Assembly: GCA_965217605.1 (NCBI GenBank)
Contig: CBDCJB010000017.1
Coordinates: 142,677-206,676 of the forward strand
Origin: Gammaproteobacteria bacterium
GTDB taxonomy: Bacteria; Pseudomonadota; Gammaproteobacteria; Ga0077536
Reading direction: 5' to 3'
Length of the DNA stretch: 64,000 nucleotides
In this document: in pieces, positions 1 through 64,000 of the stretch
Layout of the letters: every line of letters starts with the position of its first letter
Position numbering within the stretch: the stretch's first letter is position 1
Notes under the pieces: model-generated
Told to the model about the DNA's origin: nothing
The model's database searches: none
Seen by the model: only the letters and a program-made list of their open reading frames with translations
Position numbers and translations under genes: made by a program

Positions 1-79
1 GAGCAGGCCGTGAAGACGCGTACATCGCTCGCATTCGCGCCATATAATCAGACACTCAAACAAGAATCGGTACAAGCAG

Positions 80-1087
80 ATGCCCGCGAATCCTCTCGAT
101 GGATTTACCGTCGACAAGAACGACATCACCTACCTCGGCCAAGACCTGAAACGGCCCGAATGTATCCTCGCGGAGAAAGACGGCACGGTGTGGTCCGCCG
201 ATGAACGGGGCGGCGTGGTCAAGATCGCGCCGGACGGCACGCAAGAATTCATTCCGCAACGGTTCGCGTCCGGCGGCGCGATCGAAGGTACCGTGCCGAA
301 CGGCATGGCGATCGCGGACAACGGCGATATCTTGATCGCCAACTTCGGCACCAACTGCCTGGAGCGCATGAAACGTAACGGCGAGACGACCGTCATGTTC
401 GAGACGCTGGATGGCGGCGCCTGGCCCGGCAAGCTGAACTTCGTCGTACGGGACAGCAAGAACCGGCTGTGGATCACCATCTCGACCATGATCGACGACT
501 ACATGCCGGCTTCGATCAGCAAGGACGTGCAAGACGGGCGCATCCTGCTCTATGAGGAGGGTAAGGGCGTCAAGGTGGTGGCCGAGCACGTTCATTTCGC
601 GAACGAATGCCGACTGGACGCCAACGAAGAATATATCTACGTCGCACAGACCTGCGGCCGCAACGTCGCGCGGTTCAAGATCGCGCCCAACGGCGACCTC
701 TCGGACAAGGAGATCTTCGGGCCCACGGACACCGGCGCCTTCGTCGATGGCATCACCTTCGACAGCTTCGGCAATCTGTGGGGAACCCATGTGATGGTGG
801 ATCGGATCTTCGCGATCACCCCCGAAGGTGAATTGAAGATCCTATTGGACGACGGCCGGCCCGGGGACGTCGAGACCATCGATCGGGCGTTTCAAGCCGG
901 CGAGGTCACGACCGAGCTCCTGATGGACTGCGGCGGTCCGATCGCGCGTTGGACGGCGAGCATCACCTTCGCCGGCGATGATCTGAAAACGGTCTACGTC
1001 GGCAGTTTGTTCGGCGATCGGATCGCGTCGTTCAAATCGCCGGTCGCCGGGTTACGGATGGCGCATTGGTACGAATCTTATGGGTAA
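80..1087 (+). CDS. SMP-30/gluconolactonase/LRE-like beta-propeller hydrolase
   Basis: 335 aa. Repeated blade-like segments (ADNGDILIAN, YVAQT, NLWGT) typical of 6-bladed SMP-30/lactonase fold. Sits at the head of the catabolic cluster. Confidence 0.55.
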   Translation: MPANPLDGFTVDKNDITYLGQDLKRPECILAEKDGTVWSADERGGVVKIAPDGTQEFIPQRFASGGAIEGTVPNGMAIADNGDILIANFGTNCLERMKRNGETTVMFETLDGGAWPGKLNFVVRDSKNRLWITISTMIDDYMPASISKDVQDGRILLYEEGKGVKVVAEHVHFANECRLDANEEYIYVAQTCGRNVARFKIAPNGDLSDKEIFGPTDTGAFVDGITFDSFGNLWGTHVMVDRIFAITPEGELKILLDDGRPGDVETIDRAFQAGEVTTELLMDCGGPIARWTASITFAGDDLKTVYVGSLFGDRIASFKSPVAGLRMAHWYESYG

Positions 1088-1107
1088 GGTAAAGAGGGCC
1101 AACGTCA

Positions 1108-1587
1108 ATGAGCAAAATTGAAGCCAGACTCGAGGAATTGGGTATCACGCTACCGCGACCGCCCAAGGCGGTCGCGAATTATCTCCCCGGCGTCAAAGTC
1201 GGCGAGATCCTCTACGTCGCGGGCACCGTCGGCACGGTGCCGGACGAAAACGACGAAGACGTCTTGCCGATCGTGGGCAAACTCGGGGACATTTCCATCG
1301 AGCAGGGGTATGAATCGGCGCGCTACGCGGCGATCAACCACCTGGCGATGATCAAGGCCGTGATCGGCGACCTCGATGACGTCGTTCGGATCGTCAAGAT
1401 GATCGGCTATGTCAATGCGGCGCCCGGCTTCAAGGAAGCGCCGTGGGTGTTGAACGGCGCGTCCGATCTGCTTGTCGAAGTCTTCGGTGAGGAAAAAGGC
1501 CGCCACGCACGGGCCGCCTTGTATCAAAACGAGCTGACCTACGATGCGCCGATCGAGACCGAGATGACCGTACAGGTGAAACCGTAA
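1108..1587 (+). CDS. RidA/YjgF/TdcF family (reactive intermediate deaminase-like) protein
   Basis: 159 aa. N-terminal ...PRPPKAVANYLPGVKVGEILYVAGTVG... is typical of the RidA fold. Stop at 1587 overlaps the start of the next gene. Confidence 0.65.
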   Translation: MSKIEARLEELGITLPRPPKAVANYLPGVKVGEILYVAGTVGTVPDENDEDVLPIVGKLGDISIEQGYESARYAAINHLAMIKAVIGDLDDVVRIVKMIGYVNAAPGFKEAPWVLNGASDLLVEVFGEEKGRHARAALYQNELTYDAPIETEMTVQVKP

Positions 1588-3350
1588 TGGCGTCGGCGGT
1601 CGACCCCGTGACCCTCGCCGTTGTCAACGGGACGCTCAAGTCTCTGACCCGCGAGATGGGGATCACGATCGATCGCACCAGCCGCTCGCCCGTGCTCAAG
1701 CTCGCGCGCGACTATTCGAACGCGGTGTTCGACGCGACGCCCCAGCAATTGATGCAGGGTGAGGACATCCCGGTCCACCTGGGCGCGCTGCAGGGTAGTG
1801 CGGAATCGGTTTCGCAATATTTCGCGGGCGAGATCGAACCCGGCGACGTGATGTACCACAACAGTCCGGCTACCGGGGGTTCGCACAAGCCGGATTGCTG
1901 CGCGCTGAAGCCCATCTTCTGTGACGGTGAATTATTGTTCTGGGTGGCCTGCAACGCACACCTGTCGGACACGGGCGGCGGGGTTGCGGGTGGCTACAAC
2001 CCGCTCGCCGAGGACATGTATGCCGAGGGCCTGCGCATCTCACCGATCAAACTCGTTGAACGCGGCAAGCTGCGCCGCGATATCTTCGACCTCATCGTGG
2101 GCTCGGTGCGTACTTCGCGCGACACCCGCGGCGATATCCGCGCGCAGATCGGCGCCGTCGACCTCGCCGAGCGCAGGCTCGTGGCGTTGGTCGATCGTTA
2201 CGGTATCGACACGATCCGGGCCTCCGTGACGGCGCTGCTCGACGCGGCCGAGGTACGCATGCGCGAGGAAATCGAGCGCATACCGGATGGCACCTACGTG
2301 GGCACCTCATGGGTCGAGGACGACGGGCACGGATCCGGCGAAAGCCGGCTGGACTGTGAAATTCGAATCGACGGCAGCGACATGCAGGTTGCCATGCACA
2401 GCCGTCAGCAGTTACCGAGTTATTTCAACTGTTACTACTCGGTGACGGCGAGCGCGATCCTGCTCGGCGTCGTGACGTACATCGATCCCGAGATCCCGCA
2501 CAACGCTGGTGCCTATCGCGCCATCGACATGGATTTCGGCCCGTCGGGTACGATGTTGAATGCCGTCGAACCGGCGGCTTGCTCGATGTCGACGACCACA
2601 CCCTTCGACAGCATCGTCGAATCGGTGCGCGATGCGTTGAGCAAGGCCTTACCCGAGCGCAGTGTCGCGGGTTCCAGCCACATGTGTTTTTCGATCTGGG
2701 CGGCGTCCGATCCACGTAACGATGAAATCTACGTCATGTCTGCGGTTCCCGGTCTCATGGGCGGGGGCGGCGCCTCGTACGGCCTCGATGGATGGAACTG
2801 CATCGGCACCGTCGCCACCGGTGGAGCGATGCTCACCGGTGACATCGAACTGACCGAACACGAATATCCGATCCACACCCATTTCTACGAACTCGAAGCC
2901 GATTCGGCCTGCCCCGGCCGCTGGCGCGGCGGGTTCGGCGGCCGCTATGCGATCGAGCCGGTGGGCCACACGACGCAGCTCTCCAGCATTGGTGAAGGCG
3001 TGGCGATTCCGCCCCCGAGTCTGGCCGGCGCCGAGTCCGAGCTCAATGTCGAACGCATCTACCGGCGCTGGGTCGTGCGTGCCGACGGGCGGCGTGAAGA
3101 GCTCAAACATCACGCGCTGGTCGAGCTATCCCCCGGTGACATCTATCACTCGTATCCGCCGGGCGGTGGCGGCGTCGGCGATCCGTTCGAGCGCGACGTT
3201 CAAGCGGTGCGCGACGACGTCCAGACCGGTCTCGTCACCGTGGAGCGCGCGGCGGAGGAATACGGCGTCGTCATCGAGCCCGACACCTTCGAAATCAACG
3301 CGGCCGCGACGGCGGCCCGTCGCGGGGCGGCCGCTCGGACTAGTGCGTGA
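1587..3350 (+). CDS. hyuB: hydantoinase B / 5-oxoprolinase family protein
   Basis: 587 aa. Family-typical N-terminus (DPVTLAVVNGTLKSLTREMGITIDRTSRSPVLKLARDYSNAVFD) and length. Its end overlaps the hyuA-like gene by 4 nt (translational coupling). Confidence 0.8.
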   Translation: MASAVDPVTLAVVNGTLKSLTREMGITIDRTSRSPVLKLARDYSNAVFDATPQQLMQGEDIPVHLGALQGSAESVSQYFAGEIEPGDVMYHNSPATGGSHKPDCCALKPIFCDGELLFWVACNAHLSDTGGGVAGGYNPLAEDMYAEGLRISPIKLVERGKLRRDIFDLIVGSVRTSRDTRGDIRAQIGAVDLAERRLVALVDRYGIDTIRASVTALLDAAEVRMREEIERIPDGTYVGTSWVEDDGHGSGESRLDCEIRIDGSDMQVAMHSRQQLPSYFNCYYSVTASAILLGVVTYIDPEIPHNAGAYRAIDMDFGPSGTMLNAVEPAACSMSTTTPFDSIVESVRDALSKALPERSVAGSSHMCFSIWAASDPRNDEIYVMSAVPGLMGGGGASYGLDGWNCIGTVATGGAMLTGDIELTEHEYPIHTHFYELEADSACPGRWRGGFGGRYAIEPVGHTTQLSSIGEGVAIPPPSLAGAESELNVERIYRRWVVRADGRREELKHHALVELSPGDIYHSYPPGGGGVGDPFERDVQAVRDDVQTGLVTVERAAEEYGVVIEPDTFEINAAATAARRGAAARTSA

Positions 3351-5407
3351 GCTTACGGCTCGGCATCGATGTCGGCGGCACGTTCACCGATCTCATCGCG
3401 ATCGACGCTGACGGCCGCGTCAATATCGCCAAGACGTTATCCACGCCTGCCGATCCGTCGACATCCATCGCGGAAGGACTGGACGACCTGGCGGCTAAGA
3501 TCGGTTGCGCGGTACCGAGCTTGCTCGAGCAAACGGATCTCATCGTCCACGGTTCGACCGCCGCACTCAATGCCCTGCTCGAACACAAGGGCGCCCGTAC
3601 CGGACTGCTGTGCACGGCAGGGTTTCGCGATTCGCTCGAGATCAGACTCGGTGCCAAGGAACGCCGCTACGATTGGCAATACGCGCCGCCCGCGCCTTTG
3701 GTGCCGCGTACGCTGCGGCGGCCGGTTCGGGAACGGGTTACCAAAGAGGGGCGTATTTACGAAGCGCTGATCGAGGACGACGTACATACCGCCATCGAGT
3801 TGTTCCGGCAGCATGGCGTCGAAGCGATCGCCGTGTGTTTTCTCTGGTCGTTTCGCAACGAGGCCCACGAGCGACGTGTGGGCGAGATCCTCCGTGAAGC
3901 ATTGCGTGAAACCTACGTTTCGCTGTCCGTCGATGTATTGCCGGAGATCCGCGAATACGACCGTACCAGCACGACGGTCATCAACGCCTATATCGGACCT
4001 GTCGTGAAGCGCTATGCGCGCGGCGTCGAGTCATTCCTGCAGTCGCTGGGCTATAGCGGCGCAGTGCGCTTCATGCAATCGAATGCAGGCCTCGCGTCGG
4101 CCGATGAGATCATGCGCCGGCCGGTCTACGCACTCGGTTCCGGCCCTGCGGCCGGCCCGGCCGCGGGCTTGTTTCACGCACGGCGACACGACCGTACGGA
4201 TCTCCTCACCGTGGACATGGGCGGTACGAGCTTCGACGTATGTCTGATCCAAAACGCCGAGCCCGACATGGTCAAGGGCATCGATTTTCACCGCTACCGG
4301 CTCGGGATCCCGATGATTGACATCCATGCGGTCGGCGCGGGCGGGGGCAGTATCGCGCGCGTCGACGCCGGCGGTTTGTTGCAGGTCGGTCCGGTCAGCG
4401 CGGGCGCCGATCCCGGCCCGGCGTGTTACGGGAAGGGGGGAACGCGGGCGACCGTAACGGACGCCGATTTGATCCTCGGCTATCTCGAAGCCGATCGGCC
4501 GTTGAGCGGTAACATCGTCCTCGAACGCGAGCCCGCGGAGCGGGCGCTCGATTCACAGGTCGCTTCGCCACTCGGCTTGTCCCTCGAGCGAGCCGCGCTT
4601 GCCGTATACGCCGTCGTGAACAACACCATGTCACGCGCGATTCGCGAAGTCTCGATCGAACGTGGCTACGACCCGCGCGATTTCCTCCTGGTCGTTGGCG
4701 GCGGCTGCGGCCCGATGCATGCATGGATGCTCGCACGCGAGCTCGGACTCGCCGAGGTGCCCATACCGCGGGTGGCATCGAACTTCTGCGCCTTCGGTGA
4801 GATCGTGGCGGATCTCCGGCATAGCTACACACGCTCGGTGCCATGCCGGATCGGTGACGCCGATCCGTCGGAGCTGGAAGGGCTTTTCGCAGACATGGAA
4901 GCGCAAGGGCGCGAGGTGCTTACACGGGAGGGGGTTGCTAGTCAGCAGATCGAGATCGCACGGCGATTCGATCTACGTTATGCCGGCCAGATGTACGAAT
5001 GTAGCGTCAGCGTTCCAATGACGGCCATAACGTCCGAACTCTTGAATGATATCGTCGAGCGATTCCACGATGCGCACGAAGCGCTGTACGCCTATGCCGA
5101 GCGCGATAATCCGTTGTGCGAATTGATCACCGTGGGCAGCGTCGTGTCCGGGCGCCTGCCGCAACCCGCGCTTTCGGCCAGCGAGGCGAAATCCTTAGCC
5201 GAACCGGAAGCGCCGCCGCTGCGGCCGGTGTATTTCGAATCAACCGGTGATTTCGTCGAAACGCCCGTGTACCAGGGCGTTACATTACCCGTTGGTTACC
5301 GCATACCGGGCCCTGCTATCGTCGAAGAGGTCGGCACGACGGTCTTGGTATTTGATGACGCGATGTTAGAGCTTACGCCCGACGCGTACCGGTTAACCGA
5401 ACGTTGA
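3347..5407 (+). CDS. hyuA: hydantoinase A / 5-oxoprolinase family protein
   Basis: 686 aa. N-terminal LGIDVGGTFTDLIAID hydantoinase/oxoprolinase N-terminal motif. Internal GxxGG ATPase-like segments. Confidence 0.8.
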   Translation: MSLRLGIDVGGTFTDLIAIDADGRVNIAKTLSTPADPSTSIAEGLDDLAAKIGCAVPSLLEQTDLIVHGSTAALNALLEHKGARTGLLCTAGFRDSLEIRLGAKERRYDWQYAPPAPLVPRTLRRPVRERVTKEGRIYEALIEDDVHTAIELFRQHGVEAIAVCFLWSFRNEAHERRVGEILREALRETYVSLSVDVLPEIREYDRTSTTVINAYIGPVVKRYARGVESFLQSLGYSGAVRFMQSNAGLASADEIMRRPVYALGSGPAAGPAAGLFHARRHDRTDLLTVDMGGTSFDVCLIQNAEPDMVKGIDFHRYRLGIPMIDIHAVGAGGGSIARVDAGGLLQVGPVSAGADPGPACYGKGGTRATVTDADLILGYLEADRPLSGNIVLEREPAERALDSQVASPLGLSLERAALAVYAVVNNTMSRAIREVSIERGYDPRDFLLVVGGGCGPMHAWMLARELGLAEVPIPRVASNFCAFGEIVADLRHSYTRSVPCRIGDADPSELEGLFADMEAQGREVLTREGVASQQIEIARRFDLRYAGQMYECSVSVPMTAITSELLNDIVERFHDAHEALYAYAERDNPLCELITVGSVVSGRLPQPALSASEAKSLAEPEAPPLRPVYFESTGDFVETPVYQGVTLPVGYRIPGPAIVEEVGTTVLVFDDAMLELTPDAYRLTER

Positions 5408-5410
5408 GGA

Positions 5411-5460
5411 TTCGCCCGCAAGCGGGCTCCTACGATACATCGCCTCCGTAGGGCGAACCA
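5411..5460. repeat. REP-like nested palindrome, copy 1 (ATTCGCCCGCAAGCGGGCTCC...CCGTAGGGCGAA)
   Basis: The 21-mer ATTCGCCCGCAAGCGGGCTCC seen here recurs at 47789..47846. The inner GCCCGCAAGCGGGC is itself a perfect palindrome. It lies immediately after the hyuA stop. Confidence 0.55.
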
Positions 5461-5479
5461 GCAGCTGGAGAGACGTTAT

Positions 5480-5786
5480 ATGAACAAAGAAATGATCCAC
5501 CGCGATACGGCCTACGATCAGAAGATGCATTATTCCCAGGGCGTCAAGATCGGACCTACGATCTACGTTTCCGGGCAGGTTGCGCTCGACGACGATGGGA
5601 GATGTGGTCAAGGTCACGACCTTTATTACGCAACGAACGTCGGGAATGGTTTCCTCTTACGACGAAGTTTTCGGCGAGTTCTTTCCACGTGATTGCCCCG
5701 CGAGCACGCTCGTCGAAGTCAAGAGCCTGGTGTTGAGAGATCTTTTAGTTGAGATCGAAGCCATCGCCGTAATAGGCGCCGCTTGA
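5480..5786 (+). pseudogene. second RidA-family gene split by a frameshift (ORFs 5480..5692 and 5580..5786)
   Basis: The first ORF carries RidA N-terminal motifs (GPTIYVSGQVALDDDGR). The second, in another frame, carries the RidA C-terminal motifs (DVVKVTTFITQ...FFPRDCPASTLVEVKSLVLRDLLVEIEAIAV). Together they make one ~105 aa RidA. Confidence 0.55.
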
Positions 5787-5800
5787 TTCGGAGCTGACTC

Positions 5801-6289
5801 GTGAATCTGAAATCGCTTACCGACGTCGAAGTTCAGTTTCAGGTCGAGCGTTTGCTCGCGAACTACGTTCAATGCATAGATGAGGACCGGCTCGAAGCGT
5901 GGCCGGACTTTTTTGTCGATGACTGCCTCTACCAGGTCATCGCCAAGGAAAACGCCGAACGCGGGTTGCCGGTGTCAGCGATTTTCTGTGATTCGAAAGG
6001 CATGCTCGCTGATCGCGTCGTCTCGCTCCGTCACGCGAATGTTTACGAGCGGCATCAATACCGGCATATCGTCAGCAGCGTTGTCATCACTGAGGTATCT
6101 GATGAATCACTGGCCATTCAAAGCAATTACGTGGTCTATCGTACCCGCACCAACGGCGTGACCGCGGTCTTCAATACGGGGATGTACAATGACAGGGTCG
6201 TAGGCGTCGACGGTCAGCTGCTGTTCAAAGAGAAAATCGTGACCTTCGATACGAACCGCATCGACAGCCTGCTGGTCACGCCCTTGTGA
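5801..6289 (+). CDS. aromatic-ring-hydroxylating dioxygenase beta (small) subunit, NTF2-like
   Basis: 162 aa. SnoaL/NTF2-like sequence (EVQFQVERLLANYVQCIDEDRLEAWPDFFVDDCLYQVI) directly upstream of a Rieske alpha subunit. Confidence 0.7.
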   Translation: MNLKSLTDVEVQFQVERLLANYVQCIDEDRLEAWPDFFVDDCLYQVIAKENAERGLPVSAIFCDSKGMLADRVVSLRHANVYERHQYRHIVSSVVITEVSDESLAIQSNYVVYRTRTNGVTAVFNTGMYNDRVVGVDGQLLFKEKIVTFDTNRIDSLLVTPL

Positions 6290-6302
6290 GGAGGCGAATG
6301 AC

Positions 6303-7565
6303 ATGAGTAGCACGCAAACGGCTCCGGGAATCACAACGCGCTGGCCGCGCGTCGACGCCGGCTGTGTCGTTCCCTATGAGGCGTTTACTGATGCGGTGTA
6401 CTACGATCGCGAACAGGAGCATATTTTTCGCGGCGCGACATGGAGTTTCGTCGGACTCGACGCCGAGTTGCCCAACATCGGCGATTTCAAAGCGACCTTT
6501 ATCGGTGAGACGCCGGTCATCGTAACCCGGGACAAATCCGGCGCCGTCAACGTCATGCAAAACCGGTGTGCGCATCGCGGTGCGCTCGTTTGCCGCGAGC
6601 CGCGCGGCAATGTGTCGCGCCTGCAATGCGTCTATCACCAATGGAATTACGATCTGCAAGGTCGTCTCTTGGGCGTGCCGTTCCGGGATGGCATCCGCGG
6701 AAAGGGCGGTATGCCGGCGGATTTCGACATGGCCGAGCACGGCCTGACGACCCTGCGTGTTGAGACGATCGGCGGACTGATCTTCGCGACCTTCTCCCGA
6801 GACGCCGAGCCGCTTCGCGATTATCTCGGTCCGATGGTTGTGGCGAGCATCGAGCGAATCTTCAATCGACCCATCCAGCTGCTCGGCGATCAACGTCAAT
6901 ACATGCATGGAAATTGGAAGTTGTACGCCGAGAATACGCGCGACCCCTACCACGCGAGTCTGCTGCACCTGTTCCACAATACCTTCGGGCTGTACCGGTC
7001 TTCGCAGACCGGCGCTACGCTCATGGACGAAAAACACCGGCACAGCATGCTCTATACGAAAGGTGCGTCGACGGCGGATAAGGAATTGGATGACGATCTC
7101 TACAAAGATATTCGCAGCTACGATTCGAACTTCAGCCTCGCCGATCCGTCCTTGCTCGCAGGCCGGCCGGAGTTCGATGACGGCATCACTTTGGTCATCC
7201 TCGCGATCTTTCCCAATCTCGTCGTACAGCAGATCGCAAACACCCTGGCCGTCCGACAAACCGTCACCGACAGCGTAAGCGGCTTCGAGTTGGTGTGGAC
7301 CCACTTCGGATACGAGGACGACGACGAGGAGATGCACCGCATCCGCATCAAGCAATCGAACCTGATCGGCCCCGCCGGATTGATATCGATGGAAGACGGC
7401 GAGGCGGTCGAGATCGTGCAAAAAGCCATCGCACGGGACCACGACAAAGTCTCTTATATCGCGATGGGCGGTGGACGTGCCGAGGATTCCGAGCACCTGG
7501 TGACGGAATCGGCGATCATCGGATTTTGGGATTACTATAAGTCCTTGCTGGGTATTGCGGCATAG
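6303..7565 (+). CDS. Rieske [2Fe-2S] aromatic-ring-hydroxylating oxygenase alpha subunit
   Basis: 420 aa. Rieske motif CAHRG...(17 aa)...CVYHQW. C-terminal catalytic domain with mononuclear-Fe His/Asp region (DPYHASLLH). Confidence 0.85.
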   Translation: MSSTQTAPGITTRWPRVDAGCVVPYEAFTDAVYYDREQEHIFRGATWSFVGLDAELPNIGDFKATFIGETPVIVTRDKSGAVNVMQNRCAHRGALVCREPRGNVSRLQCVYHQWNYDLQGRLLGVPFRDGIRGKGGMPADFDMAEHGLTTLRVETIGGLIFATFSRDAEPLRDYLGPMVVASIERIFNRPIQLLGDQRQYMHGNWKLYAENTRDPYHASLLHLFHNTFGLYRSSQTGATLMDEKHRHSMLYTKGASTADKELDDDLYKDIRSYDSNFSLADPSLLAGRPEFDDGITLVILAIFPNLVVQQIANTLAVRQTVTDSVSGFELVWTHFGYEDDDEEMHRIRIKQSNLIGPAGLISMEDGEAVEIVQKAIARDHDKVSYIAMGGGRAEDSEHLVTESAIIGFWDYYKSLLGIAA

Positions 7566-7583
7566 GCGCGAGGAGAAACGACC

Positions 7584-8636
7584 ATGACGAACGAATATCA
7601 CAGTAACCCGAGCCCGGATCTGGCCAAGGCCGCGCTCGTACTCGTGCGTGACATGATGTGTGCGAGCGAAGGGGAAAGTGCCTTGATCACGGCGGACGTC
7701 GATTCCGACGAAGCCGCGGTCCGCGCGATCCAAAACGCATGCCATATCGCGGGCACGAAAACGGCGACGATCGTATTATCGCCTGCATTACCCTTTCAAG
7801 GCGGGCTTGCGGATCCCTACATTCCCGACCACGTGGCGGCCGCGGTGCCGCATTGCGATATCTGGATCGACCTCTGCATGCCATATCTGGCGGGTTCCGG
7901 GCCCTTCGACAAGGCACTCAAGGCGGGGCGTACGCGCTATTTTCTCGGCGCGGATATCGGCGCCGAGGGGATCGAGCGCATCTTCGGCAAAGCTGATCTG
8001 GACAAAACTTTCGCGGTTTCAGACGCATTGACCGAGCTGTTCTCGGCGGCCAAGGGCGAATGGTGCCGGATCACAACTCCGGCCGGAACCGACGTGCGCT
8101 TTCAAATCGCCGACCCCGAAGGGTTCGCCATGAGTAAGGCGGCAGGGCCGGGCGGCTATTTCGTGCCCGGTACCGCGGTCTTGATCCCCGAACTCGAAAC
8201 CGTGAAAGGGACGATCGTCGTCGATACGGTGTTCCACGAGTACTACACGGCGTTGAACGAGCCCCTGAAGTTCGAAGTCGACGGCAATATCACCGAGGTC
8301 TCGGGTGGCGGACCGGAAGCACGCATCATGGATCGCGCATTGCGCCGTGCGGACAATGGTGAATACGGCGGTATCGTGCACTTTACCTACGGCTACCATC
8401 CGACCGCGCGATTCACGGGTAAGTCCTTCGTCGAAGACCAACGCGTCGTCGGCTGCAACGCCGTTGGTTTCGGGATTCCGCACTGGCTCCCCGGCGGCGG
8501 CGAGAATCATCCGGACTGTGTCATGGGTTCGCAATCGATCTGGATCGGTGACGAACAGATCGTGGACGAAGGCACGCTGGTCCGACCCGAAGCGATCGTG
8601 AGCTTGTTAGACGAGTTACGTCCGCTCTATGTGTAA
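7584..8636 (+). CDS. M29 aminopeptidase-fold protein; possibly 2,5-dihydroxypyridine dioxygenase (NicX)-like
   Basis: 350 aa. Size and overall composition are recalled as matching NicX/AmpS-fold proteins; the family assignment is tentative. Embedded between ring-hydroxylating and ring-cleaving genes. Confidence 0.35.
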   Translation: MTNEYHSNPSPDLAKAALVLVRDMMCASEGESALITADVDSDEAAVRAIQNACHIAGTKTATIVLSPALPFQGGLADPYIPDHVAAAVPHCDIWIDLCMPYLAGSGPFDKALKAGRTRYFLGADIGAEGIERIFGKADLDKTFAVSDALTELFSAAKGEWCRITTPAGTDVRFQIADPEGFAMSKAAGPGGYFVPGTAVLIPELETVKGTIVVDTVFHEYYTALNEPLKFEVDGNITEVSGGGPEARIMDRALRRADNGEYGGIVHFTYGYHPTARFTGKSFVEDQRVVGCNAVGFGIPHWLPGGGENHPDCVMGSQSIWIGDEQIVDEGTLVRPEAIVSLLDELRPLYV

Positions 8637-8662
8637 TTGATACCATCCACGAGGCTAACGCG

Positions 8663-9412
8663 ATGTCCAATCCGCCCATCGAACCCATCGTCACGGACCT
8701 CGTCGAGGCCGTTCAACGCATCTTCGAAACCCACCCGATCACGCCCGAGGACTACCGCGCCGCGGTCGGATTCCTGCACGAAGTAGGCGAAGCAGGCGAA
8801 GTGCCTCTGATCATGGACGTTTTCTTCGAAGCGCTCGTCGTCGACGCCAACAACCGGGGTCGCCGCGGCACCTCGCGCAATGTGCTCGGCCCCTTCTACC
8901 TGGAAGGCGCGCCGCTCATCGAGGACGGGCGGCTCATGTCCGAAGACGAGGCTGGGGACCGGCTGGTGATGTCGGGAACCGTCCGCAATCTCGACGGCGA
9001 ACCGCTTGCCGGCGCCGAGCTCGACGTTTGGCAGGCGGACGCCCAGGGCCGCTATTCCGGTTTCAACCCCGGTCCGGCCGAGATGAATCTGCGTGGCCGG
9101 CTGTTGAGCGGTAGCGACGGTGGCTACGAGTTACACACCGTGCGTCCCGAAGGCTACACGATCCCACACGACGGACCGACCGGCCGGCTCCTGACGTCGC
9201 TCGGACGCCATCCGTGGCGGCCGGCGCACATCCACTTGAAGGCCAGCCACGAAGGCTACCAGTCGTTGACCACGCAAGTTTATTTTTCCGACAGCAAGTA
9301 TCTCGATTCGGACGTGGCGAACGCGGTTCGTGACGATCTGGTGCGTCCGCTGACATCGGCCGAAGACGGCTACAGCTTGGCGTTTGACGTGGCGCTGGAG
9401 CCGGCGGCGTAA
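8663..9412 (+). CDS. intradiol ring-cleavage dioxygenase (catechol/hydroxyquinol 1,2-dioxygenase family)
   Basis: 249 aa. N-terminal helical dimerisation region, then an intradiol core with conserved Fe ligands context (RNVLGPFY...GTVRNLDGEPLAGAELDVWQADAQGRYSGF...RPAHIHLK). Confidence 0.8.
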   Translation: MSNPPIEPIVTDLVEAVQRIFETHPITPEDYRAAVGFLHEVGEAGEVPLIMDVFFEALVVDANNRGRRGTSRNVLGPFYLEGAPLIEDGRLMSEDEAGDRLVMSGTVRNLDGEPLAGAELDVWQADAQGRYSGFNPGPAEMNLRGRLLSGSDGGYELHTVRPEGYTIPHDGPTGRLLTSLGRHPWRPAHIHLKASHEGYQSLTTQVYFSDSKYLDSDVANAVRDDLVRPLTSAEDGYSLAFDVALEPAA

Positions 9413-9437
9413 CAGTCGGTCGTCCGGCAACGCGCAC

Positions 9438-10694
9438 ATGGATAATTCCGAGATAGGTTCCAACTACACGACCCGCGCATTACCTGACATCGAGTTGACC
9501 GGTCACCTTCGCGGAATTCTCGATCAACTCGAGGAATCCGCTGCCGATCTCGAATCCTGCCTCTCCCTCCCGCCCGAGGTGTATACCTCCGAAGCGTGGT
9601 TCGAGTTCGAAAAGCGGGCGGTGTGGGATCGAGAATGGATCTGCGTCGCACATGTCGGACATATTCCCGAGGCCGGCGACTACACCTCGATCACCGTCAA
9701 TGACGATCCACTGCTGGTATTACGCGATTCCGATGGCGAGGTACGGGTGATGTCCGCGGTCTGCCAACATCGCGGCCACGTCCTCGGCGAGGTCAGCGGC
9801 AATGCACGGGGCTTTACCTGCCCCTTTCACGGCTGGTCTTACGACCTTACCGGTAGACTCGTGAGCGCGCCCGAGATGAAGGCCCATGCATCGATGGATG
9901 AACTGCGGAAAACGTACTGTCTGCCAAACCTGCGCGTCGAGATCTGGAACGGATTCATCTTCGTCAACATGGGCGGCGATGCGACGCCGCTCGGCCCCAG
10001 ACTGAAGCGGCTGTCGGAGGAAATTGAAAATCATCATCTGGGGGAGATGGGCGCGACACCCACGATGGACTGGACCGGCAATCCGTGGAATTGGAAATTC
10101 ATGCACGAAAACGCGATCGAGCCCCACCACACCGGATACCTGCATAAGGGGCCGCACGATTTCGCCCCGCCGCACTTGGCAAGCTTCGTCGAATGGGATG
10201 GGAACGACGACGGCGCCGTGTTTCATCCGACCGGGTTCTTGACGCGGGACGCCAACTTTACCGCCGAGTTTCGCTGTCTGTTCCCGATCATTGAGACCCT
10301 GACCGATGCGGAGCGGCAGCGGGTCATGTTCGCCTGCGTGCTGCCGAACCTGTTCTTCGGCTGCGTTCCGGACGGCTGCTTTTATTACTTGATCCTGCCG
10401 GAAGGTGCGAACGCGATCACCATTCGCGTCGGACTCCTGTACCCGCATGCGACGCTCGGCATGGATGATTTCGAAGCCACGCTCAAATCCGTGATCGACG
10501 GCATATCCATCTACAACGATCAGGATACGGTCGCCAACACTGCGGTCCACAAAGGTCTCAAATCACGTTTCGCCAATCGCGGACGCTACGCGCCGAAGGA
10601 AGCGACCCTACCGCAGATGAACCGTTGGTTGGTGAAGCGCTACAAGGCCTATGCGGGGGATCTCACGGTGAGCGCAGGCGCGGATGCGCGATGA
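9438..10694 (+). CDS. Rieske aromatic-ring-hydroxylating oxygenase alpha subunit (second copy)
   Basis: Rieske motif CQHRG...CPFHGW. The track ORF starts at 9384 inside the previous gene, so an ATG at 9438 (MDNSEIG) was preferred. Stop TGA overlaps the next gene's ATG (ATGA at 10691-10694). Confidence 0.8.
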   Translation: MDNSEIGSNYTTRALPDIELTGHLRGILDQLEESAADLESCLSLPPEVYTSEAWFEFEKRAVWDREWICVAHVGHIPEAGDYTSITVNDDPLLVLRDSDGEVRVMSAVCQHRGHVLGEVSGNARGFTCPFHGWSYDLTGRLVSAPEMKAHASMDELRKTYCLPNLRVEIWNGFIFVNMGGDATPLGPRLKRLSEEIENHHLGEMGATPTMDWTGNPWNWKFMHENAIEPHHTGYLHKGPHDFAPPHLASFVEWDGNDDGAVFHPTGFLTRDANFTAEFRCLFPIIETLTDAERQRVMFACVLPNLFFGCVPDGCFYYLILPEGANAITIRVGLLYPHATLGMDDFEATLKSVIDGISIYNDQDTVANTAVHKGLKSRFANRGRYAPKEATLPQMNRWLVKRYKAYAGDLTVSAGADAR

Positions 10695-11434
10695 ACCGCG
10701 GCGAACTCGAAGAACTCAGGGATCGTATCGAGCATCTCGAAGCACGGGTGCTGGACGCGGAAGACCGCGAGGCGATCAAAACGTTGATCGTCGATTACGC
10801 GCGTGCCTGTGATCAGGGCAACGACCCGACGCTCCTAGCCCCACTGTTTACCGAGGATGCAGTGTGGGAATGCGAGGGATTCGGTAGCTACAAGGGTAGG
10901 GCGCGACTGTGTGCCGCGTTGAAAGGGATCGCCGGTGAGAAGATCTGGTGGTCGCTGCATTACATGATCTCGCCGAAGATCGAAATCGACGTTGGAAACG
11001 CCAGCGCGACGGTTTTCTGGTATCTGTGGGAATCCGCGACGATACCGGACGGCGTCACCGACCAACCCGAACCCCACTGGGTCGGCGCCACCTACGATGC
11101 GATCGCCGTCAAGGAGGCCGGGCGGTGGCACTTTCAGTCGATGCAGCTAAAACCCAATATGGTCAGTCCCTGTGCGGAGGGTTGGGTCGAGCGCCCCTTT
11201 CCAGCGGGTAGCGCGAAGGCGCCCTATTTTTCGAGACCGGAACCGGGCGCCTATTTATGGTGCGCGTGCGGCCGTTCAAAAAATCAACCCTATTGCGACA
11301 ATTCGCACAAAGGCCCGGCCATTAAACCGCTGAGATTCACGGTTGATTCAGACACGCTCCTGGCGCTGTGCGGATGCAAGCGCACCAATACCCCCCCGTA
11401 TTGCGATGGCACGCACTTGAACCTCGAATTGTAG
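10691..11434 (+). CDS. NTF2/SnoaL-like (RHO beta-subunit-like) domain fused to two CDGSH-type iron-sulfur domains
   Basis: N-terminal ~165 aa have an NTF2-like pattern (IVDYARACDQGN...FTEDAVWECEGFGSYKGRA...WHF). The C-terminus has two CDGSH motifs (CACGRSKNQPYCDNSHKG and CGCKRTNTPPYCDGTHL). The ATG overlaps the stop of the upstream Rieske alpha. Confidence 0.65.
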   Translation: MNRGELEELRDRIEHLEARVLDAEDREAIKTLIVDYARACDQGNDPTLLAPLFTEDAVWECEGFGSYKGRARLCAALKGIAGEKIWWSLHYMISPKIEIDVGNASATVFWYLWESATIPDGVTDQPEPHWVGATYDAIAVKEAGRWHFQSMQLKPNMVSPCAEGWVERPFPAGSAKAPYFSRPEPGAYLWCACGRSKNQPYCDNSHKGPAIKPLRFTVDSDTLLALCGCKRTNTPPYCDGTHLNLEL

Positions 11435-11498
11435 GCACCCGCCCGCAGGCGAACCATGCCATAAAGAAACGCCATCGGTTGCCGCTAAAGCTGAACCG

Positions 11499-11849
11499 AT
11501 GCCATTATCAAGCCTGATAAACGCGTTCTTCATCATCGCCACCATGGCACTGGTTTGGCCGCAAGCGCACGCGGTCGACGATGATGTACCAATATCAGAC
11601 TCGGCGAGCACGAAATTAGACGATGTATTCGTCCGCAATTCCGAATTCGTACGGGCACCGAGAGTTGATTTGTACGAGGCGACACGCGGAGCCGAAATCG
11701 CGCTTAAAAAACGGGAAACGCCGCGGCAGCGAACGCTCGAGGTCAAGTCCGCTGAACGCAATGCAGGCGGTCGCGTGACATCAGCGAGTAGCCTGGATGA
11801 AGCGCAGCGGAATCCGAGGGCAACATTTAACGTACGCCTCGCGCCTTAA
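11499..11849 (+). CDS. small secreted hypothetical protein
   Basis: 116 aa. N-terminal signal-peptide-like segment (LINAFFIIATMALVWPQAHA↓VDDD). No recognisable domain. Confidence 0.3.
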   Translation: MPLSSLINAFFIIATMALVWPQAHAVDDDVPISDSASTKLDDVFVRNSEFVRAPRVDLYEATRGAEIALKKRETPRQRTLEVKSAERNAGGRVTSASSLDEAQRNPRATFNVRLAP

Positions 11850-11878
11850 TCTGCGCGAAAACCTCTCCCCGCTGTCTA

Positions 11879-14356
11879 CTATTCGCCGGGCGGTGAAGAC
11901 AAACACGCCTGAATGCGTTCGGCCAGCTCGCCGACGTGCGGCTCTCGAAACAGCTCGCGATGATCCGTTCCGCTGAGCACCTCCACGCGGACATCGTGCG
12001 CGTATGTTCCCCATCCGAGAGCCCGGTCGCGCACCTGCCAGTACGGTTGCTTGCGCAAACGAAACACGGTCAGCTCGCCGTTGAACTTCGCGATTTCCCG
12101 CTTTGCGCTGGCGTATTGCACGTCTTGCTCCCAATGAGTCATCACCCCGTCAGCCGGTCGTCCGGAAATCACATCCGCAATCCAATGTCGCGCCGTCGCC
12201 AATCGGCGTGATCCTATTCGATGCAAGTTCGAGAGCAGCTTGCGCGCGGGAAGGCGTGCGAGCGATGCGGTACGACGGCCGTAATACAGCAACATGTTCC
12301 TTACTATGCGAATGTAAAACAGCCGTGAGACGGTATATTGCGCCGATGTGTCGACGATGCCGACCAACCCCACTGTTCGATCCTGCTCATAAAGTTGCTT
12401 GGCCATTTCGAACGCCAAGTGCGCGCCGGAGCACATGCCAACCAAATTCAAGGGCCCGCCGGTTTGTACGGTTTTGATCGCTGCGATGCACTTGCTCGCA
12501 AGGCTCGGGAACATGGACGCGTCCAATCTATTGAGATCCTGCTCGGCTACCGGTGGTTGCAATAGGTAAACCGGTTGCTCGGGATCGAGGTGGCGCGACA
12601 GCACAGCGTACCCGACTGCGTTAACCTCCGGCGCTGCGACGCAGAATAACGGGGGCTTTGCACCGTCTGGCTGAATGGCATTGACGATATCCTGATCAAC
12701 CGGCCAGCTTTGTTCCCAAAGCGCGCGCGCCATCTGCTCGACGGTCGGTATTCGGAACAGACCGAGCAACGGGATTGTCGCACCGGTGATCGATTCTAGC
12801 CGTGTGTGGAGTCCGGCAGCGTGGATCGAGTTTCCACCGATACGGAAGAAGTCGTCATCGGTGGCGAAGCGATCGATATCCAACACCCGCCGCCACTCGG
12901 CAATCAGCAGATCTTCCAATTCCGCGATTTCGATTCCCTGTTCGTGTCTCCGATCCCAGCTCGCGCTGGATCGGTCGTCGACTGTAGCGTTCTTGGAGTC
13001 GGCAGGTCTCGATGCCGTGTGAACGCCGGTTTTCGAGCGCAGGTCGGCTAAGGTGCCTAAGCGACAGTGCGGATCGGCGCCGACGATGCTCGTCACAATG
13101 CCAACGAAGCGTTCGAGCATTCGCTCGGTGTCGGTGAGGATGCGCGAGCGGGGCCCGGGGTAAGCGTGCAATGTTAGCTGAGGATCGGAATTGGAGATCG
13201 TCAAGGTCAGGGGATAGGTGGTAGACACCCAGCCTGTCGGCCCCCGAAGCTTCAAACCGTGCGGTTCGCGCGGTTCGTCCGCCGTAATGGACACCAACAG
13301 AGTATCGAATAATTGCTCGGTCGGACCGAGCTCGCTCCATGCATGAATCGCGGCGATTGAGACGTAATTGTATGGGGTCCGTTCTTGATGCGCGGCTTGA
13401 ATGTCGCGCAGCCACCGAACGAGTTCACTGTCGCCTTCGAGTCGCACCCTGACGGGCAGATTGTTGATGAAGGTGCCGATGATGGCGTCGACGCCCGCCA
13501 GATCGACGGGCCGCCCCGACACCGTGGCGCCGAATACTACATCTGCGCGACCCGAAAAGTGGTTGAGGAGCAGGGCCCAGGCGCCCTGGATGACGGTGCT
13601 CACGGTCAATCCATGCTGTCGCGCGAACGTGCGCAATGCCCGCGTCTCGTCGACCGACAATTCGATCGGGCAGCCAGAAGGTTCCGTATGTGTTTGCCCA
13701 CCATTGGGGGATTCCGCCGCAGCGGTAACCGGAGTCGGGATCGTGAACCCCTTCAATGCCGCGCACCAATAGCGTTCGGCCTTCGATCGGTCCTGGCCTT
13801 GAATCCAATTGATATAGTCTCGAAATCCTCGCACCTGCTCCATACTTACGGGATCCGGTTCCGTGGCAGAGGTATAGAAGGTGAATGCTTCCTGCCAGAA
13901 TATCCCGAGGCACCAGCGGTCCATTAACAAATGGTGGCAACTGCAGACGAGATAGTGGCTATCGGGCGCGAGCCGCATCAGGGTGAACCGCAACAGCGGC
14001 ACCTTCGTCAGCGTAAATCCGAGATGCCGATCAGCACGCCGAAACGCCTCCACACCGGCGAGTTGCTCCGCCGGCGACCGGTCGCTCCAATCCAAGAATT
14101 CGAACGGCACGTCTACTACACGGCGCACGACCTGCAGCGGCTGTTTGAGGTTTTCCCAAACGAATGCGGTCCTGGCAATCGGATGCCGGGCGATCACCTG
14201 TTGTATGGCTGAGCGCAGCCTCGAAGGGTCGAGCTGCCCGTGTATTTCATAGCAGAACTGGTTGAACAGCACGTCATCGCGCGGCGCCGAAACGGCGTGC
14301 AACAGCATGACCTCCTGCATCGGAGAGAGTGGGTACACGTCTTCGACGTTTTTCAT
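11879..14356 (-). CDS. NRPS termination module C-T-TE (no adenylation domain)
   Basis: 825 aa. C domain (LSPMQEVMLLH ... SCHHLLMDRWCLG). PCP (DDFFRIGGNSIHA). Thioesterase (GMCSGAHLAFEMA, GxSxG). No A-domain core motifs between C and T. Confidence 0.85.
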   Translation of the reverse strand: MKNVEDVYPLSPMQEVMLLHAVSAPRDDVLFNQFCYEIHGQLDPSRLRSAIQQVIARHPIARTAFVWENLKQPLQVVRRVVDVPFEFLDWSDRSPAEQLAGVEAFRRADRHLGFTLTKVPLLRFTLMRLAPDSHYLVCSCHHLLMDRWCLGIFWQEAFTFYTSATEPDPVSMEQVRGFRDYINWIQGQDRSKAERYWCAALKGFTIPTPVTAAAESPNGGQTHTEPSGCPIELSVDETRALRTFARQHGLTVSTVIQGAWALLLNHFSGRADVVFGATVSGRPVDLAGVDAIIGTFINNLPVRVRLEGDSELVRWLRDIQAAHQERTPYNYVSIAAIHAWSELGPTEQLFDTLLVSITADEPREPHGLKLRGPTGWVSTTYPLTLTISNSDPQLTLHAYPGPRSRILTDTERMLERFVGIVTSIVGADPHCRLGTLADLRSKTGVHTASRPADSKNATVDDRSSASWDRRHEQGIEIAELEDLLIAEWRRVLDIDRFATDDDFFRIGGNSIHAAGLHTRLESITGATIPLLGLFRIPTVEQMARALWEQSWPVDQDIVNAIQPDGAKPPLFCVAAPEVNAVGYAVLSRHLDPEQPVYLLQPPVAEQDLNRLDASMFPSLASKCIAAIKTVQTGGPLNLVGMCSGAHLAFEMAKQLYEQDRTVGLVGIVDTSAQYTVSRLFYIRIVRNMLLYYGRRTASLARLPARKLLSNLHRIGSRRLATARHWIADVISGRPADGVMTHWEQDVQYASAKREIAKFNGELTVFRLRKQPYWQVRDRALGWGTYAHDVRVEVLSGTDHRELFREPHVGELAERIQACLSSPPGE

Positions 14357-14420
14357 TTGCGCGCGCTTGGCATCAAGCTCAGAGGAACAACGGTTACCTG
14401 GACGTCAACCTGCGCCGGGA

Positions 14421-14768
14421 CTAACCATCGTCGAGGTCGCCGATTACGCGACTGAGACGGTCCAACTCCTCGTCGTCGAGCCCCGCGAGCGGAAAGTCCG
14501 ATGGCGTGAACCCGCCCGCATCCGGAGACTGACAATGATCGATTAGAACCTTAAGCGCCTGCATAAATTCACCAGCAACGCGCGCGATCGTGGCCTCGGT
14601 GTGAAGCCGCGACCCATAAGTCCAACCTACCCGAAGGGTCCCTTCGGCGATCAGTGCGGTTACCTTCAGTGCGCATCCGCGCAGCGCTCCGGGGTCGGAC
14701 GTGAAGTTGCCCGGCTCATAGAGCGGTCTGAAGATCGAAGAATCGGTAACGGACTGGTCCTTCCCCAA
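14421..14768 (-). CDS. C-terminal fragment of an NRPS E/C-like domain (frame-shifted continuation of 14716..16455)
   Basis: 115 aa ending ...GGFTPSDFPLAGLDDEELDRLSRVIGDLDDG. This is the same C-terminal signature as the end of the 1899-aa NRPS. It overlaps the previous ORF in a different frame. Confidence 0.5.
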   Translation of the reverse strand: MGKDQSVTDSSIFRPLYEPGNFTSDPGALRGCALKVTALIAEGTLRVGWTYGSRLHTEATIARVAGEFMQALKVLIDHCQSPDAGGFTPSDFPLAGLDDEELDRLSRVIGDLDDG

Positions 14769-16455
14769 GGCACTCGAAATTAATCTCCACGAGGTGTGCG
14801 GCCTGGAGTTCTTCGACTACAGTTTCATCGGCGTTCAAGTAGCGAAGCATCCCATAGCCCATTCCGGCCCCGGGAACCTGGCGAAGCTGTTCCTTAACGG
14901 CCTTCAGACATGCCCCCGGTTCCGGAGATCCTCCGGGATCCAGCGTCACTGGAAAGAACGCGGTAAAACACCCGACGGTGCGAGACAGGTCGACATTGTC
15001 GAACATCCCCTCACGACCGTGGCGCTCGATCCCGAGCGACACAGCGCGGGTCCCCATCCAGCCGCCCAAGGCCTGTACGAGCGCTGTCAGCACGACGTCG
15101 TCGATAACCGTCTGATACACCGCCGGCACGTCATGAAGCAACTGCCGCGTGTCCTCGGCACTGAGTTCGACCGTTAAGGTGCGCGCTGAACCCACGGTAT
15201 GTGCTGCCGCGCCCCCCTCGAGCTCCACCGGCACGCGGGCGCGTGAACCCGGCCGACGCCAGTAAGCGAGTTCCGGATAGGCGCGATCGGCATGAGCGTA
15301 TTCGTAAACACGCTCCGAGAACACCTTGAACGAGGTCGTTTTCGCCGGCAGCTCGACCGTCTCCCCGCGGCGCAGTTGCCGATAGGCGATCTCGAGGTCT
15401 TCGAGCAGGATCCGCCACGACACGCGGTCCACGGCCAGTTCGTGCACCATCAGCAGAATCCGGGGCGGGCGCGAGGCGCCGAACCGTATGATGGCCCCCG
15501 CCACGATCGCCCCCCGGCCGTAATCGAAACGCTGCCGCATCCGTGTCGCGATCGATTCTTGTTCTTGTGCCAGCGCTGCCTGGGAGATCGCAGAGAGATC
15601 GACTTCTGCGACGGAGACCTCCAATTCCGATGTGGCGACGTGTTGGCGCCATTGGGCGTCTTCGCGCTCGAAACAAAGACGCAGGGCGTCGTGATGTGCC
15701 ACCAGATAGCGCACCGCCTTTTCCAAGGTCGCCGTGCGCAGATCGATTGGCGCTTCCAGCAGAACGGACTGGCCCCAGTCTGCCGGGTTCTCGGCACCGA
15801 GCTCGAAGAAGCGATTTTGGATCGGTGTGAGCGGGACCGCCCCCGTCACCCCCCCTTGCTCCGATTGCGGTTCGCGATCCTCGTCCAACAACGCCGCCAG
15901 CTGGGCGATGGTGGGATTGTCGAAGAACTGCTCCGGCGTGATTCGGATCCCCGCTTGGATCGCCTTGGAGATGATCCTGATGCTCAAGAGCGAATCACCA
16001 CCCATTTCAAAGAAATCGTCGCGGATACCGACCGCATCGAATCCGAGAACCTCGGCCCAGATGTCGGCCAGGGTCTGCTCGACCGGCGTGCGCGGGGCGA
16101 CGAATGCATCTTCCGGCGCCTGGGTCTGCTCGCCGGGGTCGGGGAGGGCATTGCGGTCGATTTTTCCGTTCGGCATCAACGGCAATGCGTCCAGGAACAC
16201 GAATGCCGACGGCACCATGTAATCCGGCAGGCGTGCTTCCAGGAAGCCGCGTAATTCCGAAGCGTCAGTCGGCCGGTTCCCGTCGATCACCGCATAAGCC
16301 ACCAGCCGGCTATGACCCCCGACCGGCGTCGCCGGCCCGTCGGCGGATGCCCCGCTTGCTTCGTCATCCAAGCGCTGCTGGAGCCGACGCGAGAGGAACT
16401 CGAGCTTGTCGGGAGAGAGGTTTCGCACCCGGGTATAAAGATCACTCATTGCCAT
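14716..16455 (-). CDS. NRPS fragment: A9-A10 of adenylation domain, PCP, and N-terminal part of a degenerate epimerization-like domain
   Basis: RLVAYAV...LPDYMVPSAFVFLDALPLMPNGKIDR (A9/A10). DDFFEMGGDSLLSIRI (PCP). Then VHELAVDRVSWRILLEDLEIAY, an E2-like motif with the second His replaced. Confidence 0.7.
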   Translation of the reverse strand: MAMSDLYTRVRNLSPDKLEFLSRRLQQRLDDEASGASADGPATPVGGHSRLVAYAVIDGNRPTDASELRGFLEARLPDYMVPSAFVFLDALPLMPNGKIDRNALPDPGEQTQAPEDAFVAPRTPVEQTLADIWAEVLGFDAVGIRDDFFEMGGDSLLSIRIISKAIQAGIRITPEQFFDNPTIAQLAALLDEDREPQSEQGGVTGAVPLTPIQNRFFELGAENPADWGQSVLLEAPIDLRTATLEKAVRYLVAHHDALRLCFEREDAQWRQHVATSELEVSVAEVDLSAISQAALAQEQESIATRMRQRFDYGRGAIVAGAIIRFGASRPPRILLMVHELAVDRVSWRILLEDLEIAYRQLRRGETVELPAKTTSFKVFSERVYEYAHADRAYPELAYWRRPGSRARVPVELEGGAAAHTVGSARTLTVELSAEDTRQLLHDVPAVYQTVIDDVVLTALVQALGGWMGTRAVSLGIERHGREGMFDNVDLSRTVGCFTAFFPVTLDPGGSPEPGACLKAVKEQLRQVPGAGMGYGMLRYLNADETVVEELQAAHLVEINFECLGEGPVRYRFFDLQTAL

Positions 16456-16513
16456 TGCGAGGACCTCCTTGTACTCGATTCCGTGCCCGACTGTGTTCTC
16501 ATGCGGCGGCTTC

Positions 16514-17305
16514 CTACTTTACCGCGCGGACCACGACCATCGAGTTCGCCCACCACGCGTCCTTTACGTCATGCGGGAGGTTCAGAGAATCGATTACTCG
16601 CAGTTCGATCGAGTCGAAATACTTGAACAACAAGCGCTGATGGCCTCGGCTCAAGGAATCGATCTCATTCGTCAGGTAGGTGAATGCACCGCCTACACGT
16701 GTGTGTGCCGCCGCCGTCGGCATGAAATGCTCGGCGAACGTCGTGCTGTCTGCAACGTGTTCCAAACGTTCGGACTCGTTGAGCGGATAAGTGTGGAAGA
16801 ACACGCCATCGTAGACGTCGAGTTGCCCGATAACATCCTGCCAGCGACCGTGGATCAAGCGGATGTCCGCGTCGGGATAGCCGTTCCGCCATGCGTGAAA
16901 GCGCTCCACGATCGAATCGTTGCATTCGATGATGGTGTGCGAATTGACCCCCTGCGCCTGGATATATGCAGACGAGACGCCGAGCCCGAACCCGACTTCC
17001 AGGACGTCTCCGTGGGACGCCGTAACGGCCTCAGCCATGGCATTCATCAACGGTCGCTGCCAGCTCTCCATGATCTCCTCGTCCGCGAGCTTCGCTTGGG
17101 TACGATCTTCGAGCGGCTGTGCGTCGGCCCCCGGTACCAAGTCACGCGAGATCTCGTCGAGTTGTGCAAGATCGTCGACGAACTCGTTGAGCGCGCGATT
17201 GAGCAGCCAATTCTTTTGTGCATCGCGTGGCGGGTGAATGAACGCTGCATTCTTGATCTGGAGTGAGACGTCAAAGTCTCGCAGTCGCTTGAATCTCTTC
17301 GTCAT
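16514..17305 (-). CDS. class I SAM-dependent methyltransferase domain, apparently the insert of an interrupted NRPS A domain
   Basis: 263 aa. SAM motif I VLEVGFGLGVSS. Lies between an ORF carrying A1-A8 and an ORF carrying A9-A10, in a different frame from both. Confidence 0.65.
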   Translation of the reverse strand: MTKRFKRLRDFDVSLQIKNAAFIHPPRDAQKNWLLNRALNEFVDDLAQLDEISRDLVPGADAQPLEDRTQAKLADEEIMESWQRPLMNAMAEAVTASHGDVLEVGFGLGVSSAYIQAQGVNSHTIIECNDSIVERFHAWRNGYPDADIRLIHGRWQDVIGQLDVYDGVFFHTYPLNESERLEHVADSTTFAEHFMPTAAAHTRVGGAFTYLTNEIDSLSRGHQRLLFKYFDSIELRVIDSLNLPHDVKDAWWANSMVVVRAVK

Positions 17306-17370
17306 TGCTGCGTCCTCAGAAAACCGCCTAAACAGATGCGCTGGTCTCGTGCCATCGCGCCGAATCCGAT

Positions 17371-20265
17371 CTAGCCGCTGTGGGCCAATAGAACCTTCAC
17401 CGCTTCGTCGGAGAGTGACTCAGTTTCAGCGAGAATTTCATCGGCCACCTGCTCGGCGACATCAGCCAGTAGTTTGGCAACACGCTCGGTATCGGCACGC
17501 ATGTTGGCCCCACCGTCCTCGCGGGCGAGCACCACCGCCTCCTCGACCGCATCGTGGCTCGTCAACGCGGTTCTGATTTCTTCGAGCTCGACCCGATACC
17601 CTCGAATCTTGATCTGATCATCGATTCGCCCGAGGAACTCGATGTTGCCATCCGCGCGATAGCGGGCGAGATCGCCGGTCCTGTACACCCGTTCCTCGGG
17701 ACCATCGCCGATTCGCAATGCCAGAAATCGATCGTCGGTCAGCTCGGCTCGATTGAGATAACCGCGGGCAACACCTTCACCGCCAATGTGCAGCTCGCCG
17801 GGCACCCCCACCGGTACCAATTGACGGGTAGCATCCAGTAGATAGATCCGCGTATTGGCGGGCGGACGCCCGATCGGGACGGGTGTGGCTACGCTCTCCG
17901 GGGGCACGCGAAACACCGTACACCACACCGTGCCCTCGGTCGGACCATATTCGTTGAATAGCGTAGCGTGTGTCATCTTCGCGTGGTGACGGGCAAGCAC
18001 GTCCGGCGCACACGCCTCGCCCGCGACGATGACGGTTCGCATCGATTGCAAATCCGCGGCTTCAGCGTGATCGAGCAGCAGATGGTAGAGCGACGGAAGC
18101 AACAGTGTGTGTGACACCGCGTGCTCGGCGATCAAAGCCGCCAGCCGACCCATATCCTGCTCGATCCGGTGCGGCGGCAAAACCAAGGTTCCGCCCAGTG
18201 ACAAAGTCCAGAAGATACCGGCCACCGAGCTGTCGAACGCAATGGACGAGAGCAATAGAAATCGTTCGACGGGATCGGCGTAGTAACGCGTTCGCGCACA
18301 GGTGGAATGAACCAGGTTGCGGTGCGTGACTTGCACGCCTTTGGGTGCACCGGTCGAGCCGGAGGTATAGATCACATAGGCGAGATTCTCGGGCAGCCCC
18401 ACACTCGCCGGGGGATGTTCCGGAGACCGTGCGATCTCATCGAAGTCCGCATCGAGACGCAGCGTGGGGCAGTCACATGGAATCGCCGGTGATTGCGGTG
18501 CCGTTAGCAGCACGCGGGCACCGGCGTCTTCCACAATGAGTGCTTGGCGTTCCGGTGGGTAGTCCGGTTCTATCGGCACGTAGGCGCCACCGGACTTTAG
18601 AATACCCAGGATGGCGACGATCATCTCGATAGATCGCTGCATGCATACCGCGACACATGTCTCTGGTCCGACGCCCAGCGCTTGCAGATGATTCGCGAGC
18701 TGATTTGCCCGCCGGTTCAAGGCCAGGTAGGTCAGTTCCTGTCCCGGAAAAGCGACCGCGACCTTGTCCGGGAATGTCTCGGCCTGCCGTTCGATCAAAT
18801 GGTGAATGCACGCATCGCGCGGAAAATCAGCGCCTGTATCGTTCCACTGCACCGCTATCATCCGCCGCTCGTCTTCGCATAGAAGCGAGAGCTCCGATAG
18901 GCGACCGTCGGGATTGCCGGCGATGCCTTCGAGCACGGTTCCCAGATGACCGAGCATTCGGTCGATGGCCTGCGCTTCGAACCGCGCCGTATCGTATATC
19001 GCGATCAATCGAAGGCGCTCGTCCGGCGAAACCAGGATCGCCAGCGGGTAGTTGCTTCGTTCTAGGTACTGAGGATCGGCGATCTTCAGGCGATCGTCGG
19101 TGTCGAAGGAGAAGGTGAGTGGATGATTTTGAAACACCAGGATGCTTTCGAATAGTGCCCGTGCGTGCGGAATATCGCTCCAGCGCTGGATGTCCAGCAG
19201 CGCGCTGTGCTCGTGCTGGCGCATGGCCACCATCTGCGCTTGAATCGAATCGAGCCAGGCGCGCAAGGACTCGGTATTTGACATCCGGATCCGGACCGGC
19301 AGCGTGTTGATGAACAGGCCCACCATGTTCTCGACCCCATTTAGACTCGCGGGCCGGGTGGCCACCGTAGCGCCGAACACGAGGTCTTCGTCGCCGGTAT
19401 AGCGGTTGAGCAGGAGCGCCCACGCCCCCTGAACGATCGTGTTCAGCGTCAATCGATTGTCCATGGCCATGGATTGGAGCGCGCTCGTAGCAGCTTCGGC
19501 CAATTCGAACTGCCGCTGCGCGTACCCGCCTTCCGGGGCCGCGCGCGAAGTTGACGACGGCGCATCGCGGTGGCCGCTGACGCCCGGGTATCCGCGCTCG
19601 GCGGGCAGCCGGGTTGGCGCCGTGAACCCAGCGAGCTCCTTGCTCCAATACGCCCTGGCAGGAGAAGGGTCTTGGCGCTCGAGCCAGGAGACGAAGTCAC
19701 GAAACGGACGGGTAGGCGACGCCTCCGACATCTCGCTCGTTACCGACACCGGGTTACCTGCGTCGCGGAACGCCTGGTAGCGCGCAAAGACCTCTTTTAG
19801 AACCAGGCGCACCGACCATCCATCCAGTAGCAAATGATGAAAACTCCAAACGAATCTATGGGTCGTATCTTCGAATCGAATGAGCAGAAACCGCATGAGT
19901 GGGGCGCGGTCGAGCGTAAAGCCTTGCTCTCGATCGGCTTTGAGCACCGTGGTCAGCCGTTGGTTTCGAAGGTTCGCTGGCATACCCCGCCAATCCTGGT
20001 GCTCCCAGGGAACGCGAACGTGCTCCCGCACGATCTGAAGCGGCTTGTCGCGTTTTTCCCAGGTGAAAAGTGTACGTAGTGCGGCGTGCCGTTCTACGAC
20101 CTGATCCCACACGCGCTCGAAAACCGGAACGTCCAGATCGCCGCGCAGTGCACAGGCGTATTGCTCGAAATAGGTGCCCGACCCGGGTGAATAGAGGGTA
20201 TGAAACAACATCCCTTCTTGCACGGGGGTGAGACGGTAGACCGCTTCTATGTTGTCCTTAGCCAC
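17371..20265 (-). CDS. NRPS fragment: condensation domain + adenylation domain motifs A1-A8 (module 2, N-terminal part)
   Basis: 964 aa. C domain (RLTPVQEGMLFH, HHLLLDGWS). A3 YVIYTSGSTGAPKG. A5 NEYGPTE. A7 YRTGDLARY. A8 GRIDDQIKIRGYRVELEEI. Ends shortly after A8 with no A9/A10. Confidence 0.8.
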   Translation of the reverse strand: MAKDNIEAVYRLTPVQEGMLFHTLYSPGSGTYFEQYACALRGDLDVPVFERVWDQVVERHAALRTLFTWEKRDKPLQIVREHVRVPWEHQDWRGMPANLRNQRLTTVLKADREQGFTLDRAPLMRFLLIRFEDTTHRFVWSFHHLLLDGWSVRLVLKEVFARYQAFRDAGNPVSVTSEMSEASPTRPFRDFVSWLERQDPSPARAYWSKELAGFTAPTRLPAERGYPGVSGHRDAPSSTSRAAPEGGYAQRQFELAEAATSALQSMAMDNRLTLNTIVQGAWALLLNRYTGDEDLVFGATVATRPASLNGVENMVGLFINTLPVRIRMSNTESLRAWLDSIQAQMVAMRQHEHSALLDIQRWSDIPHARALFESILVFQNHPLTFSFDTDDRLKIADPQYLERSNYPLAILVSPDERLRLIAIYDTARFEAQAIDRMLGHLGTVLEGIAGNPDGRLSELSLLCEDERRMIAVQWNDTGADFPRDACIHHLIERQAETFPDKVAVAFPGQELTYLALNRRANQLANHLQALGVGPETCVAVCMQRSIEMIVAILGILKSGGAYVPIEPDYPPERQALIVEDAGARVLLTAPQSPAIPCDCPTLRLDADFDEIARSPEHPPASVGLPENLAYVIYTSGSTGAPKGVQVTHRNLVHSTCARTRYYADPVERFLLLSSIAFDSSVAGIFWTLSLGGTLVLPPHRIEQDMGRLAALIAEHAVSHTLLLPSLYHLLLDHAEAADLQSMRTVIVAGEACAPDVLARHHAKMTHATLFNEYGPTEGTVWCTVFRVPPESVATPVPIGRPPANTRIYLLDATRQLVPVGVPGELHIGGEGVARGYLNRAELTDDRFLALRIGDGPEERVYRTGDLARYRADGNIEFLGRIDDQIKIRGYRVELEEIRTALTSHDAVEEAVVLAREDGGANMRADTERVAKLLADVAEQVADEILAETESLSDEAVKVLLAHSG

Positions 20266-20298
20266 TTGGGATCACACCGTGCGATACGATGCGCAGGA

Positions 20299-23200
20299 TC
20301 AGTCCGTCGATTCGCGAAACTCGGGGACAATGTCATCGAGGCCTTGCTGATCGAGATCCGCTTCCGGGAAATCCGATGGCGTATAGCCGCCAGCACCGGG
20401 ACGTGTGCAATGGGCGATCAGCTCGCGCAAGGATCCCAAAAACGTATCGGCGAGCCATACGATGGTTTCGCGAAGATGGGCGCCGTCACAATAGCGCCAC
20501 TCCACGCATAATTTCGCACCGCGAACCGTGCTGTCGATCGCCAGCAGGTGCCTGCGCGCGTTGCGCGAGTCGTGGGCTCTAGTCGGCCCGCCCGTCAGCC
20601 GGAACGCGAAGCCCGAACTCGAAACGGGTCCCGCTTCCTGGTGGTGAAAGAGCACCTGCGCGGACGAATCGCGCTGAGCGCTCATCGTAGGCGTCTCGCG
20701 CAGATAGCGATCAGCCCCGAATCCGATACCGTGATCGGGAATCGCACGCAGTTGTTCCTTCACCGCTTTGATCTCCGCCTCCGGATCGCCCGAGCTCGAC
20801 GAATGCGCCGGCGGGCGTTCTGAATCGACGCTGCTCAAACTCAAGGCCACCGGTGCGATTGCGGTGAACCGTCCGACCGTACGCAGCAGATGTTCTCCCG
20901 TGACGATCGCTTCGCGAACGTCGCGCTGCAAGTCGAGCGTTAATGACCTTGCACCGCTCCAGCGCTCGTTGGCTCGTAGGAGGCTCGTCAACAATAGATC
21001 TTCAGTTTGCGTGTTGTACGCAGCGGGCACATCGTTCAGCAACACCCGCGTCTCGTCAGCGTCCAATGATACTGATACCACACCCGTCGATGCCTCCGCG
21101 CAGTCGTCTGGCGGCTCGACGTCTTGCGGAATACGTGGCGATTCCGCTTCCAGTTGCCTCGACCAGTACGCCAGCTCGGCGTCCACTTGTCGTGACTCGG
21201 CGTGCTCGACAAGCGCTTCAGCCCACTGCTTGAACGCGAGCGTTTTCAACGGCAGCCGAATCGACCCGGCACGACGATACTGCGCGTAGGCGGACTCGAG
21301 GTCCTCGATGAGGACGTCCCAAGAGCGCCGGTCCACCGCCAGTCCATGCGCCACCAGCACGATTCGATCCGGCTTGCCGGGTCCGAGCGCGAACCCGGCG
21401 GCCCGTAGTAATACGCCCGCCTCGAAGCTCATCGCTGCGTTCAACTCGCGCTCGGTGGTCTCGATAGCCGTTTGCTGCGCTTGCGCGCTTCGACCCGACA
21501 GATCGATACGCAGCAGCGACATGTCGTCAACGCCTGAATGAACCTGCCGGCATTCCGAAGAATCGCGGGTAAATCGCAGCCGTAGCGCGTCGTGGTGCCG
21601 GATCAAGGCCTGCAATGCGGCCTGCAGCGCGTCGAAGTCCAACGCTTCGGTGGATTCGAGGGCGACCACCTCGTTCCAGTCGGCGGGCGCCGGATGCCCT
21701 GGTTCGAAGTACCAATGCTGGATCGGGGTCAGCGGTACGGGGCCCGTCACCGCGCCCTGCGCCGGGTGATGATAGGGATTCAATCCAACCACCTTCGCCA
21801 ATTCGCCCACCGTGGGGTGGTCGAATATCTGCTTGGGTGAGACTTGCAAGCCTCGTTGATTGGCGCGCGCCACGATCTGGATATTGAGTATGGAATCACC
21901 CCCGAGCTCTAAAAAGTCGTCGTCGACGCCGATCTGCTCCACGCCCAACACCTGGGACCATATTCGAGCCAGAACAGTTTCGATCTCGGTGCTCGGTGCG
22001 ACGTATTCGCGGTTCAACGCAGGACGGTCGGTTCCACTCGCCGCCAGCCGACTTCGATCCACTTTGCCGTTGGGCGTTAGCGGAATCTCGTCGAGCCTGA
22101 CGAATCGCGATGGGATCATGTGTTCCGGGAGCCGCTCGGAGAGATGGTCTCTCAGCTTGGACACCGTGATCGGCGCCTCAGAGACGTAATAGGCGGACAG
22201 TCGCTTTGCGGTCCGCTCGACAGCCCGCAAATTCGTGCTGAAACCGATGTCATGAAGGATCTTCTCGACCTTGGATGCGTCGATGTCGTCGTCGAGCTCG
22301 TCGAGCGCGGCCTGTCTGGTTTTGTGCCCCAGTCGAACGTCCCAACTATAAGGCAGCGCATAATTGTGAAATCCGCGCTCCTTCTTATGCACATAAATGC
22401 CCGCTTCGTTGATCAGGCAGTTCGTAGAGCGCCCCGTATCGGCGGGTCGAATCCACGGCGCCTTGGTCGACAAAAAGGTGAGGATCTGCGCCAAGGTCAC
22501 GCCGCAGTAACGATAAAAGTCGATGAACCGGATCTCGTCAAAGGTCTCGTCACGCTCGAAGATCTTCACGTCGAGGCAGCTCGATACGACATCATCCATC
22601 CGGTGGTACGCCTTGCGCGCCTCCAAGATGGTTTGCTCGATGCGATTGACGTCGAAGATATTGTTACGGTACATGTCGGCGAGCCGGGTCTCGAAGATCT
22701 CTCCCCTGGAGAGCCCGGTGACGATGAATCGAATGCCCTTCTCCCGTGCCAGATTGGTGCTCAACGTGTAGATGGTCTTAAAGCACCCATTGCAAACATT
22801 GCTGTGCGCCATCAGGCTGTTGACGAAGATGGCATTCATTGCAGGCGTCTCGGCGAAAACCAAGTCCAAGCCCAGTGCGTCGACCACCCGCCGGATATTG
22901 GCTTTCGCCCCCTCGGAGATAAAGCCATTGTCCAAGCTGAACACGAGCGGGGTGAGACCCATCTCGACGAGTTGATACAGGACGTAAGTGCTGTCCTTCC
23001 CCCCGCTCAACAGCATCAAGCAGTCGTACGCGCCGCGGTGAGTGTCCCGCTCCTCGAAGAGGATCCGGCGCAACTCGTCCATGGAGCCGAAGTACGCCAT
23101 GGCGCGGTCCCGGTAGCGATCGTATGACTCGCACAGGTTGCAGATGCCATCGGGGCTCAAGGTCGCCTCGGGATGATTCGAGGACAGGCCGCAGCGTACG

Positions 23201-25998
23201 CAGTACTCGGCTGTTTCGGGAACGCTCCGTTCGTACCGGCAAACGTCGGCGACGCACGCACTGATGCGATCGTGGGCCAGCAACGCAACTTCGATCTCAC
23301 CGAGCTCGATGCGCGCGCCGCGGATCTTGACCTGATGGTCGGTACGACCCACGAGCTCGATGTGCCCGCGCGAGTTCCAGCGCGCCAGGTCTCCCGTTCT
23401 GTACATCGTGCACGTTGAGTCCGCGAGGTCGGGAAGAAATCGCGCTGCCGTCTGCGCTGGTTGATTTAAATAACCGGTCGCCACGCCTTCCCCGGCGATA
23501 TAGATCTCCCCGACAACGCCGGCCGGCACCGGCTCCAAGTGGGGATCGAGCAGATAGATCCAGGCATTCCCCGCCGCCCGTCCGATCGGCACCGATGCGT
23601 CGCAGTCCACCTCGGCGTCGAATTGATGAATCATGCAGGCGACGGTCGCCTCGGTCGGGCCGTATTCGTTGTAGATTTTGAGCCCGGCGCGCGATTCGGC
23701 GACGGCCGCGGCCAGCTCGGTCTTGAAGTCCTCACCGCCGGCGATGAGTTGCACGAGCTTAGCGGTATCGGCGATTCGATCCTTGATTAGCGCAAGGTGC
23801 GAGGGCGTCAGCTTGATGACGTCGACAGCGTCATCCTCGATGACGCGCAAGATGGAGACGTCGTGCGCGGCGTCGTCTTCGCCATAGACGACGACTGTTC
23901 CGCCAGTCACCAGCGGCACGAACATTGAAGTCACGGTAAGGTCGAAAGAAAACGATGAGTACAAGGGAAAATCACCGCGCTCACCGTTCAAGTACTGCTC
24001 TCGCGCCCACCAGATGTAGTTGAGCAGGCTACGTTGCGTGATCATTACGCCTTTCGGCGTCCCAGTGGAGCCCGAGGTATAGATCAGGTAGGCCAAATCG
24101 TCTCGGCCTGCGGCGCTGATCGGAGCCACCTGTTTTCCCTTTGCGATCGCGCCCCACTCAGTGTCGATGCAGATGACTGACGGGACACCCGCCTTTGCAC
24201 CGCGTTCCATACGGTCTGGCAACCGTTCGACCAACAACGAGTGGGTCAATACGATCGGCGCCCGCGTATCGTCGAGCATGAAGTCGAGCCGCGACTTGGG
24301 ATAGGCCGGATCCAGTGGCACATAGGCGGCGCCCGCTTTGTGCACTGCGAGAACGCTGACGATCATTTCGGGGGATCGATGCAGACAGATGGCCACGCAC
24401 GCGCCGGGCCCGGCCCCCCGCTCGCGTAGGTAGTGCGCGAGTCGGTTTGCGCGCTCGTCTAGTTCTCGATAGGTCAGCGCAGGTCCAACTTCCGGCGGCG
24501 ACGCAACACTGGACTTGGCCAGTACCGCGATCGCATTGGGCGTACGTTCGGCCTGGGCGGCGATCAGCTCCACCACCGAACCCTGGCTCGGATAGGCCAT
24601 TCGTGGGCGGTCGTCTACACCTAGAAAATGGGCCTTCTCGTCTTCGGAGAGGAGTCTAATGAGAGCGATAGCTTGCTCGCGGTTATCAATGAACGCATCG
24701 ACGATGCGCAGGAACTGCGCAATTGCGAGACGACGTTGCTGCTCATCGAAGACGTCACAATTAAAGTCGAAATGCAGCCGCACGGTCCCGGTTTCATCGA
24801 AGTCGTGCACTTGAACGCGAAGGCTGTGCCCCCGATCCCCGGCGCCGGGGTGAATCCATTCCGAGCGCATGGGCAGCCCATTGAAATCCGCAAAGGTCGC
24901 GTTGATGAAGTTCAACACGACGTTATAAGCGCGGTTTGACTCCGGGTTACTCGCACCGGGCTGCGCGAAGCGCAGCGACGCGTTTGTCTCGTAGGTGACC
25001 TTGCGAATCAGCGTGGCAAAGCTTTCGCCTTCCGATAGCTCGATCTGTAGTGGGAACAGCTCGATGAACAAGCCGATAGTTTCCTTGAATGCAGCGGTCG
25101 ATCGGTTATGCGCCGGCGTTCCAATCGCCAGCTTGTCCAATCCGCTGACTCGATGCAGATAGGCAAACAACAGTGTCGCGAAAATGTTGAACAACGACAT
25201 ATCCAGGGTGAGTGAGCGAATACCCTTCTCCATCGCAATCGCCTTGAGGCGCTCGCTGCGCTCTCGCCCGAGATCGCACAATACCCGTTCGGTACGCGTC
25301 GACTCGTGCGATGTCGGTACGCCGTAGAAGCGGATGCGTTCCGGCACATCGAGCGCTTTGGATGCCCAGTATCTGGCAGCTTTATCGAATTGCTGAGAGC
25401 GCCTGTGACGCTGCTCGAACTCGGCGTAGTCCTGAAATTGAGGAAGGTCTTCGGCCTCGTTGAGCCGGCCGGCGCACGCGAGTTGGTAGTACTCGGCCAT
25501 CCGGCGGTAGAGTACCGCCTTGGCCACACCGTCAGTGATGAGGTGATGCTGGTTGAGATACCAGACGAAGCGGTCCTCGGCCAGCTTGATCAGGGCGGTA
25601 TCGACTAAGCGCTCGCTGAGGTGGAATTGAAACACGCGTCGCTCATCCAACCACCGTAGCTGCAGGGCGTCCGGATCGGGGTTCGAGGACCAATCCAGCA
25701 TCTCGATATCGTGCGGGAGCGAGTCGAGGACCCGCCGTTGAGGTACGCCGTCGACTTCCCCGATGACGGTTCGCATCGCGTCACTTTTGGATGCCAAGGT
25801 ACGAAATGCGCGTTCAAAGGCCTCGGGCTGGATACTCCCTGCGATCGTGAACGTCAGGATCATGTTGTACAGGGGCACATCCGGATTGAACTTCTGCCCC
25901 AGCCAGATCTGAAATTGACTGTTGGTGAGATTGGATCTGTGGAATATCTCCTCGGCGGATTGCGGGTGGGAGATCGGGTTGGCCATCGTCGAATTCAC
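20299..25998 (-). CDS. NRPS module 1: starter-type C domain, interrupted A domain (PP-loop amidotransferase-like insert), PCP, degenerate E-like domain
   Basis: 1899 aa. C (HHLITDG). A1-A8 (LTYRELDERANRLA, YTSGSTGTPKG, NEYGPTE, GRTDHQVKIRGARIELGEIE). ~340-aa insert with CVRCG...CNLC plus SGGKDS. A9/A10 (LPEHMIPS...LTPNGKVDR). PCP (LGGDSIL). Terminal domain with AHGLAVDRRSWDVLIEDL. Start may be GTG at 25998 or ATG at 25986. Confidence 0.85.
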   Translation of the reverse strand: MNSTMANPISHPQSAEEIFHRSNLTNSQFQIWLGQKFNPDVPLYNMILTFTIAGSIQPEAFERAFRTLASKSDAMRTVIGEVDGVPQRRVLDSLPHDIEMLDWSSNPDPDALQLRWLDERRVFQFHLSERLVDTALIKLAEDRFVWYLNQHHLITDGVAKAVLYRRMAEYYQLACAGRLNEAEDLPQFQDYAEFEQRHRRSQQFDKAARYWASKALDVPERIRFYGVPTSHESTRTERVLCDLGRERSERLKAIAMEKGIRSLTLDMSLFNIFATLLFAYLHRVSGLDKLAIGTPAHNRSTAAFKETIGLFIELFPLQIELSEGESFATLIRKVTYETNASLRFAQPGASNPESNRAYNVVLNFINATFADFNGLPMRSEWIHPGAGDRGHSLRVQVHDFDETGTVRLHFDFNCDVFDEQQRRLAIAQFLRIVDAFIDNREQAIALIRLLSEDEKAHFLGVDDRPRMAYPSQGSVVELIAAQAERTPNAIAVLAKSSVASPPEVGPALTYRELDERANRLAHYLRERGAGPGACVAICLHRSPEMIVSVLAVHKAGAAYVPLDPAYPKSRLDFMLDDTRAPIVLTHSLLVERLPDRMERGAKAGVPSVICIDTEWGAIAKGKQVAPISAAGRDDLAYLIYTSGSTGTPKGVMITQRSLLNYIWWAREQYLNGERGDFPLYSSFSFDLTVTSMFVPLVTGGTVVVYGEDDAAHDVSILRVIEDDAVDVIKLTPSHLALIKDRIADTAKLVQLIAGGEDFKTELAAAVAESRAGLKIYNEYGPTEATVACMIHQFDAEVDCDASVPIGRAAGNAWIYLLDPHLEPVPAGVVGEIYIAGEGVATGYLNQPAQTAARFLPDLADSTCTMYRTGDLARWNSRGHIELVGRTDHQVKIRGARIELGEIEVALLAHDRISACVADVCRYERSVPETAEYCVRCGLSSNHPEATLSPDGICNLCESYDRYRDRAMAYFGSMDELRRILFEERDTHRGAYDCLMLLSGGKDSTYVLYQLVEMGLTPLVFSLDNGFISEGAKANIRRVVDALGLDLVFAETPAMNAIFVNSLMAHSNVCNGCFKTIYTLSTNLAREKGIRFIVTGLSRGEIFETRLADMYRNNIFDVNRIEQTILEARKAYHRMDDVVSSCLDVKIFERDETFDEIRFIDFYRYCGVTLAQILTFLSTKAPWIRPADTGRSTNCLINEAGIYVHKKERGFHNYALPYSWDVRLGHKTRQAALDELDDDIDASKVEKILHDIGFSTNLRAVERTAKRLSAYYVSEAPITVSKLRDHLSERLPEHMIPSRFVRLDEIPLTPNGKVDRSRLAASGTDRPALNREYVAPSTEIETVLARIWSQVLGVEQIGVDDDFLELGGDSILNIQIVARANQRGLQVSPKQIFDHPTVGELAKVVGLNPYHHPAQGAVTGPVPLTPIQHWYFEPGHPAPADWNEVVALESTEALDFDALQAALQALIRHHDALRLRFTRDSSECRQVHSGVDDMSLLRIDLSGRSAQAQQTAIETTERELNAAMSFEAGVLLRAAGFALGPGKPDRIVLVAHGLAVDRRSWDVLIEDLESAYAQYRRAGSIRLPLKTLAFKQWAEALVEHAESRQVDAELAYWSRQLEAESPRIPQDVEPPDDCAEASTGVVSVSLDADETRVLLNDVPAAYNTQTEDLLLTSLLRANERWSGARSLTLDLQRDVREAIVTGEHLLRTVGRFTAIAPVALSLSSVDSERPPAHSSSSGDPEAEIKAVKEQLRAIPDHGIGFGADRYLRETPTMSAQRDSSAQVLFHHQEAGPVSSSGFAFRLTGGPTRAHDSRNARRHLLAIDSTVRGAKLCVEWRYCDGAHLRETIVWLADTFLGSLRELIAHCTRPGAGGYTPSDFPEADLDQQGLDDIVPEFRESTD

Positions 25999-26664
25999 GC
26001 AGATTCACGGTAATGGTCGGTAGCGCAGTTCACGGAGTGCAACCTCGCAGGTTTTCGACAATTGCCGCTATCGAGCCAAAATCCTTCAACAGAAAGTTTT
26101 CTGAAAAGATCCCCACATCGAAGAACGCCTCTACGGAGCCGACTAAGCGCATTAAACCCGGGGCATCGATCAATTCGCCGGTGACCATAGGTTCACCTGA
26201 TCCGACCTTCGGTTCATCGTTCGACGGCGTGGGGTAAACGACACGCGGAACCGCAACGCCGTTGCTTCCTTTACATCGTCGTAGGATATCATCGCCGCTT
26301 CGACTCCATCGGACCCGTACTATAGCCCCGCGACTTGATTTGCCGCGGCTCGGGACACAGAAACTTACAATTCCTCTCGGCCTGGCGTCGGGCTAGATCG
26401 CCAGCGACAAATCGATTGGCCGAACTGTCGATGATGCGTGACAGTAGGTGTAGCGTTCGCAACCCTGACATCTCGGGATTCGGGGTCCCTCGTCGTGACA
26501 CGTCGGGGATCGATGTGGACATCTGCGTCGATAGGAATTGAAACTGCCCGTCGGGTGTATCGTTTGCAGCAAACAGACGACGCGTTGAAGATGGCCGAAT
26601 TAGCGCAAACGATCGGCACCTATGTGAGCATGAACCTATCGCAGCCTCCGTCTGGATCGAAACC

Positions 26665-28149
26665 ATGACCGAACCCGGACCGCTGGCGGGACTCGGCCGA
26701 CGCATGGCGAGGGGGGCAGCGTGGACCGTCGCGTTGCGCGTAGCGGTTCGTGGGCTCGGACTGTTAAGCACCATCATCCTCGCCCGCCTGCTGGTTCCAG
26801 CGGATTTCGGTTTGATTGCCCTTGCGACCTTACTCGCGGCCTCGCTCGAGTTACTTAGCGCATTCAACTTTCGCATTTGGCTGCTCCGCCACCCCAACCC
26901 CGAGCGCGAGCACTACGACACCGTGTGGACGCTGTCCATCATCAGGGGTGCCCTGACCTGCGTGGGACTATGGCTTCTCGCCCATCCTGCCGGCGCGTTT
27001 TTTAACGAGCCGCGACTTGCCGATGTGGTCATGATCCTGGGCGTCGCCACGGCGGTGGGTGCATTTCAGAACGTCGGCATTATCGATTTCCAGAAATATC
27101 TCGATTTCGACAAGGATTTTCGGCTCTTGCTCGGCGTCCGGTTCGGCTCGTTCATCGTCACCGTTAGTCTCGCATTCTGGCTACGCACGTACTGGGCGCT
27201 GGTTGCCGGACTGGCCGCCATTCAGTTATTGACCCTGATACTCAGCTACACCATGCACTCGTTTCGCCCGCGGTTATCGTTGCGGCGCTGGCGTGAGGCA
27301 TTCGACTTCTCAAAATGGCTTTTGGTCGGCAACCTTTTGCTGTTCCTGTACACGCGAGCCGATACCTTCATTCTCGGCAGGCTGGTCAACAGTCAGCTCT
27401 TGGGCCTGTATACGATGGCACACGAGATCGCCGAACTCGCGACATCCGAGCTCGTCGAGCCGCTTCGTCGCGTGATGCTCCCCGGTTACGCCCAGATGAT
27501 GGTCGATACGCCCGCTCTCAAGCGGGGTTTTGTGGATGGATTTGCCCTGGTTTTGCTAATCGGGTTCCCGTGCGCGGCCGGCATCGGCCTGACTGCCGAT
27601 CCGGTGGTGCGGGTACTACTCGGCGAGAAGTGGCTCGAGTCGATCCCATTGATACAGATTCTCGTCGTCTACGGACTTGCGTCCGTAGCGTTGGCCAACC
27701 AGGGGCCGATTTTGCTCGCACTCGGGTACACGCGTCTACTCACCGCGCTCACCGCGATTGGGCTGGCCATCATCGTGCCCGCGTTCACCTGGGCAAGTAC
27801 CCGTTTCGGGCTGTCGGGCGGCGCCTGGGCGGTGGGCGTCACGCACATGGCGATGCAATCGCTCACGTTGGCAATGACGTTGCGGGTTTTGCATATTCCG
27901 GCCCGGGACGTGTTGCGAGATACTTGGCGAATCGCGGCTGCGACCTCGGTCATGACGCTTTCGGTACTTGCAGTGCAAGCCGGGCTCGAGGACGTGGAAG
28001 ACGGGCCGGTCGCGATGCTGGCCATGAGCGTCGTAACCGGCGCGATCGCCTACGCCGCGACGGTCCTCGCGCTGTGGCACTTCTGCGGTCGCCCCAAGGG
28101 ACCCGAGCACTTGGTGGTGGCGTTCGTCCGCGAGCGCTTGGATAAATGA
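26665..28149 (+). CDS. MOP-superfamily polysaccharide-biosynthesis/PST-family flippase-like transporter
   Basis: 494 aa, ~12-14 predicted TM helices. N-terminal AAWTVALRVAVRGLGLLSTIILARLL is typical of Wzx/PST flippases. Divergent from the NRPS. Confidence 0.65.
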   Translation: MTEPGPLAGLGRRMARGAAWTVALRVAVRGLGLLSTIILARLLVPADFGLIALATLLAASLELLSAFNFRIWLLRHPNPEREHYDTVWTLSIIRGALTCVGLWLLAHPAGAFFNEPRLADVVMILGVATAVGAFQNVGIIDFQKYLDFDKDFRLLLGVRFGSFIVTVSLAFWLRTYWALVAGLAAIQLLTLILSYTMHSFRPRLSLRRWREAFDFSKWLLVGNLLLFLYTRADTFILGRLVNSQLLGLYTMAHEIAELATSELVEPLRRVMLPGYAQMMVDTPALKRGFVDGFALVLLIGFPCAAGIGLTADPVVRVLLGEKWLESIPLIQILVVYGLASVALANQGPILLALGYTRLLTALTAIGLAIIVPAFTWASTRFGLSGGAWAVGVTHMAMQSLTLAMTLRVLHIPARDVLRDTWRIAAATSVMTLSVLAVQAGLEDVEDGPVAMLAMSVVTGAIAYAATVLALWHFCGRPKGPEHLVVAFVRERLDK

Positions 28150-28218
28150 CCGCTGTCGGAAATACACGCGGGTGACGTCATGCTCGACGCGGTAGCCACA
28201 ACTCAGAAAAACGAATAG

Positions 28219-29907
28219 ATGGCTGCGAACGACCCTAGCGCATCGACTCGCGCCGATGACACGCCGCTCTATCGGCTAGTGAGGCACCGCATTCCCCGCG
28301 GCGCGACCGATTTTGACAAACGGTATCCGGTCCTTTTTCTGTGGATACGAATATGCGCGTTGCTCGCCATTTACGTACTCGTCGACTACTTCTTTCGCCG
28401 CGCCGGGCACCTTGCTGGGGCCGCTTATGAACAGCCTTTGCTGATCCCCGAGGTCTTGAAGCGGATAGGGCTCCTGCCCGGCGGCATTCTGGCAGTGGGG
28501 TTGGTATTGCTCCTTCGATTCGGCTCGCTTACGAGCCCTTGGACGTCGCTGGAATTCGGCTTGCAAATTCGCGTGCTCATCGTCTTCCTCGCGGCGTTGA
28601 TGGCCTGGCCGCTCGCTACCTACGGGTATAACTATTACTTCGATCAAGGCCACTACTTCGATCGCGCACTGGTCGTCGTTCTCGTGCCATTGATTTACTA
28701 CCGCCCGATTTTCATTTATCCGTTTCTACTCGTCGCCTTCCCTTTGATGTGGCAGTTTCATCAACCCGCCATCAGTGCCGGAGCGCACCTTGCACATAAG
28801 CTGCAGGTCTTGCACGTCCTAACCCTGTTCGCGGCCGTCTTTTTGATCCATGCCGTTACCGGAAACCGCCGAATGCAAGGGTTCTTCTTTCTTACCTGTT
28901 GCCTGGTGGCAGCCGCGTATTGGGTGCCGGCACTTACGAAGATCGAGCGCAATTGGGTCACCTATGGTCATTTGTACCGGATGCCGCTGGCTGCTTACGC
29001 GCATGGTTGGCTCGCCTTTCTCGAGCCGTCGACCATCGTTCGCTTCGCCAAGGCCGTAGCCTGGTTTGATTGGCCGATGCGGATTTTTACGCTGGTGGTC
29101 GAGGGCGGCTGCCTGCTCTTTCTGTGGCGCCGATCGGTATCCATCGCGCTCCTCATTGGCGTAATCGTCTTTCATCTCGGAGTCTTTGCGCTTTACGGAT
29201 ATTTGATGTGGACCTGGATCCTGCTCGATGTCGCCTTGTTGATCGTCCTCGTTCGAGATTGGTCAGCGTGCAAGATTGACATCTACAGCCGCCACCATCT
29301 AATCATCTCCGCGCTCTTCATCGGGTTCGCCAGCTACTGGTGCAGCCCCTCGAGCCTGGGGTGGTACGACACGCGGATCACCTATAACTATCGCTATGAG
29401 GTGGTGGGCGAAAGTGGCAAGCGGTATACGCTGCATGGAAGGTTTTTAGAGCCGTATGGCGATCCCTTGACGATGAGCAACTTCGGGTACCTCCCGGAAG
29501 ACCACAGCTTGCTCGTCTATCCCTATGGAATCACGGGAAATCGCTTGATCGCTGAGCGTCTGACAGAGACCAAGACCGCCGAGGAAGTCTTCGCACTAGA
29601 AGCGGAACTGGGCGATCGCCGACACGATACCGAACGCGCCGCGCAGTTCTACGGGTTCATCACCCGCTATCTCACCAACTGGAACGCGCGGGGCGAGAAG
29701 GCGGTGGCGCTTTATGCCCTACATCCTCCGGTGCAGTTTTGGAGCTCCGGGCGCGGCGAGGTCTATCGAGGCGCAGAGCCGATTAGAGAGGTGTCGATCA
29801 AAGAGGTCACCACTTTATTCGACGAGGACCGCCTGATCGAGATCCGCTCGCTCGAACTCGCAAAGCTCCCCATTCCGACGCATGGCTCGCCCCTGAAGAA
29901 GCAGTAG
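28219..29907 (+). CDS. large integral membrane protein of unknown function with C-terminal soluble domain
   Basis: 562 aa. Multiple hydrophobic segments in the first ~380 aa, followed by a hydrophilic ~170 aa tail. No recognisable catalytic motif. Confidence 0.45.
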   Translation: MAANDPSASTRADDTPLYRLVRHRIPRGATDFDKRYPVLFLWIRICALLAIYVLVDYFFRRAGHLAGAAYEQPLLIPEVLKRIGLLPGGILAVGLVLLLRFGSLTSPWTSLEFGLQIRVLIVFLAALMAWPLATYGYNYYFDQGHYFDRALVVVLVPLIYYRPIFIYPFLLVAFPLMWQFHQPAISAGAHLAHKLQVLHVLTLFAAVFLIHAVTGNRRMQGFFFLTCCLVAAAYWVPALTKIERNWVTYGHLYRMPLAAYAHGWLAFLEPSTIVRFAKAVAWFDWPMRIFTLVVEGGCLLFLWRRSVSIALLIGVIVFHLGVFALYGYLMWTWILLDVALLIVLVRDWSACKIDIYSRHHLIISALFIGFASYWCSPSSLGWYDTRITYNYRYEVVGESGKRYTLHGRFLEPYGDPLTMSNFGYLPEDHSLLVYPYGITGNRLIAERLTETKTAEEVFALEAELGDRRHDTERAAQFYGFITRYLTNWNARGEKAVALYALHPPVQFWSSGRGEVYRGAEPIREVSIKEVTTLFDEDRLIEIRSLELAKLPIPTHGSPLKKQ

Positions 29908-29961
29908 AACTTCGGGATCGAAGCAACCCTCGCTTGGCTAGCTACCGGCTTCGTAACCACG

Positions 29962-31299
29962 CTATGACCCGAATCCGCCTGTTTTCATGAGGTAAGCCGC
30001 GATCGATTCGGCGAACAATCGATGCCCGGTGAAATTAAAGTGCATATCGCGATGAAAATATATCGACTCTCCGCGTGCAAATGCGCTGCGAAAATCCGGC
30101 ACTGGATTGATCAATTCGATGTCGTTTGACGACGCGAACTCAGTGATGAGACGGTATGGCTTTGCCAGGTCGAAGTCGCTCTCTTCGTAAATCGTGTATG
30201 CGATGGAGTGCTGAAGGGCTTTCGGATCCACGGTTTGAAGTGCCGGGATCAGCGCCACCACCAGTCTCATCCCGTGGCGCTCCGAAAGCGCCTTTAGATC
30301 GAGGAGCTCGGATTGCAATCGACGCATCGCGCTATCGAGTGTCGCCGGATACTCCCGCAATGCCGGAACGAGATTCGTATCGGTTTCCTCAAACCTCAGC
30401 AGACGGTCCTTGATTCCGATCTTGACCAGCAACCGCACGACATCCTTATTGGTGTTCAACCGGTCCGCTACGAAGCTATAGAGAACAACGTGGTCGTTTA
30501 AGAAAGTTTTCAACCGGTTGAATCCTCCGCGGGGCGGTTCGTCAACTTGGGTGGGGATCGTCATGCCCGGTAGTTTCGGGGGAGAACCCGTGCCCAGAAG
30601 AATATCGTTTTGCGCCACGGCGACCAACAGAATGTCCGGATCGAAACGTGCGCCCTCCCGCGCGAAATACCTGATTTCCTGTTTTAAGTTATATCCGGTG
30701 ACGCCCAGATTGATGACTTCCGTGTTGGGAAGGATTGATTCGAGGATCTCGGTGAAAATTTCGTCGTCATTGACGCCGTATCCCCACGTAAAGGAATCGC
30801 CCACGGCGACGATTCGCACGACGCCATCCGGCTTCGCCTCGTCATACTCGCGGTCGCGGAGACCGCGCGAGTTGGTCGTAAACGAAGACGAGAAGCTGCC
30901 GGCGCGAACATGAATCCCCGCAGCGTTCGGGCGCGGTGTCCACCAGAGCTCGTCGTCGCGCTGATAGTGCCCTGATGGATGCGTGTTGATAGCGTCCACC
31001 TCGACCTGGACCGGCTGATAGACCGCACGCACGACGCCTTCTACGACCGCGAGCGTCACTACCGTGCTCACAAGCAGCAACGACAAGTTCTTGAACGCTG
31101 CCGATAGTCGCATGCGGGCGGGAACCCATCGAGAGATCATCAAACGCCTCCACGGACGTGCCGTCAAACCCGGTACTTCCGCACCCCGACCGTTGCTTTG
31201 CCAAGGCCATGTTGCTACCGCCGGTACCGAATACGCATTCGAAAATTCGGTAAGGACGCCGCCGCAAATACGTGAGATAAAGTCCACAGAACGCGACAC
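29962..31299 (-). CDS. SGNH/GDSL-family hydrolase (membrane-anchored); start uncertain
   Basis: GDS block VAVGDSFTWGYG. Single N-terminal TM (LSLLLVSTVVTLAVV). The first ~60 aa of the track ORF are probably not translated. Confidence 0.6.
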   Translation of the reverse strand: MSRSVDFISRICGGVLTEFSNAYSVPAVATWPWQSNGRGAEVPGLTARPWRRLMISRWVPARMRLSAAFKNLSLLLVSTVVTLAVVEGVVRAVYQPVQVEVDAINTHPSGHYQRDDELWWTPRPNAAGIHVRAGSFSSSFTTNSRGLRDREYDEAKPDGVVRIVAVGDSFTWGYGVNDDEIFTEILESILPNTEVINLGVTGYNLKQEIRYFAREGARFDPDILLVAVAQNDILLGTGSPPKLPGMTIPTQVDEPPRGGFNRLKTFLNDHVVLYSFVADRLNTNKDVVRLLVKIGIKDRLLRFEETDTNLVPALREYPATLDSAMRRLQSELLDLKALSERHGMRLVVALIPALQTVDPKALQHSIAYTIYEESDFDLAKPYRLITEFASSNDIELINPVPDFRSAFARGESIYFHRDMHFNFTGHRLFAESIAAYLMKTGGFGS

Positions 31300-31429
31300 A
31301 GGCGACCGCGCAGCATTCGAACGCTTGGAGTCGTCGGACGTTCTCGCCCAATCTTAGCCACGGAATTTGCGGTTTGTCACAATCGTGCGGTGAATAAAGT
31401 ACCCCGGGCCTCACGGCCGAGGGCACTGC

Positions 31430-32572
31430 TTATTGCTTGATGCGGACCAGTTCGTTCAGAACGCCGTCCAGACCACCGTAGACGGAGATATTGCCGATCT
31501 TCTCGGTCACCTTCTCCAGCGTCCCGAGCTCCTTGAGACGCAGGGCCACGGCGTTCTCATCCATGACCTTGGCGGTGTTCATCAGTGAACGCGTCGCGTT
31601 GGTTTCCTCGCGGCGACGGATCACGTTGGCCTGGGCGGCCTTTTCGGCCTCCACCACCTTGCCCAGGATCTCCTTCATGTCACCCGGCAGGATGATGTCC
31701 TTGACACCGATGCTGCGCACATCGACGCCCAGTGCCGCGAACTTGCCGCGGACATGATCGAACACGGCGCGGTCCACGGCGCCCTTGTCCTCGAGCAGCG
31801 CATCCAGGGTACGCGTACCCACGGCTGCGCGCAGACCGAACTGAACCTCCTTGTACAGGTAGTCCAGCGGGTCCTTCACGGCCTTCACCGCCTCGAGGGC
31901 GTCGGTGAACTGATAGTTCGCGGTCAGGTTGATACGCAGGCTGACCTTGTCCTTGGTCAGGATCTCCTGGCCACTCACCTCCAGCGCCTGAACACGCAGA
32001 TCCATCGGCACGACCGTGATGCCACGGTTGAACTTCCAGAACGCATGCAGGCCCGGCTTGAGCGAACCTACCAGCTCGCCGTCGACGTACAGCAGGCCGA
32101 CGTGGCCCTCCGCTACGACACGGGCGTATACCACTTCGTCCGCAGCGGCGCCGCGGCCGCGCGCAAAGACCATCATGAGCGCCTTCGCGATGCGCGGCTC
32201 GACCACGTAGTCCTCACTGATGTCGATACGCTGAACCTGAACGTCGATGACGCCCTTCCAGTACAGCGCGCGCTGATCCGGACCGATCACGTCGGCCGGA
32301 CGGCGGTTCTCAAAGATCACCGCGACCTCGCTCGCACCGGTCTCGACGACCTCGAACAGCGCCTCCACATCGTCCGCGTAGTCCTTCACGAGGAAGTCCG
32401 TCAGACGATGCTCGAACGCCGGTACCGTGATGTCGAAACGCTCAACCGTGATACGGTGCAGCGGATCGACCTCCCAGTAAGTACCCGGCGCCAGGAAGCG
32501 CACGAAGTCACCCTTGTTGAACATCATGGCGCGCTCGTGCTTACGCACCAGAAACTTACGCATAACCATCAT
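31430..32572 (-). CDS. SPFH/band-7 (stomatin/prohibitin-like, slipin) domain protein
   Basis: Start trimmed to MMVMRK, preceded on the coding strand by AAGGAG 5 nt upstream. Band-7 core (KDKVSLRINLTANYQF...AAQANVIRRRE). The track ORF extension to 32944 runs into the tRNA region. Confidence 0.75.
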   Translation of the reverse strand: MMVMRKFLVRKHERAMMFNKGDFVRFLAPGTYWEVDPLHRITVERFDITVPAFEHRLTDFLVKDYADDVEALFEVVETGASEVAVIFENRRPADVIGPDQRALYWKGVIDVQVQRIDISEDYVVEPRIAKALMMVFARGRGAAADEVVYARVVAEGHVGLLYVDGELVGSLKPGLHAFWKFNRGITVVPMDLRVQALEVSGQEILTKDKVSLRINLTANYQFTDALEAVKAVKDPLDYLYKEVQFGLRAAVGTRTLDALLEDKGAVDRAVFDHVRGKFAALGVDVRSIGVKDIILPGDMKEILGKVVEAEKAAQANVIRRREETNATRSLMNTAKVMDENAVALRLKELGTLEKVTEKIGNISVYGGLDGVLNELVRIKQ

Positions 32573-32833
32573 GGCTTCTCCTTTAAGTTGACGTTGATGA
32601 CACACCACGTTCCTTTGAGCGCGATACCTTGTGGGCCGACTACCGGCCCTCGATGGCGGTTTCCACCGCCGTCGAATTCGATGCCGCGGCGTCCGCGCTA
32701 GGTCGCGGACCGATGGGTCGGGGCGGCCGGATCCGGAGCGGCCCGTGCGCCAGTGTCGCGTCGCGACCGCTGGCACGCGGGTAGTTCCGAACCGGGCGCG
32801 CCCGGCACACCGTCTGCCGGCGTTCGGGAAAAA

Positions 32834-32924
32834 TGGAGGAAGGCAAGGGGATCGAACCCTTACGACCCGTTGCAGGTCATCACGGTTTTCAAAACCGGTA
32901 AGCGCGCCAGCCGTGCGGCCTTCC
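32834..32924 (-). tRNA. tRNA-Ser (anticodon TGA), long variable arm
   Basis: Manual fold of the reverse complement. 7-bp acceptor GGAAGGC/GCCTTCC. Anticodon loop TTTGAAA. T-arm GGGTTCGATCCCC. CCA encoded. Confidence 0.75.
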
Positions 32925-32931
32925 ATGTTCG

Positions 32932-33010
32932 TGGCTGTGGTCACAGAAGACTCGAACCTGTCGCATGCGGGTTAACAGCCCGACTCCCTCACCCGGAGGG
33001 ACCGACCACA
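32932..33010 (-). tRNA. tRNA-Asn (anticodon GTT) with aberrant 9-nt T-loop
   Basis: Acceptor TGTGGTC/GACCACA (U1:A72 and G73 as in known Asn tRNAs). Anticodon loop CTGTTAA. T-stem ACAGG/TCTGT encloses TTCGAGTCT (2 extra nt). Confidence 0.55.
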
Positions 33011-33068
33011 ATAGATTTGGTCGCGGGTACCGGATTCGCACCGGTATTTGCGGGACAGGGCACTAAAT

Positions 33069-33145
33069 TGGTACCCGGTGCAGGGATCGAACCTGCCGCT
33101 TCCTGTTTGTAAGACAGGCACTCTTGCCGAATGAGCTAACCGGGC
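33069..33145 (-). tRNA. tRNA-Val (anticodon TAC)
   Basis: Acceptor GCCCGGT/ACCGGGT. D-arm TAGCTCA. Anticodon loop CTTACAA. T-arm GGTTCGATCC. ACCA 3' end. Confidence 0.75.
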
Positions 33146-33147
33146 TC

Positions 33148-33223
33148 TGGAGCTACACCTCGGAATCGAACCGAGTCCACATGGTTTACAAGACCAGTAT
33201 GCCGCCTCAAACACTTGTGTAGC
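33148..33223 (-). tRNA. tRNA, probable anticodon TGT (Thr); atypical D-arm
   Basis: Acceptor GCTACAC/GTGTAGC. T-arm CTCGGTTCGATTCCGAG. Anticodon loop read as CTTGTAA. The D-loop lacks the canonical A14/G18G19 context, so the identity is tentative. Confidence 0.45.
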
Positions 33224-33257
33224 CTGTGCACTGTTGACGCGTCGAAAAACGCGAGAT

Positions 33258-33330
33258 TGGCACCCCGAGCAGGATTCGAACCTGCACGCTCAGGTGGTTC
33301 GTAGCCACCGATCCAACCGTTGGCCGGGGT
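33258..33330 (-). tRNA. tRNA-like, anticodon ACG (Arg) with truncated D-arm; possibly a tRNA pseudogene
   Basis: Good acceptor ACCCCGG/TCGGGGT. Anticodon arm GGTGG-CTACGAA-CCACC. T-arm GCAGGTTCGAATCCTGC. Only 14 nt between the acceptor and anticodon stems (19 expected). Confidence 0.4.
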
Positions 33331-33426
33331 TTGGGGTGTCGCGAGGGTTCCGCCCCCTCATCTTCACGGGTCACGGCCGTGGGCTTTACTGTTTAAGCTA
33401 GCGACACCATTGATGGAATAAAAATT

Positions 33427-33501
33427 TGGTGGAGACATCGGGGGTCGAACCCAAAATATCTGCGTGCAAGGCAGAGGTGATACCGGTTTCACCATGTCCC
33501 C
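33427..33501 (-). tRNA. tRNA-Ala (anticodon TGC) with G3:U70
   Basis: Acceptor GGGGACA/TGTCTCC gives the G3:U70 Ala identity pair. D-arm GTGA-AACCGGTA-TCAC. Anticodon loop CTTGCAC. T-arm TTGGGTTCGACCCCCGA. ACCA end. Confidence 0.7.
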
Positions 33502-33507
33502 TCGAGT

Positions 33508-33582
33508 TGGTGCACCGGGAAGTTCTCGACTCTCCGACCTCCTGGGCTTCAACCAGGCGCTCTCCATCTGAGCTACCGGCGC
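33508..33582 (-). tRNA. tRNA-Phe (anticodon GAA)
   Basis: Acceptor GCGCCGG/CCGGTGC. D-arm TAGCTCAGATGGAGAGC. Anticodon loop TTGAAGC. The T-arm is slightly irregular (GGAGA-GTCGAGA-ACTTC). Confidence 0.6.
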
Positions 33583-33745
33583 ATATAAATCGACGACACG
33601 AGGGGCAGAGCGCATGCGGCGCCACGCGCGGCCGACGGCCGCACGCCGTGACAACCCTCGGGCGGTTGCACGCTGCCCACCTATATCAAGTCATCCAAAC
33701 TGTTAAAGAGCCTACGAGTAACCGAAGTGATCACTCGCTCGAGGC

Positions 33746-33785
33746 AAAAAAAAGCCCCGATTGAATCAGTCAATCGGGGCTTTTA
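33746..33785 (-). terminator. intrinsic (rho-independent) terminator, bidirectional-capable
   Basis: AAAAAAAA-GCCCCGATTGA-ATCAG-TCAATCGGGGC-TTTT. Perfect 11-bp GC-rich stem flanked by an A-tract and a T-tract. On the minus strand it follows rtcB and precedes the tRNA array. Confidence 0.8.
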
Positions 33786-34101
33786 TCGAGCCTGGTAGAA
33801 AGACTGATCCGGCGCAGCCTTTCAACCTGTTAAGCGAAAGGCTACGTCATAACATTCCTATGATTGGGCAATACAAACCCGTCGTCGCGTGACTCTGCTA
33901 TTGAGCCGCGATCGAAACATTTGTATGCGAGCATGGACATCGAAAGTCGTTGCTTACTTTCGATTCGACTCGCGCCGCGATGCCAAATTTTCAATGTTGT
34001 ATCCATAAGGGTGGCGCACACTACACGCGCTATTTTTATATGTCAATAGGAATTACGGACTGTCCATCAATGGGTAAGTTCAATGAAAGTTTTGCCAAGC
34101 T

Positions 34102-34332
34102 CTACGAGGGACGCGCTTTGCGTTCGGCATCCATTCTCTCAGTCGGATAATAACTGCGCCGTCGCCTGCGCCGCCGCAAATACAGCAGCGTCAAAACGCC
34201 TTGGGTGATGAGGAAAATGGATACGAGCCACAGATAAGGCTCGGCATCGTCCGCGAGCCCGACGTAGATTGCATGTAAGCAGCCGAGGATAACGAGCGTT
34301 ATTGAACCGCCGAATACTGAAGTCCTGAGCAC
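34102..34332 (-). CDS. small hypothetical membrane protein in the low-GC patch
   Basis: 76 aa with one or two hydrophobic helices and an Arg run. Could be spurious. Confidence 0.2.
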   Translation of the reverse strand: MLRTSVFGGSITLVILGCLHAIYVGLADDAEPYLWLVSIFLITQGVLTLLYLRRRRRRRSYYPTERMDAERKARPS

Positions 34333-34597
34333 GACTTGTGGATCTTTCGGTCACGGTCCAAGGCTCTGATAGGTCGATTCAGTCCTTGCACAACGCGCTC
34401 TCCGCTCCCGTAAAGACCGCTATCCCTATATCTATGAGTTATGTGTAAAAGCTTAGCGTCCAATGGTGGTGCCCGTCGCCACTCATATGTGTGATCTCAA
34501 GTTAAGCCGGGTGTGTACTGAGGTGATCCCACCGACCGGACACAATTGTTCACGGCAACGTTAAATCGCGGTAAATGTCGGGTCGGGATCTCGGTCA

Positions 34598-35812
34598 TTA
34601 CCCTTTCACGTTCACGACCTGCCGCAGGCGATGCGCGATCTCGATCAAGTCATCCTGCGCCGCCATCACTGCGCCGATGTCTTTGTAGGCCGCGGGGCTT
34701 TCGTCCAGCACGTCGGCGTCCAGGCGCGCCTCGATTCCCCGCATGGCTTCAGCGTGCGCTTCGACGGCGATCGACTTACGGGCTTGTCCGCGGGACATCA
34801 GCCGGCCCGCGCCGTGGCTACAGGAATGGAATGACTCCGGATTGCCCCTGCCGCGCACGATGAACGACCCGGTTCCCATGCTGCCGGGGATGATGCCGAG
34901 GTCCCCTTCACGGGCTCGGACCGCGCCCTTGCGGGTGACGAGCACGTTCTCGCCGAAGTGGTGCTCGCGTTCCACGTAATTGTGGTGGCAGTTCACGACC
35001 ATGTCGGTGACCTTGAAGGATCGTAACGATTGGCCCATCGCGCGCAACACGGATTGCAGCATGGACTCGCGATTCACGCGGGCGTAATCCTGCGCCCATG
35101 TCACCGCTTGCACGTAATCGTCGAAGAGTTCCGTGTGCTCGACGAGATAGGCGAGATCCTGGTCGGGCAGGAAGCTGTCGATGTGCCAGCGCTGCATCTC
35201 CTCCTTGGCTCGTGCGATGAAATACGTTCCGATCCGGTTTCCGGGGCCGCGGCTGCCGGAATGCAACATGACCCACACGTGGTCGCTTTCGTCGAGGCAG
35301 ACTTCGATGAAGTGGTTTCCCGTCCCGAGCGTGCCGACATGGCGGGCGTCATTGCGAGATCGGGCTTTCGGATGTTTGTCGATGATGAACGCGTAACCGG
35401 CCGACAGCTTTTCCCACTCGGCGGCCATCCGCGCCGGCAATTCACCCCACGCGCCGCGGTCATTCCGACCACCCCGATCGGTACGCCCGTGCGGCACGGC
35501 ACCTTCGATGTCGAGGCGCACTCGATGCAGGTTGTCGGGGAGGTCGTTCGCTGAAAGCGTCGTCTCCGCGGCGACCATGCCGCAACCGATATCCACGCCG
35601 ACCGCCGCCGGGATAATCACGCCTTTCGTCGCAATGACCGATCCGACCGTGGCGCCAACGCCCCAATGCACGTCCGGCATCGCGGCGACGTGCTTGTGAA
35701 TGAACGGCATCGACGCGACATTGCGCAATTGCTGCATGGCCTGATCTTCGATCGGTACGCCCTTCGTCCAGGCCTTGATCGGCTTCCCTTCGTTTTCGTA
35801 GTAGTCGTACAT
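34598..35812 (-). CDS. rtcB: RtcB-family RNA 3'-phosphate ligase
   Basis: 404 aa. Start MYDYYENEGKPIKAWTKGVPIEDQAMQQLRNVASMPFIHKHVAAMPDVHWGVGATVGSV. Conserved His/Cys metal-site context and a conserved C-terminal RtcB-like segment. Confidence 0.9.
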   Translation of the reverse strand: MYDYYENEGKPIKAWTKGVPIEDQAMQQLRNVASMPFIHKHVAAMPDVHWGVGATVGSVIATKGVIIPAAVGVDIGCGMVAAETTLSANDLPDNLHRVRLDIEGAVPHGRTDRGGRNDRGAWGELPARMAAEWEKLSAGYAFIIDKHPKARSRNDARHVGTLGTGNHFIEVCLDESDHVWVMLHSGSRGPGNRIGTYFIARAKEEMQRWHIDSFLPDQDLAYLVEHTELFDDYVQAVTWAQDYARVNRESMLQSVLRAMGQSLRSFKVTDMVVNCHHNYVEREHHFGENVLVTRKGAVRAREGDLGIIPGSMGTGSFIVRGRGNPESFHSCSHGAGRLMSRGQARKSIAVEAHAEAMRGIEARLDADVLDESPAAYKDIGAVMAAQDDLIEIAHRLRQVVNVKG

Positions 35813-35847
35813 ATTCGGACGCTTTTACAGCGCGAGGTACGCCGTGA

Positions 35848-36714
35848 TTAACGAGTCAGAAAGTCGAGGTGCGCGCGGTTGAAGGCGCCGGGTTCTTCCC
35901 ATTGCGGCCAATGCGCACAGTCTTCGAGCACGACTAGCTCGCTATTGGGGATCAGTCGTGCGCCTTCTTCGGCGAGCGCTACGAGTTGCCCGGGGTTATG
36001 GCGAGTCCACAAGACCAAGGTCGGGCAGGCGAGCTTGCGCAGCAGATCCGGGTGGTACCACTTTTCTTGTTCTTTCGGGTCGAGCAACGCGCCGATGCTC
36101 GCTTCGGCTATCTTGCGGATCACTTCGGAACGCCCTGGTTGTTGGTAGATCTGATAGCGCGTTTCGACGATCTCATCGGTGATATCCGCCTCGCGGTGCA
36201 TGAGCCAGCGGATCCGATTCCGCAGCGCCTCGCGATCCGGTGTGCCGGTGGCCGCGCGGGTGCGTTCGAGGAGATCGTGCAATTCCTTCGCACCGTCCTC
36301 GTCCGGCGGCAGCATGATGCCCGTGTTCATCACGATCTTGTTCACCCGCTCCGAGTGGGCGAGCGCGAACCACGACGCCACCGTCGCCCCCAGCGATTCC
36401 CCGGAAATGCAGGCGCGTTCGGCGCCGATCGCATCGAGGAAATCCAACATGAAGTCTACATAACACTGCATGTCGTAGCTGATGTCGGGTGCGTCGGTAT
36501 AGCCATGCCCGACCATGTCGATCGCGTACACATGGAAATGTTTAGCGTGCGCCTCGATATTCTTGAAATAGGCTTCCGCATGCCCGCCCGTGCCATGCAA
36601 GAAGATCAACACCGGACCTTGGCCGGCTTCGATGGCGCGGGTCCGAACCCCGTTAGCGTCGTAGTACGTCTGTTTGAAATCGACGCCTTGGAGATAATTC
36701 CAGATGGTCTTCAT
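35848..36714 (-). CDS. alpha/beta-hydrolase, meta-cleavage-product (2-hydroxy-6-oxo-dienoate) hydrolase-like (BphD/MhpC/HsaD family)
   Basis: 288 aa. GESLG nucleophile elbow. HGTGGHAEAYFKN N-terminal segment typical of C-C hydrolases. Adjacent to an extradiol dioxygenase. Confidence 0.7.
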   Translation of the reverse strand: MKTIWNYLQGVDFKQTYYDANGVRTRAIEAGQGPVLIFLHGTGGHAEAYFKNIEAHAKHFHVYAIDMVGHGYTDAPDISYDMQCYVDFMLDFLDAIGAERACISGESLGATVASWFALAHSERVNKIVMNTGIMLPPDEDGAKELHDLLERTRAATGTPDREALRNRIRWLMHREADITDEIVETRYQIYQQPGRSEVIRKIAEASIGALLDPKEQEKWYHPDLLRKLACPTLVLWTRHNPGQLVALAEEGARLIPNSELVVLEDCAHWPQWEEPGAFNRAHLDFLTR

Positions 36715-36717
36715 GCG

Positions 36718-37620
36718 CTAAATCTTCACCTCATACCCTTTCGGTGGCGGCAGCAGGTCGTGGCCCCAGATCTTCGGTGAGTTGTAAAGCTTGGGCTCCC
36801 AGGCCTCCTCGTCATCGATCGTGCGGCCGCCGTAGCCATATTCGATCCACCAGCCCGACGGGCTGTAGACATAAAACGACGTCGTCCGATCGTTGGTATG
36901 GCGACCCATGCTCAGGGCCAGCGGAAAGCCGCGTTCCTTCACGATGTCGTAAGCGCGGCCGACGTCGTCGAGCGACGTCGATTCGAACATGAAATGCCCG
37001 AGTTCGCCGCCCTGCATGTCGCGCATACGGTTCGTGAAAGCCACGCTGTGGTGGCGCGGATTACAGTGCAGAAAGGTGGCCTCGATACCTTCCCAGAATA
37101 CGTGATCGGTCAGGCGGAAGCCGAGGTGATCCCGATACCACTGCACCGTCGCTTCGCGATCGGCCGTCGAGAGCACGACGTGCCCCATCCCAAACTTACC
37201 GGTGTTATATCCGTCGATACCGCGTTGGGGCGTGAACGGTAGGAAGTCTTGTATGGCGCCGAAAAAGACCTCGAGCCGAACGCCGTCAGGTCCGTCAAAC
37301 GTGATCAGATCCATGACCGCGCGATCGGCGCGCAGCGCATCGTCACCACGCGTGGTCGCTACCCCGTCGCGCTCTAATGAGCTAGCGAGGTCATCCAGAT
37401 CTTGTTGTGTTTCAACTTCCCAACCCAAATAGCGCAACACGTCGCTATCGGATTCGTACAGAGACAATCGGTGATGGTGCGCATCCATGCGATATTGATG
37501 TATGCCGCTTGGGCTATCACCGCGTTGTTCGAGGGCAAACACCTCACCCAGCAGCCGCTGCCAGGCGTCCAGATCGGACACGTCGCATCCCACATATCCG
37601 AGTGCTTTCACTTGGGACAT
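36718..37620 (-). CDS. type I extradiol ring-cleavage dioxygenase (VOC superfamily; BphC/HsaC-like)
   Basis: 300 aa, two-domain VOC pattern. LGYVGCDVSDLDAWQRL start. MGHVVL...H..AF...E metal ligand context. Confidence 0.75.
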   Translation of the reverse strand: MSQVKALGYVGCDVSDLDAWQRLLGEVFALEQRGDSPSGIHQYRMDAHHHRLSLYESDSDVLRYLGWEVETQQDLDDLASSLERDGVATTRGDDALRADRAVMDLITFDGPDGVRLEVFFGAIQDFLPFTPQRGIDGYNTGKFGMGHVVLSTADREATVQWYRDHLGFRLTDHVFWEGIEATFLHCNPRHHSVAFTNRMRDMQGGELGHFMFESTSLDDVGRAYDIVKERGFPLALSMGRHTNDRTTSFYVYSPSGWWIEYGYGGRTIDDEEAWEPKLYNSPKIWGHDLLPPPKGYEVKI

Positions 37621-37639
37621 CGCTCTCTCCTCATAAACA

Positions 37640-39064
37640 TCAAAGCCCGACTTCGTCGCGGGTACGGGTGCAGGAATCGATCAGAACATGGATCAACTGG
37701 CGTATCGGATCGATGAGATCGGAGATCACGGCGCAGCCCATGCCGCCGAGTCCGTCGCGAAATTCTTCCGGCATTGCTTTGTCGCCGATGAAGGGATAGC
37801 CCACGCGCACCAGCGGGAGGCCGAGCCGGCAAATGGTCGCGGCGTCGGTCTGACCACTCATCAGGGCCGCGCCCGGATAAGGTCGATCGTGAACCGCCTC
37901 CCACGCGCGCAGCGCGCTCTGCACGATCCAGTTGTCGGGGCTCGTGCGCGAACCGGGGCAGCTGGCATACATCTCCCACGCGGCTTCGACGTCATCGTGG
38001 CGCGCGACGATGTTCCGCATGACCCTGTCGAACTCGCCCTCGATCCCCTCCATGCTTTGATCGGGGTTGGTGCGCACATCGAGATAAATCTCACAGGCCG
38101 CGGACGGAAAGGCGGGCTTTTCGGGCCAGCCCGACCGCACGGCGGCTATCCAGCCTTCGGGTTTGACCTGGGCGCTCATGTGTTTGTCGGGATAGTCCGC
38201 GAGCCATTGTTCGAGCTCGAGTATCACGCGGGCGCCCGGCACGATGGAGCTGCGAAATTCCGGGATCCCGCGCGGGATCCCCGCATAGCCCATCGAACCC
38301 CAGGTCGTGACCTTGAACCACACCATGCCGGGATGCTCGTAGTAGACCTCGTCCCAGGGTTTGAAGATGACGCCGAAGTCCGCGCTGACCTCGTGCGAGA
38401 ACATGTATGTGACGCCACTGCTGATCCCGGTGCGCGCCCGGTCTTCGGCGATCCATGGCATACCGCCGCCGCACGAGGCGACCACCACGTCGCCGGCGAG
38501 CGGTACGTCCGCATCGAGCACGCAGCGCGCCGCTTCGGTCAATGCAGCGATCATTGATTTAGGATTCGAGGCTCCGAGGCCCAGGACCATGTCATCGCGC
38601 AGCTGCGCTTTGGGCAGCATGTCCGCGCGTAACGCCGGGCCCGCCCATGGGAGATCGATGTTTGGATCTGCATCGAGGTGGGTATCGATCGGGGCATAGA
38701 GCATCACGGTAGGTCCGCTGCCATCGCCTGACAGGCGTCCGATGCAATTACCGCTGGTCGCGCTCACCGCCTGGTAGTGCGCTTCGAAACCCGCATCGTT
38801 CATGTAGTCGGCTAGAAACCGGCTGGCTTGCTGCTCCGCGCCCGTCGGGCTGTGGATGTCGGTGAGATCGAAAACGAGTTGCGTAAGGCGCTCCGCGTCG
38901 ATGCGATCACAGGCGGCGTCGTACCAGACCTGCTGGTCTTTCGAGAACGGCAGTGGCGTCGTGCTCTGGTCCAACGGAACACCGATACGGCGGTTAGCGC
39001 TTGAACATCCCTTTGGTGTGATCGAGCGTCTGGATACCTCGACACGTATCACCCGCGAATACAC
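37640..39064 (-). CDS. M20-family metallo-amidohydrolase/peptidase (ArgE/DapE-like); true start probably downstream of the track start
   Basis: Canonical M20 N-terminal block LTQLVFDLTDIHSPTGAEQQASRFLADYMNDAGF begins ~60 aa into the track ORF. The track start overlaps the upstream Rieske gene by 70 nt. Confidence 0.6.
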   Translation of the reverse strand: MYSRVIRVEVSRRSITPKGCSSANRRIGVPLDQSTTPLPFSKDQQVWYDAACDRIDAERLTQLVFDLTDIHSPTGAEQQASRFLADYMNDAGFEAHYQAVSATSGNCIGRLSGDGSGPTVMLYAPIDTHLDADPNIDLPWAGPALRADMLPKAQLRDDMVLGLGASNPKSMIAALTEAARCVLDADVPLAGDVVVASCGGGMPWIAEDRARTGISSGVTYMFSHEVSADFGVIFKPWDEVYYEHPGMVWFKVTTWGSMGYAGIPRGIPEFRSSIVPGARVILELEQWLADYPDKHMSAQVKPEGWIAAVRSGWPEKPAFPSAACEIYLDVRTNPDQSMEGIEGEFDRVMRNIVARHDDVEAAWEMYASCPGSRTSPDNWIVQSALRAWEAVHDRPYPGAALMSGQTDAATICRLGLPLVRVGYPFIGDKAMPEEFRDGLGGMGCAVISDLIDPIRQLIHVLIDSCTRTRDEVGL

Positions 39065-40280
39065 GCCACATCAGTAACTCGATATCGGCCCGGGCCAGTT
39101 GTTCCTGGTGCCAGCCGTCTTCTTCGTTGTAGAACTTGGCAATGCCCTCACGCGCTTCCGCGTCCTGGCAGGTGAAATCCTCGACGACGGGAACCTGCCA
39201 GCGTATCCGTCCTTGCTCGCCGTCGATCCATTCCTCGCGTTCTTCTTCGGTTGCGCACACCTTCCATCCGCACTGAACGTAGTAATGCGACGTGGCATCG
39301 CGGGGTACGTAGTATTCATTGTGGATCACGCCGGGGAACGGCCAGGGGTCCACTTTCAAACCGCAGGGCATCCACAAGCCGACGTGGCATTCCTGATCTG
39401 CGCTCATCAGTGCTTCGACCTCCGCTTCGGTCTGCCCTTTGAGGATCGGCAGCACGATTTCTTTTGCAGGCCCGCCGTTACGCCCGGGGATCTTCGACGT
39501 CATCGAAATGTTGGTTTCCCCGGCGATACGGGTAAACCCGCGCGGTCCGGCTTCGTTTTTCTGGTAGAGCGCGGTCTTGAGTAATGAATCCGTTTCGGAA
39601 ACCCAGCCGAATGACATCGGCAGGCGTGCATTGATCGAATATTTCGACCAGTTGTGGATGTAATGGTGGCCGGGATCGTAGCCACCCTCACACCCCAGGC
39701 GCCAACTCGCGTTCACGACGTAAGGGTTTGCAACGGCGACGGCATATTGGTCATCGAGAAATCCCGGCGGCACGTCGAATTCCAGCGGTGGCGGTTCGAT
39801 GTCACCGACGAACGTAAAAACCATGCCCTTCTCTTCGCGCACCGGGTAGCTTTTGATCCCCGTCGAGCCGCTCAAGGTCGACTCCGAGTCGTTCAAGACG
39901 CAGCGAATCTTGCCGTCGTCCAGATTGAACGTGAAGGTATGATGCCAGCACGTGATCGTGTCGTCCGTGTAGTGGATCGGCCGTACCGAGAAACGCGCGC
40001 CGCGATGGCAACAGCGATCTTCGATCGCATACAGCCGGCCCTTACGGCGTAGATATAAAATGTCTTCGCCGAGCAGTTTGATCAGTTTGTATTCACCTTC
40101 GCGGATATTGCGGCTGGCCTCGACGGGATACCAGTGATTGCGAAATCCGAGTTCGGCGTCCAACCAAGTCTGCCACGGCTTTCGCGCGCTGGGCGCGTCG
40201 CTGCCTTCGACCTCTACGTCCGGAACATAAGCGGCGGTGCGTCGGATCAAGTCGGCTGCGATGACATTGACCTCACTCAT
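38994..40280 (-). CDS. Rieske non-heme iron oxygenase alpha subunit (KshA/phthalate-dioxygenase-like, no beta partner)
   Basis: 428 aa. Rieske motif CCHRG...(18 aa)...CWHHTF. C-terminal catalytic domain. Confidence 0.8.
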   Translation of the reverse strand: MSEVNVIAADLIRRTAAYVPDVEVEGSDAPSARKPWQTWLDAELGFRNHWYPVEASRNIREGEYKLIKLLGEDILYLRRKGRLYAIEDRCCHRGARFSVRPIHYTDDTITCWHHTFTFNLDDGKIRCVLNDSESTLSGSTGIKSYPVREEKGMVFTFVGDIEPPPLEFDVPPGFLDDQYAVAVANPYVVNASWRLGCEGGYDPGHHYIHNWSKYSINARLPMSFGWVSETDSLLKTALYQKNEAGPRGFTRIAGETNISMTSKIPGRNGGPAKEIVLPILKGQTEAEVEALMSADQECHVGLWMPCGLKVDPWPFPGVIHNEYYVPRDATSHYYVQCGWKVCATEEEREEWIDGEQGRIRWQVPVVEDFTCQDAEAREGIAKFYNEEDGWHQEQLARADIELLMWRVFAGDTCRGIQTLDHTKGMFKR

Positions 40281-40351
40281 GCTGACGGTCCTCGTTCGTT
40301 AGACATTCGGCTCCTCGGTGCACTCTACCTCCGATGTAGAATGCCGCAATC

Positions 40352-40672
40352 ATGACTCTGATCGAAGTCTGCAAAGTCGCTGAAGTGGCGTCCGGCACCG
40401 TCAGGCAGATCAAGCTCGACGGTCGCGATCCGATCGGCATATACAACCTCGATGACGAATTTTATGCCATCGACGACATCTGTACCCACGCCCGGGCAAC
40501 GCTTTCCATGGGCGATATCGAAGACGGGACTGTCGTATGCCCATTTCATGCGGGCAGTTTCGATATCCGTACCGGTGCCGGGGCTTCGTGGCCGTGTACC
40601 GTACCGCTCAGGACCTATGAAGTGACCGTCAAGGGCGACGCGGTATGGGTCGATGTAGGCGTAAAAGCCTAG
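40352..40672 (+). CDS. Rieske-type [2Fe-2S] ferredoxin
   Basis: 106 aa. CTH...(17 aa)...CPFH motifs. Confidence 0.8.
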   Translation: MTLIEVCKVAEVASGTVRQIKLDGRDPIGIYNLDDEFYAIDDICTHARATLSMGDIEDGTVVCPFHAGSFDIRTGAGASWPCTVPLRTYEVTVKGDAVWVDVGVKA

Positions 40673-40692
40673 ACCCGGCTGAACCCGACGCC

Positions 40693-42609
40693 ATGGAGCG
40701 AAAACTAACCGCGATCCTGAGCGCCGATGTGGCGGGATACAGCCGGCTCGTCGAGGACGACGACGAGGCGACGATCCGCACGCTCACGGAGTATCGCGCT
40801 GTCATACAGCGTGCGATTGAAGCACATCGTGGACGCGTCATCGATGCACCGGGCGATAACCTCCTGGCCGAGTTCGCGAGTGTGGTCGATGCGGTGCGCT
40901 GCGCGGTCGAGGTACAGCACATGCTCCACGAGCGTAACGTCTCGGAGCGTGCTGAGCGGCGCATGCAATTTCGCATGGGGATCAACGTTGGCGACGTGGT
41001 GGTCGAGGATGACCATCTGTACGGTGAAGGGGTGAATATTGCGGCGCGCCTCGAAGCGCTCGCTGATGCAGGCGGGATCTGTTTGTCGGGCAACGCGTAT
41101 GAGCAAATTCAAAATAGGATCGGTGTCGAGTTCGAATTCATCGGCGAACAGACGGTCAAGAACATCAGCAAGCCCGTCGCCGTGTGGCGGGCGCTGTTGA
41201 ACGACGGTGATGTCCCCGACGGAGCGGCCGATGGGAACGGACGACAGACGCACGATGAGCCGACCGGTTCGCGCCTAAATCCGGTCGCTATAACGGTCGC
41301 GCTCTGTGTATTGATTGGAATCGCGGGGTTAATGCTTTCGCGTCAAACCCCGCCAACCCTACTCAACGAAAAGTCACCCATCATCCCGAGCCCGGCAGAA
41401 CAAGTGACCGAAGCGCGCCCGGCGATCGTCGTGCTGCCTTTCGCCAACCACAGCGACGACCCCGAGCAGGCGTACTTCAGCGACGGGATCACCGAAGACC
41501 TCACGACGGACCTGTCCAAGCCCAACAGTATCTTCGTCGTGTCGAGCAATGCCGCGTTCAGATACAAGGGCCAGGCGGTGCATCCTGCTGCATTGCGCGA
41601 AGAATTCGGCGTTCGTTACATGCTCGAGGGCAGCGTGCGCAAGGCCGGCGAACAGGTTCGCATCAGCGCACGGTTGATCGATATCGTTGAAAACCAACAT
41701 CTCTGGGGTGAACGTTACGATCGCCCCCTGACGGATATTTTTGCGCTTCAGGATGAAATCGGAGGCAAGATTCTGACGGCGCTGCGCGTCAATCTCACCG
41801 CTGAAGAACAGTTTCGCTTCAGGACAGCGCCGACCGACAACCTCGAGGCCTACGATTTCTATCTCCGCGCGCAGGAATTGACTCACCGCGCGCGGCGCGA
41901 GCTCAAGCCCGAATTGATGGACGACGCGGCGGCATTGTACGAGAAGGCGATTGCACTCGATCCGGATTACGCGGTGGCGCATGGCGCCATGGGGTTCGTG
42001 CATTGGTTGCGATGGGTCTATGACTGGGGCGATGACATCGAAACGTCGCTTAAGACCGCACTTGCGCTTTTCGAAAAAGCTGAAGCGATCGACGATTCCA
42101 ATCCGCATATGAAGTACTTTCTAATCATGTCGCAACTGCACAACCAGCAATTCGCAGTAGCATTGGCGGCGGCAAGCGACTATGTGAAGGCATCCCCGCA
42201 GGATCCTCGAGCGCACCGGGTGCTTGCATTTGCCTTGATTCTCGTCGGCCAATTTGAAAATGCCCTTGCCGAGCTAAGCCGCTCGGAGCAACTGACCCCT
42301 GGCCGTTATCCGGCGTACGCCTATTGGATCAACGGTGCGGCCTTGACGCTTTTGGGAAAAAATCGCGAAGCCCTCTCGGTGCTCGAGCAGGCTGTATTGC
42401 GTTCACCGAATTACCTGACCAATCAAATCATGCTGGCGATCGTTCACGTCAGGTTGGGGAATCACGACAAGACACGCATACAGACGAAAGAGATCCTGCG
42501 CATCTCGCCCGATTACACCGCCGAAAATTTCGAGAAACGCTTGCCATTCGAAGACAAGGCGATAACCGACGGTTTTATCGCGGCATTGCGCGAAGCGGGT
42601 CTGCCGTGA
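40693..42609 (+). CDS. class III adenylate/guanylate cyclase catalytic domain protein with TM segment and C-terminal TPR-like region
   Basis: Start at MERKLTAILSADVAGYSRL (classic CHD start). FRMGINVGDVVV...GEGVNIAARLE catalytic block. Hydrophobic segment ~aa 200. Helical repeat C-terminus. Confidence 0.75.
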   Translation: MERKLTAILSADVAGYSRLVEDDDEATIRTLTEYRAVIQRAIEAHRGRVIDAPGDNLLAEFASVVDAVRCAVEVQHMLHERNVSERAERRMQFRMGINVGDVVVEDDHLYGEGVNIAARLEALADAGGICLSGNAYEQIQNRIGVEFEFIGEQTVKNISKPVAVWRALLNDGDVPDGAADGNGRQTHDEPTGSRLNPVAITVALCVLIGIAGLMLSRQTPPTLLNEKSPIIPSPAEQVTEARPAIVVLPFANHSDDPEQAYFSDGITEDLTTDLSKPNSIFVVSSNAAFRYKGQAVHPAALREEFGVRYMLEGSVRKAGEQVRISARLIDIVENQHLWGERYDRPLTDIFALQDEIGGKILTALRVNLTAEEQFRFRTAPTDNLEAYDFYLRAQELTHRARRELKPELMDDAAALYEKAIALDPDYAVAHGAMGFVHWLRWVYDWGDDIETSLKTALALFEKAEAIDDSNPHMKYFLIMSQLHNQQFAVALAAASDYVKASPQDPRAHRVLAFALILVGQFENALAELSRSEQLTPGRYPAYAYWINGAALTLLGKNREALSVLEQAVLRSPNYLTNQIMLAIVHVRLGNHDKTRIQTKEILRISPDYTAENFEKRLPFEDKAITDGFIAALREAGLP

Positions 42610-42638
42610 GAATACGAAACCTGTATCCGGCTACCGCT

Positions 42639-43400
42639 TTACGCGTCGCCCCCGCCATCCAGCACCAATCCCGTACCGTTGACGTAAGCGGCATCATCGG
42701 AGGCCAGCCATAGAACTGCCCGGGCAACGTCTGCCTGCGAGCACATACGCCCGATCGGAAATTGCTCGGCGAAGCTCCGCTTGACGGCCTCGTCACCCCC
42801 GGCCATGCGGTCCAGCATTGGCGCATCCACCGCGGCGGGACACACCGCGTTGATTCGAATGCCCCGACCTGCGTATTCGAGCGCCGCCGCTTTGGTCAAA
42901 CCCATGATCCCGTGCGCGGCCGCGCAGTAGGACGCGTAGTTTGGAAAACCGATCCGGCCCCAATTGCCCGCCATGTTCACGATCGCGCCGCCACCTTGAT
43001 TCAACATCGCCCGGATCTGTGCTCGTACGCCGCGCCACGCGCCGGTGAGCTTCACGTCGATCATTCGCTGCCATTCGGCCTCAGAGGTCTCGGCCGTCGC
43101 GGTCGCCGAGCCTTCCCAGCCGGCGTTGTTGAACGCGCAGTCCAGCCGGCCGAAGCGGTCAACGGTAGCGGTGACGATGGCTTCAACCTGATCGAGTGAG
43201 CAGACGTCAGTCTGAATGAAATGGCCGTCCCGTCCCGCAGCGTTGAGCTCTTCGACGACCCGCGCGCCGTTCTCCGCATTACGCCCCCCGATCATGACGT
43301 TCGCACCTTCGACCGCGAACTGCACCGCGGTGGTACGGCCAATGCCGCTGGTGCCGCCGATCACGAGTGCGACTTTGTCTTTAAATCGAGGCGCGGCCAT
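42639..43400 (-). CDS. short-chain dehydrogenase/reductase (SDR)
   Basis: 253 aa. TGGTSGIG cofactor motif. YxxxK context (YCAAKHG). Confidence 0.85.
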   Translation of the reverse strand: MAAPRFKDKVALVIGGTSGIGRTTAVQFAVEGANVMIGGRNAENGARVVEELNAAGRDGHFIQTDVCSLDQVEAIVTATVDRFGRLDCAFNNAGWEGSATATAETSEAEWQRMIDVKLTGAWRGVRAQIRAMLNQGGGAIVNMAGNWGRIGFPNYASYCAAAHGIMGLTKAAALEYAGRGIRINAVCPAAVDAPMLDRMAGGDEAVKRSFAEQFPIGRMCSQADVARAVLWLASDDAAYVNGTGLVLDGGGDA

Positions 43401-43523
43401 GCGCGAGATCAGTGCGGCCTAGTACTCACCAGCTCGTGTCCGGACTCGACTTTTCGTCTTTCGAGGACTGTTGCCATCGCGATGATCCTCCACCCTGCGC
43501 ATCGGCTTTGATTATAGGTCAAC

Positions 43524-44894
43524 TCATCCACCGGCCGGCGCGGGCACGTCATAGCTATCCAGCAACCCGTCGACATAGGTGTGAAATCCCTCCCAATCCG
43601 CCTCCCGGAAACTGTGGTTACGGATGATGAACGATGCGCCGGCATAGAACTTTTCGTATTGCTGATGGCGGCCCGCGAACTCGCTGCCGACCAGATCCCA
43701 CGCGAGTTTGAAGAGCTTGATCCGATCGACGGCGTTCATCTGTGGCGTTTGCCAGTACTGCTCGAACTGACGCTTGAGTTTCGCATCATGCACCACATCG
43801 ATCGACGCCGGCATCTGAAACACGCCGCCGCCGCATAGCTCACGCAGGCAGTCGATGATCGCCGAGTGGTTCTGGGTATACCAGTTGAGGCCGGCATACA
43901 TCATGGGACGGTTGAAAGTCATATACCCTTCCGGCCACGCTTCGGCGGCTTCGATCTGGCCCTGGATCAGGCCGTCCAGCGTCGAATAGAGCGCCGCGAG
44001 ATCACCGAGCGTCTCACCTACGGTGGGCACCTCGTTCGCGCCCGTCGAGGCCGCGACCTTGCTGGCGAGGCCGACGATCAAACGAAGCTTCGAGAGGAAC
44101 CGTACGTTTGCCTGGTGGTTGCCGTAACAATGGCCGGGTGTCTCGATATAGATCCCGCGCGCCTTGATCGCGTCATCGAGCACGAAGACCCGTTCCCACG
44201 GCACCTTGACCCGCTCGCACATCACCATCGCGTCCGTTTCGTCATAACGCCAGGCCAACGGGCCGTCGAACTCGCTGGCGGTGTGCGTGGACAGAGACTG
44301 GCGCGACCACAAGGTTACGCCCGGCGCATTGACCGGGATCGCACAGGTGACCGCCTGCTTGACCTGGTCGGCGGCGAGGGGCAGGAGGTTACCGATCCAG
44401 ATCTCATCGGCGAAGATACCGCCCGTGGCGAGCATCTTCATGCCGTCGATGACGATGCCGTCGTCATTCTCCTCGACCACCTGCAAGCTCAGTATCGGCA
44501 GGTTTTGCTTGACGTAGAATTCCGGATTGCGCGCCGCCTGCGGCGGCAGTACCGCATAGGCGGCATAGATATCTTCCGCGCGCATGTACCGGTAGTAGTC
44601 GACGATGTTGGAACCGAACTTGTAGTGGCCGGCGTCGAATACGTCGGGCTTGATCGCCATGCCCGTGACGAAAGACGCTACGTGGTCCTGACTGCGGCCT
44701 AAAAGGCCATAGGTGGCGTCCGCGATCTTCGCGTGTGCGCGAAAGCGGCGACGCAGATCGTCTTGCGTACGTGCCTGCAGAAAATACATGGAATACCGCG
44801 CATCCTCTTCTTCGAAGCTCATGAGGTCGCGATTCGCCGCGTCGGCTTTCATGTCGTAGATCATCGCGATGGTTTGCGCGGCATTGGCGAACAC
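43524..44894 (-). CDS. HpaB-family (4-hydroxyphenylacetate 3-monooxygenase oxygenase component-like) flavin-dependent monooxygenase
   Basis: 456 aa, GTG start. Conserved HpaB-family blocks along the length. An in-frame stop 13 codons upstream limits N-terminal extension. Confidence 0.7.
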   Translation of the reverse strand: MFANAAQTIAMIYDMKADAANRDLMSFEEEDARYSMYFLQARTQDDLRRRFRAHAKIADATYGLLGRSQDHVASFVTGMAIKPDVFDAGHYKFGSNIVDYYRYMRAEDIYAAYAVLPPQAARNPEFYVKQNLPILSLQVVEENDDGIVIDGMKMLATGGIFADEIWIGNLLPLAADQVKQAVTCAIPVNAPGVTLWSRQSLSTHTASEFDGPLAWRYDETDAMVMCERVKVPWERVFVLDDAIKARGIYIETPGHCYGNHQANVRFLSKLRLIVGLASKVAASTGANEVPTVGETLGDLAALYSTLDGLIQGQIEAAEAWPEGYMTFNRPMMYAGLNWYTQNHSAIIDCLRELCGGGVFQMPASIDVVHDAKLKRQFEQYWQTPQMNAVDRIKLFKLAWDLVGSEFAGRHQQYEKFYAGASFIIRNHSFREADWEGFHTYVDGLLDSYDVPAPAGG

Positions 44895-45041
44895 CGGATG
44901 GGTCGTGACGTCTTCGATCTTTTCGCCACCGAGCTATACGACCCGGCCGTCGCGGAGCTTTTCTAGATGTTCTCGTTCGGATTTCAGCATGGCGGGATCC
45001 TCCGCGGTGTCAGCGGCATGGGGATATTCTGAGGGTTTCGG

Positions 45042-45434
45042 ATGATCACCGCTATTCCCCGTTTACGGAAAGACCAAGAGACATGTAGCATTAATGAACC
45101 AATCACCGAATCAGGAGGCGCCGTCATGACCATGATGACGCGGTATAAGATCTCCAACGACGATCGAAAATGGATCGAAACCTTCAAGGACTGCCCCGTC
45201 GGGATACACCCACCGGAGTTGATCCGCCTGCTGAATCGCATGCGCGGGGAGCCGATCGCGGGTAAGTACTGCCTGGTCATCGACAAAGCGCACGAGGAAT
45301 GGGTGGTCGCGGAGATGCAGGGGCGGGGCAAGCCACCGAAACTTCTCGATATTCGCGTGAAGAGTCGTAAAGACGGGGAATGGGAGATCTTCAAATTGCG
45401 TTGGCAGCGTCATACCGGGGAATCGTTGCCGTAG
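45042..45434 (+). CDS. hypothetical protein
   Basis: 130 aa, no recognisable motif. Likely start at internal MTMMTRYK. Confidence 0.3.
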   Translation: MITAIPRLRKDQETCSINEPITESGGAVMTMMTRYKISNDDRKWIETFKDCPVGIHPPELIRLLNRMRGEPIAGKYCLVIDKAHEEWVVAEMQGRGKPPKLLDIRVKSRKDGEWEIFKLRWQRHTGESLP

Positions 45435-45473
45435 ATCGATCCGAGCCAATAAGAATCATCGGGGGCGGAATCA

Positions 45474-47786
45474 ATGTTGAAAATAACCGGATACAGCGAC
45501 CAGATCAGCGTCAAGTCGGGCGACACGATCAATTTCATGGTCAATTGCGAGCATCCTGAATATACGGCGGATATCGTTCACATCGTATCGGGCGATCTGA
45601 ATCCGGAAGGTCCGGGCGTCATCGAAGAAGTGATCGACACGCCCGTGAAAAGGACCCACCAGGGCCGGCAGCAAAAGATACACGCGGGGTCCTATGCAAT
45701 GGTCGACAGCTCGGCGCCGCTCGAGTCACTGGGCTCATTTAACGTTCAAGTGATGGTGTGGCCGACGACCCCGCGTAAGGGCACGCAAGTTTTGGTCTCG
45801 AAGTTTTCCACCGAAGACAAGAGCGGTTGGGCGCTCGTCATCGATGAATCGGGCAGCATCGCGTTTCAAGTCGGCGACGGTAAGGGCAAGGTCGACAGCG
45901 TGTCCGTCGGCAAGCCCATGGTCGAGTACGAATGGTATTTCGCCGCCGCGAGCTTCAACTCGCGTTCGAAAAAGGCCACGGTCTATCAGGAACCGCTGGT
46001 GGAGTATCCTACGATCGATGACGCAGGGGTGGAGCAGGGCAAGCTCGCCTGCAAGCCCGGCAAGAACAAAGCGCCGTTGATGATGGCGGCGTGTTACGCG
46101 GGTCCCACACCGCGCGGCGACGTCGCGATCGGACAGGCTTATTTCAATGGCAAGCTCGACAGCCCCGCGATCGTCGAGGGCGTGTTGAGCCGCGCCGACA
46201 TGGCGATGATCCTGTCCCGCAAAGCGCCGACCACGCTGAAGAACAGGACCATCGGGGCGTGGGATTTTTCGGTCGACATTACGGCGGACACGATCACCGA
46301 CACCTCCAGCCATCGGCTGAACGGGCACATCGTGCATCTGCCGACGCGCGGCGTGACCGGCCACAACTGGAGCGGCGAGGAACAACGCTGGACGCACGCG
46401 CGCGACCAGTATGGCGCGATCAAATTCCACGACGACGATCTCTATGACGCGGGCTGGGACGTCGATTTCAAGTTGAAGGTCCCGGGATCGATGAAAAGCG
46501 GGATTTATGCCGCCCGCATCCGTGCGGACGACGACGAGGAGTACATCCCCTTCGTCGTGCGGCCGAAGCCCGGCAAGGAGAAGAAGGTCTGCTTCGTATT
46601 CCCCATTACGAGCTACAAGGCCTATGCGAACGAGCATTTCGCGACCGATCCATGGGCCGCGGAGATCATGACCCATCGCAACGTCGAGCTCGACACGCAT
46701 CACATCTTCTTAAACGAGCATCGCGAGTACGGCCACTCGCTGTATGACCGCCACTCCGATGGCACCGGCGTTCACATCTCGTCGCGATTGCGTCCGATAC
46801 TCAACATGCGGCCCAAGGTGCAGACCATGCTCGGCGGGGAGGGCTCACAGCTCTGGCAATTCAACGCCGACACGCACCTCACCGTGTGGTTGGAGGCGAT
46901 GGGTTACGACTTCGACGTGGTTACCGACGAGGACGTTCACTACGGCGGCACCGACGTGCTCAAACCCTACAACGTGATCCTCACCGGCTCCCACCCGGAA
47001 TACTATTCAAAGAACATGTTCGACGCCGTGTTCGACTATACGCAGCAGGGCGGGCGCCTCATGTACATGGGCGGCAATGGCTTCTACTGGCGGGTATCGT
47101 ACCACGAGAGCCTGCCGGGGGTCATCGAGATCCGCCGCGCCGAAGGCGGCAGCCGCGCCTGGGCGCCGAAGAGTGGTGAGTCCTATACCGGCTTTACGGC
47201 GGAATACAGCGGGCTGTGGCGTCGGCAGGGGCGGGCAGGGCCCAACGTCATGGCCGGCGTCGGCTTTTCCGCCGAAGGTTTCGACATCTCCACCTATTAC
47301 CGGCGCAATCCGGACAGCTTCAACCCGCGCGCCGGGTTTATCTTCGAAGGCATCGACAAAGACGAGCTGATCGGTGACTTCGGTTTGATCGGCGGGGGCG
47401 CGGCCGGTCTCGAAGTCGATCGCGTTGAACGCGAGTTCGGCACGCCGCCGCACGCGCTGTGCCTCGCGTCGTCGGAGAACCACACCGACACCTTTCTCGT
47501 GGTCGTCGAGGATCTGCTGTTCAACATACCGGGCACCGGCGGTCAGGAAAATGAATTCGTGCGCGGTGACCTGTGCTTCTACGAAACGCCGAACGGCGGC
47601 GCGATCTTCTCCGTCTCGTCGATGGCGTGGGTGGGCAGCCTGCCATGGAATAATCACGACAATAACGTCTCGAAGATCACGAAGAACGTTATCGATCGAT
47701 TCGCGGATCCGGCGCCGTTCCCGATCTCTAAAGAACCCGCGCCGCGCATGAAGGATTGTTACACCTGGCGGGTAGAGGGTTCATAA
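45474..47786 (+). CDS. N,N-dimethylformamidase large (beta) subunit-like protein
   Basis: 770 aa. Length and several blocks (e.g. YVAYANEHF-like, GGNGFYWRVSY, FSVSSMAW) recalled as characteristic of the DmfA2-like family. No adjacent small-subunit gene seen. Confidence 0.45.
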   Translation: MLKITGYSDQISVKSGDTINFMVNCEHPEYTADIVHIVSGDLNPEGPGVIEEVIDTPVKRTHQGRQQKIHAGSYAMVDSSAPLESLGSFNVQVMVWPTTPRKGTQVLVSKFSTEDKSGWALVIDESGSIAFQVGDGKGKVDSVSVGKPMVEYEWYFAAASFNSRSKKATVYQEPLVEYPTIDDAGVEQGKLACKPGKNKAPLMMAACYAGPTPRGDVAIGQAYFNGKLDSPAIVEGVLSRADMAMILSRKAPTTLKNRTIGAWDFSVDITADTITDTSSHRLNGHIVHLPTRGVTGHNWSGEEQRWTHARDQYGAIKFHDDDLYDAGWDVDFKLKVPGSMKSGIYAARIRADDDEEYIPFVVRPKPGKEKKVCFVFPITSYKAYANEHFATDPWAAEIMTHRNVELDTHHIFLNEHREYGHSLYDRHSDGTGVHISSRLRPILNMRPKVQTMLGGEGSQLWQFNADTHLTVWLEAMGYDFDVVTDEDVHYGGTDVLKPYNVILTGSHPEYYSKNMFDAVFDYTQQGGRLMYMGGNGFYWRVSYHESLPGVIEIRRAEGGSRAWAPKSGESYTGFTAEYSGLWRRQGRAGPNVMAGVGFSAEGFDISTYYRRNPDSFNPRAGFIFEGIDKDELIGDFGLIGGGAAGLEVDRVEREFGTPPHALCLASSENHTDTFLVVVEDLLFNIPGTGGQENEFVRGDLCFYETPNGGAIFSVSSMAWVGSLPWNNHDNNVSKITKNVIDRFADPAPFPISKEPAPRMKDCYTWRVEGS

Positions 47787-47788
47787 CA

Positions 47789-47846
47789 ATCATTCGCCCG
47801 CAAGCGGGCTCCCACGGAGTCTCCGTAGGAGCCCGCTTGCGGGCGA
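47789..47846. repeat. REP-like nested palindrome, copy 2 (21-bp perfect inverted repeat arms)
   Basis: ATTCGCCCGCAAGCGGGCTCC-CACGGAGTCTCCGTA-GGAGCCCGCTTGCGGGCGAAT. Same 21-mer as at 5411. Immediately follows a plus-strand stop and precedes a convergent minus-strand gene end. Confidence 0.7.
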
Positions 47847-47849
47847 ATT

Positions 47850-48500
47850 CTATTGGTCCCCAGAGCGCTCCAATCCCGGTCCGAATAAGAATAATTCCGC
47901 CAGGCCCATCAGGGCGAAATACAACACGCCGCCGGCGATCGCGCGCTCCGGGTAGAGGCTCCACACGGCATCGCTGCGATCGGGCAAGACCGCGTCGATT
48001 AAATTCTCGGTGACGCCGAACTCGGGTACCGGTACAAAGACGGTCAACATCACGATAAGCATATAGATGGGTATCCCCACCGCCGAGCGCGCTATGATCA
48101 TCTGCCACGCGTCCGCGTCTGCAAGGATCATGACGAAGCGCCCGACCATCACGTAACCGAAGACTTTGATGAGGCCGTAGCCCCCGACCGCATACGTAAT
48201 CCCGAAAGCCATGGCAGCGTATAGAAACGCCAGGCCTGCCAGCAGGGTGAGCCTTTTAGATAATTCCTTCTGCATTCCGACAAAGGCGCCGATGAACACG
48301 CCCGAATGAAGAACGATGAACTCGAGCGCGAGCAGGCCGGGCCCGAATGCGATCCAATGTCCCTGATCCCTCGACATCGGGTCTAGCCACACCGTAATCA
48401 GCACCCAGGACACATAAAAACAAGGTAGCCCCGCAGCCAGCGCGCCCGCCCAATGCGTAGCGGCGCGGGTGTTCATTGGGGACAAGTTCGTGGCCATCAA
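47850..48500 (-). CDS. hypothetical integral membrane protein
   Basis: 216 aa, 5-6 hydrophobic helices. No motif recognised. Confidence 0.45.
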   Translation of the reverse strand: MMATNLSPMNTRAATHWAGALAAGLPCFYVSWVLITVWLDPMSRDQGHWIAFGPGLLALEFIVLHSGVFIGAFVGMQKELSKRLTLLAGLAFLYAAMAFGITYAVGGYGLIKVFGYVMVGRFVMILADADAWQMIIARSAVGIPIYMLIVMLTVFVPVPEFGVTENLIDAVLPDRSDAVWSLYPERAIAGGVLYFALMGLAELFLFGPGLERSGDQ

Positions 48501-48587
48501 TGCCGATTATCGCCTGCGGATTTCACCGGGAGGTAAACGCTATCGGTTTAACATGCACTAAGGTCCTAAAGACAAAGGGTTAACCGC

Positions 48588-49130
48588 TTGCAGCAGGACA
48601 GCGATGCGGCGCTCGTGCGGCGCATTCAGAAGGGCGACGCAACGGCGTTTTCGACGCTGGTCGAACGCTATCAAGACCGCATCTACCGTCTTGCTGCGGG
48701 CATGTTGCATGCGCGCGACGCCGCGCCGGATGCGACGCAAGAGGTGTTTATGCGCGCCTATACAGGTCTGCCGAGATTCAGGTTTGGCTCGAGTGTATAC
48801 ACGTGGCTCTATGCGACACTTAGAAACGTATGCCGCGAGTTCAATCGACGCGAGCGCTTCGAAGCCGTTCCGATGTCGGAAGACATCGGCGATGATCGCC
48901 ACGAACCGGCGCGGCAAGCCGTGGCGGAACAACGCTTGGGAGCGGTATTGCGGCGGATAAATCGCTTACCGGAGCGACAGCGCGATGTCGTGTTGCTGCG
49001 GGTATTCGAAGGATTGTCCGTAAAGGAGACGGCGAACCTGCTGCGTTGCCGGCAAGGCACGGTCAAAGCGCACCTGCACCGGGCGATGCAGGCGATCAAG
49101 AATGAAGACGACCCGCAGGAACGTAATTGA
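48588..49130 (+). CDS. ECF-subfamily RNA polymerase sigma-70 factor
   Basis: 180 aa. Region 2 (DATQEVFMRAYTGLPRF). Region 4 (LPERQRDVVLLRVFEGLSVKETANLLRCRQGTVKAHLHRA). TTG start. Confidence 0.85.
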   Translation: MQQDSDAALVRRIQKGDATAFSTLVERYQDRIYRLAAGMLHARDAAPDATQEVFMRAYTGLPRFRFGSSVYTWLYATLRNVCREFNRRERFEAVPMSEDIGDDRHEPARQAVAEQRLGAVLRRINRLPERQRDVVLLRVFEGLSVKETANLLRCRQGTVKAHLHRAMQAIKNEDDPQERN

Positions 49131-49561
49131 ATGAATTCGGATCGAATGACATGACGGATCGCGACGAGATCGACAACGAAGCCATCGAAGCTTATCGCGC
49201 GCGGAAGGCGCCGGCCGGACTCGCGGCGCGCATTGCGCAAGCTGCAGACGCGACGGCCCCACCCCGGAACACGACGTGGCGTTGGGCCATTCCCGCCGCC
49301 GCGGCGGCTGTCATCATCGTCGCTCTGGCGGTGTTCGATACCGACCCCGGCGAACAGTATTCGATGTCGGTAGCGGTGTCATTGTCCGACATCCAATCGC
49401 GGTCTTTGACGATATCCACACGCCGTATCGGTCGTATGCCTTCGCTGGCGTCGGTTCGACCGCTGCCAAGCATACCCAAATTAGATTTAGATTTTTCAGA
49501 TCTGAAGGCTAAACGGTCTTCAGCCACCAAACGACGGGAACCGATGACATTACCCAACTAA
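49127..49561 (+). CDS. putative anti-sigma factor (single-pass membrane protein)
   Basis: Overlaps the sigma stop. Cytoplasmic N-term, TM (AIPAAAAAVIIVALAV), short periplasmic tail. The start may be the ATG at 49151. Confidence 0.45.
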   Translation: MNEFGSNDMTDRDEIDNEAIEAYRARKAPAGLAARIAQAADATAPPRNTTWRWAIPAAAAAVIIVALAVFDTDPGEQYSMSVAVSLSDIQSRSLTISTRRIGRMPSLASVRPLPSIPKLDLDFSDLKAKRSSATKRREPMTLPN

Positions 49562-49583
49562 GGTCTAAGCAGAGGAGTAACTC

Positions 49584-50021
49584 ATGTTCACTATAAAACG
49601 CAAAGACGACTACAAGCGCAAAACGGGCCGCTTGCCTGCCGCTTTGGCGATGCTGGTCATATTGACCGTTCAACCCGTGCACGCACAAGAGTTTGACGAC
49701 ATGATTCAGTTCGTCGATTTGATGAATGAATTCTTCATATTGATGGATTCGATGTATGCGGCGGCCTCCAATCCGGAGCATGCGGCGCTGCTACAGATGA
49801 ACTCGCTCGAGGATATCTACAAAGAGACGGGCAACCTGCGTCAAATGCTCGACGTGTATCGAGAGGTCATCAATAACAGCTCGAATCCCACCGTACGTCG
49901 TCTGGCGCGCATGCGGTTAGCCGATGCGCTCAAGGAATCAGGCCAGAAAGGCGAGGCGATCGAGGTACTCAGAGAAGCGATCACCGAATCCGTTCAGCAG
50001 GCGAACCGGCAGGCACAATGA
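49584..50021 (+). CDS. secreted hypothetical protein (signal peptide)
   Basis: 145 aa. Good SD (AGAGGAG). Signal peptide ending VHA↓QE. Helical and hydrophilic. Confidence 0.4.
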   Translation: MFTIKRKDDYKRKTGRLPAALAMLVILTVQPVHAQEFDDMIQFVDLMNEFFILMDSMYAAASNPEHAALLQMNSLEDIYKETGNLRQMLDVYREVINNSSNPTVRRLARMRLADALKESGQKGEAIEVLREAITESVQQANRQAQ

Positions 50022-50073
50022 TGACGGGAAAACCGGAGACGCAGGACGCGCCTCCGGTGGAACGCCGTTCGGC

Positions 50074-50829
50074 TCAGGCCGCGCCAATCACGTTGCGCAT
50101 GCGCAAGCCGACCAGCCCGAGCGCGCTGAGCAGTAGCGGTAACGACGCCGGGACCGGCATTGCGAGGGTACCCACCGCCGCGGCCAGCGCCGTGCCGTCG
50201 ATCGTTACGAACGGATGCGCGGTTGCCGAGAAATCGAACAGCAAGGCCAAATATCCTCCATCTCCAAGTTCAGCAGCCTGGCCGAAATTTGCGATCTCGG
50301 CGCTGTCGAACACCGACTCACCGAGATAGCCAAAGCTGAATGTGGTCGCTTGTAATTCAACCGAAGACATCGCAAAGGCATCGGGCGACCACAACGAATC
50401 GACCGCTGTGCCGAGGCCATAGCCTACGGTAACCAGCGCCGTGCCCCAGCCCACGGTCGCAAAACTCAATCCCACATTCGACGCGGCGAATGCGGTACCG
50501 AATCCGGCGGCCGCGGTTGCACTACTGTACTCCTCGTCCACGACAGCAATCGCGCCAGTCGATGCATAAAAGGGATGCGCCGCGATCGCGGGTAACAAGA
50601 CGTGTTGTTCGCTGGATAAGGTGTGGAGATGTTCATCGGTGATATATGCGTGGTTGCTGGCGAACGGATCGTTGGTCGGAATCAATGCACCCGCACCGAT
50701 GATCTCGATGTTCAGGGTGCTCCAATCGATCGCGGCAAACGCCGATGCGTTAGCAGCATATGCCCCGCCGTATAACAAGCAGGCCGATAACGCCGCTACC
50801 ACGACAATGAACTGTTTGAGCTTGCACAT
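50074..50829 (-). CDS. Ala/Gly/Ser-rich secreted protein with C-terminal hydrophobic-anchor + RMR tail (PEP-CTERM-like sorting signal?)
   Basis: 251 aa. N-terminal signal peptide (AALSACLLYGGAYA). The C-terminus ...VPASLPLLLSALGLVGLRMRN resembles exosortase/PEP-CTERM-type tails, but the PEP itself is not canonical. Confidence 0.4.
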   Translation of the reverse strand: MCKLKQFIVVVAALSACLLYGGAYAANASAFAAIDWSTLNIEIIGAGALIPTNDPFASNHAYITDEHLHTLSSEQHVLLPAIAAHPFYASTGAIAVVDEEYSSATAAAGFGTAFAASNVGLSFATVGWGTALVTVGYGLGTAVDSLWSPDAFAMSSVELQATTFSFGYLGESVFDSAEIANFGQAAELGDGGYLALLFDFSATAHPFVTIDGTALAAAVGTLAMPVPASLPLLLSALGLVGLRMRNVIGAA

Positions 50830-50919
50830 AATGCCTCCTCTCCGGAATCGGATTGAACGAATGAAAGCGGTCCGGCGGTATGCCGGTTCAGTGCTTAGTG
50901 AAGGGAGGCGGTGATCGGT

Positions 50920-51912
50920 TTACACGGTGACGACGATCTTACCCTTCTGCGTATTCGACGCCATGTGGCGGTGGGCGTCGGCAACGCGTTCCAGCGGAAA
51001 CGTAGAATCGATGACGGGTTGATAGGCCCCGCGATCCAGGCCGTCGTAGACGTGCTGCCTGGCGCGCTCGAAGACGTCGGGAAAATTGACGACCTCGAAT
51101 AAGGAGTAACCGCGCATGGTCAAGCCTTTGGCGAGACCGAGCCCGACGTTGAACGGCGTCGGTTCGGGCTCGAGCCGTCCGTAGATGAACAAACGTCCCT
51201 GATACGCGGTCGCGCGACACAGATCGGCGACGGACGGGCCGGACACGGGGTCGAAGATCATGTCTGCGCCTTTGTTGTCGGTGATCGCGAGGATGCGTGC
51301 GGCAACGTCTTCGGTCGAGCTGACGATGATGTGCGCAGGTTCTTGCGCGACGATGAAATCGCGCTTGTTCGGGTTCGATGTCACGGCAATCGGTATGGCG
51401 CCGAGCGCCTTCGCCATCTGCATGGCAGCGATACCGACGCTGCTGCTCGCGGCTGTGATCACGATGTGCTCGCCCGCTTCGAGCTTGCCGTATTCGACGA
51501 GCGCGCCGTAGGTCGTGACATAGGGCATCCAGATGGCAGCGCCTTCCGTCGCGGATAAGCGTTCGGGATAGAACGCCACGGCGTGCTCCGGGACGCGCGC
51601 GACTTCGCCGTAACTCCAGTAACGCCCCATCTTGAACGACGGGATCGTGCTCACCCGATCGCCGATTTTGAACGCCGTCACATCCGCGCCAACCGCCGCG
51701 ACCGTCCCGGCCGCCTCATAACCGATCGTCGAGGGCAACTCAGGTTCGTATTGCGGGTACTCGCCGCGGCGGAACATGATCTCGGCGCGGTTCAGGCCGA
51801 AGGCCTCCACGTTCAGCACCACTTCGCGGCTAAGCGCGTCCGGCATTGGCAGCTCATCGAGTTGCAGAACGTCGGCGTCGCCGGTGTGATGAAAGCGTAC
51901 GACTTTGGGCAT
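50920..51912 (-). CDS. NAD(P)H:quinone oxidoreductase-like medium-chain dehydrogenase/reductase (zinc-independent MDR)
   Basis: 330 aa. GroES-like N-terminus. Rossmann AASSSVGIAA. Overall MDR pattern. Confidence 0.8.
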   Translation of the reverse strand: MPKVVRFHHTGDADVLQLDELPMPDALSREVVLNVEAFGLNRAEIMFRRGEYPQYEPELPSTIGYEAAGTVAAVGADVTAFKIGDRVSTIPSFKMGRYWSYGEVARVPEHAVAFYPERLSATEGAAIWMPYVTTYGALVEYGKLEAGEHIVITAASSSVGIAAMQMAKALGAIPIAVTSNPNKRDFIVAQEPAHIIVSSTEDVAARILAITDNKGADMIFDPVSGPSVADLCRATAYQGRLFIYGRLEPEPTPFNVGLGLAKGLTMRGYSLFEVVNFPDVFERARQHVYDGLDRGAYQPVIDSTFPLERVADAHRHMASNTQKGKIVVTV

Positions 51913-51928
51913 CGTGTCCTCCAGGCTC

Positions 51929-54277
51929 CTACAATGGTTCGTTGATGAGCTTCCAGATCCGCTCTTTCGTAAAAGGGATCTCCGCCACTGTTACGTTGAA
52001 TGGGGTCAGCGCATCCTCGATAGCATTGCCGAGAGCGCCCGGCACCATGCCCGTCGGGCCCTCGCCCTTGCCCTTGGATCCCAACGGCGTATGCGGCGTC
52101 GGCAAGTCGTGAGCGATGACTTCGATATGCGGCAGGTCACGCGCGGAAGGGATCAGATAATCCATGAGCGTCGACGTGAGCTGCCGGCCCTGTTCGTCAT
52201 AGACAAACGCTTCCTGGCAGGCGTTGCCGATACCGAGCGCGACACCGCCGTGGATCTGGCCGCGCACCATCATCGGATTCACCGGCCGGCCGCAATCGTC
52301 TACGGCGACGTAGCGCAGGATCTCGACCTGCCCCGTGTCGGGAAAGACCTCGACGGTCACCACGTGGACGTTGGTGCTCTGCATGCCGGTTGTCTCGGCC
52401 TCGAAGTGCGCGGTGTTCTCGAGGCCGCCGTCCATCCCGGGTGGTAGTTCGGTCGGCGCGAGGAGTGCGGTTTCCGCAAGGCGGGCGACCGCGAGGGCTT
52501 GCGTCGGATCGTCCGCCAAAATCAATTCGCCATCACGGAAGATGAAATCGTCCTCACCGGCCGCGATGCCGAGCTGATGCGCCGCGATCGCGGCGAGCTT
52601 GGCCCTGAGGCCGCGTGCGGCAAACAGCGCCGCGCTCAACGTATAGCCACCCATGCGAGAGGCCAATGTGCCCGCGGCAAACGGCGCGGATTGCGTGTCG
52701 CCGGAAATGACGTAGACGTCGTCCGGCGTCAATCCGAGCTCGTCGGCGACGACCTGCGCGATCGTCGTGTCGTGGCCCTGACCTTGCGGCTGATCGCCGT
52801 GGGCGACCTGCACGTTGCCGTTTGCGTCGAAGCGCACCGTCGCGACGCCGAAACCCGGCTGGCGTTCCATCGGCACCAGGATGGCCGACGATAAGCCGGA
52901 AAATTCGATACCAAGACTGAACCCCACACCGAGGTAGCGTCCCGCGACGCGCGCCGCCTGTTGTTCTTCACGAAAACGTTCGTAGTCGATCGCGTCGCGC
53001 GCTTTATCGAGTGCGCCGGGAAAATCACCGGAATCGCAGTAAACGCCGGTGGCCAGCGAATGCGGGTATTCCTTGATCGCGTTCTTGCGCCGGATCGCCA
53101 CCGGATCGATGCCTAACTCGCGCGCGGCGATATCGACGATGCGATCGATCGCGAACCGGCAGGTAAATGATCCGAAGGAACGGCTCGGGGTGAGCCCGGG
53201 CTTATGCGTGACCACGCAATTGAGATCGATGTCGATGTTGGGGATGTCGTAACCGTTGGTCAGGTACATCGCGCCCAGCCATGGCATGGAAAAGGACACG
53301 TAGATCGGCACCTGCGCCGAACCGCAATCGGCGACCATGCGATCGCGGACCCCGAGGATTTGACCGTCGTTTTTGAGAGCTAATTCAAGGTCGTGGATCT
53401 GATCGCGTTCCTGGCCGATGTTGAGGAGGTTTTCTTGGCGGTTCTCGACCCACTTCACGGGACGTTTGAGGATCATCGCCAGGTGACACAGCACGATGTC
53501 TTCGCGGTACAACGGTGCCTTGACGCCGAATCCGCCGCCGACGTCCTTCGGCGCGATCACCCTGATCTTGCTGTCGGGGATCTTGAAATATGCAGCGAGC
53601 AAATGGCGTTTGATATGAGAACGCTGCGTCGTGAGCCACAGCGTCAACCCCTCAGCCGCGCTGAAATCAACGATCGAGGCGCGCGGTTCCATGGGCGACG
53701 CACCGCTGCGGGCGCTGCGGAATCGCTGGGATACGACGCGGTCGGCGTCCGCAAATGCGCGCTCGATGTCACCGCCCGAGAAATGCTGGTGATAAACGAC
53801 GTTATCGTCCCAATCCGCATAGACGCGCGGCGAGGCGGCCAGCAGCGCCTGCTCCGGATCGAGAACCGCCTCGCGCACTGCGTATTCCACTTCGACGGCG
53901 TTGACGGCGTCTTCAACGACGTATTTGTCCCGGCCGATGACGACGGCCACCAGATCGCCGGCATAGGTGACTTCATTCACCGGGAGCGGACAGAACACCG
54001 GGCGTTTGGTCTCGCCGGGAAGGCGCGGGACGGACAGATCGCTCAGGATCGGACCCAGGTGCTGCAGGTCTCTGCCGATTTTTACATCGATGATCCCGGG
54101 TAAGGCCAGGGCCTTTGACGCATCGATATTCAATATTTCCGCATTGGCGTGCGGGCTGCGCACGAATCCGGCAGTCAGCATGCGCGGTAAGGTGATGTCG
54201 GCGACGTATTGGCCGTCGCCGATCAACAGGCGGTGGTCCTCCTTGCGCGGTATCGATCGACCGACCCAGCTCATCAC
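51929..54277 (-). CDS. xanthine-dehydrogenase-family molybdopterin-binding large subunit (CoxL/aldehyde oxidoreductase-like)
   Basis: 782 aa. N-terminal VGRSIPRKEDHRLLIGDGQYVADI is a family-typical start. Mo-binding domain blocks. Confidence 0.85.
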   Translation of the reverse strand: MMSWVGRSIPRKEDHRLLIGDGQYVADITLPRMLTAGFVRSPHANAEILNIDASKALALPGIIDVKIGRDLQHLGPILSDLSVPRLPGETKRPVFCPLPVNEVTYAGDLVAVVIGRDKYVVEDAVNAVEVEYAVREAVLDPEQALLAASPRVYADWDDNVVYHQHFSGGDIERAFADADRVVSQRFRSARSGASPMEPRASIVDFSAAEGLTLWLTTQRSHIKRHLLAAYFKIPDSKIRVIAPKDVGGGFGVKAPLYREDIVLCHLAMILKRPVKWVENRQENLLNIGQERDQIHDLELALKNDGQILGVRDRMVADCGSAQVPIYVSFSMPWLGAMYLTNGYDIPNIDIDLNCVVTHKPGLTPSRSFGSFTCRFAIDRIVDIAARELGIDPVAIRRKNAIKEYPHSLATGVYCDSGDFPGALDKARDAIDYERFREEQQAARVAGRYLGVGFSLGIEFSGLSSAILVPMERQPGFGVATVRFDANGNVQVAHGDQPQGQGHDTTIAQVVADELGLTPDDVYVISGDTQSAPFAAGTLASRMGGYTLSAALFAARGLRAKLAAIAAHQLGIAAGEDDFIFRDGELILADDPTQALAVARLAETALLAPTELPPGMDGGLENTAHFEAETTGMQSTNVHVVTVEVFPDTGQVEILRYVAVDDCGRPVNPMMVRGQIHGGVALGIGNACQEAFVYDEQGRQLTSTLMDYLIPSARDLPHIEVIAHDLPTPHTPLGSKGKGEGPTGMVPGALGNAIEDALTPFNVTVAEIPFTKERIWKLINEPL

Positions 54278-54837
54278 TGGCGCTCGCGATACGGAAACCA
54301 GCCGGCGCGTTCAGCGGCGTCCATCTGACCCAGTGTTTCGATCGCCTGCTGAACGGCCTCGACGATGTGCACATAACCGGTGCAACGGCACAGTACGCCG
54401 CCCATCGCCCGGCGTATCGCCGCTTCGGACACGTCGCACGCGGGATCCTCGAGATAGTCCACCAGGGTCATGAGAAACCCCGGAGTGCAGAAGCCGCACT
54501 GCAGCCCGTGTTTGTCGGTGAACGCCTGTTGCAAGGGGTGCAGGCGCTCACCCTGCGCGAGGCCTTCGATGGTGACGACTGCGGCGCCGTCCGCCTGCAC
54601 GGCGAGCAGCAGGCAGGATTTCACCGCCTCACCGTCGACGATCACCGTGCACGCCCCGCAGCGGCCCTCGAAACCACAGCCAACGTGCGTCCCCGTCGCG
54701 CCGGCGACGTCGCGGATGAAATCGACCAGCAGTAAGCGGTACTCGACCGCGGCTTCGATGCGCTCGCCGTTCAAGTCAACGGTAATGTCGCGTTTCAACG
54801 GGGGCGTTCCGCGCGCGTCCGTGCGGTCTTCATGCAT
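54274..54837 (-). CDS. (2Fe-2S)-binding small subunit of Mo-hydroxylase (CoxS-like)
   Basis: CGFEGRCGACTV (plant-type cluster). CGFCTPG...CRCTGY (second cluster). Overlaps neighbours at both ends. Confidence 0.85.
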   Translation of the reverse strand: MHEDRTDARGTPPLKRDITVDLNGERIEAAVEYRLLLVDFIRDVAGATGTHVGCGFEGRCGACTVIVDGEAVKSCLLLAVQADGAAVVTIEGLAQGERLHPLQQAFTDKHGLQCGFCTPGFLMTLVDYLEDPACDVSEAAIRRAMGGVLCRCTGYVHIVEAVQQAIETLGQMDAAERAGWFPYRERQ

Positions 54838-55646
54838 TCCGGCACCATCACCCGGATCAGTTGCGTGCGATAGGCAGCGGACGCGAGTTCATCGCTCTGT
54901 GTTGCAACGGTGCCCGCCACGAGCTCGCCCGCTTGATCAGCGTTCATACCGTCGATATCGGTCACTATCGTGGGACGCGGCATGACGCCGGCAACGACGA
55001 TCCGCGTGGCGTCGAGATCGCCCGCGCCGTTGACCGAGATCCACACCGCTACTCCTAAGGTCGCGCGGTCTTGTGCGACCCGACCGTGTTTCATATAGCA
55101 ACTGGCTTCGGCGTCGGACGTTAAAGGAAAGCTGACTCCTGTGACGATCTCGTCATCGGCCAGGTCGCAGGAGCGCGTGCCAAGCACAAAGGCATCCACC
55201 GGTTGGGTACGCGTCGTGCCGGTGACACTCGTAATCGTGAGCGCCCCGTCCAATGCGATCGCGGGCGCGAGCATATCGGCCGTATGATCGGCATGCACGA
55301 GATTGCCGATCAATGTCCCGCGGTTGCGCACTTGAGTGTCTCCGATGCTGTCCGCGGCATCGGCTAAAGCCATAGCGTACTGGTGGATCGAGGGATCGGT
55401 TGTGACACGACGGTGCCTCACCAAAGCATCGATCCGTAATCGCCCGTCATTAACCTGAATGTCTCCAAAACCGTCGATCCGGTTGATGTCGATCAACGTG
55501 CGTGGCGCGATTTCACGCGCTTTCATGAGCGGCACGAGGCTCTGACCACCGGCCAGCAATTTGGCGTCACGGTGCGTTTCGAGCAGGCCGATCGCTTCGG
55601 CAACCGTCGTCGGTGCGTAGTAGCGTTCGATCGGCTCAGGATACAT
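54795..55646 (-). CDS. FAD-binding medium subunit of Mo-hydroxylase (CoxM-like)
   Basis: 283 aa. LLAGGQSLVPLM FAD-binding PCMH-type motif. Confidence 0.8.
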   Translation of the reverse strand: MYPEPIERYYAPTTVAEAIGLLETHRDAKLLAGGQSLVPLMKAREIAPRTLIDINRIDGFGDIQVNDGRLRIDALVRHRRVTTDPSIHQYAMALADAADSIGDTQVRNRGTLIGNLVHADHTADMLAPAIALDGALTITSVTGTTRTQPVDAFVLGTRSCDLADDEIVTGVSFPLTSDAEASCYMKHGRVAQDRATLGVAVWISVNGAGDLDATRIVVAGVMPRPTIVTDIDGMNADQAGELVAGTVATQSDELASAAYRTQLIRVMVPECMKTARTRAERPR

Positions 55647-55737
55647 CGGTCAAGAAATGGTGCGGGCGTTGGGACGCTCCGCCCCATTCTATCAGCCCGT
55701 ATACTGTACCCGCGGTACCAACACGGCGAGCCATACC

Positions 55738-56556
55738 ATGGCGGTTGAAATCGATACTCAAAACCTCGCGCTCTTCTGTGACTTCGAGAACATCGCGCTC
55801 GGCGTGCGCGACGCGAAATACGCGAAGTTCGATATCAAACGGGTCATCGAACGCTTGCTCGTCAAGGGCAGCATCGTAGTCAAAAAAGCCTATTGCGATT
55901 GGGACCGCTACAAGACCTTCCGCGCGCAGATGCATGAAGCCGCCTTCGAACTCATCGAGATTCCGCACGTGCGGCAGTCGGGCAAGAATTCCGCGGATAT
56001 CCGTATGGTCGTCGACGCGCTCGATCTCTGCTACACGAAATCACACGTCGATACCTTCGTCATCATCAGCGGCGATTCCGATTTTTCACCGCTGGTGAGT
56101 AAACTGCGGGAAAACGCGAAGACGGTCATCGGTGTCGGTGTGAAGAGCTCAACTTCCGATCTCCTCATCAGCAGTTGCGACGAGTTTATTTTTTATGACG
56201 ATCTCGTTCGCGATGAGGAACATGCCAAGCGCGTACGTCGCAAAGCAGCGGCAAAGAAGAAATCGGCCCCGGATAAGCCCGAATCGAAGCAGGACGACTC
56301 CTTGCAAACGGCCATCGACCTGGTGATTGAGATGGCCGCTGCGATGCAAAGCGAGCGTGGCGATAAAGAGACGCTGTGGGGCTCAATGGTCAAGCAGGCA
56401 CTGAAGCGGCGGCGGCCGGGTTTCAACGAAAGCGCATACGGCGTACGTTCATTCAACAAGTTGCTCGAAGAGGCCCAGGCGCGCGGCCAACTCGATCTAG
56501 AACTCGATGAACCGTCGGGTGGCTACATCATCAAACGCATCGCAGACGACGATTAA
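55738..56556 (+). CDS. NYN (LabA-like) nuclease-fold domain protein with C-terminal OST-HTH/LOTUS-like region
   Basis: Start trimmed to MAVEIDTQ. FCDFENI...VISGDSDFSPL NYN signature. Lys-rich linker, then a helical C-terminal domain. Confidence 0.7.
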   Translation: MAVEIDTQNLALFCDFENIALGVRDAKYAKFDIKRVIERLLVKGSIVVKKAYCDWDRYKTFRAQMHEAAFELIEIPHVRQSGKNSADIRMVVDALDLCYTKSHVDTFVIISGDSDFSPLVSKLRENAKTVIGVGVKSSTSDLLISSCDEFIFYDDLVRDEEHAKRVRRKAAAKKKSAPDKPESKQDDSLQTAIDLVIEMAAAMQSERGDKETLWGSMVKQALKRRRPGFNESAYGVRSFNKLLEEAQARGQLDLELDEPSGGYIIKRIADDD

Positions 56557-56696
56557 CGCGCGCGCTCTGCATAAGCGAAAACCTCGTTCATGACAAGCCT
56601 GTCCAACGGGGAATTCGCCTAAAATCGCTATACCATCTGTATCCCGGCGACGGTATCATTCCGCCCGGGGATCCCGGAATATAGTGTGCCTAAAAC

Positions 56697-57083
56697 ATGA
56701 ATGTCGCATTGTTCTTTTGTGAGCATGCCGAGACCGATGCGAACGGTAAACTGGACCTGCACGGTATCTACAATGAGCTCCACGCGTCTGGATTTCCGGC
56801 CCGGCAAGATCACCTGGTTCTCGCCGGGATCGTGGAATGGAATCGCGATGATCACGGCAAATTGCCGTTCAAGATCGACTTGATGGACCCGGATGGCAGC
56901 GAGATCTTCACGATCGATGGGCACTCGGAAGTGGATTCACGTTCATCCACGCGGCCGCCGGCCAAGACCCATCTCATCCTGCCGCTCGAGAACCTGATTT
57001 TCTCTCAAGCTGGTCAGTATCCTGCTATCGTGCAGATCAACGATCAAACCGTCGAAGGGCCGTCGTTGTACTTGATGAATTGA
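56697..57083 (+). CDS. hypothetical protein
   Basis: 128 aa, no recognisable motif. Confidence 0.3.
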   Translation: MNVALFFCEHAETDANGKLDLHGIYNELHASGFPARQDHLVLAGIVEWNRDDHGKLPFKIDLMDPDGSEIFTIDGHSEVDSRSSTRPPAKTHLILPLENLIFSQAGQYPAIVQINDQTVEGPSLYLMN

Positions 57084-57126
57084 CCCGCAGAGAAGCAATA
57101 GACACACGACTGAGAAGAAAAAAACC

Positions 57127-57666
57127 ATGTCAATATCCGTACGAGAGGCCTTATCGCCTTTATACAAACCCACGCTCTATTTTCTGGTCGCGGTGGTTGG
57201 ATTTTTCGTGGGATGGTGGGTCAACGCGACTTATTACTCCGATAGAGCACCGGTGCAGCCGATCAATTTCAGCCATCGGATCCACGTCAGCGACAACGGC
57301 ATCGAGTGCCTGCATTGCCACGTCTACGCCGATAAAACGCCGTCCGCCGGCGTGCCGAGCGTCAACAAATGCATCGGGTGTCATAAGGTCATCGCCACCG
57401 ACAAACCGGAGATCCTGAAGGTCTTCCAGTATTGGGAAAATCGCGAACCGATACCCTGGGTCAAGGTCCACGATGTGCCCGACTTCGTGCATTTCACCCA
57501 TAAGCGCCACATCCGAGCCGGACTCACTTGCCAGGAGTGCCACGGCCCCGTCGAGACGATGGATCGCGTCACGCGTGTCGCCGATCTGAAAATGCCCTGG
57601 TGCGTGGATTGCCACACCCAAAAGGAGGTGGAGCATGGGCGCGATTGCTGGACCTGTCATAAATGA
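57127..57666 (+). CDS. membrane-anchored pentaheme c-type cytochrome (ActA/NrfH-NapC-like)
   Basis: 179 aa. N-terminal TM helix. Five CxxCH motifs (CLHCH, CIGCH, CQECH, CVDCH, CWTCH). Confidence 0.75.
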   Translation: MSISVREALSPLYKPTLYFLVAVVGFFVGWWVNATYYSDRAPVQPINFSHRIHVSDNGIECLHCHVYADKTPSAGVPSVNKCIGCHKVIATDKPEILKVFQYWENREPIPWVKVHDVPDFVHFTHKRHIRAGLTCQECHGPVETMDRVTRVADLKMPWCVDCHTQKEVEHGRDCWTCHK

Positions 57667-57720
57667 GCATAACGAAGGCCGCCTCGTCTGCATTGACCTA
57701 GCCGCGCCGCCCAGAATCTA

Positions 57721-59259
57721 GTGCGGCTTGAGCATCCGATTCATTTCGGGGGCGGCATAAAATGCGCCGCACACAAGGCGCAATCGCTGGAAATGCCGAT
57801 CGAGCGGGCGCTGGCGCCCGCGGAATTGACCTTACCCTTGCGACAACACGTCGGCGCCGAGGCCGAGCCCGTCGTCACCGTCGGTGAGCGTGTCCTCAAG
57901 GGCCAACTCATCGCCAAGTATGCGGGTCGGATCAGCGGTTCCATCCACGCGAGCAGCTCAGGCACGATCGTCGCGATCGGTGATCGCCCGATACCGAGCC
58001 CATCCGGCGCGCGAGCTGCCTGCATCGTGATCGAAACCGACGGCGAAGATGAATGGATCCCGCACGCCGGCATCGGCGACGATCCGTATGAACTCTCGCC
58101 TGCACAGATCCACGAAAAGATGCTTGAAGCGGGCATCGTCGGGCTCGGCGGAGCGGGCTTCCCTTCGGCGGCGAAGATGCTTCCGGGTATCCACCACGGC
58201 GTCAAACTCGTGATCTTGAATGCAGCGGAGTGTGAACCGTATATCACCTGTGACGAAGCGCTCATGCGCGAATACGGGCACGACGTCATCGCGGGACTCG
58301 AACTCCTGCGGCGCGCGGTCGGCGCGATCGAATGCGTGATCGGAATCGAAGACAACATGCCCGATGCGATTGCCGGACTCGGACAGGCGATCGAAGAGCT
58401 CGGCGAGACGAGTATCGACGTCGTGCCGCTACCGGCTATTTATCCTGCCGGTGGTGAGAATCAGCTCATCAAATCCCTCACGGGGCTCGAAGTTCCGGCG
58501 CAGGGCCTACCGCTGGATCTCGGCATTGTTTGTTATAACGTCGGTACAGCCGTCGCGACCTATCGCGCGATGGCGTGGGGCATGCCGTTGATCTCACGCA
58601 TCGTGACGATTACGGGACAGGCCGTGAATCAAGCCAAAAACCTGGAAGTGATGGTCGGTTCGCCCATCGACGGATTGATCGAACAGTGCGGTGGTTATGC
58701 CGAGGATCCCGAACGCTTGATCCTCGGCGGACCGATGATGGGATTCAGCGTTCCATCGGCCGATCTGCCCGTGACCAAGACGACCAATTGCATCATCGCC
58801 GCGGGCCCAGGCGAGTTTCCCCCATCGCGAACGGCGAGCGAATGTATTCGCTGCGGGGACTGCGTCACCGTTTGTCCCGCCAAACTCCTACCGCAGCAAC
58901 TGTACACCTATGCGCGGGACAAGGATTACGACGGCGCGCAGGAATACGATATTTTCGCCTGTATCGAATGCGGATGCTGCGCCTACGTATGCCCCAGTCA
59001 CATACCGCTGGTCGACTATTATCGAAGCGCGAAAACGGCGATTTGGAGCCTCTCGCGCGATCGCGAGCAGGCCGGGGTGGCGCGCGAGCGATACGAAGCG
59101 CGCGAGGCGCGGCTCGCGCGGCAGGGTGATGAAGAACGCGATAACAGCTTCGTCGATCCGGATCCCGATACCATGCAGGCGGATATCGAGGCGGCCGTCG
59201 AGCGGGTCAAGTCGAAGAAGGCGGAACGCGCGCGGGACCAGGGAGATCCCGGTAAATGA
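57721..59259 (+). CDS. RnfC/RsxC-like iron-sulfur flavoprotein subunit
   Basis: 512 aa. Conserved RnfC blocks (GLGGAGFP, NAAECEPYIT). Two 4Fe-4S motifs (CIRCGDCVTVCP, CIECGCCAYVCP). Charged coiled C-terminus. Confidence 0.8.
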   Translation: MRLEHPIHFGGGIKCAAHKAQSLEMPIERALAPAELTLPLRQHVGAEAEPVVTVGERVLKGQLIAKYAGRISGSIHASSSGTIVAIGDRPIPSPSGARAACIVIETDGEDEWIPHAGIGDDPYELSPAQIHEKMLEAGIVGLGGAGFPSAAKMLPGIHHGVKLVILNAAECEPYITCDEALMREYGHDVIAGLELLRRAVGAIECVIGIEDNMPDAIAGLGQAIEELGETSIDVVPLPAIYPAGGENQLIKSLTGLEVPAQGLPLDLGIVCYNVGTAVATYRAMAWGMPLISRIVTITGQAVNQAKNLEVMVGSPIDGLIEQCGGYAEDPERLILGGPMMGFSVPSADLPVTKTTNCIIAAGPGEFPPSRTASECIRCGDCVTVCPAKLLPQQLYTYARDKDYDGAQEYDIFACIECGCCAYVCPSHIPLVDYYRSAKTAIWSLSRDREQAGVARERYEAREARLARQGDEERDNSFVDPDPDTMQADIEAAVERVKSKKAERARDQGDPGK

Positions 59260-59269
59260 AACTCAACAA

Positions 59270-59749
59270 TCAGTGAAAAAATTCGTGTCGATAAGTGACT
59301 TTGAATGGATCTGATTCGTTGACCGGTACGACATCGATATCGAAGGTGACTGTGTCATTGTCATCGACCGCCATGTCGGCGATGTAATAGATCGCATCCT
59401 GCTCGGTAATCTCTTTCATATCCAGTTCTTTGAACTGGCCGGCGAGGTTTCTCGCGCTCGCCGCGACCTTGCCGGTCACCGGCTCGCCGCCACCGTCAGC
59501 CTTTTTGGTGATCACCACATTCAACATCGCGCGGCTGTTACTGCGGGCGATGCGGTACTCTTTCGCAACTTCCTGTGGAAGCTGATCGGTCGTCAACGCA
59601 TTGACGTGCAGCGTGTAATTACCAAAATCCTTCTGGTGCTCGTTAGCGCCCAGCACGATTCGGTCGCTGTCCACCGGCGTTTCTTTGGCGCGTTCGCATC
59701 CGGCTAGCACGAATACGGCCGTCGCTAAGATCAAAGCGCAGACGCGCAT
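59270..59749 (-). CDS. lipoprotein of unknown function
   Basis: Start trimmed to MRVCALILATAVFVLAGC (lipobox LAGC). Confidence 0.45.
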   Translation of the reverse strand: MRVCALILATAVFVLAGCERAKETPVDSDRIVLGANEHQKDFGNYTLHVNALTTDQLPQEVAKEYRIARSNSRAMLNVVITKKADGGGEPVTGKVAASARNLAGQFKELDMKEITEQDAIYYIADMAVDDNDTVTFDIDVVPVNESDPFKVTYRHEFFH

Positions 59750-59759
59750 GACGCTGGAA

Positions 59760-61028
59760 CTATTTCCAGATGCGGTCGAGATCGGCGGGATCACTTTTTT
59801 CCCAGGTCGATATGACGGGGATGGCATTGAAGAAGAATAGCAAGAGCGTGAAGAAGCCGGCAAATAATCCTATGGTGATCGTGATTTCGGTAAATGAGGA
59901 GAAGAAGCGATGATCCTCGCTCAGGGCCGGCATGACGAGGATATAGCGATTCAGCCAGATACCGATGTTGACGATCGCGGCCACCAGGATCATGCTCCAC
60001 CACTGGGTCTTGATCTTCACGAAGAGCAGACAAGCCAACGGAATCACGACATTGCAGCACATCATCGCCCAGAATATCGGGCCGTAATGGCCATACATCT
60101 GGGTCCCTAACACGCCGTATTCATGCGGCAGGTTGCCGTACCAGCTGACGAAGAACTGTGCCCAGAACATGTAGGTCCAGAGCAGTAGAAAACCCGTCAT
60201 CAACACGCCCATGTAGCGCACCTGGGTCGTAGAGATGAGATCGCTGACCGGCATGAAGCGAAACAGAATCGCGGTCACGATCAGAATTAAACCCGCCCCG
60301 CCATACATATTGCCGAGAATGAAATACATCGGGAATACCGTGCTGTGGTAATGCTCCACCAGCATCATCGAGAAGTCCCAGGCGATGAACGTATTCGCGA
60401 ATACCGCGAGGATTAAGATGACCGGGGATAAGCGATAGAGCCGGTCTTCGATCAGCGCGTCATCGCGTCCCTGGCGGGCCGATGCGACCCAACCGAGCAG
60501 GCCCTGGCGCCAGCCCGGACCCTGCTTGCGATCCCGATCCGAGATATTCGGCGCAAGCCCGAGGTTGAAGTAGTAGAGCGCCACGGAATAGAACACGATT
60601 TGCGCGCCCAAATTCCGGAACAGCATGAGGTTTGAACTCAACCACGGGCTGAGGTGTGCGTCTTCGGGAGCGGACAACCAATACAGAAGGTGTTCGCTGC
60701 CGAACGCGTATATGAAGAGGAAACCAACGATCGCGAAAGGGCTGAAGGCCATCGTGATCATGCCGCCTACGTAGTAGAACGACCGACCCCATTTCGCGCC
60801 GACTAAACGCATGATCGCGCAGAAGGCGATTCCGAACTGGCTGACGCCGATCAGGTAGAGAAAGTTGACGACCAGGTAGCCCCAGGCCTCGGTACTCGGC
60901 TGTGTCATCAAGGCATAGGTAAACCAGCCCGTTGCGGCCAGGAACAATAGAGCCGACACCATCAACGCCGTCGAATAACCGCGACCTTCGGCCGGTACGC
61001 CCAACACCGCTTGCCCTGCGCCGCTCAT
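59760..61028 (-). CDS. actF: Alternative Complex III subunit ActF (NrfD/PsrC-family membrane protein)
   Basis: 422 aa polytopic. Paralogous to the actC-like gene upstream. Position in the actB-F order. Confidence 0.65.
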   Translation of the reverse strand: MSGAGQAVLGVPAEGRGYSTALMVSALLFLAATGWFTYALMTQPSTEAWGYLVVNFLYLIGVSQFGIAFCAIMRLVGAKWGRSFYYVGGMITMAFSPFAIVGFLFIYAFGSEHLLYWLSAPEDAHLSPWLSSNLMLFRNLGAQIVFYSVALYYFNLGLAPNISDRDRKQGPGWRQGLLGWVASARQGRDDALIEDRLYRLSPVILILAVFANTFIAWDFSMMLVEHYHSTVFPMYFILGNMYGGAGLILIVTAILFRFMPVSDLISTTQVRYMGVLMTGFLLLWTYMFWAQFFVSWYGNLPHEYGVLGTQMYGHYGPIFWAMMCCNVVIPLACLLFVKIKTQWWSMILVAAIVNIGIWLNRYILVMPALSEDHRFFSSFTEITITIGLFAGFFTLLLFFFNAIPVISTWEKSDPADLDRIWK

Positions 61029-61558
61029 TCGGATTTAGGTCCCAGGACTGCCTTGATGTAATTGATCACGTGCCACCGTTCCTGTTTGGCGATGGAATCG
61101 CGATAGAAGGGCATCGCGATACTGCCGTGGCTGATCGTGTAATAAAGCTGGCCATCGGGTTGCATCTGCACGTAGTCGAGCGTCAGGTCCATGGGATCGG
61201 GAATGTATTTCTTTCCAACCGGCCCATCACCGAGGCCCTGCGCGCCATGGCATAACGCGCAGTGAACGTCATAAAGGGTCTTGCCTCGATTGAGCGATTC
61301 GGCCGATTTCGGCACCGGATTACTCAACTTGCCCGCATCAAGGCGCATGCGCACCAGCTCACCCATATCTTTCGGCGCGCGGTACAGATCGCCGCCATCA
61401 CTCGGCACCGAGCTGCGATTGACCTCGACCAGCGACTCCTGCGGCTTGACCGACGGCTGGTTTTTCATGTCCTTCGACCATGGTGTGGCGGCGCCGAGAT
61501 TCGGCACGGTGATGCCGATAACGAACAGGAACACAGCGCGGAGGTTTTGCTCGTTCAT
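61025..61558 (-). CDS. actE: Alternative Complex III monoheme cytochrome c subunit ActE
   Basis: 177 aa. Signal/anchor N-term. Single CALCHG heme motif. Confidence 0.7.
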   Translation of the reverse strand: MNEQNLRAVFLFVIGITVPNLGAATPWSKDMKNQPSVKPQESLVEVNRSSVPSDGGDLYRAPKDMGELVRMRLDAGKLSNPVPKSAESLNRGKTLYDVHCALCHGAQGLGDGPVGKKYIPDPMDLTLDYVQMQPDGQLYYTISHGSIAMPFYRDSIAKQERWHVINYIKAVLGPKSE

Positions 61559-62067
61559 CAGTCGATGTCGATATTCTGCACGTCTTCCGCGCCGGCCTCT
61601 TTCAACATCCGTTCCGCATCGGCGCGTTGTTGTTCCTCGTCATAATCCACGACGACGGAAAAGCGATCGACGATGATCTCGGGACGATAGGGCGCATCGC
61701 TCCAGGCCGGCAGGCCGGAGACAAAGTGAAACCCGAGCAGCGTCGCCAAGGTGCCGATCAAGATCGTCATCTCGTAGGTGATCACCAGAAACGGCGGGAA
61801 AGCGATGATCGCCCGGCCGCCAGTCGGCAGGATGAACACGAGCGCGCAGGCGACGGCCAGACTGAATCCTGAAATGGCGCCGACGATCGCACCGATCAGT
61901 GAGTAACGACGCACCGAGGAGACGCCCAATTCCAATGTCTCGTAGGCATCGTGCACCGGGATCGGTGACATCAGATGAAGGTTAGCGAAGCCAGAGGATT
62001 TGAGCTGCTCAGCCGCGGCCAGCGAGTCCTCTTTGTACTGAAACGTCGCGAGAACGCTCTTGGCCAT
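61558..62067 (-). CDS. actD: Alternative Complex III subunit ActD-like membrane protein
   Basis: 169 aa with two TM segments, between actC and actE. Confidence 0.55.
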   Translation of the reverse strand: MAKSVLATFQYKEDSLAAAEQLKSSGFANLHLMSPIPVHDAYETLELGVSSVRRYSLIGAIVGAISGFSLAVACALVFILPTGGRAIIAFPPFLVITYEMTILIGTLATLLGFHFVSGLPAWSDAPYRPEIIVDRFSVVVDYDEEQQRADAERMLKEAGAEDVQNIDID

Positions 62068-63435
62068 TTATGCGGTCCTCGTTCTCGTTAATGGTTTCAA
62101 GGTTTCCTTCACTTCGTAAATAGATATACAAGGCGTCCACTTGATGAAAATGAGGAACAGCGTGGTAAAGATGGCGAAGGACCCAACGGTAATGGAGATT
62201 TCCACCATACTCGGAAAGTAAAAACCGAACGCGTCGGGCAGGAACTTACGCGGTTGCGAAGTCGCGACGATGATGAAGCGCTCGGTCAACATGCCGATGT
62301 TGATCAGAATCGAAATCACGAATGCATAGTTCCAGTTCAACCGGAATTTCTTGAACCAGAGCAACATGGGAACGAATGCGCAGAACACTATCATTTCCCA
62401 GAACAGCGGCGCGTAAAACCCGAACATCTTGAACTTGAGCGCTTCGAGCTCGAAGGAGGTGCCGCTGTACCACCCCGTGAAGAGCTCGAGGCAGTTGATA
62501 TAGGACCATACCAGCGACAAGGCGATCAGGAGCTTGCACAGGTTCTCCAAGTGGAGCTCACGGATGTAGAGTTCCAGATGCATGAATCTGCGCAACAGGT
62601 ACATGACCGTCACGATGCCGGCGGTACCGGAGTAGATCGCGCCACAGACGAAATAAGGCGCGAAGATCGTGTGGTGCAGGCCCGGCACGATGGACATGGC
62701 GAAATCCCACGACACGATACTGTGTACCGACACCGCAAGCGGGATCACGAAAACCGCGAAGAACAGATAAGCGGCCGACAGCGTATGCCACTCCCTCGCC
62801 GTTCCGCGCCAACCGAACGAGAAAATCGCGTACAGGCGCCGGCGCAAACCGGTACTGGCGTCGCGCACGGCGGCATAGTCGGGCACCGATCCCATGTAGA
62901 TGAAGATCGAGCTCGCCGTGAGATACGTGGTAATGGCCATGACATCGAACATCAAGGGCGACCGGAAGTTCGGCCACAGCCCCATCTCATTCGGGATCGG
63001 CACGCTCCAGTGTACGTGCCACACGCGGCCCAGGTGGACGGCAACGAAACACGCGGCGGTCATGAGCGAGAACAAGGTCATCGCCTCGGCGCTGCGGTAG
63101 ATCGCATTGCGCCAGGAACTCTGGGTGATGTGCAGGATGGCCGATAACAGCGTGCCCGAATGGGACAGGCCTATCCAAAAGATGAAGTTCGATAAATAGG
63201 TACCCCATACGGCATTGCGATTCATGCCCGCGGCACCCACACCGACCTGCAACTGGTAGATCCACGGGCCTATGAAACAAACGATAACCACCAATATGGA
63301 TGTGGCGAGCAGGATCCAATACCCGCGGCCGGTATGCAGCAGCGTGTTCAGGACGTCCTTGTTGACGTCCGCGTAGGTCGGCTCGTTGGTATTAGCCATA
63401 GGCGTCGGCGTTCTCGTGATCGTCGCTGGCCTCAC
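62068..63435 (-). CDS. actC: Alternative Complex III subunit ActC (NrfD/PsrC family)
   Basis: 455 aa polytopic membrane protein with the NrfD-like helix pattern. Confidence 0.7.
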   Translation of the reverse strand: MRPATITRTPTPMANTNEPTYADVNKDVLNTLLHTGRGYWILLATSILVVIVCFIGPWIYQLQVGVGAAGMNRNAVWGTYLSNFIFWIGLSHSGTLLSAILHITQSSWRNAIYRSAEAMTLFSLMTAACFVAVHLGRVWHVHWSVPIPNEMGLWPNFRSPLMFDVMAITTYLTASSIFIYMGSVPDYAAVRDASTGLRRRLYAIFSFGWRGTAREWHTLSAAYLFFAVFVIPLAVSVHSIVSWDFAMSIVPGLHHTIFAPYFVCGAIYSGTAGIVTVMYLLRRFMHLELYIRELHLENLCKLLIALSLVWSYINCLELFTGWYSGTSFELEALKFKMFGFYAPLFWEMIVFCAFVPMLLWFKKFRLNWNYAFVISILINIGMLTERFIIVATSQPRKFLPDAFGFYFPSMVEISITVGSFAIFTTLFLIFIKWTPCISIYEVKETLKPLTRTRTA

Positions 63436-64000
63436 TGGCGCCGACGCGCTTCAAGTACACGATGGAAGGCGAGGTGTTGAGCTCTTCCAGAACGTGATAA
63501 CTACGCTCGTTTTTCACCATCTTCGATACGCGACTCTCGGGGTCGTTCAGATTCCCGAATACCATCGCTTCGGTCGGGCAGGTTTGCACGCAAGCCGGCG
63601 TCACTTCGCCGTCGCGCACGCGCCGGCGATCGTCGTCCTTGGCCGTGTCTTTCGCCATGCGGATGCGTTGAATGCAGAACGTGCATTTCTCCATCACGCC
63701 CTTTTCCCGAATTGAGACGTCGGGGTTCAACTGCTGTTCCAGCGGCTCGTCCCAGGTGTAGGTAAACCAATTGAAGTAGCGAACCTCGTAAGGGCAGTAA
63801 ACCGCGCAGGTACGCGTGCCGATACAGCGGTTGTAGATCTGTGTATTCAAGCCATCCTGGTTGTGATACGTCGCGGCGACGGGGCAGGGCGTTTCGCACG
63901 GCGCTTGATCGCACTGCTGGCAGAGCATCGGCAGGAAGTGCAGCTTCACATCCGGGAAATCGCCTTCCCAATACCGCTCGATGCGCAGCCACTTCATCTC
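63392..64000 (-). CDS. actB: Alternative Complex III iron-sulfur subunit ActB, C-terminal part (gene continues beyond window end)
   Basis: 4Fe-4S ferredoxin-type Cys clusters (CQQCDQAPCETPCP, CIGTRTCAVYCP, CTFC...C..CP) as in the PsrB-like domain of ActB. The ORF is open at the window edge. Confidence 0.7.
   Translation of the reverse strand, partial: EMKWLRIERYWEGDFPDVKLHFLPMLCQQCDQAPCETPCPVAATYHNQDGLNTQIYNRCIGTRTCAVYCPYEVRYFNWFTYTWDEPLEQQLNPDVSIREKGVMEKCTFCIQRIRMAKDTAKDDDRRRVRDGEVTPACVQTCPTEAMVFGNLNDPESRVSKMVKNERSYHVLEELNTSPSIVYLKRVGASEASDDHENADAYG

Follow-up and report, generated by a model that had tools for sequence, protein, structure and literature searches.

Two subunit-terminal epimerization domains of a gammaproteobacterial NRPS have probably lost their epimerase chemistry

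Two consecutive NRPS subunits encoded in the window, by which we mean the whole 64,000-nucleotide stretch of gammaproteobacterial DNA analyzed here (GCA_965217605.1 CBDCJB010000017.1:142677-206676), end in epimerization (E) family domains that lack the second histidine of the HHxxxDG motif. Both are probably catalytically dead E* domains whose epimerase chemistry was lost in the window lineage and which are kept as a scaffold and docking platform, as is the E2* domain of LgrA. An inactive E domain kept for structure was among the readings offered by the original prediction, and it is the best supported of them, given the E-clade assignment, the loss of the histidine, the predicted E1* fold and the conserved C-terminal tail. 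The genes concerned are:

20299..25998, minus strand: g1, NRPS subunit 1, 1895-1899 aa, C-A-T-E1* (ORF and translation, Pfam)
17371..20265, minus strand: g2a, 964 aa, DCL-clade C and the module-2 A core through motif A8 (Pfam)
16514..17305, minus strand: free-standing methyltransferase, guanidinoacetate N-methyltransferase-like, its gene lying where the module-2 A domain is split
14421..16455, minus strand: g2c, Asub (A9, A10)-T-E2*, split in the window into ORFs 14716-16455 and 14421-14768
11879..14356, minus strand: g3, 825 aa, DCL-clade C-T-TE (Cys nucleophile), acceptor subunit for g2c (NCBIfam, PDB matches, TE alignment)

Module 2, which had been described as one protein, is instead carried by three genes: g2a (C and A core), the methyltransferase and g2c (Asub-T-E). 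The g1 and g2a reading frames are uninterrupted in the window, at 1899 and 964 aa. Pfam orders the domains of g1 as Condensation, AMP-binding, PP-binding and Condensation; it places PP-binding directly ahead of both E* domains and assigns both regions to the Condensation superfamily. The A domain of g1 contains a PP-loop/AMDH-like insert of approximately 330 aa in the A8/A9 interval, and the g1 orthologue in the closest syntenic cluster, L001, has the same architecture at 58% identity. The methyltransferase is 71% identical to its L001 counterpart, has 140 related places in genome contigs, and has orthologues that carry PF27704 (precomputed Pfam match).

By clade, the sequence comparisons indicate that both domains are genuine NRPS epimerization domains and are neither C nor X domains. 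In a PDB sequence search the top 10 matches were all E domains, including PvdL-E2, TycB3-E, TycA-E, GrsA-E and BacC-E, with E-values of 1e-73 to 1e-48, and the next matches, to non-E domains, reached only 1e-9. An AlphaFold model of E1* (pLDDT 89.2, pTM 0.90) predicts an intact fold, and a Foldseek search with this model returned solved E domains as its top 13 matches (TM 0.77-0.86), with C and X domains scoring lower and the X domain at rank 44. Homologues of the two domains are named as TIGR01720 family by JGI. The assignment to the E family and the reading of the aligned motif as the active-site motif thus stand, and the ordinary LCL or DCL condensation call that would have spoken against them did not come out of the subtype check.

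The motifs quoted in the original prediction are present in both domains on the minus strand, and the catalytic second His is gone from both:

20299..21756, minus strand: E1* epimerization-family domain; HH to HG, EGHGRE to LQRDVRE, TVGWFT to TVGRFT, FNY to FHH
21328..21348, minus strand: HGLAVDR, E1* active-site motif, second His to Gly, context AHGLAVDRRSW
21324-21298, minus strand: SWDVLIEDL of E1*
14421..15843, minus strand: E2* epimerization-family domain; HH to HE, TVGWFT to TVGCFT, ERHGRE and the Asn of FNY kept (motif table)
15424..15444, minus strand: HELAVDR, E2* active-site motif, second His to Glu, context VHELAVDRVSW
15420-15394, minus strand: SWRILLEDL of E2*
20382-20365 (E1*) and 14507-14490 (E2*), minus strand: TPSDFP tails

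In E1* the EGHGRE, TVGWFT and FNY(L)G signatures are all degenerate (LQRDVRE, TVGRFT and FHHQ), and in E2* they are partly retained (ERHGRE kept, TVGCFT, INFECLG partly kept). Loss of the second His is exceptional: 119 of the 120 nearest database homologues and 66/67 E domains of related loci retain it, or about 97-99% of homologues. Because the orthologous L001 cluster retains HH in both of its E domains (HHLAVDG and HHLAVDA), the losses in the window are derived. The same motifs appear in two Logan assemblies that are independent of each other (L084 and L085, 99.9% identical) and are therefore not sequencing noise. The reported replacement of Gly by Arg holds only in part. The final position of HHxxxDG is not conserved in the E family (A in 23 of the 67 relatives, G in 18, S in 6, N in 5, and others), so the change from Gly counts for less than it sounds. 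Nevertheless, both window domains have an Arg following the Asp of the motif, a residue that none of the 67 relatives and none of the 120 database matches have there, and this is a point in favor of the original prediction.

The E domains have also diverged in a way that the rest of the assembly line has not. Taking as conserved those columns that are at least 85% conserved among relatives, E1* is off at 16 of 64 (rank 1 of 15) and E2* at 14 of 59 (rank 2 of 35), a loss of 24-25% compared with 0-8% in the other domains, TE excepted. The corresponding counts are 4/90 (C), 2/110 (A), 7/145 (PP-loop), 1/17 (Asub) and 0/27 (T) in g1; 0/37 (C) and 3/110 (A) in g2a; 6/90 in the methyltransferase; 0/10 (Asub) and 0/20 (T) in g2c; and 2/37 (C), 1/12 (T) and 4/17 (TE) in g3. 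Catalytic motifs are kept elsewhere, namely HHxxxDG in three C domains, GGDS of the T domains, and the catalytic Cys and His of the TE (TE alignment). In a relative-rate test the E domains lie 5.6 identity points further from outgroups than those of L001, with E1* faster than L001 E1 against 13/13 outgroups and E2* faster than L001 E2 against 32/32; for the other domains the differences are about -5 to +4 points. This pattern shows a relaxation of constraint specific to the E domains. The argument that an identical substitution in the two modules speaks against random decay is not supported: the His has become Gly in one domain and Glu in the other. That both His residues were lost as independent accidents within one assembly line is nonetheless unlikely.

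The part of each protein that follows the E core is preserved, and together with a nearby deletion it comprises the following features:

20302..20382, minus strand: g1 C-terminal tail TPSDFPEADLDQQGLDDIVPEFRESTD, COM-donor-like docking region with predicted terminal helix
14424..14507, minus strand: g2c C-terminal tail TPSDFPLAGLDDEELDRLSRVIGDLDDG, COM-donor-like docking region, out of frame with the E2* core in the window strain
14758..14759, minus strand: 2-bp (CG) deletion frameshifting E2*, common to L085 and absent from L084

The GG(Y/F)TPSDFP tail noted in the original prediction is not particular to these two domains; it is the usual junction from E to C (COM region), and nearly all homologues have it. 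We took as a COM donor a 20-30-residue acidic helical tail after TPSD(F), paired with a C-domain N-terminus of the form ...(I/V)E(A/D)(V/I)Y(P/R)L(T/S)P(V/M)QE. Both tails are of this kind in sequence, and the N-termini of the partners are COM-acceptor-like (g2a, AKDNIEAVYRLTPVQEGM; g3, MKNVEDVYPLSPMQEVM), making docking putative. The g1 tail can be aligned with the junction that joins E to C in cis in PvdL, the E1* model has a predicted helix at residues 470-484, and the fold matches include a solved 'cis-E-COM-C' structure (9rde). The g2c tail is 47% identical to outgroups, versus 45.5% for that of L001. In a related locus, L004, the E core has collapsed (33/57 conserved columns lost, motif RAVCVDA) and the tail ...TPSDFPLAALDQSELDHISDLMGDLDID is still kept.

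Downstream of the tails, the C domain of g2a is closest to C domains preceded by E domains (McyB, PvdL C3, BacC, TycB1, SrfA-C) and scores far lower against LCL types, and the C domain of g3 likewise best matches PDB C domains that come after E domains; we take these matched structures to be DCL domains from what is known of their pathways. Both downstream C domains are typical of the DCL clade, with no sign of adaptation and no excess divergence. The specificity codes, DLTKIGEVCK (which we read as Asn-like) and DSALIAEVWK, do not differ from those of relatives whose E domains are intact, indicating that the substrate did not turn achiral; both codes presumably specify chiral substrates.

Stachelhaus and Walsh reportedly found in 2000, by mutagenesis of GrsA, that replacing the second His abolishes epimerization. 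We infer loss of activity from this result and from the residues lost, and we likewise infer that the tail serves in docking and what stereochemistry the product has. Each E* domain would be retained as a folded spacer between the T domain and the subunit end, and its C-terminal TPSDFP...helix tail would dock the subunit to the next one, at the N-terminus of the C domain there. An aminoacyl or peptidyl thioester on the T domain would escape epimerization and pass straight into the donor site of the C domain that follows. The first two residues of the product would then keep the L configuration if the DCL-clade C domains downstream accept L donors, and flux would be poor if they do not; DCL-clade C domains sit awkwardly with a working line that now passes L donors. 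E2* may have some residual activity, as it keeps ERHGRE and the FNY Asn and has Glu, a potential base, at the second His position.

A different reading is that the whole cluster is decaying in a lineage that no longer uses the pathway, with the E domains merely the place where damage shows first rather than domains that are being kept. The whole pathway may indeed be under relaxed selection: the 2-bp frameshift in g2c is real, being present in both the window and L085, which differ from one another at 6 SNPs, and it separates the E2* tail from its core, so that the docking role of E2* is compromised in the window strain at least. In a sister assembly the g3 variant P0130 diverges at its C-terminus from residue ~747, the TE is off at 4 of its 17 conserved columns, and the 64-kb window contains none of the acyl-AMP ligase, ACP and DUF6702 genes that accompany most relatives (about 36-40 related loci) and no ABC exporter pair like the one flanking L001 and L010. 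However, the remaining domains keep their conserved residues and catalytic motifs, including the TE Cys and His, the long g1 and g2a frames are unbroken, and another sample has an intact g2c allele of 678 aa that still reads HELAVDR. Only the E cores show excess divergence, which must have accumulated with the rest still constrained, and we consider general decay of the cluster unlikely as the explanation. It is very improbable that the domains are still epimerases working with substitute residues, such as the Glu of E2* or the new His residues in the FHH of E1*. The motifs retained by E2*, with a carboxylate at the position of the base, the intact predicted fold of E1*, and downstream DCL-clade C domains that would make sense if D donors were still supplied are all consistent with such activity, but the near-universal retention of the second His, the reported outcome of its replacement in GrsA and the absence of all three signature motifs at once from E1* argue against it, and the loss of a quarter of the conserved columns with faster divergence is the pattern of a lost function.

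The shared features of the two domains raise the question of a new role. Their motif Arg residues, absent from all 187 homologues, are encoded by different codons, there is no sign of gene conversion, and the two domains have changed at the same three conserved columns. Each could have become an adapted non-catalytic module that gained its Arg independently after loss of the His, or, in a variant, E2* could epimerize with a Glu base; this we regard as quite doubtful. If it were so, the change might close a dead active site or retune T-domain traffic, passing L intermediates to a C domain of the D-donor clade, and the system would be a natural case of an assembly line whose stereochemistry was rewired with no domain deleted. 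Repurposing outright, as an X-domain-like recruitment platform or in a new role such as an active-site plug that controls T-domain traffic, would draw on the same Arg and shared columns and on the methyltransferase, which acts in trans and needs some recruitment. Relatives whose E domains are intact also have the same trans-acting methyltransferase, however, and the motif did not turn up in a further lineage, which would have shown the state to be maintained. Recruitment of the X-domain kind, suggested by the original prediction, has no support: the domains are E-clade rather than LCL-derived and are not in the terminal module before a TE, and a Pfam scan of the 20 larger window ORFs revealed neither a P450 nor any other candidate for a partner gene. 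We consider repurposing extremely unlikely.

Catalytically dead E* domains kept as scaffolds have precedents. The window pair shares fold, clade, position after the T domain, GGxTPSDF with a short helix and a DCL partner with canonical E domains that have a COM donor tail (TycA, GrsA, TycB3, BacC E-COM-C, PvdL E2-C3), but these keep HHxxxDG, EGHGRE and FNY, whereas the window pair lacks the second His and E1* lacks all three motifs. The X domain of glycopeptide NRPSs is LCL-related, belongs to the final module, ahead of the TE, and serves to recruit Oxy P450s (PMC8949500, PMC1894796). It resembles the window domains in being a non-catalytic platform of the C superfamily with a mutated HHxxxDG (Tcp12 X, PDB 4TX2/4TX3); we rejected this identity for domains of the E clade that precede the C domains of the next subunits with no P450 among the 20 larger ORFs. 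Module 3 of the glycopeptide NRPSs StaB and ComB offers a closer likeness, with former E domains thought inactive in otherwise working assembly lines (PMC1894796), although there the downstream C domain has reportedly switched stereoselectivity and the window C domains are still typical DCL. The closest parallel is LgrA module 2, which ends its subunit in an inactive E* described as a probable ancestral remnant (PMC11824870, PMC10510592, PMC8150014). Compared by description, both systems have E-clade domains without catalytic residues or epimerase function, placed after a T domain at the subunit C-terminus and ahead of the next subunit's C domain. LgrA module 2, however, loads achiral glycine, which makes its E domain redundant by chemistry, whereas the window codes match those of relatives with intact E domains and presumably stand for chiral substrates, and the window has two consecutive subunits affected. 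The window pair would thus be a further case of a kind of relic already known in other peptide synthetases.

The NRPS cluster in the window comprises five genes on the minus strand. In assembly-line order they encode g1, g2a, a methyltransferase (MT), g2c and g3, and two of the proteins, g1 and g2c, end in the degenerate epimerization (E) domains E1* and E2*, respectively:

20299-25998, minus strand: g1, C-A-T-E, with a ∼330-aa PP-loop insert (SGGKDS) in the A domain between A8 and A9
21348-21328, minus strand: HGLAVDR of E1*, exact match
20382-20365, minus strand: TPSDFP tail of g1, exact match
17371-20265, minus strand: g2a, C plus A core
16514-17305, minus strand: methyltransferase, 263 aa
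14421-16455, minus strand: g2c, remaining part of A (A9, A10) followed by T and E
15444-15424, minus strand: HELAVDR of E2*, exact match
14507-14490, minus strand: TPSDFP tail of g2c, exact match
11879-14356, minus strand: g3, C-T-TE

The motifs quoted in the original prediction and both TPSDFP tails are present exactly as quoted. Its account of a second NRPS module needs amending: the motif strings are real, but the module is spread over three genes and, in the window, a frameshift divides E2* between two ORFs.

When the terminal domain of g1 is compared with all PDB sequences using HMMER, the only strong matches are E domains, the best being PvdL E2, TycB3 E, TycA E, GrsA E and BacC E (E-values 1e-73 to 1e-48); non-E matches score no better than 1e-9. 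In the alignment, 'ahglavdrrsw' pairs with 'ihhlvvdgvsw', 'lqrdvrea' with 'leghgrea', and 'lfhhqe' with 'tfnylg'. An AlphaFold model of E1* (55 homologues; pLDDT 89.2, pTM 0.90) gives the same picture in a Foldseek search of the PDB, where E domains take the first 13 places (TM 0.77-0.86), ahead of C domains, with the glycopeptide X domain as far down as rank 44. An ordinary LCL or DCL condensation domain with a misaligned motif is ruled out because HGLAVDR falls on HHLVVDG of solved E domains, and the sequence and fold matches therefore also leave the proposed analogy to X-like recruitment platforms without support.

The HH pair that E1* and E2* have lost is strongly conserved elsewhere. HH is found in 119 of the best 120 database homologues, with HQ in the remaining one, and in 64 of 67 E domains from related loci, where PH, NH and HQ occur once each. 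HQ with all remaining motifs intact is seen in the g1 orthologue of one related locus (L048, 1359-7163) and in a cyanobacterial database protein (P0077). A further, strongly degenerate case with the motif RAVCVDA occurs in the related locus L004. The closest syntenic relative, the metagenome scaffold L001, has HHLAVDG and HHLAVDA; since it keeps HH in both E domains, both losses in the window are derived.

The residue following the motif Asp is variable among the 67 related E domains (A in 23, G in 18, S in 6, N in 5, and others). It is Arg in both E1* (codon CGG, 21328-21330) and E2* (codon CGC, 15424-15426), and this Arg is absent from all 187 homologues (the 67 related E domains and the 120 database matches). 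The two domains also have in common changes at the Trp of TVGWFT and at one more conserved Glu. Recent duplication or gene conversion as the source of the common DR is ruled out by the tree, identity and codons: E1* and E2* do not pair in a neighbor-joining tree, which is star-like and poorly resolved and in which E2* pairs with L001 g2c, and at the nucleotide level they are 51% identical over their whole length and 63% identical near the motif. The common Arg could be due to chance or to parallel adaptation.

We scored deviations of the window proteins at columns with at least 85% conservation in the relatives. E1* deviates at 16/64 such columns, ranking first of 15, and E2* at 14/59, ranking second of 35 behind L004. 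The counts are lower in the rest of g1 (C 4/90, A 2/110, PP-loop 7/145, Asub 1/17, T 0/27), g2a (C 0/37, A 3/110), the methyltransferase (6/90) and g2c (Asub 0/10, T 0/20); those for g3 are C 2/37, T 1/12 and TE 4/17, with the TE catalytic Cys and His retained. In E1* the deviations hit signature motifs (H138G; E277Q, H279D, G280V; W296R; N371H), and E2* is milder (H135E, W292C), with ERHGRE retained. In a relative-rate test that used L001 as the sister lineage and compared identity to outgroups, E1* and E2* each lie 5.6 identity points farther out than the orthologous L001 domains (13/13 and 32/32 comparisons, respectively), and non-E domains range from about -5 to +4 points. Amino-acid identity between the window and L001 is only ∼50%, so synonymous sites are saturated, and SNPs within the population are too few for dN/dS (3 synonymous, 4 non-synonymous). 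The column counts and relative rates show an E-specific relaxation of constraint that accumulated while the remaining synthetase stayed constrained. The earlier argument that the same substitution in both modules speaks against random decay is unsupported.

The C-terminal tail, a putative docking region, is still conserved. The last ∼35 residues (GGxTPSDFPxAxLDxxxLD...) are 47.0% identical to outgroups in the window versus 45.5% in L001. In L004, from a Gammaproteobacteria MAG, the E core is wrecked (10871-12826; 33/57 conserved columns lost, ∼20% identity) and the docking tail is conserved. The TPSDFP tail aligns with the cis junction PvdL E2-C3, the E1* model has a terminal helix in the tail, and the fold matches to that model include a solved 'cis-E-COM-C' structure. 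The N-termini of the downstream subunits read AKDNIEAVYRLTPVQEGM and MKNVEDVYPLSPMQEVM. The C domains of g2a and g3 score 200-410 bits against McyB C1, PvdL C3, BacC, TycB1 and SrfA-C, DCL domains known to follow E domains, and ∼120 bits or less against LCL types. With E-clade membership, the catalytic His lost and the tail kept, inactive E domains retained for structure is the best-supported part of the original prediction and, judged from sequence, our best reading of E1* and E2*.

A switch to an achiral substrate could in principle account for the loss of an E domain. The A-domain specificity codes, extracted by GrsA numbering and checked on 1AMU, are DLTKIGEVCK for g1, an Asn-like code, and DSALIAEVWK for g2a; they are identical or nearly so in relatives with intact E domains, which rules out such a switch. 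A Pfam scan of the 20 larger window ORFs detected no racemase, trans-epimerase or P450.

Loss of the whole pathway in the window lineage would fit the g2c frameshift, a divergent g3 variant and missing accessory genes. Relative to L084 (run ERR13602196), a Logan contig 99.89% identical to the window that encodes an intact 678-aa g2c still containing VHELAVDR, the window lacks a CG dinucleotide between 14759 and 14758 (L084 2563-2566). The same deletion is carried by a second Logan contig, L085 (run ERR13605531; 6 SNPs from the window), and is therefore a real polymorphism rather than a random assembly error; given the intact allele in L084 as well, a homopolymer or assembly error is ruled out as the sole explanation of the frameshift. 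In a sister assembly, the g3 variant (P0130, 770 aa) diverges from residue ∼747. The window lacks the acyl-AMP ligase, small ACP (81 aa) and DUF6702 genes that lie beside the NRPS cassette in most related clusters (L001 1-540 and 14568-17177; ∼36-40 of L004-L083), as well as the ABC exporter pair adjoining L001 and the related locus L010. We consider pathway loss a real but less likely possibility, and as a cause of the E* state it is opposed by the domain-specific pattern of deviations, which places E inactivation before any wider decay.

The cluster is flanked by catabolic genes (hydantoinase A/B, Rieske oxygenases, catechol dioxygenase; 1587-11434) and by a polysaccharide flippase-like and a GDSL/AlgX-like gene (26665-31299); next to it there are none of the transport or regulatory genes that a complete biosynthetic cluster typically has. 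A 202-aa ORF upstream of g1 (26289-26897) looks spurious, being of low complexity and overlapping a plus-strand Wzx-like gene. A recent description casts DUF6702 as a periplasmic Ni/Co/Cu 'metal sequesterase' (PMC12537917), and a TonB-dependent receptor gene lies near the related locus L002; the widespread cassette might make an acylated metallophore.

The layout of module 2 recurs outside the window. L001 has the same order of C-Acore, GAMT-like MT (Pfam PF27704), Asub-T-E and C-T-TE, its five proteins being 58, 56, 71, 52 and 47% identical to those of the window, and L002 likewise has this layout; the three-gene module is therefore not damage. Searching genome contigs with the MT as anchor gave 140 related places across many phyla, and the module is split on both MT flanks in 32/81 MT-bearing loci, many others ending early at contig ends. 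Pseudogenization is thus ruled out as the origin of the three ORFs. Module 2 is a 'naturally exploded' interrupted A domain (window 14421-20265, minus strand; L001 6263-12006; L002 6247-12007; many of L004-L083), its gene split being conserved in many phyla, in which C-Acore stops after A8 with a helical tail and Asub(A9-A10)-T-E opens with a conserved M..L..R..LSP.K..LL..RL helix. The literature searched held nothing specific on a split-A-domain cassette or on a GAMT-like MT with an NRPS, and the exploded module may be of greater interest than the E* finding.

The ∼330-aa PP-loop domain between A8 and A9 of g1 (22234-23211, minus strand; CxxC...CxxC, SGGKDS) has no match in Pfam or NCBIfam. 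No other NRPS domain of the cluster is as well conserved (72% identity to L001), and only the separate MT protein is comparable (71.5%). The PP-loop domain fits what has been published on the AMDH domain of CysH and AlbIV, which acts on T-bound Asn by dehydration or isomerization (PMC7966384). The terminal subunit g3 (C-T-TE) lacks an A domain. Its TE nucleophile is Cys (GxCxG), as in 25/26 relatives, and its C domain carries HHLLMDRWC, with DR rather than DG, as in L001, L004, L010 and the related locus L083.

E1* and E2* leave current understanding unchanged. They are a reminder for annotation that a domain called 'E' does not warrant prediction of a D-residue, and antiSMASH-style stereochemistry calls for this cluster would probably be incorrect for two residues. 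In the context of NRPS evolution and engineering they offer a new case in which the E core decays while domain and COM-like tail are retained, with L004 as the extreme form, consistent with the idea that the E domain belongs to the interface between subunits and is not simply deletable. The combination of a dead E domain, an unchanged DCL-type C domain and chiral substrates could serve as a natural experiment on the strictness of donor-side stereoselection.

Inactive E domains are already documented, and E1* and E2* would, by their sequences, belong among them. LgrA (C2A2T2E2*) carries 'an inactive epimerization domain' at the subunit end before LgrB, likely an ancestral remnant (PMC11824870, PMC10510592, PMC8150014). 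In StaB and ComB, the E domain of module 3 is regarded as inactive, and a change in selectivity is reported for the downstream C domains (PMC1894796). The window differs from these systems in that two consecutive subunits are affected. Unlike in LgrA, the loss is not explained by an achiral substrate because the specificity codes are unchanged, the substrates being apparently chiral; in contrast to StaB and ComB, the DCL partners are unmodified.

Follow-up and report, generated by a model that had tools for sequence, protein, structure and literature searches.

An NRPS encoded in the 64,000-nucleotide stretch of DNA analysed here (the window) carries a PP-loop domain of about 340–350 aa inserted into its adenylation (A) domain, and on sequence comparison this insert is very probably an AMDH (aminomutase / amide dehydratase) domain, as characterised in CysH of cystobactamid biosynthesis and present in AlbIV of albicidin biosynthesis. 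The AMDH domain was named and tested by Gross et al. 2021 (Nat Commun 12:1696; PMC7966384), where L-Asn bound to the thiolation (T) domain of CysH was either dehydrated to beta-cyano-L-alanine or isomerised to isoasparagine, in cis. The first-pass annotation had read the insert as a complete PP-loop domain and as a new kind of on-line tailoring, an interpretation that is partly supported: the inserted PP-loop domain is real, but the claim of a new tailoring type falls, the domain type having been characterised in CysH (PMC7966384), and amidation, amidine formation and thioamidation are minority rivals. The insert types that it listed as known at this position (methyltransferase, ketoreductase, oxidase and monooxygenase) agree with two surveys of interrupted A domains, which deal with M, Ox, KR and MOx inserts alone and do not mention AMDH; it is because of these surveys that the insert seemed new, although AMDH had already been described in 2021. 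Full-text searches of the literature for interrupted adenylation with amidotransferase or PP-loop, or for NRPS thioamide with AANH, gave nothing beyond the CtaC paper, and a comparable ATP-dependent step in cis had been proposed for albicidin before 2021, as cited in PMC7966384. New here are a spread across at least 353 species, the assignment of a cysteine triad with an alignment to LarE, and a metallophore-like gene neighbourhood in other genomes.

Domain architecture of the host NRPS

The NRPS ORF, on the minus strand with a GTG start codon, encodes a C-A-T-E elongation-type module that hosts the AMDH domain in line (Table 1). Interruption of the A domain between motifs A8 and A9 had been claimed from the sequence, and Pfam, TIGR01733 and the motif positions agree on it: the NCBIfam match to TIGR01733 (amino acid adenylation domain) stops at aa 916, after motif A8 (GRTDHQVKIRGARIELGEIE, aa 884–903, window 23290–23349), and the boundaries originally given for the insert, 22185–23203, correspond to aa ~932–1271, the insert core. 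The stretch that aligns to the CysH AMDH domain covers aa 932–1256 (window 22231–23205). Because the NRPS frame is unbroken through the insert, the product is one polypeptide and not that of two genes; the A9/A10 assignment after the insert stands, and an A domain that simply ends ahead of a separate gene is incompatible with the single frame. A domain of ~38 kDa within the A domain, followed by a T domain, is thus found in one frame throughout. The T domain is presumed to display the Asn substrate, and the C-terminal condensation-superfamily domain appears to be E-like (epimerase-like), with AHGLAVDRRSW read in the translation where the HHxxxD motif would be expected. The downstream NRPS gene of this assembly carries an apparent frameshift at window ~14715–14740, and the pathway may not be intact.

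Table 1. Features of the NRPS gene, its inserted domain and neighbouring genes, in window coordinates.
Feature	Window position	Strand	Basis or remark
NRPS gene, 1899 aa: C, A(AMDH), T, E-like (putative)	20299..25998	minus	ORF list and translation, Pfam, NCBIfam
Condensation domain, N-terminal, aa 24-457	24628..25929	minus	PF00668, E 1.7e-107 (figure for whole protein)
Adenylation domain, part 1 to motif A8, aa 480-903	23290..24561	minus	PF00501 480-844; TIGR01733 509-916
Predicted AMDH-type PP-loop domain between A8 and A9, aa 926-1275	22174..23223	minus	
Cys4 zinc-ribbon-like motif CVRCG-x15-CNLC, aa 933-956	23131..23202	minus	C8/C11/C28/C31 invariant in 22-member family alignment
PP-loop ATP-binding motif SGGKDS, aa 998-1003	22990..23007	minus	Invariant in family alignment; equals AMDH core region 1, SGGKD (PMC7966384)
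CNGC, CxxC of the CxxC...C triad, aa 1069-1072	22783..22794	minus	Invariant in family alignment
Cys1194 in RSTNC, third triad Cys	22417..22419	minus	Invariant in family alignment; absent in NASATs
A9/A10 motifs LPEHMIPS...LTPNGKVDR, aa 1290-1315	22054..22131	minus	PF13193 (AMP-binding_C) 1262-1312 and motif positions
Thiolation (carrier) domain, aa 1343-1403	21790..21972	minus	PF00550 (PP-binding), E 1.4e-15
C-terminal condensation-superfamily domain	20302..21711	minus	Second PF00668 stretch
Flippase	26665-28149		Window neighbour, the sole one of the conserved set
562-aa protein, no family match	28219-29907		Window neighbour

Relationship to the AMDH domain of CysH

A BLASTP comparison of the insert with the CysH AMDH domain, the reference sequence being taken from the Source Data of Gross et al. 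2021 (PMC7966384), returned 52% identity and 71% positives over 327 aa (E 6e-136), and the AMDH ATP-binding motif SGGKD is present in the window insert. The specificity string of the window A domain, DLTKIGEVC, is identical to those of CysH and AlbIV in one alignment, for which the code extraction correctly recovered GrsA as a control, and from this identity the host A domain is predicted to be specific for L-Asn. About 70 related loci yield the near-invariant string DLTK[IV]GE[VI]C, which we take to be Asn-like. CysH prefers Asn experimentally (PMC7966384). Carrier taxa are also held in common: the 25 closest AMDH homologs reported for CysH include Pricia antarctica, Pseudozobellia, Microvirga and Lewinella, with Gemmatimonadetes represented too (PMC7966384), and the genome scan carried out here also gave loci of Pricia antarctica, Pseudozobellia, Microvirga and Lewinellaceae. 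The identity to CysH, the common specificity string and the common carrier taxa together argue that the window domain is a member of the AMDH family.

The activity of the family is known from CysH, where the AMDH domain has a mass of 38 kDa and carries SGGKD; Asn on CysH loses 18 Da after prolonged incubation in vitro, which Asn on CysH-deltaAMDH does not, and deletion of AMDH abolishes all isoasparagine and cyanoalanine cystobactamids, with earlier beta-hydroxylation by CysJ favouring the shift to isoasparagine (PMC7966384). The CysH preparation was dark brown on purification, and the domain was described with neither a known mechanism nor a structural template (PMC7966384). The window domain resembles that of CysH (Cystobacter velatus, cystobactamid) in its length of ~340 aa, its SGGKD(S) motif, its Asn-type A domain host and the T domain that follows, and the Cys4 ribbon, CNGC and STNC motifs are visible in the CysH sequence too; CysH and AlbIV, however, are stand-alone A-AMDH-T proteins with the product shuttled to the main line, whereas the window domain lies in-line within C-A-T-E. 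The partners of CysH also set the two apart, in that no TauD/SyrP-type hydroxylase, O-methyltransferase or gene of the CysJ (hydroxylase), CysQ (O-methyltransferase) or CysB type, nor AlbVIII, turned up in those window ORFs that were scanned with Pfam; CysJ, CysQ and CysB belong to the cystobactamid pathway and are not defining for the AMDH domain. Identity to 82 related loci is 45–56% for CysH and 53–64% for the window domain, which makes CysH slightly more distant from these loci, and function could have drifted between them.

Motifs and predicted fold of the inserted domain

The Cys4 cluster reported at the start of the insert, CVRCG...CNLC, is present, with a spacer of 15 residues and not the 17 first counted; the equivalent tetracysteine motif of LpNASAT binds Zn (PMC10607449). 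The canonical SGGKDS followed by DNG was also correctly recognised, DNG lying within SLDNGF at aa 1021–1026. The window copy keeps each of the 80 alignment columns found invariant in 22 family members, among them those of SGGKDS, DNG, RPxDTGRSTNC and the two Cys motifs, and because every family-invariant residue is present, the window AMDH copy looks functional. That the insert is instead a catalytically dead relic, kept because its removal would disturb A-domain folding, is exceedingly unlikely; the frameshift in the downstream NRPS gene and a window without the starter genes seen at other loci would suit such a relic, but conservation of 80/80 invariant columns and a mean column identity of 64% within the family alignment point to strong purifying selection.

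Family searches of the insert gave a weak QueC match alone in Pfam (E 0.002), and the check for a PP-loop family suggested in the first-pass annotation was answered by the NCBIfam profile TIGR03573 WbuX (N-acetyl sugar amidotransferase), which matched over profile positions 2–326 of 344 at E 1.8e-31, far beyond chance. An AlphaFold2 model built with a 22-sequence alignment as input is confident (pLDDT 87.8, pTM 0.86), and the N-terminal tetracysteine Zn motif and SGGxDS are found in a NASAT fold; given the TIGR03573 match and this model, the initial structural guess was a good one. QueC and nitrile synthetases of the ToyM/ArtA type show weak similarity, but are free-standing and have other Cys motifs.

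The proposed likeness to WbuX holds for the TIGR03573 match and the NASAT fold, but not for the score, the cysteine triad described below or the expected hisH/HisF2 neighbours, and it was on these three points that an amidotransferase, the reading followed first, was abandoned. A WbuX/NASAT-type enzyme would make an amidine, or convert Asp to Asn, by adenylating an amide or carboxylate and then adding ammonia, and such an activity is very unlikely here: the insert scores 109.8 bits, far below the TIGR03573 cut-off of 203.2; its identity to NASATs is 20–22%; NASATs carry another motif at the position of the CxxC; and the close characterised homolog, the CysH AMDH domain, does something else (PMC7966384). 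Genes for ammonia supply, hisH and ‘AglZ/HisF2 acetamidino modification protein’, adjoin 4/5 of the NASATs fetched, whereas neither HisH/HisF2 (WbuY/WbuZ-type) nor sugar-pathway genes occur among the annotated conserved neighbours of the NRPS loci. NASATs (WbuX/WbpG/PseA, TIGR03573, LpNASAT 8wex), at ~20% identity to the insert, also differ in acting on nucleotide-sugar substrates, not carrier-bound amino acids.

The cysteine triad and sulfur insertion as an unlikely alternative

The CxxC...C triad, formed by C1069, C1072 and C1194 of the window protein, is present in 80/82 embedded loci and 114/119 free-standing relatives, and absent from 5/5 NASATs in an alignment that sets three embedded sequences, the window insert and two other NRPS copies, beside four free-standing relatives and the five annotated NASATs. 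SGGxDS together with such a triad is found as in CtaC, TtuA and [4Fe-4S] LarE, and the best PDB sequence match of the family profile is MmLarE-[4Fe-4S] 8cnz (E 4.4e-8; identity of the entry taken from its PDB title), in which C107/C110 align to the window CxxC (CNGC). LarE homologs in which SGGXDS is joined by a CXXC-C motif carry a tri-Cys [4Fe-4S] cluster (PMC9283937), and in CtaC, of closthioamide biosynthesis, the corresponding residues are D77/S78, C154, C157 and C284, these cysteines being important in thioamidation of PCP-bound substrates (PMC6772006).

A CtaC/LarE-like thioamide-forming domain was for a while the leading idea, until demoted by the CysH AMDH sequence and biochemistry. 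It would be an Fe-S-dependent sulfur-inserting PP-loop enzyme of the CtaC/[4Fe-4S] LarE kind, acting on the T-bound intermediate to make a thioamide of its Asn side-chain amide or of the peptide bond upstream, and is now judged improbable. Its appeal lies in a triad located after the PP-loop, as in CtaC, with identical order and similar spacing (PMC6772006), in the 8cnz match with its aligned CxxC and the [4Fe-4S] cluster of similar LarE homologs (PMC9283937), in the near-universal presence of the triad at the embedded loci set against its absence from the five true amidotransferases, in the dark brown colour of purified CysH (PMC7966384), and in HupE/UreJ and TonB-receptor genes in related clusters. 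Against these stand the formation of a nitrile in vitro by the CysH domain, which is 52% identical and for which no addition of sulfide is reported; described products (cystobactamids and albicidin) that bear cyanoAla or isoAsn linkers; primer-derived peptides of CtaC (LQDCSQLCFFCGRL and SSGCKLGKPY, with OCR errors) that are unlike the motifs here; the absence of CtaC among the 120 closest relatives of a free-standing homolog; and the lack of a sulfur-mobilising gene among the annotated conserved neighbour families.

As an Fe-S AANH thioamide synthetase, CtaC shares with the AMDH domain a PP-loop, a predicted structural Zn site, the CxxC...C motif and a restriction to carrier-tethered substrates (PMC6772006), but it is free-standing, inserts sulfur and has different local motifs, a comparison made here through primer-derived peptides alone. 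[4Fe-4S] LarE (8cnz) and the TtuA/NcsA tRNA thiolases have only a core of ~170–190 aa in common with the insert, and their substrates differ. Bulbicupramide, considered as an NRPS thiooxazole precedent, was dropped, the literature showing it to be an MNIO RiPP.

Distribution and gene neighbourhood

Relatives of the insert number 563 in the protein database, at 48–66% identity, many being fragments from frameshifted long-read assemblies, and the species count given above comes from one scan of species-representative genomes; carriers include isolates of Adonisia, Microvirga, Mesorhizobium, Anaerobacterium, Pricia and Pseudozobellia. The domain lies in-frame between the end of the A-core and Asub-T in 78/82 loci, with C-A(AMDH)-T and C-A(AMDH)-T-E the commonest layouts. 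Conserved neighbours in other genomes comprise acyl-CoA dehydrogenase (33 loci), HupE_UreJ_2 (31 loci) and ornithine cyclodeaminase (16 loci), alongside a stand-alone A domain, a small PCP, glycosyltransferases, TonB-dependent receptors, a PPTase and a MOP-type flippase, a neighbourhood that suggests a prolyl-to-pyrrolyl starter and a metallophore-like product. Beyond the flippase and the 562-aa protein (Table 1), the window contains aromatic-degradation genes.

Proposed mechanism

By analogy with CysH, the host A domain would activate L-asparagine and load the following T domain, and the embedded PP-loop domain would act in cis on the T-tethered Asn. ATP may activate the side-chain amide oxygen, as suggested by PP-loop chemistry in general and by the proposal of Cociancich et al. 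for albicidin, which, as cited in PMC7966384, comprises ATP-dependent phosphorylation of the amide oxygen and subsequent elimination; departure of the activated oxygen would then yield the nitrile, beta-cyano-L-alanine, or alternatively the Asn residue would be isomerised to isoasparagine, with the E-like domain downstream probably epimerising the residue afterwards. Since no CysJ-type hydroxylase was found in the scanned window ORFs, cyanoalanine and/or isoasparagine, or unchanged Asn, would be predicted, on the basis of CysH results without CysJ (cysJ deletion; PMC7966384).

A dehydration alone would not account for the triad, a feature typical of PP-loop enzymes that insert sulfur. The triad may form a metal site, probably Fe-S, in keeping with the brown colour of CysH, and such a site could assist elimination as a Lewis acid. 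A broader proposal is advanced tentatively, as possible but doubtful: AMDH domains would be NASAT-fold PP-loop enzymes with three cysteines binding a [4Fe-4S] cluster or another metal, and their in-line clade, to which the window domain belongs (at least 353 species in many phyla), would build undescribed small metallophores bearing cyanoalanine, isoasparagine and possibly thioasparagine. If true, the tri-Cys metal site would account for the colour of CysH, and as a Lewis acid it could promote the dehydration as well as the 2,3-amino shift; were the thioamide reading true, the thioamide would provide a soft ligand for the metallophore.

Implications for the AMDH family

Interest now centres on how AMDH works, on how large and widespread the in-line clade is, and on the free-standing relatives. 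The mechanism is unsolved and no structure was available to the authors in 2021, which makes the fold and triad assignments useful, and linking AMDH to the NASAT fold and the triad gives concrete residues, C1069, C1072 and C1194, to consider. None of the in-line AMDH modules is tied to a product; their neighbourhood suggests a widespread orphan metallophore family, for which Pricia antarctica DSM 23421 and Microvirga are culturable carriers.

Second NRPS module

The adenylation domain of module 2 is, like that of module 1, broken between motifs A8 and A9, but is here spread over three separate ORFs (table), the second of which matches PDB entry 3orh (E 2e-20) and has no match in Pfam or NCBIfam. 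The same three-ORF arrangement is found in four of the loci in other genomes that carry relatives of AMDH, the PP-loop domain inserted in module 1 (L009, L039, L006 and L020), with most junctions overlapping by 4 nt; in three further loci (L054, L078 and L014), the methyltransferase is joined to the upstream ORF as a single fusion. The specificity string of the module 2 adenylation domain is DSALIAEV-. Within the epimerase-like domain of this module, a frameshift is located at ∼14715-14740 on the minus strand, where the alignment of the L009 and L039 homologues to the window switches from frame -2 to frame -3 and an orphan ORF is left behind; either the gene is a pseudogene or the assembly is in error here. 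Homologues of the terminal NRPS protein, a termination module without an adenylation domain, are present in 28 related loci.

Features of the window and of two related loci
Feature	Sequence	Position	Strand	Description
Module 2, ORF 1	window	17371-20265	-	C-A, ending ∼50 aa beyond A8
Module 2, ORF 2	window	16514-17305	-	263 aa, guanidinoacetate-N-methyltransferase-like; between ORFs 1 and 3
Module 2, ORF 3	window	14716-16455	-	A9/A10-T-E
Orphan ORF	window	14421-14768	-	115 aa
Last NRPS protein	window	11879-14356	-	C-T-TE
MOP flippase	window	26665-28149	+	Polysacc_synt_3
562-aa protein	window	28219-29907	+	follows the flippase gene
WP_000872602.1	L083, Bacillus thuringiensis HD1002 plasmid	11998-12969		free-standing AMDH relative, 323 aa, annotated QueC
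AMDH-like domain	L085, Streptomyces sp. NBC_01216 plasmid	14947-17127		40% identity; N-terminus of ‘condensation domain-containing protein’

Free-standing and apparently split AMDH relatives

The free-standing WP_000872602.1, with >1200 database relatives of 323-347 aa, is 30% identical to AMDH and shares its Zn ribbon and Cys triad; its neighbours encode an ACP, two adenylate-forming enzymes, two PCPs, KS proteins, AsnB and a PPTase. The Streptomyces gene is preceded by a separate 618-aa NRPS gene, with asnB directly upstream, and appears to represent the interrupted adenylation domain in split form.

Genomic context

The NRPS island is enclosed by catabolic genes without evident NRPS link (positions 1-11500 and 34500-48000), encoding a hydantoinase/oxoprolinase, Rieske ring-hydroxylating oxygenases, catechol and extradiol dioxygenases, HpaB and an N,N-dimethylformamidase-like protein. 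A flippase gene also adjoins the NRPS genes in L001 and on a Roseovarius pelagicus plasmid, and homologues of the 562-aa protein, which has no Pfam or NCBIfam match, adjoin AMDH-NRPS genes in nine further loci.

Many related clusters carry accessory genes that are absent from the window. In L054, L022, L081, L086 and others, genes lying upstream of the AMDH module, at ∼10 kb, encode HupE_UreJ_2, ornithine cyclodeaminase, an acyl-CoA dehydrogenase, a stand-alone adenylation domain and a ∼90-aa PCP, a set resembling that for a prolyl-to-pyrrolyl-2-carboxyl starter, with a TonB-dependent receptor additionally present in Bacteroidota loci. Taken together, these genes suggest an orphan metallophore family.
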